A stretch of DNA of 63,025 bases, counting the filler, from Asterionella formosa (Eukaryota): assembly GCA_002256025.1 (NCBI GenBank). It is 16 parts of 16 records of this genome, joined end to end, with 100 filler letters (N's around TTAATTAATTAA, not from the genome) between each part and the next. Parts side by side here need not be neighbours in the genome. Positions count along the whole stretch, not along the records: positions 42,124 to 44,129 come from NKIB01000658.1; 15 more parts are not named here. The stretch is one strand, 5' to 3'. The position numbers and the translations under genes were made by a program. Positions 1-63,025 of the stretch are shown here, piece after piece. How positions within the stretch are numbered: the first letter of the stretch is position 1; each line of letters starts with the position of its first letter. The notes beneath the pieces were generated by a model. That model was not told the DNA's origin. It saw nothing but the letters and a program-made list of their open reading frames with translations, and made no database searches.

Positions 1-1570
1 TTCTCCTTACTTTACATGGAATTCTTGTGAAAGTGATTAACAGACATGGAGACAATGATTATTACTACATTCTGCATTTGGGAAAAGCAGTACTAGAACG
101 ACAAGAAGGGATACTGGTGCCTGAGGAGCGACTAGAAGCAAATGAGGAGACAATAGAACCGATCCTCATACGAAGAAAAGCGACGAAAATAAGGGTTTGA
201 GAATGGCACCCATTCTTGGTTGAATCTCGAATTTCTTTCACAAGAGGCTATAAATTAGGAAGGAGGTTGAGCTGAGAGAAGGAGAAGCCCAGAAAGAAGG
301 AAAACCACATCAAATATACCACGCAGAGGCCATCATTGACATTGCGAGTTTTCCTTTCAGCATGATTTTCAATTATGTGGTCCAAGATTGACGATTATAA
401 CATGTATTTAATTAAATAAATATGGGTGCGGTCAATTGTGCTCATTCTTGTGATGTTCGCGCTGTCGCAGCACATTGTTCCAACAATGCTGCATACTCCA
501 TCGAAGGTAAGTGTTGGTCTCCTTTTGGCTGACCACGCTTGCATGCATGAAAGTCGGCCCTGTGTGATGAAGTTGCAATTTGTCAACTTTTCAATGTGTC
601 GGTTGAAACCAAATCGGCTGATTGCTGATTGTTCTTGCTGCCACCAACATCCGCTAACCCTCCCTCCTCGTCCTTAAATCTCTGACAGACTGCTGTGTTT
701 GAGATGCCGTGGAGAGAGTATTGTAAATGTGTGATGTTCGAGATGTGGAAGGGCAAAATTTTGCGGAGAACATCTGTGGAAAGCAGGCAGCCATGCAACA
801 TTGTAACTGGTGATACCCAGGCAGTTGGCCAGTAAGCAAGGAAAGCGTTGGGGCTCATCTTCTTCATTGTAGGAGTGCAATCGAACAAATGTTTTGGAAT
901 CATTGCCTTTATGATGATCATACGGGACCACGATTGGCTGTAGATTCAACAATGACAACAATTGGCCAAACAAACGCACTGGAATTCAGCAATAATTCGA
1001 TGCTCTATGTATCTAAAAACATGCCAATAAAGTAGCTCAACTAGCTCTAATTGACTAGCACTTGTAGTTACTAGAACTCTTTCCATTTTGGCCGCAATTT
1101 TCCATCACCTGTTGCAATCGACATGGTGGAGGCGATGTACAGACAGCTGCATAAGGGGGTCTCAAAAAATCGTATACCGGTTAAGTCAAAACTTAGTTTA
1201 CTATAGGAAAAGAGCGATGAAGAGCCTAAAGTAATATTTTCATTGAAATATAAATTTTTACCACACATTTCAAAGAGGTGACAAACTAGAGCAGTGTAGT
1301 TTGTGTGTTCATGTGAAGTTTCTCCATACTGTGCTGTTCATGTAGATTATGGCAAATTTCGTCATGGTCAACGCTGAGACAACAAAATGATGAAGGATTC
1401 TCCAGCAACTCACCGTGACTACTGGTATACTCTATTCTTAGCGTTTTCTAATATGGACAAATCGCATTATTTCAGCTAAATTAATATATCCCAGTTCGCA
1501 CGTGGACTACCGTCTGTTCTCTGAGCTTGAATTCTGCCATTCCCCGTGTGAGGCATGCGAGTCCTACTAC

Positions 1571-1672
1571 GTACCCGCAAGTTGCGGTCATTTTGCTTAA
1601 ACTAACATTTTAATCTTGGATAAAGAAAGCTAAATCTTTAGTTTCAGCAAAATTACCGCAACTTGCTGGTAC
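1571..1672. repeat. Imperfect palindrome, MITE-like (~100 bp)
   Basis: gtacccgcaagttgcggtcattttgcttaaacta pairs with tagtttcagcaaaattaccgcaacttgctggtac. A related arm sequence lies near 4737-4757. Confidence 0.6.
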
Positions 1673-1745
1673 CCTGGTACCAGATGTGGATGGATTTGCT
1701 TACCTACCAGGTTGCATTTGCAGGAGGATTTTGAAAAAGGTTTGA

Positions 1746-1942
1746 GCTCTAAATATGATCATTTTGGCAGATGTAGCAACATGTTTTGATTTGGCAGCAA
1801 ATTAAGTAGCTAAACTTTACCGTGCTGAATCGAGTGACGTTTACTTTGGGTCATTGGGTCATTGCTCGATTCGAGTAAAGTTACTTTATCTGCTAAATCA
1901 AAAACATTTTGCTATATTTGCCAAAGTGATCATATTTATAGC
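1746..1942. mobile_element. MITE-like foldback element (~200 bp)
   Basis: gctctaaatatgatcattttggcagatgtagcaacatgttttgatttggcag is an imperfect reverse complement of ctgctaaatcaaaaacattttgctatatttgccaaagtgatcatatttatagc. Confidence 0.65.
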
Positions 1943-2007
1943 AATAGTGAAGGCGTGCCAACTCGAAAGCGTTAAAGTTTTAATTCTTTCTATTTTATAT
2001 GTTCACG

Positions 2008-2107
2008 NNNNNNNNNNNNNNNNNNNNNNNNNNNNNNNNNNNNNNNNNNNNTTAATTAATTAANNNNNNNNNNNNNNNNNNNNNNNNNNNNNNNNNNNNN
2101 NNNNNNN
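2008..2107. other. Artificial contig spacer N44-TTAATTAATTAA-N44 (also at 33603, 35706, 37812, 39918, 42024, 44130, 46225, 48326, 50427, 52528, 54629, 56729, 58828, 60927)
   Basis: Identical 100-nt linker with stops in all six frames, present 15 times. Sequences on either side are generally unrelated. Confidence 0.98.
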
Positions 2108-2113
2108 CCCCCC

Positions 2114-2166
<53 letters not shown>

Positions 2167-2404
2167 GCCGCGCCCCCCACTGGTACCAGGTAACCGAATA
2201 TCGAAATGTATAGAATATACTGGTATATGTGTACAAACAAGCAAGAAACAAATCATTCAATTATTTTCCATCATTCGCAAGTCTGAATCAGCTCTTGCCC
2301 TCCTCCATGAGGTCCTATGGAGCCGTCGCCACTGTATTTGGTCACCAACCTACAAAGTAATCATGATAATGTCCTTGAATCGTTGTTGGCATGCCACTCC
2401 TCTC

Positions 2405-3499
2405 TCAGCAAATTGCAGTACCATGACGAGCTTCAGTTTGATTTTGAGCGCCAGTGAAAACTGTCATTTCTTTCCGAATCAATTCATCTGTGAATTCATT
2501 GCTGTCCAAAACAAGCTGGCCAATCCATTTTCTATGCCACATATCTATCTTATCGATGTGTACCTTTGCTTCGCAACTGCCATTTGCCAACGAAACTTGA
2601 AACACTTTACCCTTGTAATGCTTCTTCTTCAGGAGATCACCACGAGCGAAGGCCAGCCTTTTCTCATGAACCAATTCGGCTGCCTCTCGCATGGCTTTGG
2701 CACAGGGTCCTCAGTATCGGACTGTCGGACATCAGTGTACCCATAGTCGTTGTCATAATCAATCAACTTGTCAGACTTGATTGGGCACATTTGCCAAGCA
2801 TGGGACAACCCTCATTCCCGTTCTCTCAAGAAGTTGCATATGGATGGTTGCCAGGTGCCAGGTGAACCATAACGTGCAATGTGGCGTTGATAAGAATCCA
2901 GATTTTTTGGTATATTTCAGCTTCACCACCTTATACCAGTTCCATTTTCGCTCCGTCATTTGGTTGTTTGGCCTTCCAGCAGGGTCTATCCGACAGCAGA
3001 TGAGCAATTGGTGAGTGTTCAACCCATCACACAAAGATTCTTGAGTGTTGAGGGATGTACTCAAACTAGGTCATCAAGATTTTTTCAGATGCATTGCAGT
3101 GCATTGGTTCTTTTGAATTTTCTTGAGATAGCCTGGGACAATACTTTGCCATTTGGTGTGAAATCGAGCTGAGTTGTGCTTCATCAAGTGATTTCACATT
3201 TACAGGCATATGCCTAAAAAGCTTTTTGAGAGCATCCTTGTTTTTTAGGATCATTATTGTCTTCTCAGTTTTGCTCCATTTCCTCTTGCTCTTAAATCCA
3301 TTTGTTGATAAAAGTAGCTAATAGCAGTGTTGTATTTCTCCATGTCTTGTTCCACCAGCTTAAAGTATTCTTCCTGAAGTCTTGCCTGCTCATTCTTGTC
3401 CTCATGCTTCACACTTGCCGACCCAATCTCTGCCATGCATTTTAGCGATTCTAGCAACTTCTGCCTTGGCTTCCTTGAACGGAATACCTCTGCCATCAA
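2405..3499 (-). pseudogene. Fragmented coding-like region of unknown identity, probably a TE-derived relic
   Basis: Consecutive minus-strand ORF pieces (3499-3254, 3254-3066, 3064-2771, 2692-2405) with protein-like composition, broken by stops and frameshifts. No family recognised. Confidence 0.35.
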
Positions 3500-5530
3500 T
3501 ATGCCACTTCTAAATCTAGCAATCTATGTAATACCAGTAGTCTATTGAGGTCTTCTAAATATCGGTACCAGTACCAGTTACCACTCTGGAGTGCCAGGCA
3601 ACCTGGGTGCTGGTGCTCCGAGAACCTGGTAGGTCTACATATTAATCATACGTAAAATACATGGACGTAAAGAATTGATTTTCCGAGAGGGTACAACAAT
3701 ATACGACTAATCTGAGTTGAAATTTCAACCAAAAGGAGAGAAAAAATTCAACCCCCAGCGCAACCGGGTTGAATTTCTTGGAGATCAGTACCTAACTTCA
3801 CCACGGTAAAATATTGTCGATACTGTCAAGGTACCATCATGTCCCGAGTAGGACAATACCAGGGGTCTACAGAAAAATGCAACTTGGGTTGAATTTTACC
3901 AATAACAATACTGTACCAGGTACCCTGGTACTGGTACGACTACCGGCACTCCAATACGAGGTACCAGGTACCCCTGGTAGAATTTCTTGGTCAATACCAT
4001 CGCATTCCGCAGGGTTCCATTGCCCCGTTGGTAGAATATTCTACCAAAGTGTGAAAAAAAATTCCACCCCGTGTACTACTGGGTAGAATTTTTGCCTTTC
4101 TCTACACCATGTTTTCACCACGGTCAAGCAAGGGAGGGGTACCGGACAGTATTGACCTGTCCAGAGTATAACACTACCAGAGCCATACAGAAAAATACTA
4201 CCGGTACTTTGGTAGAATTTCGTCAATAATGTACCAGTACCTGGTAGGTAGCTAAAATAGTACTACATGGTACCAGTAGTTTCATCATCCATCATCATTC
4301 ACCAAGATTATGTACTAACGGTATCAGGTCCCCTGGCACACCGTTACTCCGGTATTGGTTTATATACCGGTATGTGCCTTTGAGAGTAGAGTAATATGCT
4401 CTTTTAGGGGTAGTGTATTATTAAATCTACAGAAAGCAACTAAGATTCAATATAAACGAATAAAAAATATCATGAGTTTACTACATTTAGGCATACTCCT
4501 GATTTATATATCTCTTTGGCGTGGAACAAAATTATATCTACATCAAGGAACGAAGATACAGTATTAACGTTTAAATATCATTTTTGTTTGTTTAAAATGG
4601 ACCTCTATCTATCTGGCGCCGACTCCTATTTAATTCAAATATTCAAATGGACAGTCGAATCATGGGAACTCATAGCAACAAACTCCCTGTTCCATGCCGA
4701 TTTTACAACCCTAGCGACGTTTTCTCCAAACTAGGGTTATCGCAACTTGCAGGTACTACGAGGCTGCACTACCGGTATGTTACCGGGTACCCTGGTACTG
4801 TACCAGGAAAGTTGCGGTAAACAATAAGAAAGTACCAGGTACTGTTCCAGGCAAGTAGCGGTACCGGTACCTGGTAAACAATCAGAAATTTAGTACCTGG
4901 TACCGGTTGTCTGCCGGTAGCTAGTTTTCCATATGCATTTGTATAGTAATAACGACTGTCTTGTACCACAACTCCCACAGGAGGCACCCACACTGATGGT
5001 TACCGGTGAAAAGCAATTACCAGTACCGGTAGACCGTACTGTGCACCTCTGTGTCAACTAAAGGTTTCGTGAACATCCTGATCAGAAAAATTCTGGTTGG
5101 CCGCTTTAATTGCGATGCTGCACCAGGTATTGCTTATTTGCTCCTCACTTATTTAAACCTGTATTTGCAAGAAAGAATCGGCCACCCGCAGCATATACCA
5201 TACATTCAAATAATCATTTCATACATAGCCATACATAAAACATTAACAACAACATTTTTTAGTCTTGAATAAAATGTTTACCGGTATATACTAAATTACT
5301 CCACTTTATGTAGGATAGCTCTACGTATGTAGCTGGTGGACGCGATAACTCGAAGATTCCAATTGATTCATTGTTGGTACATCAATACTCAAAGGATGTA
5401 TAATAGACTTTAAAGGAGGTATGTACATGAAAAAGTCGAAAGGGTATACATAGCAAGATTCCGTGTGAACATAGTATGAACATAAAATGAAAAAGGGCAA
5501 AATTCTCATGGCCCATATACCGGTAGTTTT

Positions 5531-6851
5531 ATGAGCAGAATACGGAGAATGTGCAGAGATGCTTCAATAGGGCGTTCGCTCTCAGCGGCGATGAAGGACG
5601 ATGCGACATGCCCCGAGACACCTTGGTACAAGCAGCGCAACTTTTATGTGTGCCTGGTTATCGTAGGCGTGCTCTCGAGCGAAACGATGATTCGTATGGC
5701 TCAAGTGAGTCAATCGACATCGCCCTCCTCTCCTGATTCTGTTTTGGAAATCAACCAGGTAACAGGATTGGAGACTGACCATGATCCCAAACCTGCTTTT
5801 GGGTTCTATGTATTTGGAGACGTTCCCTATGCTACATGGGAAGAGCGCATGCTACAAGACCAAATGGATGATTTGACAAAACATCGACTCAACCATACTC
5901 TTTTTTCAGTACATGTGGGTGATTTACAGAGGACCCTAGTTTCACATTGCAATGAGGAATACTATCACATGGTCCGACAGATACTTCGTAGGGGGCCACT
6001 GCCTACCTTTGTTGTGGCAGGCGACAATGATTGGTATGGTGCGTTGCCTTGGATATTTCGTTTCACTCAGTCACGTCTTGACATTACTCAAACCCCCGTC
6101 CTTACTCAATCGCTTACACTTACATTGCATCCCCTGCACGCAACTAGATTGTTCCGACCGCAAGCAAGGCTGGGAATTATTTGGTAAATACTTTTTTCGC
6201 TTTCAAAAACGGTGGAAGCAAGAGGCTGAGTTGGACAAATTGGGCATTTCGCACATGCAAACTATCCATCATTCAGACCATCCCGAATTGTTTGCCTTCA
6301 AGCATGCCTCAATTTTGTTCCTTTCTGTACATTTAATAAATGGAGAAGTAGGCGACGAACCAAAGAAAGATTGGGACGATCGGATGACAAGAAGCATTGA
6401 GTGGGTCAAGAGTAATGTGGAATCATATTCTTCCAATTTTCATATTCGCGGTGTCATTATCTTTGGTCATTCTGTGCGGTCGTTGAGGACTCGGCCCTTT
6501 TTTGAAAGCATTTTCGATTGCTTTCGTGGCTCACGAGCGCAAATGCCTGTCGTGTACCTTCACGGCGATGGTCATTATTGGGGTGTTGATAGCAAATTGA
6601 GTCTACAATTGGGTTGGAAGCATTATCGGGATGTACAAGTGGATCAAGGGGCATTTGCAGATCCAATATTGGTGGAAATTGCGTCCGAGGATGTCAATGG
6701 TGAACTGGTTCCACTAAAAGTGGAGCATGCCAACCAATTTTTGTTTGGTAAAGGATTGATTCGGATTGATCGGCAACGTGGGAGGTATGGTGAAGACTTC
6801 TTGATGACCTACGGGGTTGAAAACGGCCACTATAAAGGTTATTCTAAGTAG
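5531..6851 (+). CDS. Calcineurin-like metallophosphoesterase with N-terminal membrane anchor; exons 5531-6038 and 6148-6851
   Basis: Motifs GDVPY, HVGDL, GDNDWYDC (restored by splicing GT-AG intron 6039-6147), IFGH and LHGDGH. TM segment FYVCLVIVGVLS. Confidence 0.85.
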
Positions 6852-7330
6852 GCCGTCCCTTCGTTAAGTCTTGATTTGTGGCAACATGTGCAGCTTTGCT
6901 CGGAACTACACAGTATTGGTGCCTCGAAAGGGCATTATGTAAAACGCCACAATCGTTGTCACCCAGATCTCAGCAAAAATGTATCAACAGCCCTTCCATT
7001 TTTGTTTTAGTGTGAAAGTGTCGGAGGGGTCAAATTTATTCATAGATCCCACGTACTGGCATGTACAAATAGAGACAGTGCATGTTCCAATAATGTGAGT
7101 ATTTTAAGCACATCATTCTCACCACGCACTGCCTGATGCAGTATACCGAATCGGTCATTGGTCGCGCATGCCAGCAGTCATCGAAAAAATTGAACCAACC
7201 CTGACTGCTGCCGAGATAAATCAAAGTATTGTACTGTAGCACATGTTGGCATATACTCTTTAAGTGCTGAACGTGTTATACGGTACCAGGTAGTCTATTC
7301 ATTTTGTGGATGTACACCTACGGTACCTGT

Positions 7331-7401
7331 GGAAGGTCCGGTAAAACACGTTGTTTGCCTAGGAAAAGGTTAAGCTAAACATCTCGATTATCGGACCTTC
7401 A
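7331..7401. mobile_element. ~70-bp mini-MITE, copy 1 (TIR GGAAGGTCCGGTAA)
   Basis: ggaaggtccggtaa...ttatcggaccttc. Homologous to 16715-16785 and 32573-32642. Confidence 0.75.
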
Positions 7402-7506
7402 CTGGAGTACTACTGAAAACACAGGAAATTCTGTTTTTTGCCACCGCTACCCCTGGTGCCGCAATGACCGCTACCTTCGTTGCTCCACCTTCATTGAATC
7501 ACTAGA

Positions 7507-8652
7507 ATGGCGAGTCCAGTAACCGCCCCAGAGCTGTTCAAACTCGTGCAAGAAGAGAACTGGACCAAAGTGTTGCAACGAGCTTCCTCTGAAATCAGCG
7601 AAGCCCAGTATGTCGACCCAAACACTCAAGTGACTCCTCTCCACCTCGCTGTCCTCTGCCGTAAGACTTCCAATCCAGCCGCTCGTATTGCTGCGATTCG
7701 GGCCCTCATCGTGGCCGCCCCCGACTCTTCAATCCAAAAGACCGCAGATCTGGGCAATACAGCGCTTCACTACGCCTGCAACTCAGTCGATGAAAAGGGC
7801 ATGGACGACGACCTCGTCATCATTAAACTCATGTTGGAAACGAACCCGAAGGGCGCCACGTTGGTCAATAAGCACGGGCACTCTCCATTGGACGTTCACA
7901 TTATTGCTGTCAGTAAGATCAAGAGGCAGTCCGATGTACCGTCCTTCCGACGAGCCAAGAAATCGAAATCGCCGACTCCCACCCTAATTCTAAAGACATT
8001 GTCGGAGCACGATCTCGCAGGGGGATCGCTCGCTCGGACCCTCGATGTATTGTTTGAGTGTAACTCACTCGCCGTCTTGGAGCAAGTGGCCTTGGAAGAG
8101 GCCCAAGCCAGCTCGAGCAAACTCCGTGCCCGCCGTCAGGCACGCTCATCAGGAGAGTCCGTGGCATCCGCCGTTCCCTCGGGCAGTACGAATTTTATGA
8201 ATTTCTGGGTTTGGGAATGGGCATTGATCTTGTTAAAGAGTGAAGTCCACCGGACAAAGGCCAAAACCAAGGCCAGTGCTTCCACCTTTGCCGCGCTGCA
8301 CACGAGTGCTTCGGTGAAGGACTGTCCTCTCCCCTTTTTGATGCTCGCCATGCGTGCGTATCCGAATCAATTGAGGATACCAGATACACAAACGGGGAAT
8401 TTGCCACTGCATACTGTGGCGGGATGGGATGTGAGTGACCCAGCCAGTATATCGCGAAAGTCTATGGTACTGTCGGCGCTTGTGAGTGAATATCCGCAGG
8501 CCACAAAATTGAGAAACAAGCAGGGCAAGACACCTCTGAGTTTGGCGCTAGAGACGGGCACTTCATGGGACAACGGGGTGAGGCGATTAACAACCTTTCA
8601 ACGGGAAGGGTCCTTCAAGCAAAATGAGCGTGGTAGACGCGAAAAGAAGTAG
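7507..8652 (+). CDS. Ankyrin-repeat protein
   Basis: Intact 381-aa ORF with ankyrin-type motifs TPLHLA, GNTALHYAC, GHSPLD, GNLPLH and GKTPLSLA. Confidence 0.85.
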   Translation: MASPVTAPELFKLVQEENWTKVLQRASSEISEAQYVDPNTQVTPLHLAVLCRKTSNPAARIAAIRALIVAAPDSSIQKTADLGNTALHYACNSVDEKGMDDDLVIIKLMLETNPKGATLVNKHGHSPLDVHIIAVSKIKRQSDVPSFRRAKKSKSPTPTLILKTLSEHDLAGGSLARTLDVLFECNSLAVLEQVALEEAQASSSKLRARRQARSSGESVASAVPSGSTNFMNFWVWEWALILLKSEVHRTKAKTKASASTFAALHTSASVKDCPLPFLMLAMRAYPNQLRIPDTQTGNLPLHTVAGWDVSDPASISRKSMVLSALVSEYPQATKLRNKQGKTPLSLALETGTSWDNGVRRLTTFQREGSFKQNERGRREKK

Positions 8653-8881
8653 TCGTTGCAGGGGATGGAGGCTATAGTTTCAAATATACATTCTTTTAGT
8701 CCTAGTGACTATTGACAGGTCATAAGTATTAGTATTTACTAATTAGTATGTACATGCAAATCGGATGTTCATTACTATATTCGGGTGAACCTCACTCTCC
8801 GTATTCCTTTTCAATTACAACATGTAAATGCTACGTCAATGGGTGCCAACGACATAACTGTTGTCGTGCTCACTATGTTCA

Positions 8882-10192
8882 TCAAGCGTCATGATGCCCC
8901 CCTTCAAAATATTCTCCCTCCCACCAGAGCGAATCGTCATAATCATCTGGAGCTTCCAGCGCCGTCTTCTTCATAACGACCCCAGTCGCGTATCCAGACA
9001 AGATCGCCGTTACGAGAGTCCCAGCCACTCCCATGAGTTGGCGTAGAGGTTGAAGTACTCCACCAGTCAAGAACTCAGCCTTGGAGTCCATGATGACGAA
9101 GATCGCACTAGCAAGCCCACCAAAAATGCTAGGCCATCCATGCAAATTACCCACCCCACAGGTATCATACAAGCCAAACCACTTTTCTAACGTTGGTGTC
9201 GAGTACACATATCCCAAAACGGACACCATACCAGCCGCAACACCTACCAAGAGTGACCCTCCTGGTGTCATGGCGAGACGAGCGGACGATCCCACAGCAA
9301 CTCCTCCCGCCAAGGTACTATTGGCAACATGGACGGGGTCCAATTTGCCATGCTTGGTGAGAATCGTCATGAAAAAGGTTGCTCCAGTGCTTCCCAGGAG
9401 AGCAAATATGGTATGCATGATGCATAGACGTTCGTTTTCTGGCACCCCAGTTTCGGTGCCACCTACAAAGCTGGGCCAGTATACCCAAAGGATTGTAGTT
9501 CCAATCAAGGCAAGAAGGTCCGATACTTTGTCAGGAGTGGCGTTGGATGCAGTGGATGGCTTAGGGGGTCCGAGGGCGTACGAGGCGGCGAGCCCAAAGT
9601 ATGCACCGAACATATGAATGGTCATGGTGCCCCCTACGTCTTCGGCTTCAAAAACTCCAAAGACGAGTACGACCTTGTTGAACGCGTAAAAGAATGATTG
9701 TGAGACAGCCATGATGACCAGCTGAACCGGCGAGGCGCGGCCAATCACTGCGCCGTATGAAATTAGCAATGTCGCGGCGCTGAACTCCCCGTCAATGATG
9801 GATGCCACACTAAGTGGAAGGGGAAGGACTGTGTCTTCGGATCCAGCGTCGCCGTTCAAGAAGCGTGCGCCGAGTTCCATAAATATGTTTAGCTGCACAG
9901 AAATGACAGTGAGCATCATGGTAAGACCGACAGCACCAAGACCGTACTTTTTCAAGAAGGTCATGAGGAAGCCAAAACCCAGCAAAAGCATCGTCATGAT
10001 ATCACGAAAGATGACATATTCAGTCGGTGAATATTCTTTAAAGTTATACGTTGTGGCCGTCACGAAGAGAACCAAAAGAATGAGTTGGATGGAGCCCACG
10101 AGCAATAGAAGAGTTCTGGCGCTAGCCTTGGCATAATCCAGGGCTGGCGCGCCGTTCTCGAATGAGACAAGTGGAGTAGACTCGGTTGGCAT
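8882..10192 (-). CDS. Rhesus (Rh)-type ammonium transporter/gas channel (Amt/Mep/Rh superfamily)
   Basis: Rh signature FRDIMTMLLLGFGFLMTFLKKYG, also DGEFSAATLLISYGAVIG and DVGGTMTIHMFGAYFG. Twin His (IHMFG, NLHGWP), multiple TM helices. Start is either 10192 (MPTEST) or 10276. Confidence 0.92.
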   Translation of the reverse strand: MPTESTPLVSFENGAPALDYAKASARTLLLLVGSIQLILLVLFVTATTYNFKEYSPTEYVIFRDIMTMLLLGFGFLMTFLKKYGLGAVGLTMMLTVISVQLNIFMELGARFLNGDAGSEDTVLPLPLSVASIIDGEFSAATLLISYGAVIGRASPVQLVIMAVSQSFFYAFNKVVLVFGVFEAEDVGGTMTIHMFGAYFGLAASYALGPPKPSTASNATPDKVSDLLALIGTTILWVYWPSFVGGTETGVPENERLCIMHTIFALLGSTGATFFMTILTKHGKLDPVHVANSTLAGGVAVGSSARLAMTPGGSLLVGVAAGMVSVLGYVYSTPTLEKWFGLYDTCGVGNLHGWPSIFGGLASAIFVIMDSKAEFLTGGVLQPLRQLMGVAGTLVTAILSGYATGVVMKKTALEAPDDYDDSLWWEGEYFEGGHHDA

Positions 10193-11149
10193 GGTCGATG
10201 TAACCGAGCTTTGTGATGCAGAAGGAGAGTGGCGCTGAGAGAATGCAGAGATTGCAAAATACATCTGCACTTGCATGCTGTTGTGTCCCTGAATTCTTAC
10301 GGGGTTAGCATGATGCTCCTATCCTACCACCGGTACATACAACACCACCCCAAGGATCTTTTTTCCTTGTTGCACCATACATAGGTCAGCAACGTTCCCT
10401 CATATGTATGCTGTTTGACATTGGGACACAACTATGAAAAATATTTATTTTTGTTGCTTCTTCCTTTTGGATCTGGGATCTTTGAGCCATATGAGGCATC
10501 CGGTACCTGGTACAAATAATATGAGTACCTGGTAGCAACGGACCGTGTATGCACCTCCTTGCTGTAAATTGCCGCGTTCTGATACTGTATATTACCTGGT
10601 ACCTGGTACGGTATATGTGTATCAGCATGTTCGCTCTCGTGCTTTTGCGTACTGTAACACAAATTGTTCAGTCAACATGATGAATTTATCGCTTTTGCTG
10701 GGGAGAGTGGAAAACACAATGAATACAATTATTGCTTCCACCATGATATCAATACAGCAACCAATTTAAAGTCCAAATCTATAGCAATCTCCAATTGCTA
10801 CATCAACACCAGGCATCAATGCTCAACAATCTTCTTCTGTATCAATTGAATGTCAAACATCAGCCAAGTTACTAGAATGGTCACCATAGTAGCTAGTAAG
10901 AATAATAATGAAGAATTACCTTAAATAAATCCAATGTATCTAAGACTTAAAAATGCATTCTATGTTTGATCATGATAATACTAATGAGTATAATGAACAA
11001 GAGGAGACATAGCAAACGAGAGGATGAATTGCTAGGAAAATTTAACCATTAATAATTAGAGGGAAATTTAAATTTGATGCCAGTTAAGTAAACAAAGATA
11101 TTTCGATAATCAGAGCAGCACAAAGACGATATTATAAAATGTATAAATC

Positions 11150-11250
11150 ATAGGTGAGTCCCCAACCATCTTTTGCGACAGGTGATCTTAGCCACAGCGT
11201 TTGGGGAAAGTCTGGCGGCTGCCTACTAGGAAGGCAGCACAAGCTGGTGC
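11150..11250 (-). repeat. Internal fragment of the tRNA-headed SINE-like family
   Basis: ataggtgagtccccaacc...tcttagccacagcgtt...ggaaggcagcacaagc matches the bodies of the copies at 33221-33570 and 35806-36025. Confidence 0.65.
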
Positions 11251-12852
11251 TTTTAGTTTTTCCAGAACGCGCTCAATGAGATATTTAGCTCTGCTTTCCT
11301 AGGAGGAAGAACCATATTTTACCGAAACTCCCTGGTATGGCTGGTGGGAACGGCTATTTACTATGATCCTCGCAGAATCGCTAACCCTATATTTGACATA
11401 ATATGATCAAGGGTGGCCAAAGAGGCGAATTTTGGGGTGGGCATGCATAGGGTGGGTTCAACCTTTTTCAGGTAAGGTTAAGGTAAGGTTCGCTGCCCCT
11501 AGTATGCTATGCCGATGAGATGGACTGTGTAAGCATACTGACAGGGTATAATATGATGGCGATATCCATTCCAGTCTTAACAGTTGCTTGAACAGCAATT
11601 GTGATTCCACAAATAATGCGTTTTTCCAATTCAAAAATCAGGGGGGGGGGGGCTGGGCCGCGCCCATTGAGTGTACTTGAACCATCCTTCTTACCTTCCC
11701 ACTCTACAGGTTTTGTAACTAGCTTTCATTTAGTACCGGTGCCAGTGTCATGTGTTCATATAATGGCATGATACATATTCTAGTAGAAAATACCAATACG
11801 CATTTGAGGCATATATACAGGAAATTTTATGAATAAAAATCTCGCTCCTTCACAATCATTTGTTTAGAGATATACATATTGGGCGCGCTCTGATATTAAA
11901 AAAATATTATATCATGTGCAATTATAACACAAATCGTTGCACCCATAACCCCAAAATTTGTGTTTTTGATGACCAAATTTGGTAACTCTGTTTTGCACCT
12001 CTGGGTGCAAACCACACAAACAAATTTTTTTTACAGTTATTAAAAACCGGGAATTTTATATAAGTTGACCTCTAGTCATGAATGAATACATATAATTTTT
12101 CGTCACATAAAGACTTGCTTGCTCACACCCGAAATGGCTAGTTCTCACCAAAATACTAGGTATCAGTGATATGCAGATACATATGCGCATTAATCATCCT
12201 AAAGGTATTTTAGATGTTTATCAATCGTTTTCTTCCATGTAGGTTGTGATCATGTCTTCTTGCTCACAATCTACCATCAATTCAATCTGAGTGGTCGCAC
12301 TATGAATTCATGTGAAATGTCTGTACTGGTTGCTGCCTTTAAAGCGAAATTAAGAAACTGAGTGCATTTAAACATTCTATACATTTGTTTGTTAGCATCG
12401 TCAACATTGCTCTAAACTAAAACACATTGGTTGTGCTTGTAAATGAAGATGTTGTGTTCAAAATAGACCTTCTTTGTTACTGTAGCATCCTCTGTAAAAT
12501 GGTGTCCGCATGGAACTGATTTTCCAGAAAAAAGATTGCTCACTATCTCTGCTCGTAGCTCATGATAGTCTCCATCTACAGGATGCAATACATTTAAAAT
12601 TGGTTGCCAAATACAAAATACTACATACTCTGCCTATCCAGGCCAACTCGGTCATTTCATCGGCTTCTGGTGGATGTGTTTCATTTCCTGTTACTTTGAT
12701 CCGAGTAATGAAATGCGCCTCCAGAAGTGGCTTGCAGCGTCACTTTGATTGTCTAATTGTGCCCGACAGGCCTCCATGACTTGGAGTAAATGACCTTCCT
12801 CGAGATGAGTTTCGCCTCCTCGCTCCTCCTTGGTCGTGGTTTATGCCATTCT

Positions 12853-13167
12853 TCACAAGTGTGTCATGGATTCTCCATACTTGCCTTTCTTGTACTTGGA
12901 TTCCTCCATGGCACCATGAAGCATACACTCTGGTATCGGGTTTGTTGACATGTTGGGTTTGGCGTTGATAGTTTGCAACATTTCTTGGTACATTTGCAAT
13001 GCCTGATCCGGAGCTCCTTGAAGGCCATTGTTTTGTGCCATTTCAAACTTCAATAAATGATTTCTGTCAACATCAGCATGGCATTCTCTCTGATTGTCCA
13101 TTAATTTTGCAACCAGTGCTTGATTTTCCAAAATGTGTGTCAAATTTGTATGGTGTCCACTAGTCAT
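12853..13167 (-). pseudogene. PPR-like gene relic
   Basis: Single PPR-like helical motif (AQNNGLQGAPDQALQMYQEML...KPN) in a short ORF surrounded by stops. Confidence 0.35.
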
Positions 13168-13893
13168 GTCCGAAAAGTTCCTCGTGTCTTGTCCTGAATA
13201 ATGTTCTGAACTGTCTTTCCGTCATGACGATAGCGTACTTCGGCTTGTCTGAAGCTGAAGCAGTTGGATGCCTCTACAAGATCTTGTCATGCATAATAAA
13301 TCTTGGCAAGTTGGTGTGCAAGGTCTTCTCCCAGCATTAGCACGTGATACCACAAAGACTCCTCTCCTAGCACTTTGTTGTTCCCTAGTGCCATGGCTTG
13401 TTTCAAGTGTTGTTTCACCTCATGGCATCATCTTCATCATCAGGAGATGAGAGGTAAGCCGACATGGTCAGTGCGTCGAAATTGACAAGGTGCACATAAA
13501 ACGTGCACTACCCCGGTACCGGACCTTCCTGCTAGGCAGTAGGAGCAGTGTGGTCACACTAAACAAAAATTCCCCGCGCAGGAGGAGTGCGCAAAGACGT
13601 GCCGATGAGTGATAAATGCCACAGGTGTCCCCACTGAGTACATGTGAAATTAATAGCATTCAAAAAACTCGAAGTGACGTCAGCACATGACTTGTCTGGC
13701 TGTCCTGCCTTGGCCCAACATCGTGTCCACCACCATGCTGAGGATGCTGTCCTATGCAGCATGATATGGCGAGGACTGGTTTTGTCAACCGTATACCGGG
13801 TAACAAACACATCACAATTACAAACACTGTCAGTTCTACTGTTGCTTCGTTATTGACTACTGGTACATATACCATCTGGCGACTGTATCCACC

Positions 13894-14668
13894 ATGGCAT
13901 CATCTCTATTTCGATGTCCGACGCTCTTGTTGTCGAGGCCCTTAATGTCTTCTCTTCAGCTTCGTTGGAAGCACACGGTTCGAATCATTCTATTGGAAGA
14001 CCTCCCCAGTGGCAAGGGCCACAGCGGGGAAGTGATGCACGTCAAGGCAGGGTTTGCCCGGAACTATTTGATTCCAAACAAGATGGCACTCTACGCCACG
14101 CCGGAAAACTTTGTAAGGTTGGGACGGAAAGATCCAAAGTCAGAAACGCCAGAAGAGCGGAGGGAGCGACTGGAGCGGGAAGCGTCAGAGGAACTCAACG
14201 AAGAACTCAAGGCAGCCACCTTATTGTCCAAGTATCTAAAATCAAAGATGGTACGTATATAGGAGAGAGAAGCACCATATTGCTGTTATACTTGGCGGTG
14301 TACACTAACCTGCACGTATGTTAATGTTTCCTCATCCCCCACCGATTTAGTTACAAATCTATCGCAAGGTTGATGACGTTGGTGGCATCCATCCGGGGAA
14401 TGTCGTTGCCAAAAACTTGAAAGAGAAATTGTCCATTCAACTCAAGATTGATTTGGATGAAAGTGAACGGATTCATATTCGGCCAGAACCGCTTCTGGAG
14501 GACTACAGCGATGAAGAAATTCAAGCAATGGTGGAGCAAATCCCGTCGGATGAAGACTGCACCGTCCAGCTCAAGAAGATTGGTTACTTTCTTGCCAAGA
14601 TATCACTTGCTGGAGGTTATGCAGTGCCGCTTCGATTTCAAGTGATAAAAAAGTCATACACAAAGTAG
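13894..14668 (+). CDS. rpl9: Organellar (likely mitochondrial) ribosomal protein L9; exons 13894-14250 and 14351-14668
   Basis: L9 N-terminal motif IILLEDLP.GKGHSGEVMHVKAGFARNYLIPNKMALYAT. In-frame GT-AG intron 14251-14350. Arg/Ser/Leu-rich presequence. Confidence 0.9.
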
Positions 14669-14845
14669 AGAATCTGCGTGAATGGCAGTTGTTGCGAGGA
14701 GAATGCCACAGATCGCTAGACGGGTTCGGATAAAGTGTGACAAGTTTATTAAAATTATTGATTGCGTCATGCGATGATTTATTCCTTGTAGTTACTGCCC
14801 TACCGGCAGTCCGACGAAATTTCTTTTCCTCTAGGTCAACAAGTT

Positions 14846-16352
14846 TTAAATGTTGTCACGGTACGTAATGTGATCGCGAGAAAAAGGTGGTTCCACCTTT
14901 ACGACCCGAGCACCCTCATTGACTGTCGTTGTCACCAATAATTGCCCCTTAATTCCAAATGTTTCGGCTGCTGACAGCATGGCCCTGGCCACAGCTGAAT
15001 CGGTTCGCTCCTGCTCTCTCTGTGTAAAAATATCCCCACTAGCTCCCGACGTCAAGGCCATCACAGTCGGACCAGCGCCACTAAGGTATGCACAACAAGC
15101 ACCGGCTTGCTCCGCCGCCTCAATCATTGGATACAGATATTTATAAAGCTTGTCACCGCGCTGGGGTTGGTGCAACTTGTCTTGAACTCCATATTTTAAA
15201 TTGTCGAGATTTCCGGAAAACAGGGAATGAACCAAGAATGCGACCCGACCAATGTTGTATGCCGCTTCTTCACGGGTAACGGTAGCTTGCAAAACGCCGC
15301 GGGCATCCGAGGTCTTACCGATAAAGTCCGGGATGAACATGACCAACTGCATACCAGAAGGAGTGGGCACACGCTCCGTGAGCCATCGAGTACCATTGTG
15401 AATTCCTAGCTGGATCCCTCCATAGATGGCGGGAGCGACGTTGTCTGGGTGACCCTGTAGTGACAGAACAAGTGTTAGATTAGAGGAGCTCGAGTGAGTG
15501 ATTTGGTTTGCGTCTCAAACTGAGCTAATGAATTGAACTCACTTCGATACCAGCAGCAATCTGTAACAAGGCTTCACTTCCCCAACATGGCAATCGATGC
15601 CCTGCCAACACCAAACCAGCAATAATCCCTGCCACGATCGCTGCACTGGAACTTCCCAATCCTCGTGCATAGGGAATTCTAGACACACAATGAAACTTCA
15701 AAATGGGCATTGGCTTGTTGGCAGCTTCAAAGGCTGCTTTGACGCCAATGACCATGAAATTGGTCTCGTCTTTGGGCATGGCGTCTGCACCGTCTCCTTC
15801 AGCAGTGATTTCAAACACTTCGGCTCGTTCCACGGTGACTTCGGACCAGAGGTCGACCGCCATGCCAACGCAGTCATCTAGCGAAAGTAATAATTCAGAG
15901 GGCGGTCGTGTGAGAATTGGCGCAAAAAATTCACAGAATCGCCCACATTTGCCTGTGCGATTTGGCATATCATCCATCCATCCATCCAACAGACCAGCCA
16001 ACCAGCAATCCATGGCACAAACATGAGTCTACGTACATCCTGGACCCACATTGGCACTCGTTGCTGGGACTCGCACTGTCACACTACGCCGGGGTGTCAA
16101 ATTGTCCTCTTCCACCGCCACCCGAGCAGCAATGCGTCGTCTCATCTTTTCTTCATGATTGTGGGGAAACAAAACATTCTGAGAGGCCCGCTCTTCCTTG
16201 TCGTAAATGATAGAAGGACGCGCTCGCGTTGCTGCTTCGGGCAGTTTTTGTTTCTTCTCTGAAAGCTTCAATGCAGTGTAGGCTAGGGCGGCACCAGCCA
16301 CGGCCGCGCTGATGGCGGTGATGACTAGTTTGTTGTCTTGAGAATACGACAT
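14846..16352 (-). CDS. thrB: Homoserine kinase (GHMP family); exons 16352-16037, 15877-15543, 15454-14846
   Basis: Splicing restores VPATSANVGPGYDCVG and EGHPDNVAPAIYGG. Also IPYARGLGSSSAA, DKLHQPQR and LSGAGPT. GT-AG introns 16036-15878 and 15542-15455. Confidence 0.93.
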
Positions 16353-16714
16353 GGTTATTGTTGGTGGTGGTTGGCGTTGTGTGGTCTCTTCATAGGTTGA
16401 ACAAAATAACTAAAATATGTGTACCGGTGTATGACATAAAATAATTCATACATAGATAACATTTATGTACATATGAATACGATACTGGTCTAACGGTGTA
16501 CTCCGTATGAAGTTGTTATCATAGATTCGTTGAATGACGTATTTCGCCAGTCCGCATGTAGATAGGACATGCTACTACAGTACCTACCTGGTACGTACCT
16601 CCTTGATTCTGTATAATGCAACCACTCTACTTGATTGTACCAGGTCCAGGTACCGGTACCGGTACCGGTACTCCATGTACCATACTCTACTCCTTGCTTA
16701 CCAGGGTAGACGAT

Positions 16715-16785
16715 GAAAGGTCCGGTAAACCACGTTTTGTACTTAAACAAAGATAAAGCTAAATAACTCGGTTACCGGACCTTCC
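16715..16785. mobile_element. ~70-bp mini-MITE, copy 2
   Basis: gaaaggtccggtaaacc...aagctaaata...ttaccggaccttcc. Confidence 0.75.
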
Positions 16786-16903
16786 TGTACCAGTACCAGG
16801 TACCCTACATATATAGTATCTGGTACCTGGTACGGCGCACCGGGGAACCTGCTACCTGGTAGCAGTTACCAGTACCCTTCGCTGTACCAGGTACCAGTAA
16901 AAA

Positions 16904-17395
16904 ATGGCTTTGATCAAAGTGGCCCTGCTGCAGAATTCAAATCTTTCCATTCTCAAACCAGGTTACAACAACTTAGGCAACGAAGGTATGTTTTAATACG
17001 TTGGCTGTCGGGATTTCAGCACACCACGCTTTGGGATTGTTGGATCTTGGATTCAACCAAGTCGGCAATGATGGGATTAGATCATAGGCATGTGCTTTGT
17101 TTGGATCTGCCTAGCATACCCTCTACTTGGCAGGGAATCACATGCGGGAAAAGGAGCCATGGCATTGGCTGATGGGATCAGGAGAGGGTGCGCTGTGACC
17201 AAACTGTATTTGACCGGGAACCGATTAGGACCAGATGGAGTGAAATCAGTAACAGAAGCCATTCTAGAAGATGACGAACTGAGAAGGAGAAAAGCATCAT
17301 ATGGAGTCAATGACACTCAAGGGATCCAAGAGCTCTTTTTAGGCGGAACAAGCATGGGACCGATGGGTTGCCACGCAGTTGCTACAATGCTCTGA
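16904..17395 (+). pseudogene. Degenerate RI/NLRC3-like leucine-rich-repeat fragment
   Basis: LRR units (GYNNLGNEG, LDLGFNQVGNDG, KLYLTGNRLGPDG, QELFLGGTSMGPMG) are split across frames by frameshifts and stops. Confidence 0.65.
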
Positions 17396-18462
17396 ATGTG
17401 CAAATCACACAGAATTGAGGAAGACACAACAGATTAAAATTTCATCATGCGAGTGAATTGGTTAACTCATCAGTTGATTGTTTTCAATATAAAATCCAGG
17501 TGTATTTTTTACTATAGTAGGACAAGGCTAATTGCAGATCATTCAGTGCATGTGCAATTAGGAGTAACTATTGGCTGTGTCCTCTCCCTGCTCTTGTCAT
17601 TTTTGCTCAAGTCACACTTGTAGCCTCAAAAATTTGTCCCAACGAAATTGTTAGCAAGACTGCGCCAGACTTTTTCGTGTAGATTGTAGGTTCTGTTGGT
17701 ACAAAGAGGAAGTAATGGCTGCGCCAGGATTTTTGACCCTCTGAATTCATAAAAACACCAACATTCAACACCACTGTGAACAATTTAATTTCAACATGGG
17801 GATGACCCTTACAACTAGTAGCATCCCCCTTCTAGATTTTCAGCGCCTCACCATTAACAAATCCTTCATCAGCCAAGAACTGACATATTGTTTGTTGCAA
17901 CAACAGAAGGTGGAATGATGACTGCAACATTGAGATCGTAAGCAATCGATGCTTTTAAGGTAAGATTTATTTGCTTGCTATTTTTACTATCATATCACCA
18001 AGCCAGGGATAACTCATACTGATATGTTGTTGTTTTCAACATTCATTTGACATTTGAACAGGTCTTTTCAGAAAAGGAGTGTTCTTTGGAAAGCATGAGT
18101 GATAGAAGATGAAATCATACAATATGGAGACCCGCAATAGAGGCCTTTAAGGTTGCGGCCCCGCAGTTACAGATTGCGAGGTCTGTTTTTTCCAAAATAT
18201 TTTTATTATGTACTTCAATCTACACAGTACGTAGAACTGAATAAAATAGTTAAAGGTAAAATTAGCTTTCACCAATACGACCACTTTGCATATGCTTAGA
18301 TACAGTCATTACTCGACTTAGGGGTATGATCTGTATACAGATATGGTAAGGACCTCATTTCTGGAGAGAAGTGGCAGTTATCCCTCGTGGAATCATAGTA
18401 ACTATCCAAAAAATAGTCAAAAAAGGGGGCCATCAAGCTTTAAAAAAAATCTACGAGGGATA

Positions 18463-19509
18463 ACTGCCACTTCTCTGCAGAAGTTAACTCCTGACGTTAT
18501 GAGGTACACGGCTATCTATTTCATTCTTCATGAAACTCCGTAGATGTAGAGCAATCCTCCTCCAAAAAGTCGACCCGATCGGGTTTTTCATCAGTCGCCA
18601 AAATATTGGAATCGGAATTAGTACGTGCCAAAACGTTCTCGTAAAATTAGATTCTTGCGTAGGTTTGTTTTGCTGAATAATTCTCTGTCCTAAAAGACTC
18701 CAGGGTAAGTTCCCACGTCACTACACATATTCTGATTGGTTGAATTGAATTTACTCACCTGCTCCCGATTTGCTGAAGTATCCCGGTCTTGTGAAATCTC
18801 GCCAGCACACGTATTAGATGTACTGAATACTGCTTGGTAAAGTCAGTACCGGTACCAGTACTACCGTTAATTTCATCCTGTCTTCCATCATGATGAACCA
18901 AGATTATCTACTACTACCTGGTACCTGGTACTCCGATTGTATTCAGATAATACATGGATTTATTCAAGTAAGAATTTTGATGTATTCAACTAATTCATGT
19001 GATCCATTCAAAATCAACTATGCTTTTATACGTGATGGTCACTTCACGTAATACGCGGCTTAAATAGATGATGGACGATGAAACTACCGGTAGTACTTTC
19101 TTTAGCTACCTACCAGGTACCAGGTACCGGTACACGGAGCATCTAATACATATGGTTCAAGTATGGCTGGCGCAATTTTACAAGACCGAGATAGTGCAGC
19201 CGATCTGGAGCAGGTGAGTAAATTCAATTCAACCAATCAGAATATGTGTAGTGACGTGGGAACTTACCCTGGAGTCTTTTAGGACAGAGAATTATTCAGC
19301 AAAACAAACCTACGCAAGAATCTAATTTTACGAGAACGTTTTGGCACGTACTAATTCCGATTCCAATATTTTGGCGACTGATGAAAAACCCGATCGGGTC
19401 GACTTTTTGGAAGAGAATTGCTCTACATCTACGGGGTTTCATGACGATTAAAATAGAGAGCCGTGTACCCTAGAACGTCAGAAGTTAACTTCTGGAGAGA
19501 AGTGGCAGT
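18463..19509. mobile_element. ~1.05-kb foldback / long-TIR non-autonomous element
   Basis: Arms of ~350-400 bp (18463-~18880 and ~19065-19509) are reverse complements. 18561-18765 versus 19207-19411 is a perfect match by eye. Confidence 0.9.
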
Positions 19510-20374
19510 GCAGAGTGATCGAGAAGAATAAGAAAATTTACACACACGGCGCTTGTGAACAATGCTTATGCAATCAGAACTCTAAACAAACAGCCCACAG
19601 TGTGGACAGTGGCGCAAACAAACACAATGGCAATGTGGTAGAAGCGAGCAGGCGATTTTCATTACCAACAACGACGCAACTTCTAATTACGAGATACCAT
19701 GACAGCATGATGCATGGCGACACTGCAGCACCAGTACCAGTTGCAACTGCAATGGCTCGATATCCTCACCCTTCGGTTGCTCCTATTACATGACAAGATA
19801 TGATGCAAGCAGGACGACCACCAGTCTAAGTATGAGCGATGCAACGACTACTGTGAAAGAAATACGAGGAGTCTTTGATGGAAATGACAAGATAAAATGG
19901 GAAAACCACCAGTATAAGAACGATGCAACTACTGCGAAAAAACATGCAAACGTTATAATTTTTTCTAACCGTTGCCTATAGAAATTACTACATGTATGTT
20001 AAAATTTTAAGCAATGGCTTTGAGTCCCTTCGACCGAATTTGGTCACTTTAATATGGATAGATCTCAGTTATATGATAATCATTTTATAGCTCATTCTTA
20101 CTAGTCTATTTCTAGGTTGGTTGTCCTTGCGTTCCATGGCCCATATAAGGTGCTGGGGCAGTGGAATTTTGGATAGGTAGTCACTTCCTTGTCCAGAAAT
20201 AGGGTTAAAAATTGCGGTAGCTTTGTTCTTGGATTGGTTCTCATGGACTGCACTATTAATGTCTGCCGGAGAATTGGATTGCAAGTGGAGATTGGGTAAA
20301 AGATTTTCTTTGTGTCCCCATTCCTTGGTGCTGTTTCTCTGTTGGTTTCTTTGTTTTGATTGGTTTGTCAGCAC

Positions 20375-20667
20375 GAGTTTCTTGTCAATTCTTGTGGTTC
20401 TTTCATCTGCTTATAGGGTGTTGAATACTGTGTAGTTACGTTGCGACGGAAACGGTCTGTCTGGATCGGATTTTGATGCTTGGACATCGTCAAAAGCGTT
20501 ACTCAATTTGATGATGCTGTTGGGTGGATTTCGGTCATTTTGGTCTATCTTCATGAGTTTCTTGTCAATTTCTGTTGTTCTTTCATCTGCTTGTAGTGTG
20601 TTGCATACTGTGTAGGTACGTTGCGACGAAAAAGATTTGTCTGGATCGGATTTAGAGGCTTGGACAT
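20375..20667. repeat. Direct duplication, ~113-bp unit with 180-bp period
   Basis: gagtttcttgtcaatt...gttgcgacg...ctggatcggattt...gcttggacat at 20375-20488 and 20555-20667. Confidence 0.8.
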
Positions 20668-20703
20668 GTGTTTCTGTGTGTATTGCTGCAGATGCAGCAT
20701 TAA

Positions 20704-21834
20704 GGTTCCTGCATTTGAACCCCCAGCTCGATGTAGGTTTAAAAAAATTATTGAGTCAGACTAATCAAATACATGCTTTTTGCCTCTAAAATAAATATGT
20801 TTAACGCTCAACGGAGATTTCACCATTAGACACCCTTTCTACACGTTTACACACAGTTCTCTGAAAAAGTAGGGGTGTAGGTCCACTCTAAATATCTTCA
20901 GGATATAGGATCTTGGCAAGAAACTGCAGATGGGAACATCCGGTTTTTTCACTATTCTAAAATGACGAGAAAACTCTGGGGAAAACTGTTTATTTGGTAT
21001 AGTAAAAAACTAACGTTCCTTTCAGCAGTTTCTTGCGGAATATATATACTGATGCTATATGAAGGTTACCTATTTATTGAAATCGCCGTCAAACCCAGCC
21101 AACATTGAGCTATGATCGTCGTCCAAAAGTTCGACAAAATCGGCCTTTTCTATGGTCTCCAAAATATCGGAATCAGAATCACTAATCAACACGACATCAT
21201 CATCGGAATAGAAGTCTTGTGCTAAAATTTTTAGTCGCAAAATCTGATTACAAAAATTTCAATTGTAAGGGACTGCTGCATTATTCATATTCTGATTAGT
21301 TATACTTACATCCCTTCGATTGGCCTGGTCTGCGAGGTTTTGCAATTCCACGCTGGCCACGCTGGTTACACATGCAACATTTTCTTGGGTGGTCGCCGAT
21401 GCTATATCCACAACCTGGTACCTGGTACGGGGATAAGGAGTACTGAGTACTATCTTGTACCAGGTACCTGGTACCCGTAGCTGATCATCGCTGATCCTAT
21501 ATAGTAGTGTATGCGTACCAGTACAATTCTAGAATGCACTTTCAAATATTTTTCCGAGACGCCGGGTCATACATATGACACATATTTGCTGTTCTGAGTA
21601 TACTTCTGGGAGAGTAGTCATATGCACATTCAGCGACGAAGAAACTATGTGTATATATATTTAGGGCATTTGAGAAGGAATCTATGTAAGGAAGCACACA
21701 TTTCCACTGATTTAATTATTTCAAACGAAATCATCGATATTCAAAATTAGCTCATAAAAGTTCTTAGTTCCAGGGAATTTCGGTATCCCTAAGCAGTATT
21801 ATAATTTTAGCCTCGGGGTTCAAATGCGGGAACC
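20704..21834. mobile_element. Non-autonomous PIF/Harbinger-like DNA transposon (20-bp TIR, TAA TSD)
   Basis: taa|GGTTCCTGCATTTGAACCCC ... GGGGTTCAAATGCGGGAACC|taa. A second copy of the left ~210 bp is inverted at 50527-50738 and is followed by tta. Confidence 0.8.
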
Positions 21835-23439
21835 TAAAGTAACACTAATTCTATAAATTTAAGATATGTCATGTAATTAAATTAATCAACAAAGACACTA
21901 TTTTTATCTCTAATGGTAAAAATATAAACGTATTTTGGAAGGAGGGATCAAAAGCAATTATTATCGCTACTCGTGCAATTACGCTTTTCATCACTTGTAA
22001 GCAATTGCAATATAAATCAATTGTCTTTGCTGTTGATGTTGTTGCAGTTATTTCTCATGGCATCTTTTGATTCTTCTGACAATGAAAGTTACTCTGTCCC
22101 AAGTAAACTGGATGGCCAGTGGCTTGCATGTACCAATCATGCTGATTTTTTCATCGACAGCAAAGTAAGATTGACAATGATAAAAGAAATGCCCAATCAA
22201 CAGATATGATCTCTACAATGACTTTGGGCATGTTTTTGTTTGATTTAAAGTCGCCGGATTCAGAAGCAAGACCAAAACTGTAACTGTTAAACTCATAAAG
22301 AATTTGTTCAAGTCTATTGATCCTAGAAATATCATGGGGTGCAACAAAAAGTCATCCAAAAACCCGTAGCAGAATTTGAACAGAAATGGAACTTCTGAAT
22401 CGTCATCAAGGAAGTCTTCTCATCTAGTACTACCAAATCAATTTTCTCCAACCAGCGAAGGTATTGCCAATGATTCATGTACAGATTCCGAATTTTCTCC
22501 TTCACAATCATTTGCTTTTTAATCTCGGGTCCCTGCAGATATTTTATTAGTAGACGATGATTCTGAAATATCTCAGATTGTTCAGCAATGTGGACGACCT
22601 CCCGAGGATAAGAAGAAAAGAAATGCTGCAGTTTCTAACAAATATATTAAGAATCACGGCATGCACTACCGAGTATTTAATGTCTTCTTTGATGAAAACA
22701 TCGTCCAGATGTGTTGGATCTTGGAAATAGACCAGCTATTGAGAAAACCTCACCTGTGGAATAACTTCAGCTTCAACTGGCTGGAAAGGACTGGATCTAA
22801 ATATATTTTTTTTCACAGCGAAAACGGAGACCTGGTCAAGGAAACTTTGATATGGAGTGAAAATAAAATGTAATAAAATCTAACAATACTTCAAAGCTAT
22901 CGCACAATAATTGCATTCATGCCCAACTGAACGGAAAAATTAGTCCTGGTTTTACTCTTGGCCATAAGGTATAATGGGAACTAATAATAGATGCTGTTGC
23001 GTTTGACTGGGTAGGCAGCATGTAAATGGGGAATTTCCAGACAAGTCACGTAACTGTGATTGATGGGGTGAAGGACTAAGTCCCGGGATTTGAGCGGATG
23101 GGTGATTGTATCAGGTTGAATGAAGACTTTCATTTTTCGTCCTAAAATAATTGACATGTATATCTAAGCCGCTTATTCCTTGAGAACAGTTTACATAAAT
23201 AAGCCTCCTAGCTAGTACTGGTATTAGATTGTGAATGGATCACATGAATTACTTGATTTCATCAAAATGCGTACTTGATTATATCAACATATTGTCTGAA
23301 TACATTATATTAAGAACTTGATCAAAGTAGCATGCATGCATTACTGATCATCACTATATTAGCTGATCACCTTCATTTGATTCTTTGAATTAAATTACAT
23401 AATTCGGTAATTGAGTTCATGTCATTCTAAAATTTGGAA

Positions 23440-24280
23440 ATTCTTTTTATATGTTGTAGACGACGAAAACATATTTGCAACATGCTGGACTATTGGTGAG
23501 GGATAAAAATGAATATTAAATTAAAGCAATGTTTTTAGTATTTTACATTTGCATTTCAAATTTCTATGAGGCGATCGATGATGTACACGGTTGCGCTCAT
23601 TTTGGTGGCGAATTCATACACCTATTTACATTTCCTGAACTTTCATCATTTCCTGAGCGATACATACATTTCTGGTCATAGCTACGTTATACTACTAGGC
23701 GACAACAAAGACCCACGAAGACCCTTGTAACATGTTGTATCATTGGTGAAGGATCAATGATATATGCAAGTATAAAGATTTAGAATTTTACATTTACATT
23801 TAACATATCTATTAGCCGGTCACGGTCAACGATGTACACGATTGCGCTCCTTTTGGTGAATCGTCACAGTGAAATTTTATATCTACTATGTATCTTCCTT
23901 GTTTCCTGGCTGATTCATACATTTCTTGATATATACGAAGAGACACCAGTTGTAACAGGTTGTATTGTTTGCTGAAGGATGAAGAATGAAGATTGAATAC
24001 TATATACAAAATAAAAATATAGAATTTTACATTGACATTGACCATTTCTGTAAGCCAATCAATGATGATGTCTGCGCCGGTTGCGCTTATTCTGGTGCAT
24101 CATCATGTCCAAATATTATATCTATGTATCTTCGGTCGTCACTTCCTTGGTGATTCATACATTTCTTTTCATAGAATGTTGTAGACAACGACGAAGAGAC
24201 ACTTGTAGCATGTTAAATTTTTAGTGAGAGGTGAAAACGAATGACATAAGAAAATATGAAATTTTAGAATCTAATCTATG
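23440..24280. repeat. Degenerate tandem array, ~245-bp unit, ~3.5 copies
   Basis: Recurrent anchors ttgcgct (~23591, 23842, 24081), catacatttct, agaattttacatt and ggtgaaggat-like motifs. Confidence 0.75.
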
Positions 24281-25126
24281 TATTTAATTCTCCTTCAAAT
24301 CCAGCCAACATTGAGCAATTGCCATCCAAAAACCCGACAACATACTGGTATTTATATGCACTGGTTGCAAGGTTAGGTCGCCGTATAAGAACATGTGTTT
24401 ATGATTGCAAACGTTGGTAACCCTACAACACAAAGTTATGGTATACCGGTAAAGTCTACTCCCGTGCTAGCAAACGCTTACCTGGTGGAGTACCTATTAC
24501 TCTCTGAGATTTTGAGACCTCGATCGTGTTACATTCCCGCATCGAGTATCGGAACCCGGACTACCTAGTGGTGTGTACATAAATTAGACCCATACATAGA
24601 TGATATACACAACGATGTTATCATGCCGGCTTATGTATGTACTGCTGCAACGTACCAGTATGTGTCTGTCCTTTTGTTATACAATGAGGACCACTCCGCA
24701 AAAGGCACCCGGTAATGCAGTTTCACCTGTTTGGAACAAGCATCGACGATTTGCTTGATTTTATAGCCTCTGAAATACCATATACCAGCGGTATTTCTTG
24801 TTTGTAGATAGCGGTGTACTAACGGTATCACTGTAAACATTCATATACCGGTGGGGAAATACAAAGGGCGAAGTAGACTGCCAGGGTGGGATATGCAAGG
24901 TACGTCCAACGGTAGACAACTCCTAATATACCGGTTTGCTAGTACGTAAACTCTCTCGCTTTCCTTCGAAGAACGTACAGTTGAATTTTACTTTTGGTTG
25001 GTTTCCAGGTGCTGATTATATGAAGGTATCAAATCAACAAAAACCAAAACACAGTATTACGGCACAGGAATTGCTTTTTCGCGTGGTCAACGTCAGTGTT
25101 CATCCATCATTCATTCTTGAAGGTCA

Positions 25127-26175
25127 TGGCGGTCAGTCAGAAACCTGGGATCCTCTTTACAGCCTTTCTGGCGCCTCCCCAAAAGGAAAATGCCGTTGCC
25201 TATCGCCAAAATCCAAACTTTTCTGTAATTGCTTCGCAAGAGGATTCCGATGAAACTGCTTCAGACTTTGCTTGTCGTGTTGTTGGAGAACTTGTTCCTC
25301 GTGAATTCGTTAGAACCCTTTGCAGTCAGGCGCCAGGTGCTGGTGCTGCTGGGGCCGTGATTGCGGACTTTGGACACGGGAAATTCACAGTGTTCGCCTT
25401 CAAAGACGGCCCCTTTCCCGCAGTCCGGGATCTCCCAAAGCTCAACGTTGTGTTGAGCATTGCGTCGCAGGCCGTTGATGATCCCAGCACTCTCCCAATT
25501 GTCGCCTCGGGTCAAGTAATGTTTCATCTCTTTAGATCTCTGGGGTCTTCAAATGCTGCCGTTTATGTGAGGACTACGAATCGACTGATTTGGACCCTTG
25601 ACGTCAACATGCCAACTAGCATTAGCGACTTGCCCCAAGTTGTTAGGGTTTGCAGCACTGAACGCCATATTGTCGCTCCAACGAAAGGTGCACGAAGAAA
25701 TGATATTGTTCCGGTTAAAACGTCTATCGCTGCAGCCGAACCTGCAACCAAAAAAGCACAGTCCAAGCGAAAACAAGTCCCGTCACCCAAGATCAGTTCA
25801 GAAGCAATCCTTCTCGGTAAGAAAACCAAGTTCACGAAAGAAGAATCCGCTTGTCTTGAACAAGCTTTTCTTGAAAGCTTTAAACTTGACAAAGTTGCTA
25901 GGATCCCAAGCCTATTGATGGGGAGTGAGACACATGCTACAAAAGATGCTGTAAGAGACTTGAAACCTTCAACAAAGAAGTCTTCGAAGGATAATCCTGT
26001 CAAGGGAACTACAGCTCGTGTAGCCGAATCGCCTTTGAAAACCCCAAAATTGGGTGCTCTAAAGGAAACCAATGAACCCAAAACCCCCAACGGACCAGGA
26101 AAGCCCTTAACGAAAACAGAGATGATGGCACTGCAGATTGTTGAAGAGACTATTGCTACAGAAAAGGAAAGGTAA
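25127..26175 (+). CDS. Hypothetical protein with globular N-terminal half and Lys/Glu-rich C-terminus; may continue into 26208-26486
   Basis: Open frame of ~349 codons from the ATG at 25127. A downstream poly-Lys ORF suggests a frameshift or intron. No family recognised. Confidence 0.5.
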
Positions 26176-27554
26176 GTTATAAAGCCTGCCAAGTATGATG
26201 ATTCCTGGTGAAAATTCAGAGAGCTAAGGCTCAGATTTCTTTTCCTTTGCCTGGCAGTGATGCCTCTAGTGTAGAGAAGAAGGTAGAAGCACAGTCAACT
26301 GACAAAGTTGAAAAGGCGAGGGATGATGAAGCGAAGTCAGGAGAAGAGGTTGCGAAGACGATTGAGAGAGAGAATTCGTCAAGTCCAACAGAGGAAGTTG
26401 CCAAAAAGAAGAAAAAGAAGAAGAAAAAGAAGAAATCAAAGTCAGCAGGAGAAGAAATTCCTACAAAGAGTCACCGAGATGAATGAGAAGGAAACTGCAT
26501 CAAAGCCAGCCAAGCACACAACTCCAGCGAAATAAGCCTACTGTTAGGTGCACATATCTAGGCTGACCAACAAGGAGGAAAGGGAGAGAAGTGATGAAAC
26601 AAAAACTGAACTCACCAGAAATGGGGTAATGGGGGGGGGGGCTGGGCAGCTTTGGACTGATTCTCACAGGGAGCTAACAACAAAATGAAGGCTGCAACAA
26701 ACTGTAAGAGTACTTAGGTTGATGATTGTAGAAGAGTACAGCAGTGATGACCACCTCCAAAGGGGAATAATTTGTGTCAAAGTGAGTGTGTGCAACCTTT
26801 TTGCTAAAAAGAAATGTAAATTTTATTGAAATGGTTAATTTATCAGGTGCAACTGTTCCAGAAATGTTTTACTCTATATAGACAGTCACTTGCAGTTATT
26901 AATACCAGTGTCAACTTCAGCTGGCACAAGCAATTGAGACTTCCGTTCCTCCCTGAGGTACCATTGGATATGCAACATACCTCCTTTTGTAAGACTCTAT
27001 GTTACATTCCAAATTATCATGGAGAGGAAATTTTCTGAGTAATACATAGGTGAAAGAAACTACTAGACCCATATGAGCAACACATGTTGATTTCAGCAAT
27101 TACATTGTTAGCCAGCTGCTCTCAAATTATACGAGAATTTTTCGAAATATGCATGCTATACAAAAGATTAAACTCAGTGAAAAAAGCCATGGGTAAAAGG
27201 AAGAGGTTGAAAACATAATTTATCAAGTTTAGATGAAACAGCTAGTTAATGCATCATGTTTTCAGCCAGTGCAATGAAAATTTGTCAGTGGGATCCAACA
27301 CAATACATCGGTTGATGAGATGCTTTCCAACTGTTTCACATCGTTCATAATGCTAATCATAAATGCTCATAAAAGCAATGAATTCATTCTAATTAATTAC
27401 CTTATATTATCATTTTTTCATCATTTTAAAAGCAAGCAATTTATCACGAAGAAATTCAACCTATTTGCAGGTTGCAAGGCACATAATGAATTGTGATTCC
27501 TCTAAAAGTATTCAAGAAGAAGTTTGAGCAGGACAAAAGTACTCGATACAAAGG

Positions 27555-28776
27555 ACGTATTGTAGTGAAAGGCTATGTTCAGATCCCTGGACTAGATTTC
27601 ACTGATTCATTTGCTCCAGTTGCAACAGGTGCTTCAATACATCTGATATTTTCCATCTCGTTATACAAATGAATAGCACAGTTCAAGCAGCGCTACAATT
27701 CTTCAAGAAAATGTTTTAAAACTTGAACAATGTTGGATTGCAGCAAAGCAAGGTCGATCCGTGTGTATTCTTCATCAAGGAAAACAATGCACTAATTGTT
27801 GGAAAGCAAAACGATATTAAATGGTTCAAAAAGGAAATCAAGAAACACTTCACAATCAAGGAGCTTGGCCGGTTGAAGAAAGATTTGGGAGTGCGGTACA
27901 ATTGGGGCCAAGATAAAGTAGGACTCTACTTGGAGTCGAGCATGGAGGATTTTGTGCAGGTTATGCTCCAAGATTATCACGATATTTTTGGAAAGTATCC
28001 AAGAGATGCATCAACCCCAGCATTGCCAGGAATTGTTCTCAAAAAGAATCCAGACAAAGTTACTCTCCATAAAAGATATTTTTCTATGGTCGGAAAATTG
28101 TTGTATTTTGTGAAGAAATTTGGACCAGTATGCGCAATTGCATGTTGGGAACTTTCTCAACATTTAGAGAATCCAGGAGAGGCCTATTGGAATGCTGTTG
28201 AACGTTTGTTAGGTTTCATTAGAACTGATGAAAGGAACAGAAAATTATAAATAAGACCACCACATGAATTACAAAATTCAAGACATGGTTAACAGCTTGT
28301 TTGGAGACAATCATCCAGATTCCAGGAAATCGACAAGTGCATCATACTTGGGTGCAATTGGTGGTGCATCGCTAGTGAATTGGATTTCGAAAGGACAAAA
28401 GATTGTTACTGTTTCCAGCACTGAAGCAGATTATGTGGCTTTATGAGATGGATCAAAGGAAACTACTTTTATAATGAATCTACTTGATGAAGTTGAATAC
28501 GTGGAAATGCCCAGAATCATTGCAGAAGACAATACAGGTGCAATCTTTTTATCAAAGAATCAACAGGTTGGTTCACGAACTAAGCACAATGATGTGAGAT
28601 ATCATTTCATTCAAGAAGAGGTGAAGGCTGGGGATATTAGAGTTGATTATGTGAATACTTTGAATATTCCTGCAGACCTGCTCTCAAAGAATGTCGCTCA
28701 GAAAATTCATGACACTCATGCAACTCACATTATGAATGGGACTATGGATTGTTGGTTTCGAGATCAGGGAGAGTGA
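27555..28776 (+). pseudogene. Degenerate Ty1/copia RT-RNaseH
   Basis: RIVVKGYVQIPGLDFTDSFAPVA, DPCVF, VSSTEADYVAL, EDNTGAIFL and RTKHNDVRYHF, with stops, frameshifts and a deletion. Related to the copy at 61027-63025. Confidence 0.9.
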
Positions 28777-29143
28777 TAAAGTATATGGAATTCAATGAGT
28801 CGAGGATCAATATTTTTAGTGATTAGAAACCAAGGCACACAACACTTATTGACAAATGAATTGAAATGCTTACTTATTGAAAAGTGAATTAGATGCTCAC
28901 TAATTGTCAAACGCATATGCTTACTTATTGTCAAAGCAAGGAAGATCATATTGACGAGATTAAGGAAACAATGAGATGTCTTGTTAAGGATTACATGAGT
29001 AATCAGGCAAGAATAAGACTAGATAGACTATGAACAGACAAACCGTAAAGTGAAAGTACGTTTCCAGCTTTAGTGATCTTACAAGTAAGATCTGTGAGAT
29101 TCTCAATGAATTAAGCTAGACAATTTAACAGCTAGAACCAACA
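28774..29143 (+). repeat. Putative 3' LTR of the degenerate copia
   Basis: PPT-like agggagag followed by TG at 28774. Candidate end aaccaaCA at 29143. Confidence 0.4.
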
Positions 29144-29549
29144 CCACACCACCTACCAGTAGATGAGTGAGGCAAACTACAAACCAGTACCTGGTACCAA
29201 GTACCTTGGGGAAGGGATAGCTATCGCCCTTCTGAACTAAACTAAAAGACCAGTATTTAGGCGCGCACGCTTTTGTATGACCCGCAATGCGTGCTGCACA
29301 AAATCCGAACTATCTCAACGACACATACGTTGAAATACGGGAACCTGGTGCTTGTATGTACTTCGACAACGAAGAACTCCATAAAAGCCTCCTAACATTC
29401 CAGTACATATACCGGTACCGGGTAACAATGCTTTCCGATATGTGATACTTACCGGTACACGGACTTTTTTAATATCAAAAATCGATATAACTCCACCCAT
29501 GTAACAATTGCGATCACAGAGGTACAAACTTCACTTTTTCACAGAAACC

Positions 29550-31472
29550 ATGACGAACAACCACACCCCGTTGATCGATCCAGACCTTCTTGCCACCATT
29601 CCTGAAGGTGAACGCGAGCAAGCCTTAGCTGCTGCTGCCGCTGCTAGACGAGCCGAACTTCGGGCCGAAGAAAGAGCCGTGCAAGCTCAGTGCGACCGGG
29701 AACGCAAGCAAGCGACATTGGCCAAGGGGGTTGTCTTTGTCAGCAAAGATCAGAGAGGAAAGGCTGTTGCAGCTGACCTCATCTCTGTCACAGATGCTGT
29801 CACGGACAGAAATCCTACCCAGGCACCGACAATCTCATCTGTCTTGACCGACGGGCAGCGATCTGCCATTAAACGATCGTACCTTGGCAAAGCAGCTGTG
29901 GAATCCGAATCATGGCGGCTGGAGCAGCGAAACAAGCGACGTGCAGCCAAGAAAATTACCTTCAAATTCAAATGGGACAACGCCGACGACACTAATGAAA
30001 ACAACGACGATGACATGCTGTACCAAGCCATGGTGGCTAAGAAACAAAAGCGATCCAAGCTAGACGCAATGCCCAATCTCACTTTGTCCTTGGATACTGT
30101 CATGAAGAAGCCTCTCGCACAAATGACAACACGAGATTGGAGGATTGTCAGAGAAAATTTTGACATTGTCGTCAAGGGTGGCATGACGCCATCGCCCCTG
30201 CGCTCATTTCAGGAGGCAGCCTTGCACCGAAGCATCCTTGATGCCGTCGAACGCACGATGAAGTACACTGAGCCATCACCGATTCAGAGACAAGCAATCC
30301 CGATTGGACTGCAGCGACGGGATTTAATTGGTCTTGCCGAAACAGGAAGTGGAAAAACCGCAGCCTTTGGGATTCCACTCTGTCACTACGTCTTGTCCTT
30401 GCCTACTGACATTCTACAAAACGTGGCTGAACAGGGTCCGCTCGCTCTTATTATGGCACCCACACGAGAATTGGCAATCCAAATCGACGTGGAATTCCAA
30501 AAACTGCTTTCCTTTGCATCTCACATCACCTGTATTGCCATTGTCGGTGGACAGCCCCTACCACAACAAGCTCAAAAATTGAGACAAGGCGTCCATATCG
30601 TTGTAGGAACACCGGGACGGCTGAACGATTGCCTCGACATGGCATACATGGTACTAAATCAATGCTGTTATGTTGTATTGGATGAAGCCGATCGAATGGT
30701 GGATATGGGATTTGCTCCACAAATCACGTCCATACTCGATGCCATGGGCGGAGCATTGAAATCAGACGTCGAACAGGAAGCTTACGAACAGGAATTGAGT
30801 GATTTAAAGACGAGTGGTTTACCAAAATATCGATTAACGGCCATGTTTAGTGCGACAATGCCAACAGAAGTTGAGCGTATGGCCAAGACCTATCTCCGAC
30901 ATCCTGCTGTGTTGTCTATTGGTGACCAACACTCTCGGAAGAATGCTCGCATCAAACAACGCATTGTATTTTTACCATCTCCTAAACAAAAAGAGCGCGC
31001 TCTTCGAGACATTTTGGGACGGCCTAGTGCTCCTCATGACAAGATTATTGTTTTTGTTAATGAGAAGAAACATGCAGACGGCGTGGGCCGCATGGTGGAA
31101 CGCATGGGACGGACATGTGTGGTGCTGCATGGTGGCAAGTCTCAAGAACAGCGAGAGGAACACTTATCTCTCTTTCGACAGGGCGGAGGTGTGGTGATGG
31201 TCGCCACCGACGTGGCCGGTCGTGGGTTGGATATTCCCAATGTATCCCATGTCATCAACTTTGATTTGCCAACGAGATCGATTGACAATTATAGTCATCG
31301 GATCGGTCGTACGGGTCGTGCGGGGAAAGAAGGGTTGGCAACGTCTTTTATTACAGATGAAGATGAAGGTATTATGGCAGCGTTGAAACAGTACTTAGAG
31401 AGCACTGGAAATGAAGTGCCGGATCGACTTGCACGCCATCCTGCGGCAGCTGAGTCATCGAATATCACATAG
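29550..31472 (+). CDS. PRP28: DEAD-box RNA helicase Prp28/DDX23 (U5 snRNP)
   Basis: FKFKWDNADDT, MTTRDWRIVRENFDI, PSPIQRQAIPIGLQRRDLIGLAETGSGKT, DEAD, SAT and HRIGRTGRAG. Confidence 0.93.
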   Translation: MTNNHTPLIDPDLLATIPEGEREQALAAAAAARRAELRAEERAVQAQCDRERKQATLAKGVVFVSKDQRGKAVAADLISVTDAVTDRNPTQAPTISSVLTDGQRSAIKRSYLGKAAVESESWRLEQRNKRRAAKKITFKFKWDNADDTNENNDDDMLYQAMVAKKQKRSKLDAMPNLTLSLDTVMKKPLAQMTTRDWRIVRENFDIVVKGGMTPSPLRSFQEAALHRSILDAVERTMKYTEPSPIQRQAIPIGLQRRDLIGLAETGSGKTAAFGIPLCHYVLSLPTDILQNVAEQGPLALIMAPTRELAIQIDVEFQKLLSFASHITCIAIVGGQPLPQQAQKLRQGVHIVVGTPGRLNDCLDMAYMVLNQCCYVVLDEADRMVDMGFAPQITSILDAMGGALKSDVEQEAYEQELSDLKTSGLPKYRLTAMFSATMPTEVERMAKTYLRHPAVLSIGDQHSRKNARIKQRIVFLPSPKQKERALRDILGRPSAPHDKIIVFVNEKKHADGVGRMVERMGRTCVVLHGGKSQEQREEHLSLFRQGGGVVMVATDVAGRGLDIPNVSHVINFDLPTRSIDNYSHRIGRTGRAGKEGLATSFITDEDEGIMAALKQYLESTGNEVPDRLARHPAAAESSNIT

Positions 31473-31558
31473 TCACGTTTAGCTGAGATTCAAAAATAGG
31501 AACTGCCTTGCTGCTACAAAAGTCAATTATAGAGAGTTGGAAATCATGCTTACGTTCA

Positions 31559-32335
31559 CTAATTGTCACGGCATTTGTTCAAGATGTAATCCACGGCTTG
31601 ACCTATGTGCTCCGCCAAAAAGGTTGGTTGGCATTTTTCCTCGTCTCCCTCTTGGTACTTTCCAGTCTTAACGAGAATGGTGTGACCGATCCCGGCCTCT
31701 TTGGATCCCATAATATCCTGTTTCCAATCATCTCCCACCATAACCGTGGTCTGCCATGATGCGACATTGGCGGTGGCGAAGAACTCACGATTTGGCTTTC
31801 CCATGACAATAGCTTGTCGTTTGGTGGCATGCTCGAGGCACGCCACGAATCCCCCTGGTCCTAGGGACAAGTCTCCGTCCGAGTCTCGAATATACGGGGC
31901 TCGATGAATAGCAATGAGCGGCGCTTCTGGTTGGTGAAGTAACAATCGAAAGGCTTGATTGATGAGCTCATAGTGAAAATGAGTCGGAGCGAACCCAACG
32001 ACAACGGCATTGTGAGGAGCGTCTAGAGGTACTTGTGGGGAAAAATCGGACGTATCCTCCATCAAACATAATGGACGTAGCTTGTGCTGTATCAGGTATT
32101 CTTTGGTGGCCAAGACAGATGTTAACAAAGGAGTATTAATAGTAAAGCCCAGCGCTTGCAGTTGCTCGAGCAGTTTTATACTTGATTTAGTCGAAGTGTT
32201 AGTCAGAAATGTCACGCCAATGCTGGACTGCTGCAGTCTATTAATAGCATCGACTGCGCCATCAATGACAGAGTCGCCGATGTGAAGAGTTCCTGACAGG
32301 TCAATGAGGGCATCAAGAATTATGGGTGGGTCCAT
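31559..32335 (-). CDS. HAD-superfamily IIA hydrolase, HDHD2/LHPP-like
   Basis: IDLSGTLH, FLTNTS, LIAIHRA, LGPGGFVACLE, MGKPN, MVGDDWKQDIMG and LVKTGKY. Likely start MDPPII at 32335. Confidence 0.9.
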   Translation of the reverse strand: MDPPIILDALIDLSGTLHIGDSVIDGAVDAINRLQQSSIGVTFLTNTSTKSSIKLLEQLQALGFTINTPLLTSVLATKEYLIQHKLRPLCLMEDTSDFSPQVPLDAPHNAVVVGFAPTHFHYELINQAFRLLLHQPEAPLIAIHRAPYIRDSDGDLSLGPGGFVACLEHATKRQAIVMGKPNREFFATANVASWQTTVMVGDDWKQDIMGSKEAGIGHTILVKTGKYQEGDEEKCQPTFLAEHIGQAVDYILNKCRDN

Positions 32336-32572
32336 CGCTGCTATTTTAAAATTTTCTATCCGTGGGACAGGAGCGATGAATAAAAAGGTGCGGGGGGAAA
32401 TTATGTATGTTGCTGGTTTGTATACCGCAGGTACATATGATGTAAGGGTAATCCGTGACAGGAACGTGCGTACCGGCAGTCCATGGCTATCCATAATTAG
32501 CATCATAGCAGACTTTGGTACCAGGTACCGGTAGCTATTAGCTATCATTATGACATCATTATTCACCTCCAG

Positions 32573-32642
32573 GGAAGGTCCGGTAAAACAAGGTTTTTAT
32601 TTAGAATATTAGTAAGCTAAATATCTCGATTACGGACCTTCC
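32573..32642. mobile_element. ~70-bp mini-MITE, copy 3
   Basis: ggaaggtccggtaaaac...aagctaaatatctcgattacggaccttcc. Confidence 0.75.
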
Positions 32643-33220
32643 ACAGAGTACCAGTACCAGGTACCAACCAGTACTGAAGATGGGATTGGGTCGTACATGG
32701 CTAATACTACCAGTTCGTACCTAGGAGAAGCAGCCGTTGGGACAGCTCATGCATTGCATCAAACATGCGTCACTGCTGAAAGGCGTAACCAGCCCTAATA
32801 CGGTACCGGTAAGATTTTTTACAGATCTGAGATGATATGGACCTGAAAATGAACCAGAGTGAAAATTTGGAAAGGTGCATGGTCTATTTAATGAATTATT
32901 CACAGGAATGTCATCATTAGCATGATTGGAGTTGCCAAAAAGTTAAAATAATATTCTATGTATGCTATGAAGTAAAAGAATGATTGAATGATCAGCCAAG
33001 AAAGATCATTATCATTACTTGGTTATCTATATGAAAGTTTAGGGAATGGTTGCTTTGGTGGTTTAACATGTTGCCTTTGATATGAGGTGTGATGTTTGAT
33101 TGTTTGGCTTTCTTTTTTATTGTGAGCTTATCAAACTAGAAATCGATTTACAATCCAAATAATTCCACTTAATTCAGACCAGTTTGATCTTTGATCTTTT
33201 GCTCAAACTTTCATTTAGAT

Positions 33221-33570
33221 AAAGGATATTATGTTTTACAGCCCATTCATACTCTCCTATTTCTAGGCAATTCTTTTATTGTGCTACCTGCCAACAAGAC
33301 CTGTGGTTCCCTTGTTTTTTTTGCATAGGTGAGTCCCCAACAACCTTTCATGAAAGGTAATTGTCTTAACTGCACCAGTGTTAGGGGAAACTCCGACCGC
33401 CTTCGAAGGCCTTGCTTGTAGGGGGAAACCCAATACTTCTTGCACACCAGGCAAGACCGTGCGGGACGGTAAGGAGTGTGGGAACCCAACAATTGCTTCT
33501 CAAAAAATTGCGGGAATCGAACCTCACAACCTTAGATGAAAGGCAACGTGCTAACCACTAAGCCATTCCC
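33221..33570 (-). mobile_element. tRNA-headed SINE-like element (most complete copy, ~350 bp)
   Basis: Minus strand starts gggaaTGGCTTAGTGGttagc...GGTTCGATTCCcgc (Pol III A and B boxes). The body is shared with four other loci in the window. Confidence 0.7.
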
Positions 33571-33702
33571 TAAGGAGGAATGCAAAATACACTCATACAC
33601 ATNNNNNNNNNNNNNNNNNNNNNNNNNNNNNNNNNNNNNNNNNNNNTTAATTAATTAANNNNNNNNNNNNNNNNNNNNNNNNNNNNNNNNNNNNNNNNNN
33701 NN

Positions 33703-33960
33703 AGGGAGAGTGGATAAAACACAATAATCCCACTGCATAGGTGATGTCTTGCTCCGCTATTGGCTGCTTGCCCCAGATACAACGACATGGAGGAGTGGTG
33801 TGCATGTTCCATGGTAAGACTGGTATATGTTCTTACTTTACAGGGAATTCTTGAGGAGTTGCTTAACAGACATGAAGAAAATGATTATGATATTCTGCAA
33901 ATGGGGAACAAAGCATCACAAGAACGAGATACTACCATAGTGACTAGGAGCAATTGAGTA
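33703..33960 (+). pseudogene. C-terminal relic of a mariner-like (plant/oomycete DD39D-type) transposase
   Basis: LTLQGILEELLNRHEENDYDILQMGNKASQER resembles the conserved C-terminal LTLQ....E.....G.N.Y.IPHM.K..LER of that family. Confidence 0.5.
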
Positions 33961-34250
33961 GGCAATCGAATTGGCAAGGCTTTTTTTGTTAGATGGCTTA
34001 TAATGAGATGGAAAGGATGTGGACTAGTGTTGGTTCGGAATGTTGGTTGGAATTTATGATTGGGGGACAGTGGTTTTGTTGCTGGTGCCATATCATGGCT
34101 GCATTAGATTCGAAACCTTGTCCTCCTTTTTGTAACAATTTTGATTATAGAGTGAACAGTATATATAGTACATATAGCTCATTTCTTGTGTTTTAACGTG
34201 ATAGTGAATGTTATAATTTTAAGAACATACACTTATTACTATTTGATCTC

Positions 34251-34372
34251 TGGGACTCACCTACACTAACAAAACTAGGGAGGCAGAGGTCTTGTTGGCA
34301 GGTAGCACAATGAAAGACTTGCTTAGAAATAGGGGATGAGTACAAATGGGCTATAAAACATACTATCCTTCA
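34251..34372 (+). repeat. 3' part of the SINE-like family
   Basis: gggactcaccta...cttgttggcaggtagcacaat...tagaaatagg...aatgggctataaaacata matches the tail of 33221-33340 in reverse complement. Confidence 0.7.
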
Positions 34373-34989
34373 TATATGTATGGAGGCGCTCCATGTATAT
34401 ACTGTATTCTCTATATTCTCATCAACAATTATGTTATCACCAAACAACTCACCAGCAGCTCAGCAAATACCTACCAGTAGTTGTTTGTGATAGAATGCAA
34501 CTGCGGAACCTGGTACAGGGCCATCAACAACTGGTACCAGGAAGTTATGTAGGAGTGGAGTAACTGATTCTTACCCTGGGACCTTGGAGTCTACCTGTTA
34601 CCCTGGTACCGAAATACATCTTCGACATAATCATACCACCAGGTACCGGTACCTGGTACCAGATTTTGTGTGCATACCGGTATGTGTGCTTGGAATTCAC
34701 AGTGGTTAGCAAATTCTTGCCGATCGCTCGCTGTCGCCATGGCTGACATAGCTACCGGTGACTATCGATACTGTTACCAGAGTACCTGGTACCAGGTACC
34801 AGGGACCAGCACCAGAAGTGTGATCTGAAGCAATGTGGTACAGCATTTGCTACCTCGTGAGCACCTGGACCAGGTACCTGGTACCACTGGTGACAGGTAC
34901 ACCTTGTACTGGTACACGGTACCAGGTACCAGGTACAATACCAAATATCATACAGGTACATAACAAAGCAGCAGTAACACGGATGATGC

Positions 34990-35705
34990 TGTTGAGGGGA
35001 ACCTTATCGTGAATAAAGGTGAACTACAATATTATGACTATTCTATTGCTGTTCCAAGTACATCGTTGTCAGCACTCACGCATGTACCTAATCTGGTGGC
35101 TGCGCCGGTATGGTTCGTACGGCGCATGTATGGAGCATCATATGCAGATATTAACACACCCTCACCAACAGATGCAGGCAGAAGAACAGGAGCGGGGAGG
35201 GAGATGCTATCAGCATCGGAAGCCAAGCACGCATAATAGTTAGGAGGACTAGGGAGGGATGGAGGGCAATGGAGATAGTGCGGGCGCATCAACATATGAT
35301 GGGAAGCGGGATGATGTTTAGTGAAATAATCAGCACGATTCAAACTACCTTTTTTCCAGTATACAAGAAATTGGCCTTGGCGAACCCGATCGCGTACCCA
35401 GTAATAACGCATATCCATAGCTTTGGAACGTTTTTGTCGGACAGTATCATTGGCGATGCCACTGGCAGTGCTATTATCGGTGACAATACGGGTAGAAGGT
35501 TGGGGATGACCAAGCTCAGCAAGAATGGTGCGAATAGCATATGCCTCTTTGCCATTGTGGAATAAAGCAGCTAATTCGGCCTCAGCAGCACTTGATACAA
35601 CCTCCTTAAGAATTTGACAGTGGACGTAAATAGCACCGTTAAGAGGAGGGATGGATGTAGTGAGGCTAGGTGGAGACACGGGTTTACAGCTGAGAAAGTG
35701 AATGC
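34990..35705 (-). mobile_element. Ty1/copia (CoDi-type) RNaseH end plus putative 3' LTR (35156-34990)
   Basis: VVSSAAEAELAALF, TDNSTASGIAN, KRSKAMDMRYYWVRDR and ADYFTKHH. PPT-like ggtgagggtg, then TGTTAA...CAACA. Confidence 0.88.
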
Positions 35706-35805
35706 NNNNNNNNNNNNNNNNNNNNNNNNNNNNNNNNNNNNNNNNNNNNTTAATTAATTAANNNNNNNNNNNNNNNNNNNNNNNNNNNNNNNNNNNNNNN
35801 NNNNN

Positions 35806-36025
35806 GGATGATTGCCCCCCCCCCCCACAAGCAGCTTGTGCCGCCTTCCTACGCGGTCGGAGTTTCCCCTAACGCTGTGGCTAAGATGATCACTTTTTGC
35901 AAGAGGTGGTTGGGGACTCACCTATGCTCACAAAACTATGGAAGCACATGGCTTGTTGGCAGGTACTAGCTAGCACAATGAATACTTGCCTATAGAAACA
36001 GGGGAGTACGAATGGGCTATAAAAA
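35806..36025 (+). repeat. SINE-like copy, 5'-truncated at the contig edge
   Basis: cggtcggagtttcccctaac...ggggactcacctatgc...cttgttggcaggta...aatgggctataaaa. Confidence 0.7.
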
Positions 36026-36124
36026 ATGCACAGTAAATTTTATTCTCAACATACATACAAAGTAGGATACCATTGTAGAGCAATATAACGCGCTTTCTAA
36101 GACCACAGAGTTACATGTGGAATT

Positions 36125-36401
36125 TCATAGCACAACAGGCCAACAAGTCCGTGTGCTTCCCTCCCCAACCATTTTTCTCAAAAGCTGATTGTCTTAGCCA
36201 CAACTCCGACCACCTAGGAAGGCGGCACACTGCTTGTAGGGAGGGGTAATCCACATTTCCTTGCACACCAGGAAAGGCCACGCGGGATGGTGAGGACTAT
36301 GGGCGTCGAATCCAACAATTGCTTCTAAAAAATTGCGGGAATCGAACCATACAACTTCAAATCAAAGGCAACAATGGACCCAACCAACTGAGCCATACCC
36401 C
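36125..36401 (-). repeat. SINE-like copy with tRNA-like head
   Basis: Minus strand reads tggctcagttgg (A box) ... ggttcgattccc (B box) gcaatttttt, then the shared body. Lies tail-to-tail with 35806-36025. Confidence 0.7.
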
Positions 36402-37911
36402 CTACCATACTATTCAAATACTACATACATGGTGTGCATTGCATATTGTTGATTTCACAATTAAATTTTAGAGTACATTAATAGAGCTAGAAATTGCACT
36501 TGTGCCAGGGTTTACACTCCTTCATAATCATTCTGGTTTCTTATGAAGCCTAGGACATCTTCCATGGCCACGTGTCCATACAGGTGCAAGGCGAATGCTC
36601 GCCACAACGTTTGTTGTAATTGGAGGTATTTTCTTGATTACAGGTATTAAAAGCTAGATCCGCAGTTTCCACTCACAAGCGCTTCTGCTGTAACGTATGT
36701 CTTTTAATTCTAACTTCCATTGGAAGCAGCAGGAAGAATGATCTGTCACTGTCCATAACCCTTTGTTGATCAAATCTATATTGAACCCTGATTTGTGAAT
36801 CCACTTCCTCCATACCGTGCATTGCATATTACAGAAATAATGAGCATTCATCGCATCAAGCCATTTTATCACTAAAGGTTTTCTTTGCATGGTGTGGGAG
36901 AGGGTGAAATTCTGCATAAGAGGGTGAAGATTTCTTTTGATCTCAGTCAAGTTTTATTCATCAGAACTCTATATTATTATGTATGGCGTTTGTTGTATCC
37001 ATGTAGGTTTTTAGGTGATCTAATTTGGGTTGACTAAAATAAAAACTTATATTACTACGTACTTCTTCACCCAGTGTGTTAAAGTATTACCTTTTTATAT
37101 AGGTCTATCATTAGACAAAGAAGACATTAGACAGAAATGTTCATTTCTCGTTTATCAATATATTCTTTTTGTTGTTTACTGAGCTAGTTATTAGACTTGT
37201 ACAGCCATTTGAATAATCAAGTGAACTAATCTCCAAATTTTGTCTGTATTTGTTAGATCATTCATTCATAGATAGACCCATGATGTCTACCTCACATTCA
37301 TTGACCACAGATTTATAACCATTGATCATTAGATTCAAACAATCAGTTTTCCAAATGCGGTAGTCTACCAGTATCATCTGGCTCATTATTCTAGAATAAT
37401 GTTGTGTGATTGATGGTTGCTTGGTACACACAACTCATTTGACTGTGAGTCATATATATACCTAAGGGATGAGCTCACTTTGACAGCCTGCTCTAGGGAG
37501 TACCAGCACTAGGCGGATGTATACTGGTACTCCGGGATATTAACAAAATGCACGCCCTTCCCCCGGTGTCATTATGATCCCGGCATACGTGTACCGGTAG
37601 TCTACCGGTAATAAATGCTGATGTACATACCGGTAGTACCGGTAAGAACATGGTTGAGTCTTTGTCCTCGTGCTTGGCGGCTTGCCGTTATCCAAATTAT
37701 CTTCCATAAATTTGTTTGTTGGTCGTCTTTGGCGCCTTCATTAAGCAAGCCACCATAATTACCTCTTAATGGGCCCTCGCCTTCTAACAGAACGAATAGC
37801 ACCTCCTGAAANNNNNNNNNNNNNNNNNNNNNNNNNNNNNNNNNNNNNNNNNNNNTTAATTAATTAANNNNNNNNNNNNNNNNNNNNNNNNNNNNNNNNN
37901 NNNNNNNNNNN

Positions 37912-39917
37912 TGTTGAAAGGTCTCGTACTCCTTCCCGTCTGACGGGTTCCTCTTACGTAGAACTTACCTGCTATACCACTAGTATTGTTATCTTCTTTC
38001 TGCTGCTAGCCTTCGTGCTAGTTTTCGTTATTGACCTTACTCTGTCAATTCTCACTGTTTCTTAATTATAAGATTAAACTAAAACTAAGTTTCAATCCCA
38101 TTCATCACACTTCGAGAACCTGTTCTTCGTGTTCCCTTTTCGTTGATGTAAACCTTCTTCTGATTGATCTAAGACATCAATCTCGTTAGCAAGCTTCTTG
38201 ACATGGGAACGCACCATTTGACTCATTGGACTATAGTCGAGTCCACAGTCCTTGTGACTCATTATAGCCATTGATGCTATATTCTTGACATCCTCCTCGT
38301 TACCATGTTCAAGAAGTTCTAAAATTGTACCACTCAGCACGGGTCCAGATAACCTTGTAAAAATCTGCTCTTTGACATTCTTCGTCAAAATGTCTGCTGG
38401 ATTGTTTTCTGATCTTAGAAAAACAATATGCAACTCACCCTCATCTATCATGTTCTTGACATGATGAAACTTAATATCAATGTGTTTTGTTCTTGTTCCA
38501 AGTTGTTGATTCTTCGCTGTGAATATTGCACCTGTATTATCCTCATGTAAAATGCTTGGTAGGATATTTTTGCCACCTGTCACTTCGTTGAGTAACATTG
38601 CAATAAATTTAATCTCTTGAGCACATTGCGACATTGCAACGTATTCTGCTTCTGTGCTTGATAGCGTAACGGATGACTGGCCCTTTGATTGCCAACTGAT
38701 CAACGCACCACCAATGGTAACCAGAAAACCCGTAGTACTTTTCCGGCTTACCTTATTAGCAGCCCAGTCACTATCAACATAAGCAATAACCCGCAATTCC
38801 TTAGGTTTTCGAATCTTGAGAACTCTGTCCAATTTGCTTGATAAGAATCCAACAACTCGTGAAATTCCATCCCAGTGTTCTTCGCCTGGACAGCTTAAAT
38901 ACGAAGATAATTCACGTACTGCATTGGCACAGTCCGGGGAATCTTTCTTAGTAGACCATAATAGTTTCCCAACAATCTTGCGATATTCCGCCTCCATAAT
39001 AGTTTCTCCATTATTGGCTCCTAGTGTTTTTCCTGGTGCTCCTGGTGTCGCATAAGACTTTATCTTCTTACCAGTAAGCATTTCATATTCCAGTAGCATT
39101 TCAGTACGAAATTTCTTCAGTTGTACTTCCCAGTATTCTCCAAATTTGTCATGCTTGCGCATATATTCCACACCTAAGTGTTTTCGTACAGGACCTTGTT
39201 CCGTGATATTAAAATCCTCCTTGATCATATTTTTCATATAGTCGACTGCATTCCTGGTACCACAAATAATTCCATCATCCACGTAGTTTGCCAACAGCCC
39301 TTCAATTTGTCCATCGTTGTTACGGTAGATAAACAACATTGGGTCTATTTCACTTTTCGTTATACCTTTCTTGCTGGTGACGGATTTCGCAAATGTCTTA
39401 GACCAGCATCTTGGAGCTTGTACAATTCCATACATAGCCTTAATTAATTTGCAGATATGTATATTCTGATCGATCCCTGTCAATCCTTCTGGGGGCTCAA
39501 TATAAATGTCTTCGTCGACGTCAGCATTTAAAAACGCTGCTTCAACATCGATTGCTTCCGCTATCCAACCATAGTACAAAGTAACAGCCAGAACAGTTTT
39601 TATTGTAGCATCACTTGCAACAGGAGCGAATGTTTCAGTAAAATCAACTCCCGGGATCTGTTCATATCCCTTTACAACCAACCGTGCCTTGTATACTGTC
39701 TTTCCGGTTATCACGTCCTCCTTAATACGGAAGACCCATCTTGTCTTAAGAGCTCTCTTGTTCACGTCATTTCTCTTAACTATTTTCCATACTCCTCTTG
39801 CTTGGAAGTTTTCAAATTCTTTCTTTATAGCTTTCATCCACTCTTTGCGATCAGGTCTTACCATTGCCTCATCATAACTATTTGGTAAACCTGGGTCCGA
39901 TGCAAGACTTGCATTGA
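37912..39917 (-). mobile_element. Ty1/copia retrotransposon, intact RT-RNaseH (ORF to 38092) plus complete 3' LTR 38290-37912
   Basis: YKARLVVKGYEQIPGVDF, DVEAAFLNA, YVDD, YVDSDWA, SSTEAEY, EDNTGA and ADILTK. PPT gaggagga|TGTCAAG, LTR ends ...ttcAACA at the contig edge. Confidence 0.95.
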
Positions 39918-40017
39918 NNNNNNNNNNNNNNNNNNNNNNNNNNNNNNNNNNNNNNNNNNNNTTAATTAATTAANNNNNNNNNNNNNNNNNNNNNNNNNNN
40001 NNNNNNNNNNNNNNNNN

Positions 40018-42023
40018 TGTTGAAAGGTCTCGTACTCCTTCCCGTCTGACGGGTTCCTCTTACGTAGAACTTACCTGCTATACCACTAGTATTGTTATCT
40101 TCTTTCTGCTGCTAGCCTTCGTGCTAGTTTTCGTTATTGACCTTACTCTGTCAATTCTCACTGTTTCTTAATTATAAGATTAAACTAAAACTAAGTTTCA
40201 ATCCCATTCATCACACTTCGAGAACCTGTTCTTCGTGTTCCCTTTTCGTTGATGTAAACCTTCTTCTGATTGATCTAAGACATCAATCTCGTTAGCAAGC
40301 TTCTTGACATGGGAACGCACCATTTGACTCATTGGACTATAGTCGAGTCCACAGTCCTTGTGACTCATTATAGCCATTGATGCTATATTCTTGACATCCT
40401 CCTCGTTACCATGTTCAAGAAGTTCTAAAATTGTACCACTCAGCACGGGTCCAGATAACCTTGTAAAAATCTGCTCTTTGACATTCTTCGTCAAAATGTC
40501 TGCTGGATTGTTTTCTGATCTTAGAAAAACAATATGCAACTCACCCTCATCTATCATGTTCTTGACATGATGAAACTTAATATCAATGTGTTTTGTTCTT
40601 GTTCCAAGTTGTTGATTCTTCGCTGTGAATATTGCACCTGTATTATCCTCATGTAAAATGCTTGGTAGGATATTTTTGCCACCTGTCACTTCGTTGAGTA
40701 ACATTGCAATAAATTTAATCTCTTGAGCACATTGCGACATTGCAACGTATTCTGCTTCTGTGCTTGATAGCGTAACGGATGACTGGCCGTTTGCTTTCCA
40801 ACTGATCAACGCACCACCAATGGTAACCAGAAAACCCGTAGTACTTTTCCGGCTTACCTTATTAGCAGCCCAGTCACTATCAACATAAGCAATAACCCGC
40901 AATTCCTTAGGTTTTCGAATCTTGAGAACTCTGTCCAATTTGCTTGATAAGAATCCAACAACTCGTGAAATTCCATCCCAGTGTTCTTCGCCTGGACAGC
41001 TTAAATACGAAGATAATTCACGTACTGCATTGGCACAGTCCGGGGAATCTTTCTTAGTAGACCATAATAGTTTCCCAACAATCTTGCGATATTCCGCCTC
41101 CATAATAGTTTCTCCATTATTGGCTCCTAATGTTTTTCCTGGTGCTCCTGGTGTCGCATAAGACTTTATCTTCTTACCAGTAAGCATTTCATATTCCAGT
41201 AGCATTTCAGTACGAAATTTCTTCAGCTGTACTTCCCAGTATTCTCCAAATTTGTCATGCTTGCGCATATATTCCACACCTAAGTGTTTTCGTAGGGGAC
41301 CTTGTTCCGTGATATTAAAATCCTCCTTGATCATATTTTTCATATAGTCGACTGCATTCCTGGTACCACAAATAATTCCATCATCCACGTAGTTTGCCAA
41401 CAGCCCTTCAATTTGTCCATCGTTGTTACGGTAGATAAACAACATTGGGTCTATTTCACTTTTCGTTATACCTGTCTTGCTGGTGACGCACTTCGCGAAT
41501 GTCTTGGACCAGCATCTTGGAGCTTGTACAATTCCATACATAGCCTTAATTAATTTGCAGATATGTATATTCTGATCGATCCCTGTCAATCCTTCTGGGG
41601 GCTCAATATAAATGTCTTCGTCGACGTCAGCATTTAAAAACGCTGCTTCAACATCGATTGCTTCCGCTATCCAACCATAGTACAAAGTAACAGCCAGAAC
41701 AGTTTTTATTGTAGCATCACTTGCAACAGGAGCGAATGTTTCAGTAAAATCAACTCCCGGGATCTGTTCATATCCCTTCACAACCAACCGTGCCTTGTAT
41801 ACTGTCTTTCCGGTTATCACGTCCTCCTTAATACGGAAGACCCATCTTGTCTTAAGAGCTCTCTTGTTCACGTCATTTCTCTTAACTATTTTCCATACTC
41901 CTCTTGCTTGGAAGTTTTCAAATTCTTTCTTTATAGCTTTCATCCACTCTTTGCGATCAGGTCTTACCATTGCCTCATCATAACTATTTGGTAAACCTGG
42001 GTCCGATGCAAGACTTGCATTGA
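40018..42023 (-). mobile_element. Near-identical second copy of the copia RT-RNaseH plus 3' LTR (40396-40018)
   Basis: Same length (2006 bp) and endpoints as 37912-39917, with few substitutions (S>C, K>T, V>L, QSK>KAN). Confidence 0.95.
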
Positions 42024-42659
42024 NNNNNNNNNNNNNNNNNNNNNNNNNNNNNNNNNNNNNNNNNNNNTTAATTAATTAANNNNNNNNNNNNNNNNNNNNN
42101 NNNNNNNNNNNNNNNNNNNNNNNTTAACCCCAGTTGTGACAACGATTCGTCAATGCGTACTGTGCTATATCTTTAGTACAGTCACTGTATGAGATTTTCG
42201 ATGTAGATTTCGGAATTTCCGACTGCAAGTGCCGGTAGTTCAGAATGCCTGTCATTATTGTCGTGCGCCGTCGTCACCTCGTATCTCTATGTAGCTACTT
42301 TTCTAACCTTGTTCAGACTTATTCCCAGTATACAACAGGTGGGAGTATAGTCTACATGGAACCAGTAGCTTTGAGCATGCGACTGTTTGCCCTAATTGAC
42401 AGAAATTCATATACCTTACGACATCGAATGTAGTTTTATATGAAGTATTAGACAGCATTTTCTTAGAATAACTTCTGGATTACCCATTCCCGCTTGGGTT
42501 TTTTCGCTAGAATTTCAGCGAAGACAAATATGACGTGCTCCACATTCACATGATGTTAAAGACTTCTTTGCGATGCAAAATACAACAGAAAAGCTCAAAG
42601 CAAAGCATGATATATTGGCAGGACTCATCATCGTCACAGCCGTCAAATCAATAAAATAA

Positions 42660-44129
42660 ATGACGAATATAATAAATATCTTTTCGAAAAAAGGATTGCG
42701 CAACAATATTAACTCGATATTCGATCGGTGCGAGTCCATGAAGATATTGCAAAACCACTTTCCGACAAGGCTATGTAGAACTACAAGGCCTTCGAATGGT
42801 GCAAGTCACATCAGTAGCATCAATCGGAAACAATACCGAGATGAAAAACTATCAGGACCTCTTGCAAATAAGACAGAGGACACAGCCCTTCATGTGGCTA
42901 TTTTGACCTGGTACTTGCTCTTCGGGGCGTTGCATGAGTTCTCCCATGTCCTCGCTGCTGCGGCCATTGGAATCGGAAACAAAATCTCTGCCAAAGATAT
43001 CCTTCTCGCTGTCCTTGCACGAGGAGTCATCATTCCTGGACTCTACAATGCTGATCCTGTCTCGGTGATGATCATTCGTCATAGCGGATGGATATCAAGT
43101 ATCCTGGTGGGTCTCGTTGTTCATTTGATCCATTCAAGGACACACAGTGCAACCAATAAGTGGATCAACTCCGCTCGCTCTGCTGCTTGGATTACAGCAG
43201 TCGAGGCGATAAGTACCGATCTTCTTGGCTTTGGCCTGTATGGCACCTTGAGCTCGTCCACTTTCCTTTGCGGCAACTTTGGAATTATCCTCATCAACCC
43301 ACTCTGGACTGAAAGCTCCCAAAGTAGTAAACAGGTCCTTGATTTACTTGCCAAGATGATTAGTGTCACCATGATGCGAGGTGCACAGACTGGTGGAGTG
43401 ATTGCTTGGGCAAAGAATGACAACAATGAGATCTATGGGATTCGAAGTAGAGTTGTCAACGGCAAGCGGACAGATTTATCTAAAGGCGTCAAAGACAAAG
43501 TTAAGCGAGACACATTTACCCACGGCAAGATTAAGGGAGGAATCCAAGGCTTCTATGGTCACACTCGCTTTGCTACTTCTTCAAAGGCTACTTTTGACGG
43601 GACACACCCTCATCAATGGACACCTTCAACAGTCAGACGAGTTTATCGCAGGAATGCCATGAATTCCAACAGTTGTCCAAAACCAAGCAGCTTGAAGGTA
43701 GAGAACTTCGTCAGTCACAATGGTGACTTTGATTTCTTTCGTGTTAACGATATTTACTATGATCTCAACAGCATCCAAGATTGGTTGGTCAAGGCGACCG
43801 GTGCTCCTATGCCGACTTCGGTTGACAGCTGCGCCATTGCTGGCATGATTGACATGATACGTACTTCGGGATGCTTCGCTTTGAGTGCTCGTTTTGCGTT
43901 GCTTCTAGGCATGTCAGGAAGTACCATTTCTGCAAATGATGATATTCCGTCATGGCCAGCTTTTGAGGAAGTTGGTACAGCTTTCGAGGTTGCACTTGAA
44001 GTATTCTGTGCGAAACACCTCATTTCACCTGCAATGATAGGAGACAGTGAGGATCTCCGCCAAGGTCTCACCCTTGAAGCGGCTCGAACAATCGAACCAG
44101 CATGGTACTACTCACATGAAGCCTTCACG
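42660..44129 (+). CDS. Membrane HExxH (peptidase M50B-like) domain fused to a class-II glutamine amidotransferase (GlmS-like Ntn) domain; 3'-truncated
   Basis: TM helix with HEFSH (42933-42947) and further TMs. Then CGNFGII (43269), RGAQTGG, GHTRFAT, THPH, HNGDF and VDS, which are GATase-2 motifs. Start uncertain (42660 or 42738). Confidence 0.8.
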
Positions 44130-44230
44130 NNNNNNNNNNNNNNNNNNNNNNNNNNNNNNNNNNNNNNNNNNNNTTAATTAATTAANNNNNNNNNNNNNNN
44201 NNNNNNNNNNNNNNNNNNNNNNNNNNNNNC

Positions 44231-44533
44231 ATGGACATGACCACCCGCCTCTGGCACGCGGCCGACGGCACCTCTGCCGGCGAACTTCCCCGCCACGGCT
44301 ACTGGATCTGGAAGGTCGCGTTCAGTCCCGACGGCACCCGTCTCGCCACCGCCAGCGCCGACCACACCGCCCGCGTGTGGGATGTCCGCACGCTCACCGC
44401 CATCAGCGCTCCATTGCCACATCCGAGCATCGTCCTTCACCTCGCCTGGCACCCTGACGGCTCTCGTCTCGCGACGGGCGATGCCCGGGGTGATATCCGG
44501 ATTTGGGGTACCGGCGATCAGTTTGAGCAATGA
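44231..44533 (+). CDS. WD40-repeat protein C-terminus (bacterial; 5'-truncated)
   Basis: VAFSPDGTRLATASADHTARVWD and LAWHPDGSRLATGD. High-GC codon usage. Confidence 0.85.
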   Translation: MDMTTRLWHAADGTSAGELPRHGYWIWKVAFSPDGTRLATASADHTARVWDVRTLTAISAPLPHPSIVLHLAWHPDGSRLATGDARGDIRIWGTGDQFEQ

Positions 44534-44647
44534 GTGAAAGTCCGGAAATCCGGATATTTCATGTTTTTTGAGTGGTGTGCGGTGCGCAACTTTGGGCCTG
44601 GGAACTGTCACTGATGGTTCGAGCCCATTCATGGCGCACGAACCGCG

Positions 44648-46224
44648 ATGTCCTTCCCAATTCTAACAACTACCGCGAGGGAGCTGCTGCGCCCTGTTTT
44701 CGCCGTCCTGCTGACCTTTGCCCATGTGGAGGCGGCGGAACACGAGCCGCCACGGCATATTCCCTCGTCTGACAAAGTGCCGGAAGGTCTTTCGGCCTCG
44801 GACTGGCAAGGCATTCGCGCGGCGTACGAGTCGGGGCGGCACGGCTTTCAGCCAGTGGCCGATGGCTGGCTGGCACGGAATCCCGGGCAGCAGTGGACCA
44901 CTCATTTCGACAGGCAGGGCTTCACCGCACAGCCGCAGGACGCCGGATGGACGTGGGGCTTGCAGTTGGAGAGTTATGGTTTTGGAGAGGCGCAGACATC
45001 CGTCGGTGGGACGCCTGCGGTGCATGCGGAGGGCCTGCGACTGAGTTACCAGTGGGATGCCACGGTGGAGGAGTGGTTCATCAACGATCCGCGCGGGCTG
45101 GAGCATGGCTTTACGGTGGCGCATCGTCCGCCATCAGGAACTACCGATGAATCATCCGGACTTTCCTTCACCCTGACGACCCGGGGCGACCTCACCCCGG
45201 AAGTCGGTCCGCTGGCGGTGGCTTTCCACGATGCCTCTGGAGCGACCGTGTTGAACTACTCGGGACTCAAGGTCTGGGATGCGGACGGGACCATCCTCGC
45301 CTCGCGCTTCGAGCCGGCGGGAGGGAAGAGCTTCCGCCTGGTGGTCGATGAACGCGGCGCCCGCTATCCCATCACCATCGACCCGATCGCCCAGCAGGCG
45401 TATCTCAAGGGCGACAATGGCAGTGACGGATTCGGGTTCGGAACTTCGGTCGCCGCTTCGGGAAATACCGTTGTGGTGGGGACGCCGCGAGAGGGCGCTG
45501 TCTATATCTTCACCCTCAGCAGTTCCGGTGTGTGGAGCAAGCAGGCGCGTCTCGTGGCCAGCAACCCCGGAATCGCGGAGTATTTCGGACAATCTGTTGC
45601 CATCTCCGGAGACACGGTGGGCGTCGGAACGAGCTTTGAGAGCAGCAGTGCCACGGGCGTGAATGGCAATCAGACGGACAACAGCACACCCGGTGCCGGC
45701 GCGGCCTACATCTTTACCCGCAATGCCGGTGTGTGGAGCCAGCAGGCCTACCTCAAAGCCAGCAACACTGAGAGCAACGACTACTTCGGCGGGTCGGTTT
45801 CCATCTCGGGAAACACCGTTGTCGTGGGAGCCGAGGGAGAGGATGCAGCCTCCATCGGTATCAACGGCAATCAGGCGGATAACAGTGCCGTGGATTCCGG
45901 TGCAGCCTATGTGTTTGTCAGGACTGGCAGCAACTGGATCCAGCAAGCCTATCTCAAGGCAAGTAATGCGGATTTATATGACGAATTCGGTCGATCTGTT
46001 GCCATCTGGGACGACACCGTCGTGGTCGGGGCTCGCTATGAGGGCAGCGCAGACACCGGTGTAGGTGGCACCGGAACAAACAATCATGCGCCTGAATCGG
46101 GAGCAGCCTATGTCTTCACTCGCAGCGGCAGCACGTGGAGCCAGCAGTCAATTCTCAAGGCCAGCAATACCGGGGCGGGCGATTTGTTCGGCTACACGGT
46201 TGCCATTTCGAATGACACTGTTGT
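44648..46224 (+). CDS. Secreted FG-GAP/integrin-like beta-propeller repeat protein (bacterial; 3'-truncated)
   Basis: Signal peptide, N-terminal domain ending YPITIDP, then repeats of QQAYLKASN..D.FG.SVAISGDTVVVGA..E...GAAYVF. Confidence 0.9.
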
Positions 46225-47708
46225 NNNNNNNNNNNNNNNNNNNNNNNNNNNNNNNNNNNNNNNNNNNNTTAATTAATTAANNNNNNNNNNNNNNNNNNNN
46301 NNNNNNNNNNNNNNNNNNNNNNNNTCTTTTTTATCATATCATGAGGAGATGGCTACTGTATCCCGGTATACCGGAAGCTAAACTACAGGCAGATGAACCC
46401 TGGCCCTGGCCTGGGACAATTCACTCGGTCCCTCGTGCTAGTAGACTACTGGATGCATCATGGTGAAGGAAATGAATTACCGGCATGCCGGTTGAAGACG
46501 TACCACAACGGCATTTTTAGCCATGTGCTATGCATTTATTTGCCTGAATACATATTAATTACCGGCCGGTATATCAAGACGTAAAATTCAGTCTCAGTAC
46601 ATCAAGACGTAAAATTCAGTCTCAGTGGGTCAATGCAGAATATGAAATTTTTAACAAACATGAAAGTAATTTTATATTCGTTGGTGAACACGGACTATCC
46701 TGTTTGGTTCAAAGCGAAAAGACATAAAATGCATGATGCTCCATACATGATACCGGTACATTGTACAGGTACCTGGTACCATGTACAATACCGGTAGATG
46801 TACAGTATCAGTTTTGTGAACAGCCATGGGCACATATTTATATGTACCAGGTACTCCGTACCACTTATACTGGTCTGCCTACATAGATACTGGTATTACA
46901 CGGCTGCACCGGGTTTCATCAATTTTTATTTACTGAATTATTATTGACAAGGTTATGGATAAGACACAAAATGCGAGAAATTTATAAGAATCGTTGTACA
47001 CAATTTAAGATGAGACCTCCAAACTTGGGATAATCCGTGCTTTTCACGTTTTTCCCCGATCGCCACTTTTGACCTAGTTCGACGTCCAATCGGTTGAGAA
47101 CTAACAGTATGACTCAATCTGGTATATGCACAAGACACATTCTGGAGCTTAAGAAATAGAAAATGAATGATTTTTCATTACAAAACGTTTTTTTATACCG
47201 TCAGTGGGTAAATGCAGTTCAAATTTTTCCCAGTGGGTCAATGCAGTTTTTTACTGGTACCAAATAAAAAACTGTAAGCCACCGCTACGGCGACTTTTGA
47301 ACTGTAAGCCACCGCTGAACGGAGTAAACGCACGGTTTGAACTTAGTTTACAAGATACGCTATTTATTGTCACGAACGAGTTGTTCAGATTTATATAGCG
47401 AGTAAATACTTTCGTACTTGTATTGTTGCATTGTGTACATTGTTAATTAGGTATTATCGCCCAAAGGTTGCTGTCGACGTGAAATTGCGAAAATTGGATA
47501 TTTTCACGTTTACTCGATTGAGCAAGCATCACCTTTTATATACGTATGCTGGTATGATAATATTCCTCCGCTAGAAAACTAATTTAGTATCCTCTAAAAT
47601 TTATTTAATATGTCTACGACGTCATTGCGCTTTCGCTCGTGCGCCATAATAAAGAGATAAATTCACTAATGGAAAACGTCAAATAGGAATTCCTGGCGCG
47701 CCCGAATT

Positions 47709-48325
47709 ATGAGTACAAAAATTAAATGCAAACATAAACAATCACCCATCACCCATCACAATACCAACATCATGATCTCGAAAGCGCCTCGACAATGCAA
47801 AGCCTTGCCTCGAAAGAAATTGTCTCCTGAAGAGTTGGTCAGTGTTCAGTTTTGTCTTAACAATGTGATTAGGGAGCTAGAAGCTAAGAAGGCTAACAAT
47901 GGTGGAAAAATGTCTCATGGTGCTATTTCTAGGACAGTATCAGCTAAGCAATGCATTTTCCCTTGGATATCTGTTAACCAAGTGAAGAATGAACTAAAAC
48001 AAAGTGCTAAACTAGAAGTTAAGTCTAGTACTACTAGTATGTATACTCCTTCTGGTTTGTCCCTCTTTCAGCCATCAACTGCAACCATGGTGTCTACATT
48101 GACACCTGACCATTGTGGCCCTACTAAACCCCAATTCTTGAATGCTGATGGCAGCTTTGCCTTGTTATTTCCCAGCAATCTCATTCATAATTCATATGAA
48201 ATTGTCGAGGAGGAAGAAGATGACAACAATGAAGGTGTGAGTGAGCATTATGATAGTCAGTTTACAATGATGGGCACTTTGGCATATGAAACTGGAAACA
48301 ATGGTGTGCTTACCTGGGGAAGTTT
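47709..48325 (+). CDS. Hypothetical ORF, possibly the N-terminus of a pogo/Tc1-like transposase; 3'-truncated
   Basis: ~200 open codons. NGGKMSHGAI...FPWISVNQVKN resembles HTH-like N-termini of diatom DDE transposases. Upstream subterminal-type direct repeats (cagtgggtcaatgcag, aactgtaagccaccgct). Confidence 0.35.
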
Positions 48326-48425
48326 NNNNNNNNNNNNNNNNNNNNNNNNNNNNNNNNNNNNNNNNNNNNTTAATTAATTAANNNNNNNNNNNNNNNNNNN
48401 NNNNNNNNNNNNNNNNNNNNNNNNN

Positions 48426-49760
48426 AATTACTATATGGAGCGAAAACTATAAAATGACATGCAACTGGCAGATATGTGGGTTGAACAGGTAATCTACGAT
48501 ATGTGGCAGTTTGGTATTGATTAATGGATCAATCATAGGAGCAAATTTCTCAACGGAAAAACAGCAGAAGAACAACTTGCCAAGCAAATTCAGGAGGTGG
48601 ACACACAGATAATCAGGCGGTACAATCAGGATCAGCTGCAAGTGAGAAACCAAGAGAGCTCTCTGTTTGCCCTCCCCATCCCGGTACGCTTACGCAGACA
48701 CATGGTACACCAGAAATGTCTGTGGGTAGAGACAGTCGATATTGCATGTCAGTCATGGCAATGCCACCAGACAACAGAGGAGGAGAGTCACACACAAGCC
48801 CGTCAGGCACCTTTGTGGTATCAACCCAATGGCCAGAGACCACGAGTGTGTTTAAGACCATCCTAAAGCCCTACCAGTGGCTTTCAGGTCACAAGTGCAA
48901 TTTAGAGTTAGTTTAAATGTACTATAAAATATATTTGAACAACCATGATGAATGGTTCTGTGTCTTTTCATGGCTGCATAACGCACCCTTTGTTGACTTC
49001 ACATTGACGTATGCATCTATATATTGGCTGGCGTTTTGCTCCCTCTTTTATCTTCACGTATCCTTGTTGATCTTGTGGATTGAGTTTAAATAATGCCTGA
49101 GGCGATATTTCTCCTTTACCCTGCACCAGTTGGATAAGTTTCACCGAAATGTCTGAGTCTTTCATTGCTTCCATCATTTTGCTAAAATTCAGTTTGAATA
49201 TCTTGGTTTGCTCCTCAAAGCTGTCGTTCTGGGTAAAAATTCCGCATACTTTTGTTTTCCATCCCACCATATGCATGTGTTCATCCTTCTCTGTGGAATG
49301 CGGATGTCGGAGTTGAGTCGATTTTCCATGTCTTTGTTGAAAGTGGTGGAAATGCCTTGTTTTGTTCCGCTTCTGCGACTTTCGCCTCGTTGTTGGTGGT
49401 TGCTTGTTTTGATGCTGTTGTTGTTGGGGAATTCTTTGCATGCTTGACCTCTTTGTCTACTCCAGTCTCATGTACCTCCTTCTCTTGCTTGTGTAGGTCC
49501 ATCTTTTGTAATCTCTCCTACCACTACCACTACTTCTTCTTCGTCTTCATCTTCTTCCATGGCGCTCCCTTGGCCTTCCATTTTGTCATCATCTGATGGC
49601 TCTTCATTATTCTTGTATTCTTGTTCATCATCTTGTTCTGTAGTAGCGCTCATTTTGTGAACAAATGACTTTATCTTTTACTTCTTTCCCTTCTTTTCGT
49701 GTTGCTTTCATATTGATCGTTTTCTTTTCAGGTTCTTAACTACATTGTCCATGAAATAGC
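48426..49760 (-). pseudogene. Degenerate acidic/low-complexity ORF, possibly a non-LTR retrotransposon ORF1 relic
   Basis: Overlapping frameshifted minus-strand ORF pieces (49653-49468, 49502-49281, 49441-48968, 48861-48613). Confidence 0.3.
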
Positions 49761-50526
49761 CTGTCATTGTAGACTTGTTGAATGCTAAATCAACAATCGT
49801 TGCACTTGTAGTTGCTGTTCGTCACTCTGGTGTGAAGCTTTGTCTTCTTCTCCAACTCCTCCTCTTTCTGTCAGATTTTAAGACCATTGAGTTAATCTGT
49901 CCCACATTGCTGATTCATTCTTGTGCTGCTCGGTTGGCTGCTCTCATCAGTCCTTTCGTTATGGTGAACCAGTTATTTTCGCTTAAATTTAACTGTCAGC
50001 ATCTGGAAGTAACTGTAGCTACATTACTCCAGAATTTTTTGATTCTTTGCCAAAGTACTTTAATAGTCTTTTTTTACTCACCTTAATACTTGCTGGCTAA
50101 AAAGTGTAAAATAATAATTTGTGTAATAATACACAGATGATGTACCGTTAATCATATATTTTTTTAGAGCGTGCCCATTGGAACCGTGCTATATAGTTTT
50201 CAGTTGATAAATGCCATCTATTCATCATACACCTGATACCAGGGTACCTGGTACCAAGGTACCGGTACTCCCTTGATGTTTGCGGAGTACAAGGGACCAA
50301 CAACAGGTAAAATCATCCCGAGTCAGCATTCATTCGCAGCCCCCTCCCTCCCCACCAGTGGAGTTCGGATTACCAGTACATACATGAATGTAGAATTCAA
50401 TTCCTCTAGGGGATTCATAGGTAAAANNNNNNNNNNNNNNNNNNNNNNNNNNNNNNNNNNNNNNNNNNNNTTAATTAATTAANNNNNNNNNNNNNNNNNN
50501 NNNNNNNNNNNNNNNNNNNNNNNNNN

Positions 50527-50738
50527 AGATCCTATATACTGACGATATATAGAGTGAACCTACACCCCTAGTTTGTCCGAAGACTGTATGTGAGCATATG
50601 GAAAGGGTGTGTATTGGTGAAAGCTCCGTTGAGCGTTATACATATTTAATTTGTATGTGAAAAGTATGTGTTTGATTAGTCTGACTCAATATTATTTTAT
50701 TAACCCTACCTCGAGCTAGGGGTTCAAATGCAGCAACC
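50527..50738 (-). mobile_element. End fragment of the Harbinger-like non-autonomous element family
   Basis: Reverse-complement homology to 20704-20913. Ends ggggttcaaatgcagcaacc|tta. Confidence 0.8.
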
Positions 50739-51523
50739 TTAAGAGTTTGTAAAAAGAGGCGGGGGACAAAATATCTTTTTCCAATAAATATGATAAAATA
50801 AATATTAGTTATGATGTCTTTCTGTTGATTTCGACATGAAGTATGGCAGACGAACAGATTCTGGATTCCGTCCTGTGGTACACTCGTGTGTAGAATATAT
50901 ATATTGTATGTAGCCTGTTCATATCTGACCTACGTAAATGTCGAAGTGTCTGGTAAAACTGAAATGCAACTCAACAGCACTACCGGTAGGTTGTACGCCG
51001 TACCAAGTAGTATATTGGAACAAACACATGTCTAATACGCATGTATGTGACAGTACTGCTTTAATTTTTGGATTAATGACAGACAGCATACTGCTACCTG
51101 TAGACGAAGACGATGGAGATACAACTGGTACAGTACAAGGTACACTTACAATTGGAGCATGATGGTGGGTAGGGGCGAAAGTAGGGGCGATATTCATCTC
51201 CATGGTTGATTTATGAAAAGATGCCTTAGGGCCGTTCTTATCATTTTTTTTTCGTGTATCACGGAATTTGAATTTTTTTGAAAATGTATCAGCAACGGTA
51301 ACTCGATTTGAACTGAATTTCATTCATTCCAAAAGTGTCACTGGATCACTAATTTGTGATCACATTGTATCATGGAGTAACATGGATCTTCAACGGCAAC
51401 TGGCTGGCAAAGATCATGTGTATATCCCTCCGGAATATAATGATGGTCTTGATATCAAGCAACAACAAAATATAATTACCGGGAAACTAATTATAATATT
51501 AAAAACACACATTTGCATGAATC

Positions 51524-52527
51524 ATGTTGTCGCCATTTGATTTACTTGATGATAATGACGATGACAGTAGTGATCTTGATTTCTTCTTCCTCTGTCATTT
51601 AGCTAAGGAAGCAGAGGAAAAAGAACACTCATCCAAACGACAAAGGCGACGCTGTAAACGGCAGCTTCAGTCATCTGAACGACGATGACAACGAAGGCAC
51701 AAGTGGCACCACGAAAGAATCTCCTGGCAATCACATGTCGAGAAACTCAATCACGAGATTGCTTTCGAGAAGACATACAGAATGTCACACAGAGCATTCA
51801 AAAAACTCACCTCCATGCTGGAAATTCAGATTGCAGGGAATTATTCCAAATGTGGCACTTCTGAGCCCATAATTCCCGAAATTGTGGTAGCCATTGGTTT
51901 GCGATGGCTGGCTGGTGGCAGTTACATCGACATTTGTCATGCCTACGGTTGTAGCATTGCTTCACTTTATCGATGTCGTGATTTGTTCATTGATGCTGTA
52001 CTAAACTGTGGAGAACTCGAAATTGTTTTTCCAAAAGAAAAAGAAGAATTTATCAAATTGGCTTCCAGCTTTGAATGCAAAAGCTCAGAGGGCATGATGA
52101 GAGGATGTGTTGGTGCTATTGACGGCTTCCTAGCCACCATCAACCGCCCGACTATAGTTGAAAGTGGCAACAATCCTGGTTCATTTTTTTCCGGTCACTA
52201 CATGACTTATGGAATCAATGTCCAGGCTGTTTGTGATGCTGACTCAAGATTTATTTATTTTGGTGTAATTGCACCGGGAAAATGCAGTGACCAAGTAGCT
52301 TTTGAACGAACTTCCATTTTCGATCGAGTTGCAGCATTCAACACAGGTTTTTATCTGGTCGGCGATGCAGCTTACACATTGTCTGATGTAATGCTTGTTC
52401 CCTTTGTTGGCTCACAACGTGATGATCCAACACAGGATACATTTAACTTTTTCCTTTCACAGCTAAGGATAAGAATAGAAATGGCATTTGGTCTTCTTCA
52501 GACAAAATGGTGTGTTCTGAAAAAAAA
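51524..52527 (+). pseudogene. PIF/Harbinger DDE transposase (HARBI1-like) with one premature stop; 3'-truncated
   Basis: GLRWLAGGSYIDI, GCVGAIDG, YGINVQAVCDA, LVGDAAY and FNFFLSQLRIRIEMAFGLL. In-frame ATG at 51524 and TGA at 51686-51688. Confidence 0.9.
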
Positions 52528-52627
52528 NNNNNNNNNNNNNNNNNNNNNNNNNNNNNNNNNNNNNNNNNNNNTTAATTAATTAANNNNNNNNNNNNNNNNN
52601 NNNNNNNNNNNNNNNNNNNNNNNNNNN

Positions 52628-54628
52628 GTGTGGGTGTGTGAAACAATGTCTCTCACTGCTAACTCATCATTTGCGCTGGAAGGTCGGACTCCTATAGAAC
52701 AAATCACAGGCGAGACACCCGACATATCCGAATACTTGGATTTCGGGTTCTACGATTGGGTGTGGTACAAGGATAATGCAGGGGTTGGCGAAAACATGTT
52801 CCGGCGCTGGCTTGGTGTGTCTCACCGAGATGGTAACCTAATGTCATATGGGATTCTAACCATTGCTTGTCGCGTTATCTCTCGCACTACAGTGCAGTGT
52901 ATCACTCACCTTGAACTGACAACTAGCAAGGTCAAATACAGATGCAAGGAGTACAATGAGAGGATAAAGGAAATCATGCATGACGACAACCACCAAAACG
53001 CAGGCGATGAGGAGGAGCAACAATTGCAGGATTGGGATGAATACTCGGATCTACAGGACGATCCAGTATTCGGCAAACAGATAAACAATGTTGTGAGCGA
53101 TCACCAAATACCAGATGCCGATGACACCTTCACGCCCGATATTTTAGAGGATACATACCTCAACAAAGAGAAAGCGATAGCGAGGGGCGCTGGAGATGAT
53201 AACGATGGTGTTCAATTCGGCAGAATCAACAAGAGATTGCGCGACGCCGATGGTAGACCTATCGGCAAGGCTCACGAAAATCCTTTGCTTGACACGAGAG
53301 AGTATGAGGTCGAGTTTTTTGACGGACACTCAGAGGCATTGTCTTCTAACCTTATTGCTCAGAATTTGTTTTCACAGATAGACGAGGAGGGCTAACAACA
53401 CGTACTTCTCGACGACATAGGCGGAATGCGATGGCACTCGACAAAGAGGACGCGTTCATCACAATGTCTAACGGTGTCAAGCGGCGGAGACAGACGACTC
53501 AAGGGTGGCAACTCCTGTGCCAATGGAGGGACGGGAGTACCACTTGGGTCGCACTTAAGGATATGAAGCAATCGTACCCCATACAGGTGGTGGAATACTC
53601 AATTGCTAATCGTATTGATGACGAGGCAGCGTTTGCGTGGTGGGTGCCGACTCTTCTAAAGAAACGGGACCGAGTCCTAGCAAAGGTAAAGTCTAAGTAT
53701 TGGCAGCGAACTCACAAATACGGTATACGGATACCGAAGTCCGTCGAAGAGGCGTTAGCGATTGATAAAGCCAATGGCAACACATTATGGTGGGACGCCA
53801 TCTGCAAGGAAATGAAAAACGTGCGACCGGCATTTGAAAAGTGGGAAAAGCGAGAGGGAGACCTTCCGCCAGGGTACCAAAAGATAAGGTGTCATTTCGT
53901 GTTCGACATCAAAATGGGCGAAAACTTTCGGCGTAAGGCGAGACTAGTTGCTGACGGCAGCCGGACGGAAACGCCCGCAGCCCTGACGTATTTGTCAGTT
54001 GTGTCGAGGGACTCAGTGCGCATTGCCTTATTGATTGCTTCATTGAACGACTTACAACTTCTTGCTTGCGATATTCAAAACGCTTATCTAACCGCAGATT
54101 GCAGAGAGAAAATTTACATAATTGCAGGGCCGGAATTAGGGTCAGAAGCGGGAGCTACCATGGTGGTGAAGAAAGCGCTGTATGGGCTCAAATCTAGCGG
54201 TGCGGCATTCAGAGCGCATCTCGCAGAAACCCTCCATGATTTGGGTTACTTGCCCACGAAAGGGGACCCTGATGTATGGATTCGACCGGCGGTAAAACCG
54301 GATGGGTTTGAGTATTACGAAATGATTCTTGTATATGTTGATGACATTCTTTGCATTTCAGCGCAGCCTAGAGCGACTATGAGCGGGATACAGTCGACCT
54401 TCAGATTGAAGGATGATAAAGTCGAGAAGCCGGAAAATTACCTGAGAGCCCAGGTAATGCAGAAAATAGTCGACGGAGTTGAGTGTTGGGCCATGACTTC
54501 CGAGCAGTATGTCAAGGCGGCCATCGCCAACGTAGAGTTCAAACTCGACGAGTCGGGTCAGCGGCTTCCAACGAGGTGCACTACCCCATTGCAGGGGAAT
54601 TATAGACCGGAACTGGATATTTCTGCCG
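52628..54628 (+). mobile_element. Diatom Ty1/copia (CoDi) pol fragment, integrase C-terminus to RT, degenerate
   Basis: GRTPIEQITGETPDISEYLDF, TTQGWQLLCQWRDGS, RKARLVADG, DIQNAYL, KALYGLKSSGA and YVDD. Stop and frameshift at ~53393-53430. Confidence 0.92.
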
Positions 54629-55382
54629 NNNNNNNNNNNNNNNNNNNNNNNNNNNNNNNNNNNNNNNNNNNNTTAATTAATTAANNNNNNNNNNNNNNNN
54701 NNNNNNNNNNNNNNNNNNNNNNNNNNNNCTCGAGCAAAATGCAGATGCGCACAGCAGGAGGACCCATTTTTCTTCGAACCATTTATTCTCAACATATGTA
54801 AAAAGTACAATATAACAGTAGAACAACGGCAACTTGCGTTCAAATAAGGAATGCGCAACCCTGAAAGTGGCTATGATGGGAAGGAAGAAACAACAGTTTG
54901 CTCGTTTTGAGGATTGTAACCGTTAAATATTCAGCGGTATCATGGTCCATGCAGTTGGTGCAACAACCGTAGAAAGTATACCAAACGACAATTATTGAAT
55001 TTTAGATAAATTACTAAATATACCACCCAATGGAGGTTCAATTTTACATACCATTTCTAGTACCCACTACCACCTTTCGCTACCAGTATGGGTAATTGCT
55101 TTATTTTAACTCATTAAAAACAGAGTTTAGCAAGCTACAAGTACTTAACTAGCTAGATAAACAATTGAGACAAGTGATTCAATTACAAACATTTGACTGT
55201 CCCGGTATTAATATATTTAAGCCATTTTACATTCATAAAATCGTGGTTTCTTGATTTTCGACTTTCCCCTTTGTGGAAAATGTGCATTAGTCAATAACTA
55301 ATGTAGTTATTCCTTGCTGTGTTTGCACTCAATTAGACATGTAATGTCAGTTTGTTTGTTGCATTCAAAAGATACTACTCTT

Positions 55383-56253
55383 TTAATTCGATTTTTTTGG
55401 TTTCTGCTTTTTGGCGGTTCCTTTCTTCGCCTTTTTCTCCTTTCTACTATTACTACTACCACCACTTCCCAACAATGGAGGAGGAGGAGGTTGCATAGTT
55501 GTCATCTCTTGATTCCATACGATATCATCATCAGCACCAAAGGGTTGAAAGGGAGAACATGGGGTAGAATGATTATACAGCAAATGATGTGGTAAGAATG
55601 AACTGCAAGGTGATTTCATGGTGGGAGATTGCAAGGACATGGTCTGTAGTTCAAGGTCCAGCACACCCATTGGTGAGGGCAGGTTGTTACTAGAAAGGGG
55701 ATACATATGTTTCATTGATTTCGTTGTTGACGTGGGTGTACCAGGGTAAGTTACACTGCAGAGAAAGGCAACATCATCATGGCGTGTAGTAATAGGTTGT
55801 TCTGGGAGGGTTGCAGTTCCAAAGTCCAAACTAGTAGTACTAGTAGTAGTAGTAGTCGTCGTTGCTTTGATCTTTTTTCGGGTTTGCTTTTGTTGCTTTG
55901 GAACTTTGGGTGCTTGTTGCAATGGTTCCGAAACAGTTGATAGACGAGACACTTGGTTGTCTAGGCCTAGTATCGAGCTCCTCTTGGTTGCATTTCTGTT
56001 TAGCATTATGCTGTCATAAATGGACAGTGCAATGCCCATGGTTTCATCATCCTTTGAAAATACCTGCTCTTGAGCAACAATGCTATTGCAGACATTTTTG
56101 CAACTACTGGTAGTTGTTGTAGTACCGGTAGCAGCACCACGATCCGGAGCAGATCTTGAAGAGCCACGTAATTTCCGTTGTCGTAACTGTTGCAAATCAA
56201 TAGCAATGTTCCGAATAGTAATGTTTGCTTTGGTGTTGGTGGTGGTGTTTACT

Positions 56254-56285
<32 letters not shown>

Positions 56286-56415
56286 GCTACATTTGTTGTT
56301 GCTGTTGCAGTTGCAGTTGGACAAGCATCTGGCTTTGCCTGTTATTCCTGGAATAAAAAAAGATGGTCGATCTTCACAATGCAATTTGCATAATGGCGTA
56401 CCGCAATCTAATGCC
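55383..56415 (-). CDS. Low-complexity hypothetical protein (poly-Asn/Thr)
   Basis: Long open frame, likely starting MALDCG, with (AAC)n and (ACT)n microsatellite-encoded homopolymers and a basic C-terminal tail. Confidence 0.5.
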
Positions 56416-56828
56416 ATTTCGATGATGACGATGACGATATGTTGATGATGATCAAGAGAAAGAGAGAGAAAGAGTGGATAGACTACCTGACCGGTTATAC
56501 TGTAGTTCGCTTGTTGGATGCAGAGCTGGCAGATGGTGAATGAGATTTTCGTAATTCTCTGCCGCAAGTGTTTGTGAAACAAAGTATGTGAAGCAGAGGA
56601 GATGAGATGGATATATTTTTTAAAAAGGAAAAGGAGGCAAAGGTGTTGTTCGCCTTGTGTGTGTCCACAAATGTGGAATAAAATAGTGGATGGAAGGTGC
56701 TGGTGAGCATTATTTTATTTGTTTTTTTNNNNNNNNNNNNNNNNNNNNNNNNNNNNNNNNNNNNNNNNNNNNTTAATTAATTAANNNNNNNNNNNNNNNN
56801 NNNNNNNNNNNNNNNNNNNNNNNNNNNN

Positions 56829-57615
56829 ACCGAATCGTCATTCCAAAGGCAAGCATTGGAGTGAGATTTGTGGAAGCTTTACAATGCCCTATATCAATAC
56901 CATGGCTGATGTGCAACCAAGTGCAGTGGCAGCCTTGTCCAAAGGGTGGTGGGTTGATCGACCTCGGCGATATTCTGTAGCTGCGCTTATGGGAACACCG
57001 GGGCACCTCGCCATTCGAGTAGAATTTATCCAGAACCAAAACGACCTTTTTCAACAAAATGTCGGTGGGTTACCATTGTATTTGCAAGATCTTGGTAATT
57101 CGAGGTTATCTGTCAATCCCATGGACATTTATCGTAACTCCATATTTTGCCCAATTTTGATGGGAGATGAATGTGCCCAAAAGCGATTCTTCGATGTCCT
57201 TCTGGCAGGATGTATCCCTGTCGTAATGGAGTACGAGGGGGATGAACAAAACTCGTTATCATGGTACAGCAACAAGCGGTGTTCGGTGAGGCGTACATAT
57301 CCTTTTGCACGAGGAGTTTATTTTGATGACTTGGATGCTGGACTGGATTACATGTCGCTTGTCGTTTCAGTGAATGGAACTTGTGGATTACCTTGTATGA
57401 AGATTGTGTTAGAGGATGTAATGAAGGATAAGGAAAGGTTGAAGAATATAAGATACACCATGTACAAGTATTCGTTACTGTTTACGACCAGTCTAGATCC
57501 TGCGCAAAATGACAATCACCCCGATGCCTTTTCTGCCATGACAGTAACCCTTCGACATTATCTGAGGAATTTGGTGAGTCCATTAATTACCTCAGAGCAT
57601 AACAATAGGTTGTAG
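56829..57615 (+). CDS. Exostosin-family (GT47) glycosyltransferase, C-terminal part
   Basis: YRNSIFCPILMGDECAQKRFFDVLLAGCIPVV matches the GT47 motif. The ORF is open to the contig start. Confidence 0.85.
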
Positions 57616-58049
57616 GAGATCTGCAGATGGTCATAGTCGATTTTGTTCGATTCCAAAATGCAAGAATGGTGCGACCAGAAAAGTAGAGTAATCCTAAATT
57701 TCTCTTGTAATCACAGACTTCGCTACGTCTTGGTACGCATTTAATATAATCAGCCATTTATCTCCAAAAGAGAGATGATAGAACATCTTAGTTTGGTTGT
57801 CGCATGTGGAGGGTAACAAGTCGATTTCTTTTCTTTTTGGTTCGCTCAGATAAAATCAAAAGCCATTACTAGGTTGCATATTATAATGAATTTCAAGCAT
57901 TCTTCGGGCAGTATGAATTATAATACGATATTATTGACTACACTGGCAATCTTAGAAGATGTGGATATTATTGACGTTCCAACGAAGTTGCTGTAATCGT
58001 ATGAAATATAAAATGGACGCTGATTTCCGTTACAGATCAGTAAGTGACT

Positions 58050-58827
58050 TTAGAGAACAGGTGCAGTAGTAGGTGACATGGTTGGGTTGAGCGTAGGCAA
58101 CTCAGGGTTGGGAGGTTGTCCAGCAGTAAACGTCAACTCATCAGTGGAAGAGCAAAGTACACCTGACGATGGGGTCGACCCAACAAGAGTTGTGATGACA
58201 GTGTAGTTAATTTGCTGGGAAAGATCAATAAGAATTGGCACCTCGGTATTGAACTGTTCGCCTGGACCAACACCACTGTCGATGACAGACTGTGTCAAGT
58301 TGAATGTTCCAATATTGGTAGTAGTGACGAGACTGACGAATTGGGCATCAAAGTCTCCAGTGTTGGAAATGACAACGTTGAATACGACGTTGGTAAAGCA
58401 CGACACGTTTCCTTGAAGATCATTGACGAAGCCGACCAGCTGAATGGATCCGTACCTGTCCTTCAAGAACAAGTTACGAGAGCACGAACTGTGGTAGACG
58501 ATGCTCTGTAAGAAATTGTCAAATCCAACTGACTCGTCCTTGTAGATGGTAACATTCATGTTGGCATCAACACGGTTGTCGCCGTCATCGAGAAGGAAAA
58601 CTTCGCCGACACCAACATAGCCTTCAAAGTAGATAATTCCAAGTCCCTTGATGTCTGTGGCAATGATATAACTGAGTTCGCCTTCAGCCGTTGGTGGGGC
58701 TCCATTGTAGTCGAAGCACTGAAAGAGAGTGGCTGGCTGAAGATTGAAACTTTGGCTGCAGTCTCCTCCATTGTATTTGAAGTAGAGCTCGTTTGGACGC
58801 TGGAGGCATTGCGTGATTGGGGGAGGG
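58050..58827 (-). CDS. Cys-containing extracellular/cell-surface-type protein, C-terminal part
   Basis: Frame is open from the contig edge: CLQRPNELYFKYNGGDCSQSFN..., YHSSCSRNLFLKDRYGSIQLVGF and a PT.SPT tail, as seen in diatom secreted repeat proteins. Confidence 0.65.
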
Positions 58828-59433
58828 NNNNNNNNNNNNNNNNNNNNNNNNNNNNNNNNNNNNNNNNNNNNTTAATTAATTAANNNNNNNNNNNNNNNNN
58901 NNNNNNNNNNNNNNNNNNNNNNNNNNNTCAAAGCTATGATACCAGGGAGTTTGTGGACATTGACCTTGCCCGAAATGGCATGCTCGCAGCAAATAGGGTT
59001 TGCATTATGATCATAAGACACGTCAATCATCCTAAAGCAAGGTATACCGGTTTACAACAGGAACGGCAATGACAATGTCAAGAATAAGCAACCGATCTTT
59101 TCATTTTGTCCTGGTGGCCTCGACAAGCGGTCCTAAGCAAGATAATGGATATACATGAATGACACCTGTAACATCGCCCATACCACCTCTCCAATCGATA
59201 CTGATATTGCCACCAACCATTTGTCGAGGAGGACCCAGCTTTGATGGAAACGGCATCGGCATCTGAAGCAAGTTACAAATCGAATCCAACAACAACAAAC
59301 GAAAACAAATCCGGAAACCCATCAGATAGTTTCATACAGGGATTGCACGACTACGGTAGTTACCCGTAGGACATTCGAATGTTCTCACACTCCCTTATTC
59401 GAGCAGACAACTTGCGCATCATACACGTGATGG

Positions 59434-59575
59434 TCACCAGCGCTGCAACGATTTGCGATGACGCAAAAAAGTCATCAGGGGGAGTGGTTTGGTGAACATA
59501 TCAGCCACCTGATCCTCCGTGTCGACATGCTCAATGCGGATAATTTTGCGCCACACATGATCACGAAAATGATGG
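59434..59575 (-). pseudogene. Copia RNaseH C-terminal remnant
   Basis: YHHFRDHV...IEHVDTEDQVADMFTKPL. Confidence 0.75.
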
Positions 59576-59679
59576 TACCCTGGTACCCTGGTACCAGTTT
59601 CCCAGATATCGGTACCTTCTACCAGGTACCAGTACCAGGTAACTGGTCGTACCAACAGGAATTGGAGTACTGTACCTGG

Positions 59680-60926
59680 TGAAGTATCTAACTAGAAGTA
59701 GTAGTATTTGTTGAATATATGAGCTTATTAATTAATCCTTCTGTATAACTCATTTCCTGAACTGACATCAAAGTATAGAATGGGTGTTAGTCGAGTTCTC
59801 TCATTATTGAATTCCGATATATTTGACATAACCCCAACTCTATATATATCTGTATCGATGTGCAGGATTGCTCACTCTCCCACACTTGAGGGAAAACCTT
59901 TTACCTATGAAAAGGTTTGATACGACGAATATTAATTCGTTCTGTAATGTGCATAGTGCGTTGAAAAGTAACTGTACCATTGGCATGTACTTGAATAATA
60001 GTATAAGGACCTCGTCCACAATTATCCAAAGTAGTAGGATTATCCAATAATATTAAAATCTCGTCACCCACTTTGTAATCATAAGATCGACGACGGAAAT
60101 TTGCACGACGTAAACGTTCGTCAATTATCACCTGTCGACGTTGATGTATTAATTGTAAATCTGTAATCAAAGGAATATTTAATATCATATCACTTTGGAA
60201 AACCCATGCTCCTGGTGAAATACGTAATATACTATGAATAGTAGCTCGAGCTGCATATGACGCAGCTGCAAAACATGTATCCACAATATTTTGGGCTTGA
60301 AATTCATTGATTGGAGGATGAGCCTTTAACATAACTCGTAGACTATTGCTGATAGATTGATGGAAACGTTCACAGATAGCATTTGCTTGTGGATTCTTTA
60401 CTGTGGTAGTCACATCTTTGATTCCATTCAATACTAACATGTGTAAGAAAGGAGCACCAGTAAATTCACCTCCATTGTCATGTATACAACGTTCTGGACG
60501 GGGATATCTGGCTAACCAATCATTTTCAAATTTCATTGCAATATATTCTGATGTTTTATTGATGATACGTGAAATTTCTGCTAAATTGGTGACTGTGTCA
60601 ATACAAGTTAGAGCACGAAATTCAATCGTTTGAGCAGCCACTGTTATCTTCCATGGACCAATTAGATCTACTGCGACTTCTGACCATGGTAATAATAATG
60701 CATTCCTGGGTGGAAGTTCACCAAAACCAGTACCAGGTAATTTTGTACGTTGACATGCTTCACATACTCTTACAATATGTTCCACTCTTGTTTTTAATAT
60801 AGGGTGATAAAAATGTGTAGCAATTGTAGCATTTAATCTTGTCATACCCACATGAGCTAACATCTGATGATACCAATTAATAATAGGATCCAATAATGAT
60901 GTAGGAATAGCAATACGCCAAGTATC
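59680..60926 (-). mobile_element. Ty3/gypsy integrase (ORF to 59901) plus putative 3' LTR (59874-59680)
   Basis: HHCC zinc finger (YHQMLAH...CEACQ), AVDLIGPW, HDNGGEF, NPQANAICER and a GPY motif. PPT-like gggagag|TG. Confidence 0.92.
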
Positions 60927-61026
60927 NNNNNNNNNNNNNNNNNNNNNNNNNNNNNNNNNNNNNNNNNNNNTTAATTAATTAANNNNNNNNNNNNNNNNNN
61001 NNNNNNNNNNNNNNNNNNNNNNNNNN

Positions 61027-63025
61027 ACGGGAAAATGCCCCGATTGGCTTTTCTACGGCTTTCAGCCTAAGATTTATCCTCACCTGATTCAGTTTGGCAG
61101 GGTGGGGTGGGCCACGATTCGGACGCCAAGGCAGAAACTAACCCCAAAAAGTGTCAAATGTGTCATGCTTGGATACAGCCATGACCACGCCGGTGATACC
61201 TACCGCATGTACAACGTTGCTACGAAAAAGGTCTTCAACACAAGAGACCTTAAATGGGCTGACTGGCATGGAAATGCCAAACCGACAGCGGACATGGACG
61301 AATTCACCACAGACGGATCCGGTATAGATGAGGAATTTGACACTCCTACTAAACCCTCCAACGCAATAGTACCTCCTGACGAACAAGGGGCTGATACGCA
61401 ACTACCAACGAAACCGGACGATCCCAGTACTCCGACGAGAGTGCGCTTTGTAGATTCCGTCGCAGGTGGTATGAGTACGAATGAGCATCGTACGAATTAT
61501 GCTACGAAATCTACAAAGCTAGATCGAGAAATGAATAGGCCATCAACAGGCCTTGTGACCTCGCCTACACCTACTCGTGCAGGTACACGTCAGCAATCAT
61601 CCGCAGCACGCACGCTTATCTTGGATGACGACACGAATGAAAACCTCCAAGAGCACGAACCTAACGAGGAAGCACATTCAACGAGCCTAGCTTCCGACCC
61701 ACTGGAACCCAAGAGCTACAAGCAGGCACTACTAAGTAACGAAAAAGACGAATGGACCAAGGCAATCAAAGCTGAAATTGAAAACTTCTACTCCCGCAAA
61801 GTGTGGAAGCTACATCCTCGTAAGAATCTAAATGGACGAAAGCCACTTGGAGCAAAATGGGTATTTAAAAAGAAGAATGAGCACGACAACACTACGCGCT
61901 ACAAGGGCCGCATCGTGGTAAAAGGCTACGTGCAGATACCAGGTGTCGACTTCACAGACTCATTCGCACCTGTTGTTACGGATACAGGCCTACGTATTGT
62001 GTTTGCGCTCACCCTACACAGAAAAGATTTTGTTTGTGAAATTGTGGACATCGAAGCGGCATTCCTCGAAGCCGACCTCGACGAAGAAATCTACATAGAA
62101 TGGCCAGATGGAATCGCTAACTTCCACTACGAAAATGAAACGACTATGACTGACAACTGCATCCGACTGGACAAGGCAATGTACGGCACGTTACAAGCTG
62201 CACGGCAATGGTTCAAGAAACTCCGAGACTGCCTACTTGATATAGGACTCAAGCAAAGCCGTGTCGACCCCTGTGTGTTCTACGAAAAACGAGAAGGCAT
62301 CCTTACCCTACTGCTATGCACCTACGTCGATGACCTCGCAGTAACCGGCAGCCAAGCCGACGTCAACAAGTTCAAGTTGGCACTGAAACAATACTTCAAC
62401 GTTAAAGAGCTTGGCCAGCTACGCAAGCATCTAGGAGTATGGTACGAATGGGGCGAAGACGAGAACGGACGCTATCTACAGTCCGAAATGGAGGACTTTG
62501 TCAAAGATATGATTAATGACTACACGACTATATTTGGAAAGGAACCAAAGAAAGCCTCAACGCCGGGATTCCCGGGAACGGTCCTAAGTAAGAACCGAGG
62601 AGAGACGATCAAGAATAAGGAATATCGCTCCCTCGTTGGAAAGATACTTTACTTCGTGAAGAAAATATCGCCAGTATGCGCCAACGCATGTCGTGAATTG
62701 TCACAGCACCTCGACAACCCAGGCGAAACGCACTGGCAAGCATTGGAACGCCTACTCGGGTATTTGTGTCTACATGGGGACATTGCATGCAGAATGAAAC
62801 TACGTGCGCCCAACGAGCTACGTATACAAGATGTCGTGGACAGCGCCTTCGCCTCTAATCCTGATACACGAAAAAGTGTCAGCGGTTATTTAGGCACGAT
62901 CGGAGGGTGCGCCCTAATTCACTGGATATCAAAAGGACAGGATATCGTAACGCAATCAAGCACCGAGTGTGAATATGTCGCACTCAGTAACGGCTCAAAG
63001 GAAACTGTCTTCGCAACGAATCTAC
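61027..63025 (+). mobile_element. Ty1/copia pol fragment (integrase C-terminus, RT, RNaseH start), apparently an open frame
   Basis: KSVKCVMLGYSHDHAGDTYRMY, EPKSYKQAL, YKGRIVVKGYVQIPGVDF, DIEAAFL, YVDD and QSSTECEY. Missing from the ORF track, presumably because it has no stop before the window end. Confidence 0.93.

Follow-up and report, generated by a model that had tools for sequence, protein, structure and literature searches.

Catalysis by class-II amidotransferases relies on the alpha-amino group of Cys1 being free. Among those made with propeptides (MEROPS C44), an N-terminal extension is removed to expose this residue, and the propeptides described in section 6.1 of PMC9140057 span just a few residues and reportedly come off autocatalytically. 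The same source, where it deals with Ntn hydrolases such as proteasome beta subunits, acylases, and gamma-glutamyltranspeptidase, describes a zymogen logic in which an internal nucleophile is made N-terminal by cleavage; there, the chain is cut by the nucleophile that it carries. Site-2 proteases (S2P; MEROPS M50, including RseP, SpoIVFB, and M. jannaschii S2P, or MjS2P) cut separate membrane proteins in the cases treated in the relevant parts of PMC10202637 and PMC4597795, which describe a core with HExxH on the first helix, an Asp on the third, and, linking helices 1 and 2, a loop that bears a strand. A search of the literature for an S2P-like/GlmS-like fusion architecture found no description of one. 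We describe here a protein family with this architecture, represented by a partial gene from Asterionella formosa.

The window analyzed is a stretch of 63,025 nucleotides in which N spacers separate a series of short contigs, and the gene of interest lies on the part at positions 42124-44129. A single ORF on the plus strand opens with an ATG at 42660 and is cut off at 44129, where the contig ends (42660..44129), which gives a partial CDS of 490 codons with its 3' end lost; with the help of homologues we annotated the product, P0001, as an S2P-like/GlmS-like fusion protein. There is neither a stop nor a frame change between the two modules, and 203 encoded residues precede Cys204, none of them a Met immediately before it. 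PolyA-RNA contigs from 4 runs in 2 studies tile 42427/42570-44129 with no splice joint; no RNA contig by itself covers both the HExxH and the Cys codon, and continuity from one to the other is given by 30-base overlaps between contigs. The transcribed 5' region (42427..42659, plus strand) starts at about 42427 in run X16 or at 42570 in X9-X11, and the bins from 42124 to 42391 had zero cover in all four runs. An alternative 5' sequence in the RNA contigs joins at 42676, and the true start of the ORF is uncertain. The N-terminal extension, residues 1-70 (42660..42869, plus strand), is not conserved in relatives and has a pLDDT below 50 for residues 1-67. The original prediction had placed a set of protease and amidotransferase motifs in this ORF, and each was located as described; it had also named splicing, or a start downstream of the membrane region, as a way to an ordinary Met-Cys terminus, and the jointless RNA cover of that region together with the missing Met before Cys204 speaks against both.

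At E<=1e-3, one search with P0001 gave 281 homologues (best 1.9e-165) and another gave 795 cluster representatives, of which 171 also reached E<=1e-30. The relatives' proteins are automatic gene calls from metagenome contigs. HExxH lies upstream of CGNxG in the same frame in 171/245 collected proteins. The proposed co-conservation of HExxH, the Asp, and CGNFG held, all three being kept together: among covering sequences, H92 was found in 187/188, E93 in 188/188, H96 in 189/189, D187 in 216/216, and C204 in 230/230. The motifs are invariant columns of the family alignment, and judged from the sequences, with their numbers and this invariance, the motif set is far beyond chance. Full-length relatives are 1200-1580 aa, and some members carry EF-hands or ACT domains at the C-terminus; these variable C-termini suggest regulation. 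The family is large, eukaryotic, widespread, and without a name. A scan of genome contigs for the fused pattern matched 2 of 20, one of them a fused-form gene (L003) on a MAG contig labelled Verrucomicrobiaceae. Because that gene and its neighbor are split over frames, the contig is likely a mis-binned eukaryotic one, and it was not taken to place the family in bacteria.

No domain was recognized by Pfam in the full 490 residues of P0001, the sole match being RHS_N at E 0.032, which is under the cut-off and was taken as chance, and NCBIfam gave no match. Both collections being silent on P0001, its domains were identified through relatives and structure prediction. PDB sequence searches with P0001 or the family profile as query returned nothing relevant, and a search of the ESM Atlas gave no usable match.

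The AF2 model of P0001, its structural matches, and Peptidase_M50B matches in relatives point to an S2P-type membrane core at residues 71-188 (42870..43223, plus strand). Residues 70-200 were modelled with pLDDT above 90 and contain three long helices (71-102, 133-160, and 167-188), and the loop between helices 1 and 2 contains one short helix plus a strand of three residues (122-124). The sequence HEFSH (residues 92-96; 42933..42947, plus strand) lies on helix 1 and is an HExxH, the candidate zinc-binding and catalytic motif, with H92, E93, and H96 conserved as given above. IRHSGW (residues 139-144; 43074..43091, plus strand) overlaps G143-W-I-S-S147, a GxxxS on helix 2 (43086..43100, plus strand) in which G is present in 196/201, W in 196/201, and S in 199/202 covering sequences. 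EAISTD (residues 182-187; 43203..43220, plus strand) ends in Asp187 (43218..43220, plus strand), the candidate third metal ligand, in the last turn of helix 3 and in the context E-A-x-x-T-D-L-L. This predicted layout matches the published S2P core, which counts for the protease assignment. The fusion family differs from site-2 proteases in having a bare core without PDZ or CBS domains, in having T-D-L-L rather than the canonical L-D-G around the Asp, which is a point against the reading, and in being joined by a short linker to what appears to be its own substrate.

Across 48,161 PDB chains, the top match for the core was RseP (7w6z; Z 8.4, 124 aligned, rmsd 3.5), followed by SpoIVFB (8vjl; Z 8.0) and MjS2P (3b4r; Z 8.0). 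RseP, SpoIVFB, and MjS2P were again the best for the core in a model of the relative P0016 (Z 7.7, 7.6, and 7.1), and core scores of Z 7-8.4 are moderate and reachable by chance for helical bundles, unrelated bundles coming next at Z 5.7-6.7. In a Pfam comparison of 114 relatives at E<=1, Peptidase_M50B matched 11 (best 4e-8) and Peptidase_M50 matched 10. At E<=0.01, Peptidase_M50B matched 9 of the 60 relatives scanned, and 4 of the 60 scored above the 26-bit cut-off (P0220, 33.7; P0234, 33.1; P0226, 27.9; P0155, 26.9). An hhalign comparison of the family profile with E. coli RseP gave nothing meaningful, and Peptidase_M50B had no match in the E. coli K-12 record (0/1 records). Three short proteins were found as candidate stand-alone relatives of the membrane module; they look like cut pieces of the fusion family, ending within the linker, and were rejected as such. 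Wherever the module occurs it stands immediately ahead of the Cys, and in proteins that lack it a bare Met holds that position. Residues 71-188 are thus predicted, from models and relatives, to be an M50/M50B-type membrane metalloprotease core.

From Cys204 to the contig end (43269..44129, plus strand), Foldseek and structure matches indicate the N-terminal part of a class-II (Ntn) glutaminase domain with a helical insertion, the remainder and the SIS domains lying past the contig end. It begins with CGNFG (residues 204-208; 43269..43283, plus strand). MRGAQTGG (43374..43397, plus strand), in which R240 is nearly invariant, aligns to GlmS YRGYDSAG, and GHTRFAT (residues 300-306; 43557..43577, plus strand), with G300, H301, R303, F304, A305, and T306 invariant, aligns to GlmS AHTRWAT. 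THPH (residues 315-318; 43602..43613, plus strand) is followed by the invariant HNGD (residues 353-356; 43716..43727, plus strand), aligned to GlmS HNGI, and by VDS (43821..43829, plus strand), aligned to GlmS TDT and containing the invariant D389. The roles of these residues are presumably those in GlmS, where Arg and Thr of HTR.AT bind glutamine, Asn-Gly of HNG forms the oxyanion hole, and Asp of TDT binds the glutamine amino group. R303, N354, G355, and D389 were invariant in 119 sequences.

With the domain cut by the contig end, the P0001 model matched PDB entries 4amv (Z 7.7) and 1xff (Z 7.3), and Foldseek returned nothing at E<=1e-3, the best rows being GFAT-1, GlmS, and PurF at E of about 1e-2. 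The model of P0016 (pLDDT 89.4) has the whole glutaminase domain, and its matches were GFAT-1 (Z 24.9) and E. coli GlmS (Z 24.7), then PurF (Z 20.4), AsnB (Z 15.0), and GltS (Z 13.2); against the GlmS glutaminase domain 1xff it aligned over all 238 residues (Z 24.1, rmsd 2.4). Foldseek on this model gave 50 matches at E<=1e-3, the best being GFAT-1 at 2.2e-9. The Cys of P0016 (model residue 123) is the first aligned residue and stands opposite residue 1 of 1xff, 4amv, 1ct9, and 6s6s. Likewise, hhalign against E. coli GlmS set the residue ahead of the Cys on Met1 and the Cys on the GlmS Cys, with the RG..S.G, HTR.AT, HPH, HNG, and D(S/T) motifs in register, at a statistically weak E of 0.011-0.024; we did not trust this forced alignment past about residue 150. 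Among the Pfam models GATase_2/6/7, none matched P0001, and GATase_6 matched 1/114 relatives (E 0.049); P0018 matched at E 0.048. Membership in the class-II amidotransferases therefore lies outside the curated sequence families and is supported by fold and motifs.

GFAT-1 and GlmS align through residue 754 of the P0016 model, in which residues 607-754 also drew matches from numerous SIS proteins (Z 7-8.5). Pfam SIS matches in relatives were weak (E about 3e-3), and the sole segment of the SIS part aligned by hhalign was an S-x-S-G-x-T loop. Full-length relatives have strongly hydrophobic extra segments within the SIS region. The likeness to GlmS/GFAT thus covers the fold of the glutaminase and first SIS domain (Z 24.7-24.9), the Cys at fold position 1, the aligned motifs, and the S-x-S-G-x-T loop. 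In contrast to GlmS/GFAT, the fusion family is too diverged in sequence for Pfam and NCBIfam, has about 200 residues including the membrane protease core before the Cys, carries a large helical insertion within the glutaminase domain as well as the hydrophobic SIS-region segments, and has a full length of 1200-1580 aa, ending in EF-hands or ACT domains in a part of its members. On these results the domain assignments of the original prediction fared well: the M50B/site-2-protease-like domain is backed by the three-helix core, its three best structural matches, and the four relatives that pass Peptidase_M50B; the Ntn-amidotransferase is backed by the GlmS-like class-II fold, in which Cys204 corresponds to Cys1 (P0016, Z 24-25); and the SIS domains supposed to be lost at the contig end have their counterpart in full-length relatives, which run on into SIS-like domains.

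The linker between the modules, residues 188-203 (LLGFGLYGTLSSSTFL; 43221..43268, plus strand), ends in a hydrophobic P3-P1 triplet, T-F-L, that is conserved. The Asp-to-Cys distance in the family is 12-43 residues, with a median of 21 (n = 194). The P2 residue was F in 135 family sequences and L in 43, P1 was F in 82, Y in 39, L in 30, and H in 15, and the family consensus before the Cys is [V/T/I]-[F/L]-[F/Y/L/H]. A conserved hydrophobic P3-P1 is as expected of a recognized cleavage site. The stretch preceding the Cys has a pLDDT below 50 in the P0016 model. The codon of Cys204 (43269..43271, plus strand) encodes the predicted N-terminal nucleophile, which is conserved in 230/230 sequences and aligns to GlmS Cys1, which would make Leu203-Cys204 the scissile bond. 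Possible parallels are the Leu-Cys bond of SREBP-2, where human S2P cuts, and the Ala-Cys bond of RseA, where RseP does; a literature search for them brought up no paper, and PMC8144685 mentions neither. Strands 122-124 and 201-203 of the first model were considered as a substrate-like pairing, which was dropped as both are missing from the second (P0016) model. A complex prediction of residues 70-190 with residues 191-490 scored 0.09 and was counted neither way.

Ten relatives lack the membrane module. Nine of these begin exactly MCGN(F/L)G, and in the tenth the Met before the Cys stands behind a called 39-residue, non-membrane 5' extension; Met at P1 was found only in these ten. In a tree of the amidotransferase region, the Met-Cys forms were interleaved with fused forms; the starred branches cannot be reconciled with fewer than 3 changes between the fused and Met-Cys states, and the best tree needs 6. 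The Met-Cys-start relative P0243 was sister to the fused P0178 with support of 97, and a metagenome scan with P0243 found two loci, both covering residues 301-554. That module-less relatives start at Met-Cys strengthens the need for cleavage in the fused forms, and as they keep the whole body behind that start, the body would seem to work alone and to want its Cys first.

Taken together, these data are best explained, with a probability that we put at roughly 0.5, by a self-cut in which the fused S2P-type core activates the GlmS-like enzyme. In full-length relatives the chain has five parts in order: a variable N-terminal tail, the S2P-type core, a flexible linker, the Cys with the glutaminase and SIS domains, and a regulatory C-terminus. 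As a free Cys1 amino group is needed, the translated fusion would be an inactive precursor that requires a cut at Leu203-Cys204. The fused metalloprotease core would cut its own linker, either in cis or, inside an oligomer, in trans, with the protease active site and the linker on the same membrane face. The protease module would thereby act as a self-removing pro-domain, replacing the Met removal of the Met-Cys relatives, and the activated enzyme would move glutamine nitrogen onto an acceptor, presumably of the ketose-phosphate type, at a membrane. Cleavage before Cys204 is strongly implied and probably takes place; if it does, the fused protease is moderately likely to make the cut. Release of a soluble enzyme is doubtful given the hydrophobic SIS-region segments of full-length relatives, and the results spoke neither for nor against the sensor role that the original prediction raised. 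The proposal in its full form, that a GlmS-like amidotransferase gains its N-terminal Cys nucleophile when an S2P-type intramembrane metalloprotease domain cuts the polypeptide to which it belongs, possibly as a signal-gated one-shot switch, is a tentative one.

The alternative that survives best, which we consider unlikely, is Ntn autoprocessing. The Cys204 thiol would attack the preceding bond by an N-to-S acyl shift, the membrane module would be a large propeptide or anchor, and the metal site would do other work, whether on other substrates, in degrading the released pro-piece, or in metal sensing. The intact Ntn fold and full set of glutaminase residues agree with this, as does the reported autocatalytic removal of a few residues before the N-terminal Cys of class-II enzymes (PMC9140057, section 6.1). 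However, the propeptides described in that section bear little resemblance to a conserved membrane domain that takes up about 130 residues and is followed by a linker, and self-attack by the Cys gives no role to the invariant HExxH and Asp or to the hydrophobic P3-P1. The confinement of a catalytic-looking module to the position directly upstream of the Cys, with a bare Met in its place elsewhere, also argues against autoprocessing. The fusion shares the zymogen logic of the Ntn hydrolases and differs from them in that its pro-region is predicted to hold a second, unrelated protease active site.

Cleavage before Cys204 could instead be the work of a separate cellular protease, with the membrane module merely anchoring or targeting the precursor. 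The conserved hydrophobic P3-P1 could be the site of such an enzyme, yet the strict conservation of HExxH and the Asp would be left unexplained and a dedicated partner would be required in each fusion-bearing lineage, and we find this improbable. There is a similarly slim chance that the protein stays uncleaved, either as an S2P-type protease with a GlmS-like, metabolite-sensing regulatory body, comparable to the PDZ or CBS domains of other S2Ps, or as an amidotransferase using an internal Cys. S2P subgroups bear extra domains, PDZ being an example given in the part of PMC10202637 that treats them, and the variable EF-hand or ACT C-termini hint at regulation; against this, the glutaminase residues are all invariant, which is unexpected for a pseudo-enzyme, and the protease-less relatives retain the whole body and begin at Met-Cys. 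That neighboring genes or exons were misread as one protein, or that the membrane part is an untranslated leader, is very improbable: the automatic gene calls, the unconserved first 70 residues, and the alternative 5' sequence at 42676 leave some room for it, whereas the frame is uninterrupted between the modules, 171 other sequences share the arrangement, the membrane part is conserved as protein, and the RNA cover is jointless with no Met before Cys204.

If self-cleavage by the fused core is correct, no earlier member of the S2P family would have had its substrate covalently attached, and no earlier Ntn enzyme would have been activated by a built-in second protease instead of its own nucleophile. 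A family that buries the Cys behind a conserved membrane protease core departs from the textbook picture of Ntn amidotransferases, in which the catalytic Cys has to come first. The family offers a clean test case for self-directed cleavage by an intramembrane protease, with a natural control in the close module-less relatives that begin Met-Cys, and the compact pair of self-activating protease and enzyme is a possible model for S2P substrate handling. It also provides a function-level hypothesis for hundreds of "hypothetical proteins" from aquatic eukaryotes. The cut being irreversible and EF-hand or ACT tails being present in the family, the protein could serve algae and protists as a signal-gated switch, usable once, that turns on amino-sugar-type synthesis at a membrane, and the finding points to a membrane-bound nitrogen-transfer step, possibly regulated by calcium or amino acids, that is missing from current algal metabolic maps.

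The open reading frame encoding P0001 (a 490-residue partial protein; 42660-44129, +) begins with ATG at 42660 on a 2006-base piece (42124-44129), with no stop codon before the contig ends. The original prediction was borne out as to its motifs, all of which were found in P0001 at the expected places: HEFSH at residues 92-96, IRHSGW at 139-144, EAISTD at 182-187, CGNFG at 204-208, GHTRFAT at 300-306, THPH at 315-318, and HNGD at 353-356. P0001 was recognised by neither Pfam nor NCBIfam.

The window is more than one molecule, comprising 16 pieces (one of 31.5 kb, the rest approximately 2 kb each) with paired 44-N spacers around 'ttaattaattaa' between them. The other pieces carry Ty1/copia reverse transcriptases, ankyrin repeats, an ammonium transporter, and a DEAD-box helicase. 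Mobile-element ORFs lie at 38092-39864 (-), 40198-41970 (-), 53431-54628 (+), 61102-63024 (+), 59901-60893 (-), and 51782-52527 (+); four have a Ty1/copia-type RVT_2 reverse transcriptase, two of these being 590-residue ORFs on adjacent pieces, and an integrase zinc-binding domain and a DDE_Tnp_4 transposase are also present. Cellular genes on the 31.5-kb piece (8882-10276, -; 29508-31472, +; 31559-32566, -; 7507-8652, +) include the ammonium transporter (E 1e-53), the DEAD-box helicase, a HAD-type hydrolase, and an ankyrin-repeat protein. The piece adjoining that of P0001 (44230-46224) encodes FG-GAP_2 repeats (E 7.5e-50) at a GC content of 0.55-0.61, compared to approximately 0.35-0.50 elsewhere, and its source organism may not be that of the remaining pieces. 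No Rfam RNA family was found at gathering score in the whole window.

Sequencing runs containing the P0001 stretch were labeled as freshwater, lake or algae metagenomes, with polyA RNA libraries among them. From these labels and the gene content of the other pieces, the source is a eukaryotic microbe. In four polyA/cDNA libraries from two studies, RNA contigs starting at 42427 or 42570 tiled through to 44129 (in run X16, to 44014), and no splice joint was found across them; bins 42124-42391 were uncovered in the same four runs. The HExxH codons were covered by, for example, a contig at 42773-43151, the Cys codon by contigs at 43203-43529 or 43203-44129, and a 111-base piece (43122-43232) bridged the two. 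None of the four libraries had a single contig over both sets of codons, and continuity is by 30-base overlaps. Some RNA contigs differed from the window upstream of 42570, where the sequence looks like a diverged allele or strain. Some also diverged upstream of 42676: here 3 runs of 2 studies showed an unrelated 255-letter stretch, which could be a paralogue or an alternative 5' exon. Because of the differing RNA upstream of 42676 and the lack of conservation of the first 70 residues, the true N-terminus is uncertain; the membrane module is unaffected, beginning only at residue 71.

The structure of P0001 was modeled with AF2 from a 119-sequence alignment and compared with 48,161 PDB chains, independently of Foldseek. 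Residues 70-200 were modeled at pLDDT>90, with long helices at 71-102, 133-160, and 167-188 and a short helix and short strand in the loop joining the first two. The top PDB match of the membrane module was an RseP orthologue (7w6z, Z 8.4, 124 residues aligned, rmsd 3.5), followed by SpoIVFB (8vjl, Z 8.0) and the M. jannaschii site-2 protease (S2P; 3b4r, Z 8.0). These three again ranked highest when the membrane part of another, independently made model was compared (Z 7.7, 7.6, and 7.1). These Z values are moderate and unrelated helical bundles came next at Z 5.7-6.7, so the fold evidence is insufficient alone. Sequence models add to it: Peptidase_M50B matched 11 of 114 relatives scanned (best 4e-8) and Peptidase_M50 matched 10 of 114, while 9 of 60 relatives matched M50B at E<=0.01, 4 of the 60 above the 26-bit curated cut-off. 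The S2P core, as described in two papers (PMC10202637, PMC4597795), is built of three membrane helices, the first bearing HExxH and the third an Asp motif, and of a membrane-reentrant beta-loop beside the active site that binds substrates by strand addition. The layout of P0001 agrees: helix 1 holds HExxH, helix 2 GxxxS, and the end of helix 3 Asp187, although this candidate metal ligand lies in a TDLL context rather than the canonical LDG. Fold and sequence models together indicate that the membrane module is a predicted S2P-type core.

P0001 is truncated inside the glutaminase domain, and its own model therefore matched weakly beyond the module (top Foldseek rows GFAT-1, GlmS, and PurF at E ~1e-2; by VIA-align, 4amv Z 7.7 and 1xff Z 7.3). 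For this reason a relative, P0016 (754 residues, 45% identity to P0001 in alignment A4), was folded instead (pLDDT 89.4, pTM 0.78). Its model matched human GFAT-1 (Z 24.9), E. coli GlmS (Z 24.7), the isolated GlmS glutaminase domain (Z 24.1, all 238 residues, rmsd 2.4), PurF (Z 20.4), and EgtC, AsnB, and glutamate synthase (Z 13-16). In every alignment the family Cys came first, paired with residue 1 or 2 of the known structure; Foldseek gave 50 matches at E<=1e-3, with GFAT-1 at 2.2e-9. Statistics from hhalign of the family against E. coli GlmS were weak (E 0.011-0.024) because the template was a single sequence, and the register agreed with that implied by structure: the residue preceding the family Cys aligned to Met1 and Cys to Cys, MRGAQSGG to YRGYDSAG, GHTRFATSS to AHTRWATHG, HNGD to HNGI, and VDS to TDT. 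Family residues aligned to the functional residues of GlmS in these motifs were invariant across the family. Residues 607-754 of the P0016 model matched many SIS domains (Z 7-8.5). In the SIS phosphate loop, SHSGGT of the family aligned to SQSGET. These data indicate that P0001 from Cys204 onward is a GlmS/GFAT-like Ntn amidotransferase. Unlike GlmS, P0001 (residues ~400-480) and P0016 (residues ~328-456) have a helical insertion of >100 residues that separates the Asp motif from the 'AKGSFGL' strand within the glutaminase domain. Strongly hydrophobic segments were seen in the SIS region of fused and Met-Cys forms (P0131 867-928, P0205 783-810, P0218 920-982), where the body of the enzyme may thus contain a membrane hairpin.

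At E<=1e-3, word-indexed searching returned 281 relatives of P0001 (best 1.9e-165), all unnamed or 'hypothetical'. HMMER, run exhaustively over 1.84 billion cluster representatives, matched 795 at E<=1e-3 and 171 at E<=1e-30, and no informative names came from cluster look-ups. The family is real, large, and unnamed, with full-length members of 1200-1580 residues. Many gene calls end or derail after a conserved '...SNLLQ', followed by V-S or V-R (alignment A1 columns ~1229-1235), a pattern that a conserved intron position with a GT start would give. The C-terminal tails of the relatives examined (P0122, P0124, P0125, P0131, P0193) vary: an EF-hand pair lies near the C-terminus in 4 of 11 long relatives scanned, P0193 (2068 aa) has ACT domains in place of EF-hands, and the two long Met-Cys relatives have neither, a variation that points to calcium or amino acids as regulators in particular lineages. 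Three full-length relatives (P0122, P0205, P0218) share a C-terminal '...RIATTASPVSG' motif. On a 26.6-kb contig labeled as a Verrucomicrobiaceae MAG (L003), a fused-form gene and a type III glutamine synthetase gene (GSIII_N, E 3e-52) stand head-to-head approximately 270 bases apart (3-2027, -, and 2296-5907, +). Both are split over several frames, suggesting introns and a mis-binned eukaryotic contig; the adjoining of a glutamine maker and a glutamine user is suggestive, in a single case.

Conservation was counted in 263 proteins aligned to the family HMM with no motif selection (18 near-identical cluster members among them), using as denominators the sequences covering each column. The putative protease residues were H92 in 187/188 (the exception being a 193-residue fragment), E93 in 188/188, H96 in 189/189, G143 in 196/201, S147 in 199/202, and D187 in 216/216; those of the amidotransferase were C204 in 230/230, G205 and N206 each in 229/230, and G208 in 230/230. 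HExxH and CGNxG are also invariant in alignment A3, but this was discarded as evidence, since its rows had been chosen by motif and the argument would be circular. In 194 sequences the Asp-to-Cys distance was 12-43 residues (median 21), the middle of the linker was rich in Ser, Gly, Thr, Ala, and Pro, and the last three residues were conserved and hydrophobic: V, T or I at P3; F (135) or L (43) at P2; and F (82), Y (39), L (30), or H (15) at P1. In the P0016 complete-domain model, the ten residues ahead of Cys were at pLDDT<50 and the first Ntn-sheet strand directly followed it.

Relatives without the membrane module provide a natural experiment. MCGN(F/L)G is the protein start in nine, and in a tenth Met precedes Cys after a 39-residue stretch without a membrane helix or HExxH; Met occurs at P1 in these ten cases only. 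A Met-Cys start is the ordinary way of exposing Cys1. In a maximum-likelihood tree of the 230 residues from Cys (88 rows: all 10 MC-start and 78 of 153 fused, sampled as alternate rows with whichever of six named rows this had missed), MC-start rows were interleaved with fused rows inside a clade of 99% support, and P0243 (MC-start) was sister to fused P0178 with support of 97. Given the well-supported branches, the module must have been gained or lost at least 3 times, and the best tree needs 6 such changes. Thus, where the module is absent the protein begins exactly Met-Cys, and where it is present no Met precedes Cys. MC-start P0205 and P0218 nearly fill their ~4.1-kb contigs, leaving little room for an upstream exon.

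Class-II amidotransferases require the catalytic Cys as residue 1. In P0001, 203 residues precede Cys204 and no Met is available as a start, so glutaminase activity would require cleavage at Leu203-Cys204, to which we assign a probability of about 0.8. The simplest cutting agent would be the catalytic-looking protease core 17 residues upstream. In the AF2 model helices 1 and 3 are parallel, with HExxH and Asp187 near their C-terminal ends, so active site, linker, and amidotransferase should lie on the same side of the membrane. A serious rival is that Cys204 makes the cut by autoprocessing; short N-terminal extensions of class-II amidotransferases are removed autocatalytically, according to one section (6.1) of a review (PMC9140057). 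We consider it rather unlikely. The strict conservation of the metal-site residues, the conserved hydrophobic P3-P1 of the linker, and the finding of the module only at this position are more in keeping with a built-in protease than with a passive propeptide. Cleavage would not necessarily free the enzyme: fused and Met-Cys relatives alike have the hydrophobic SIS-region segments. Its chemistry, judging from the GlmS-like fold alone, would be transfer of glutamine nitrogen to a sugar-phosphate-type acceptor.

The S2P core, class-II amidotransferase, and SIS domain are known kinds of part; full-text searches of the literature found no description of their combination, and the family lies outside the curated sequence models of both parents. 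If the mechanism is confirmed, the family would provide an S2P-family protease whose substrate is covalently attached to it and an Ntn enzyme that owes its activation to a second protease within its own chain, both of which would be new.
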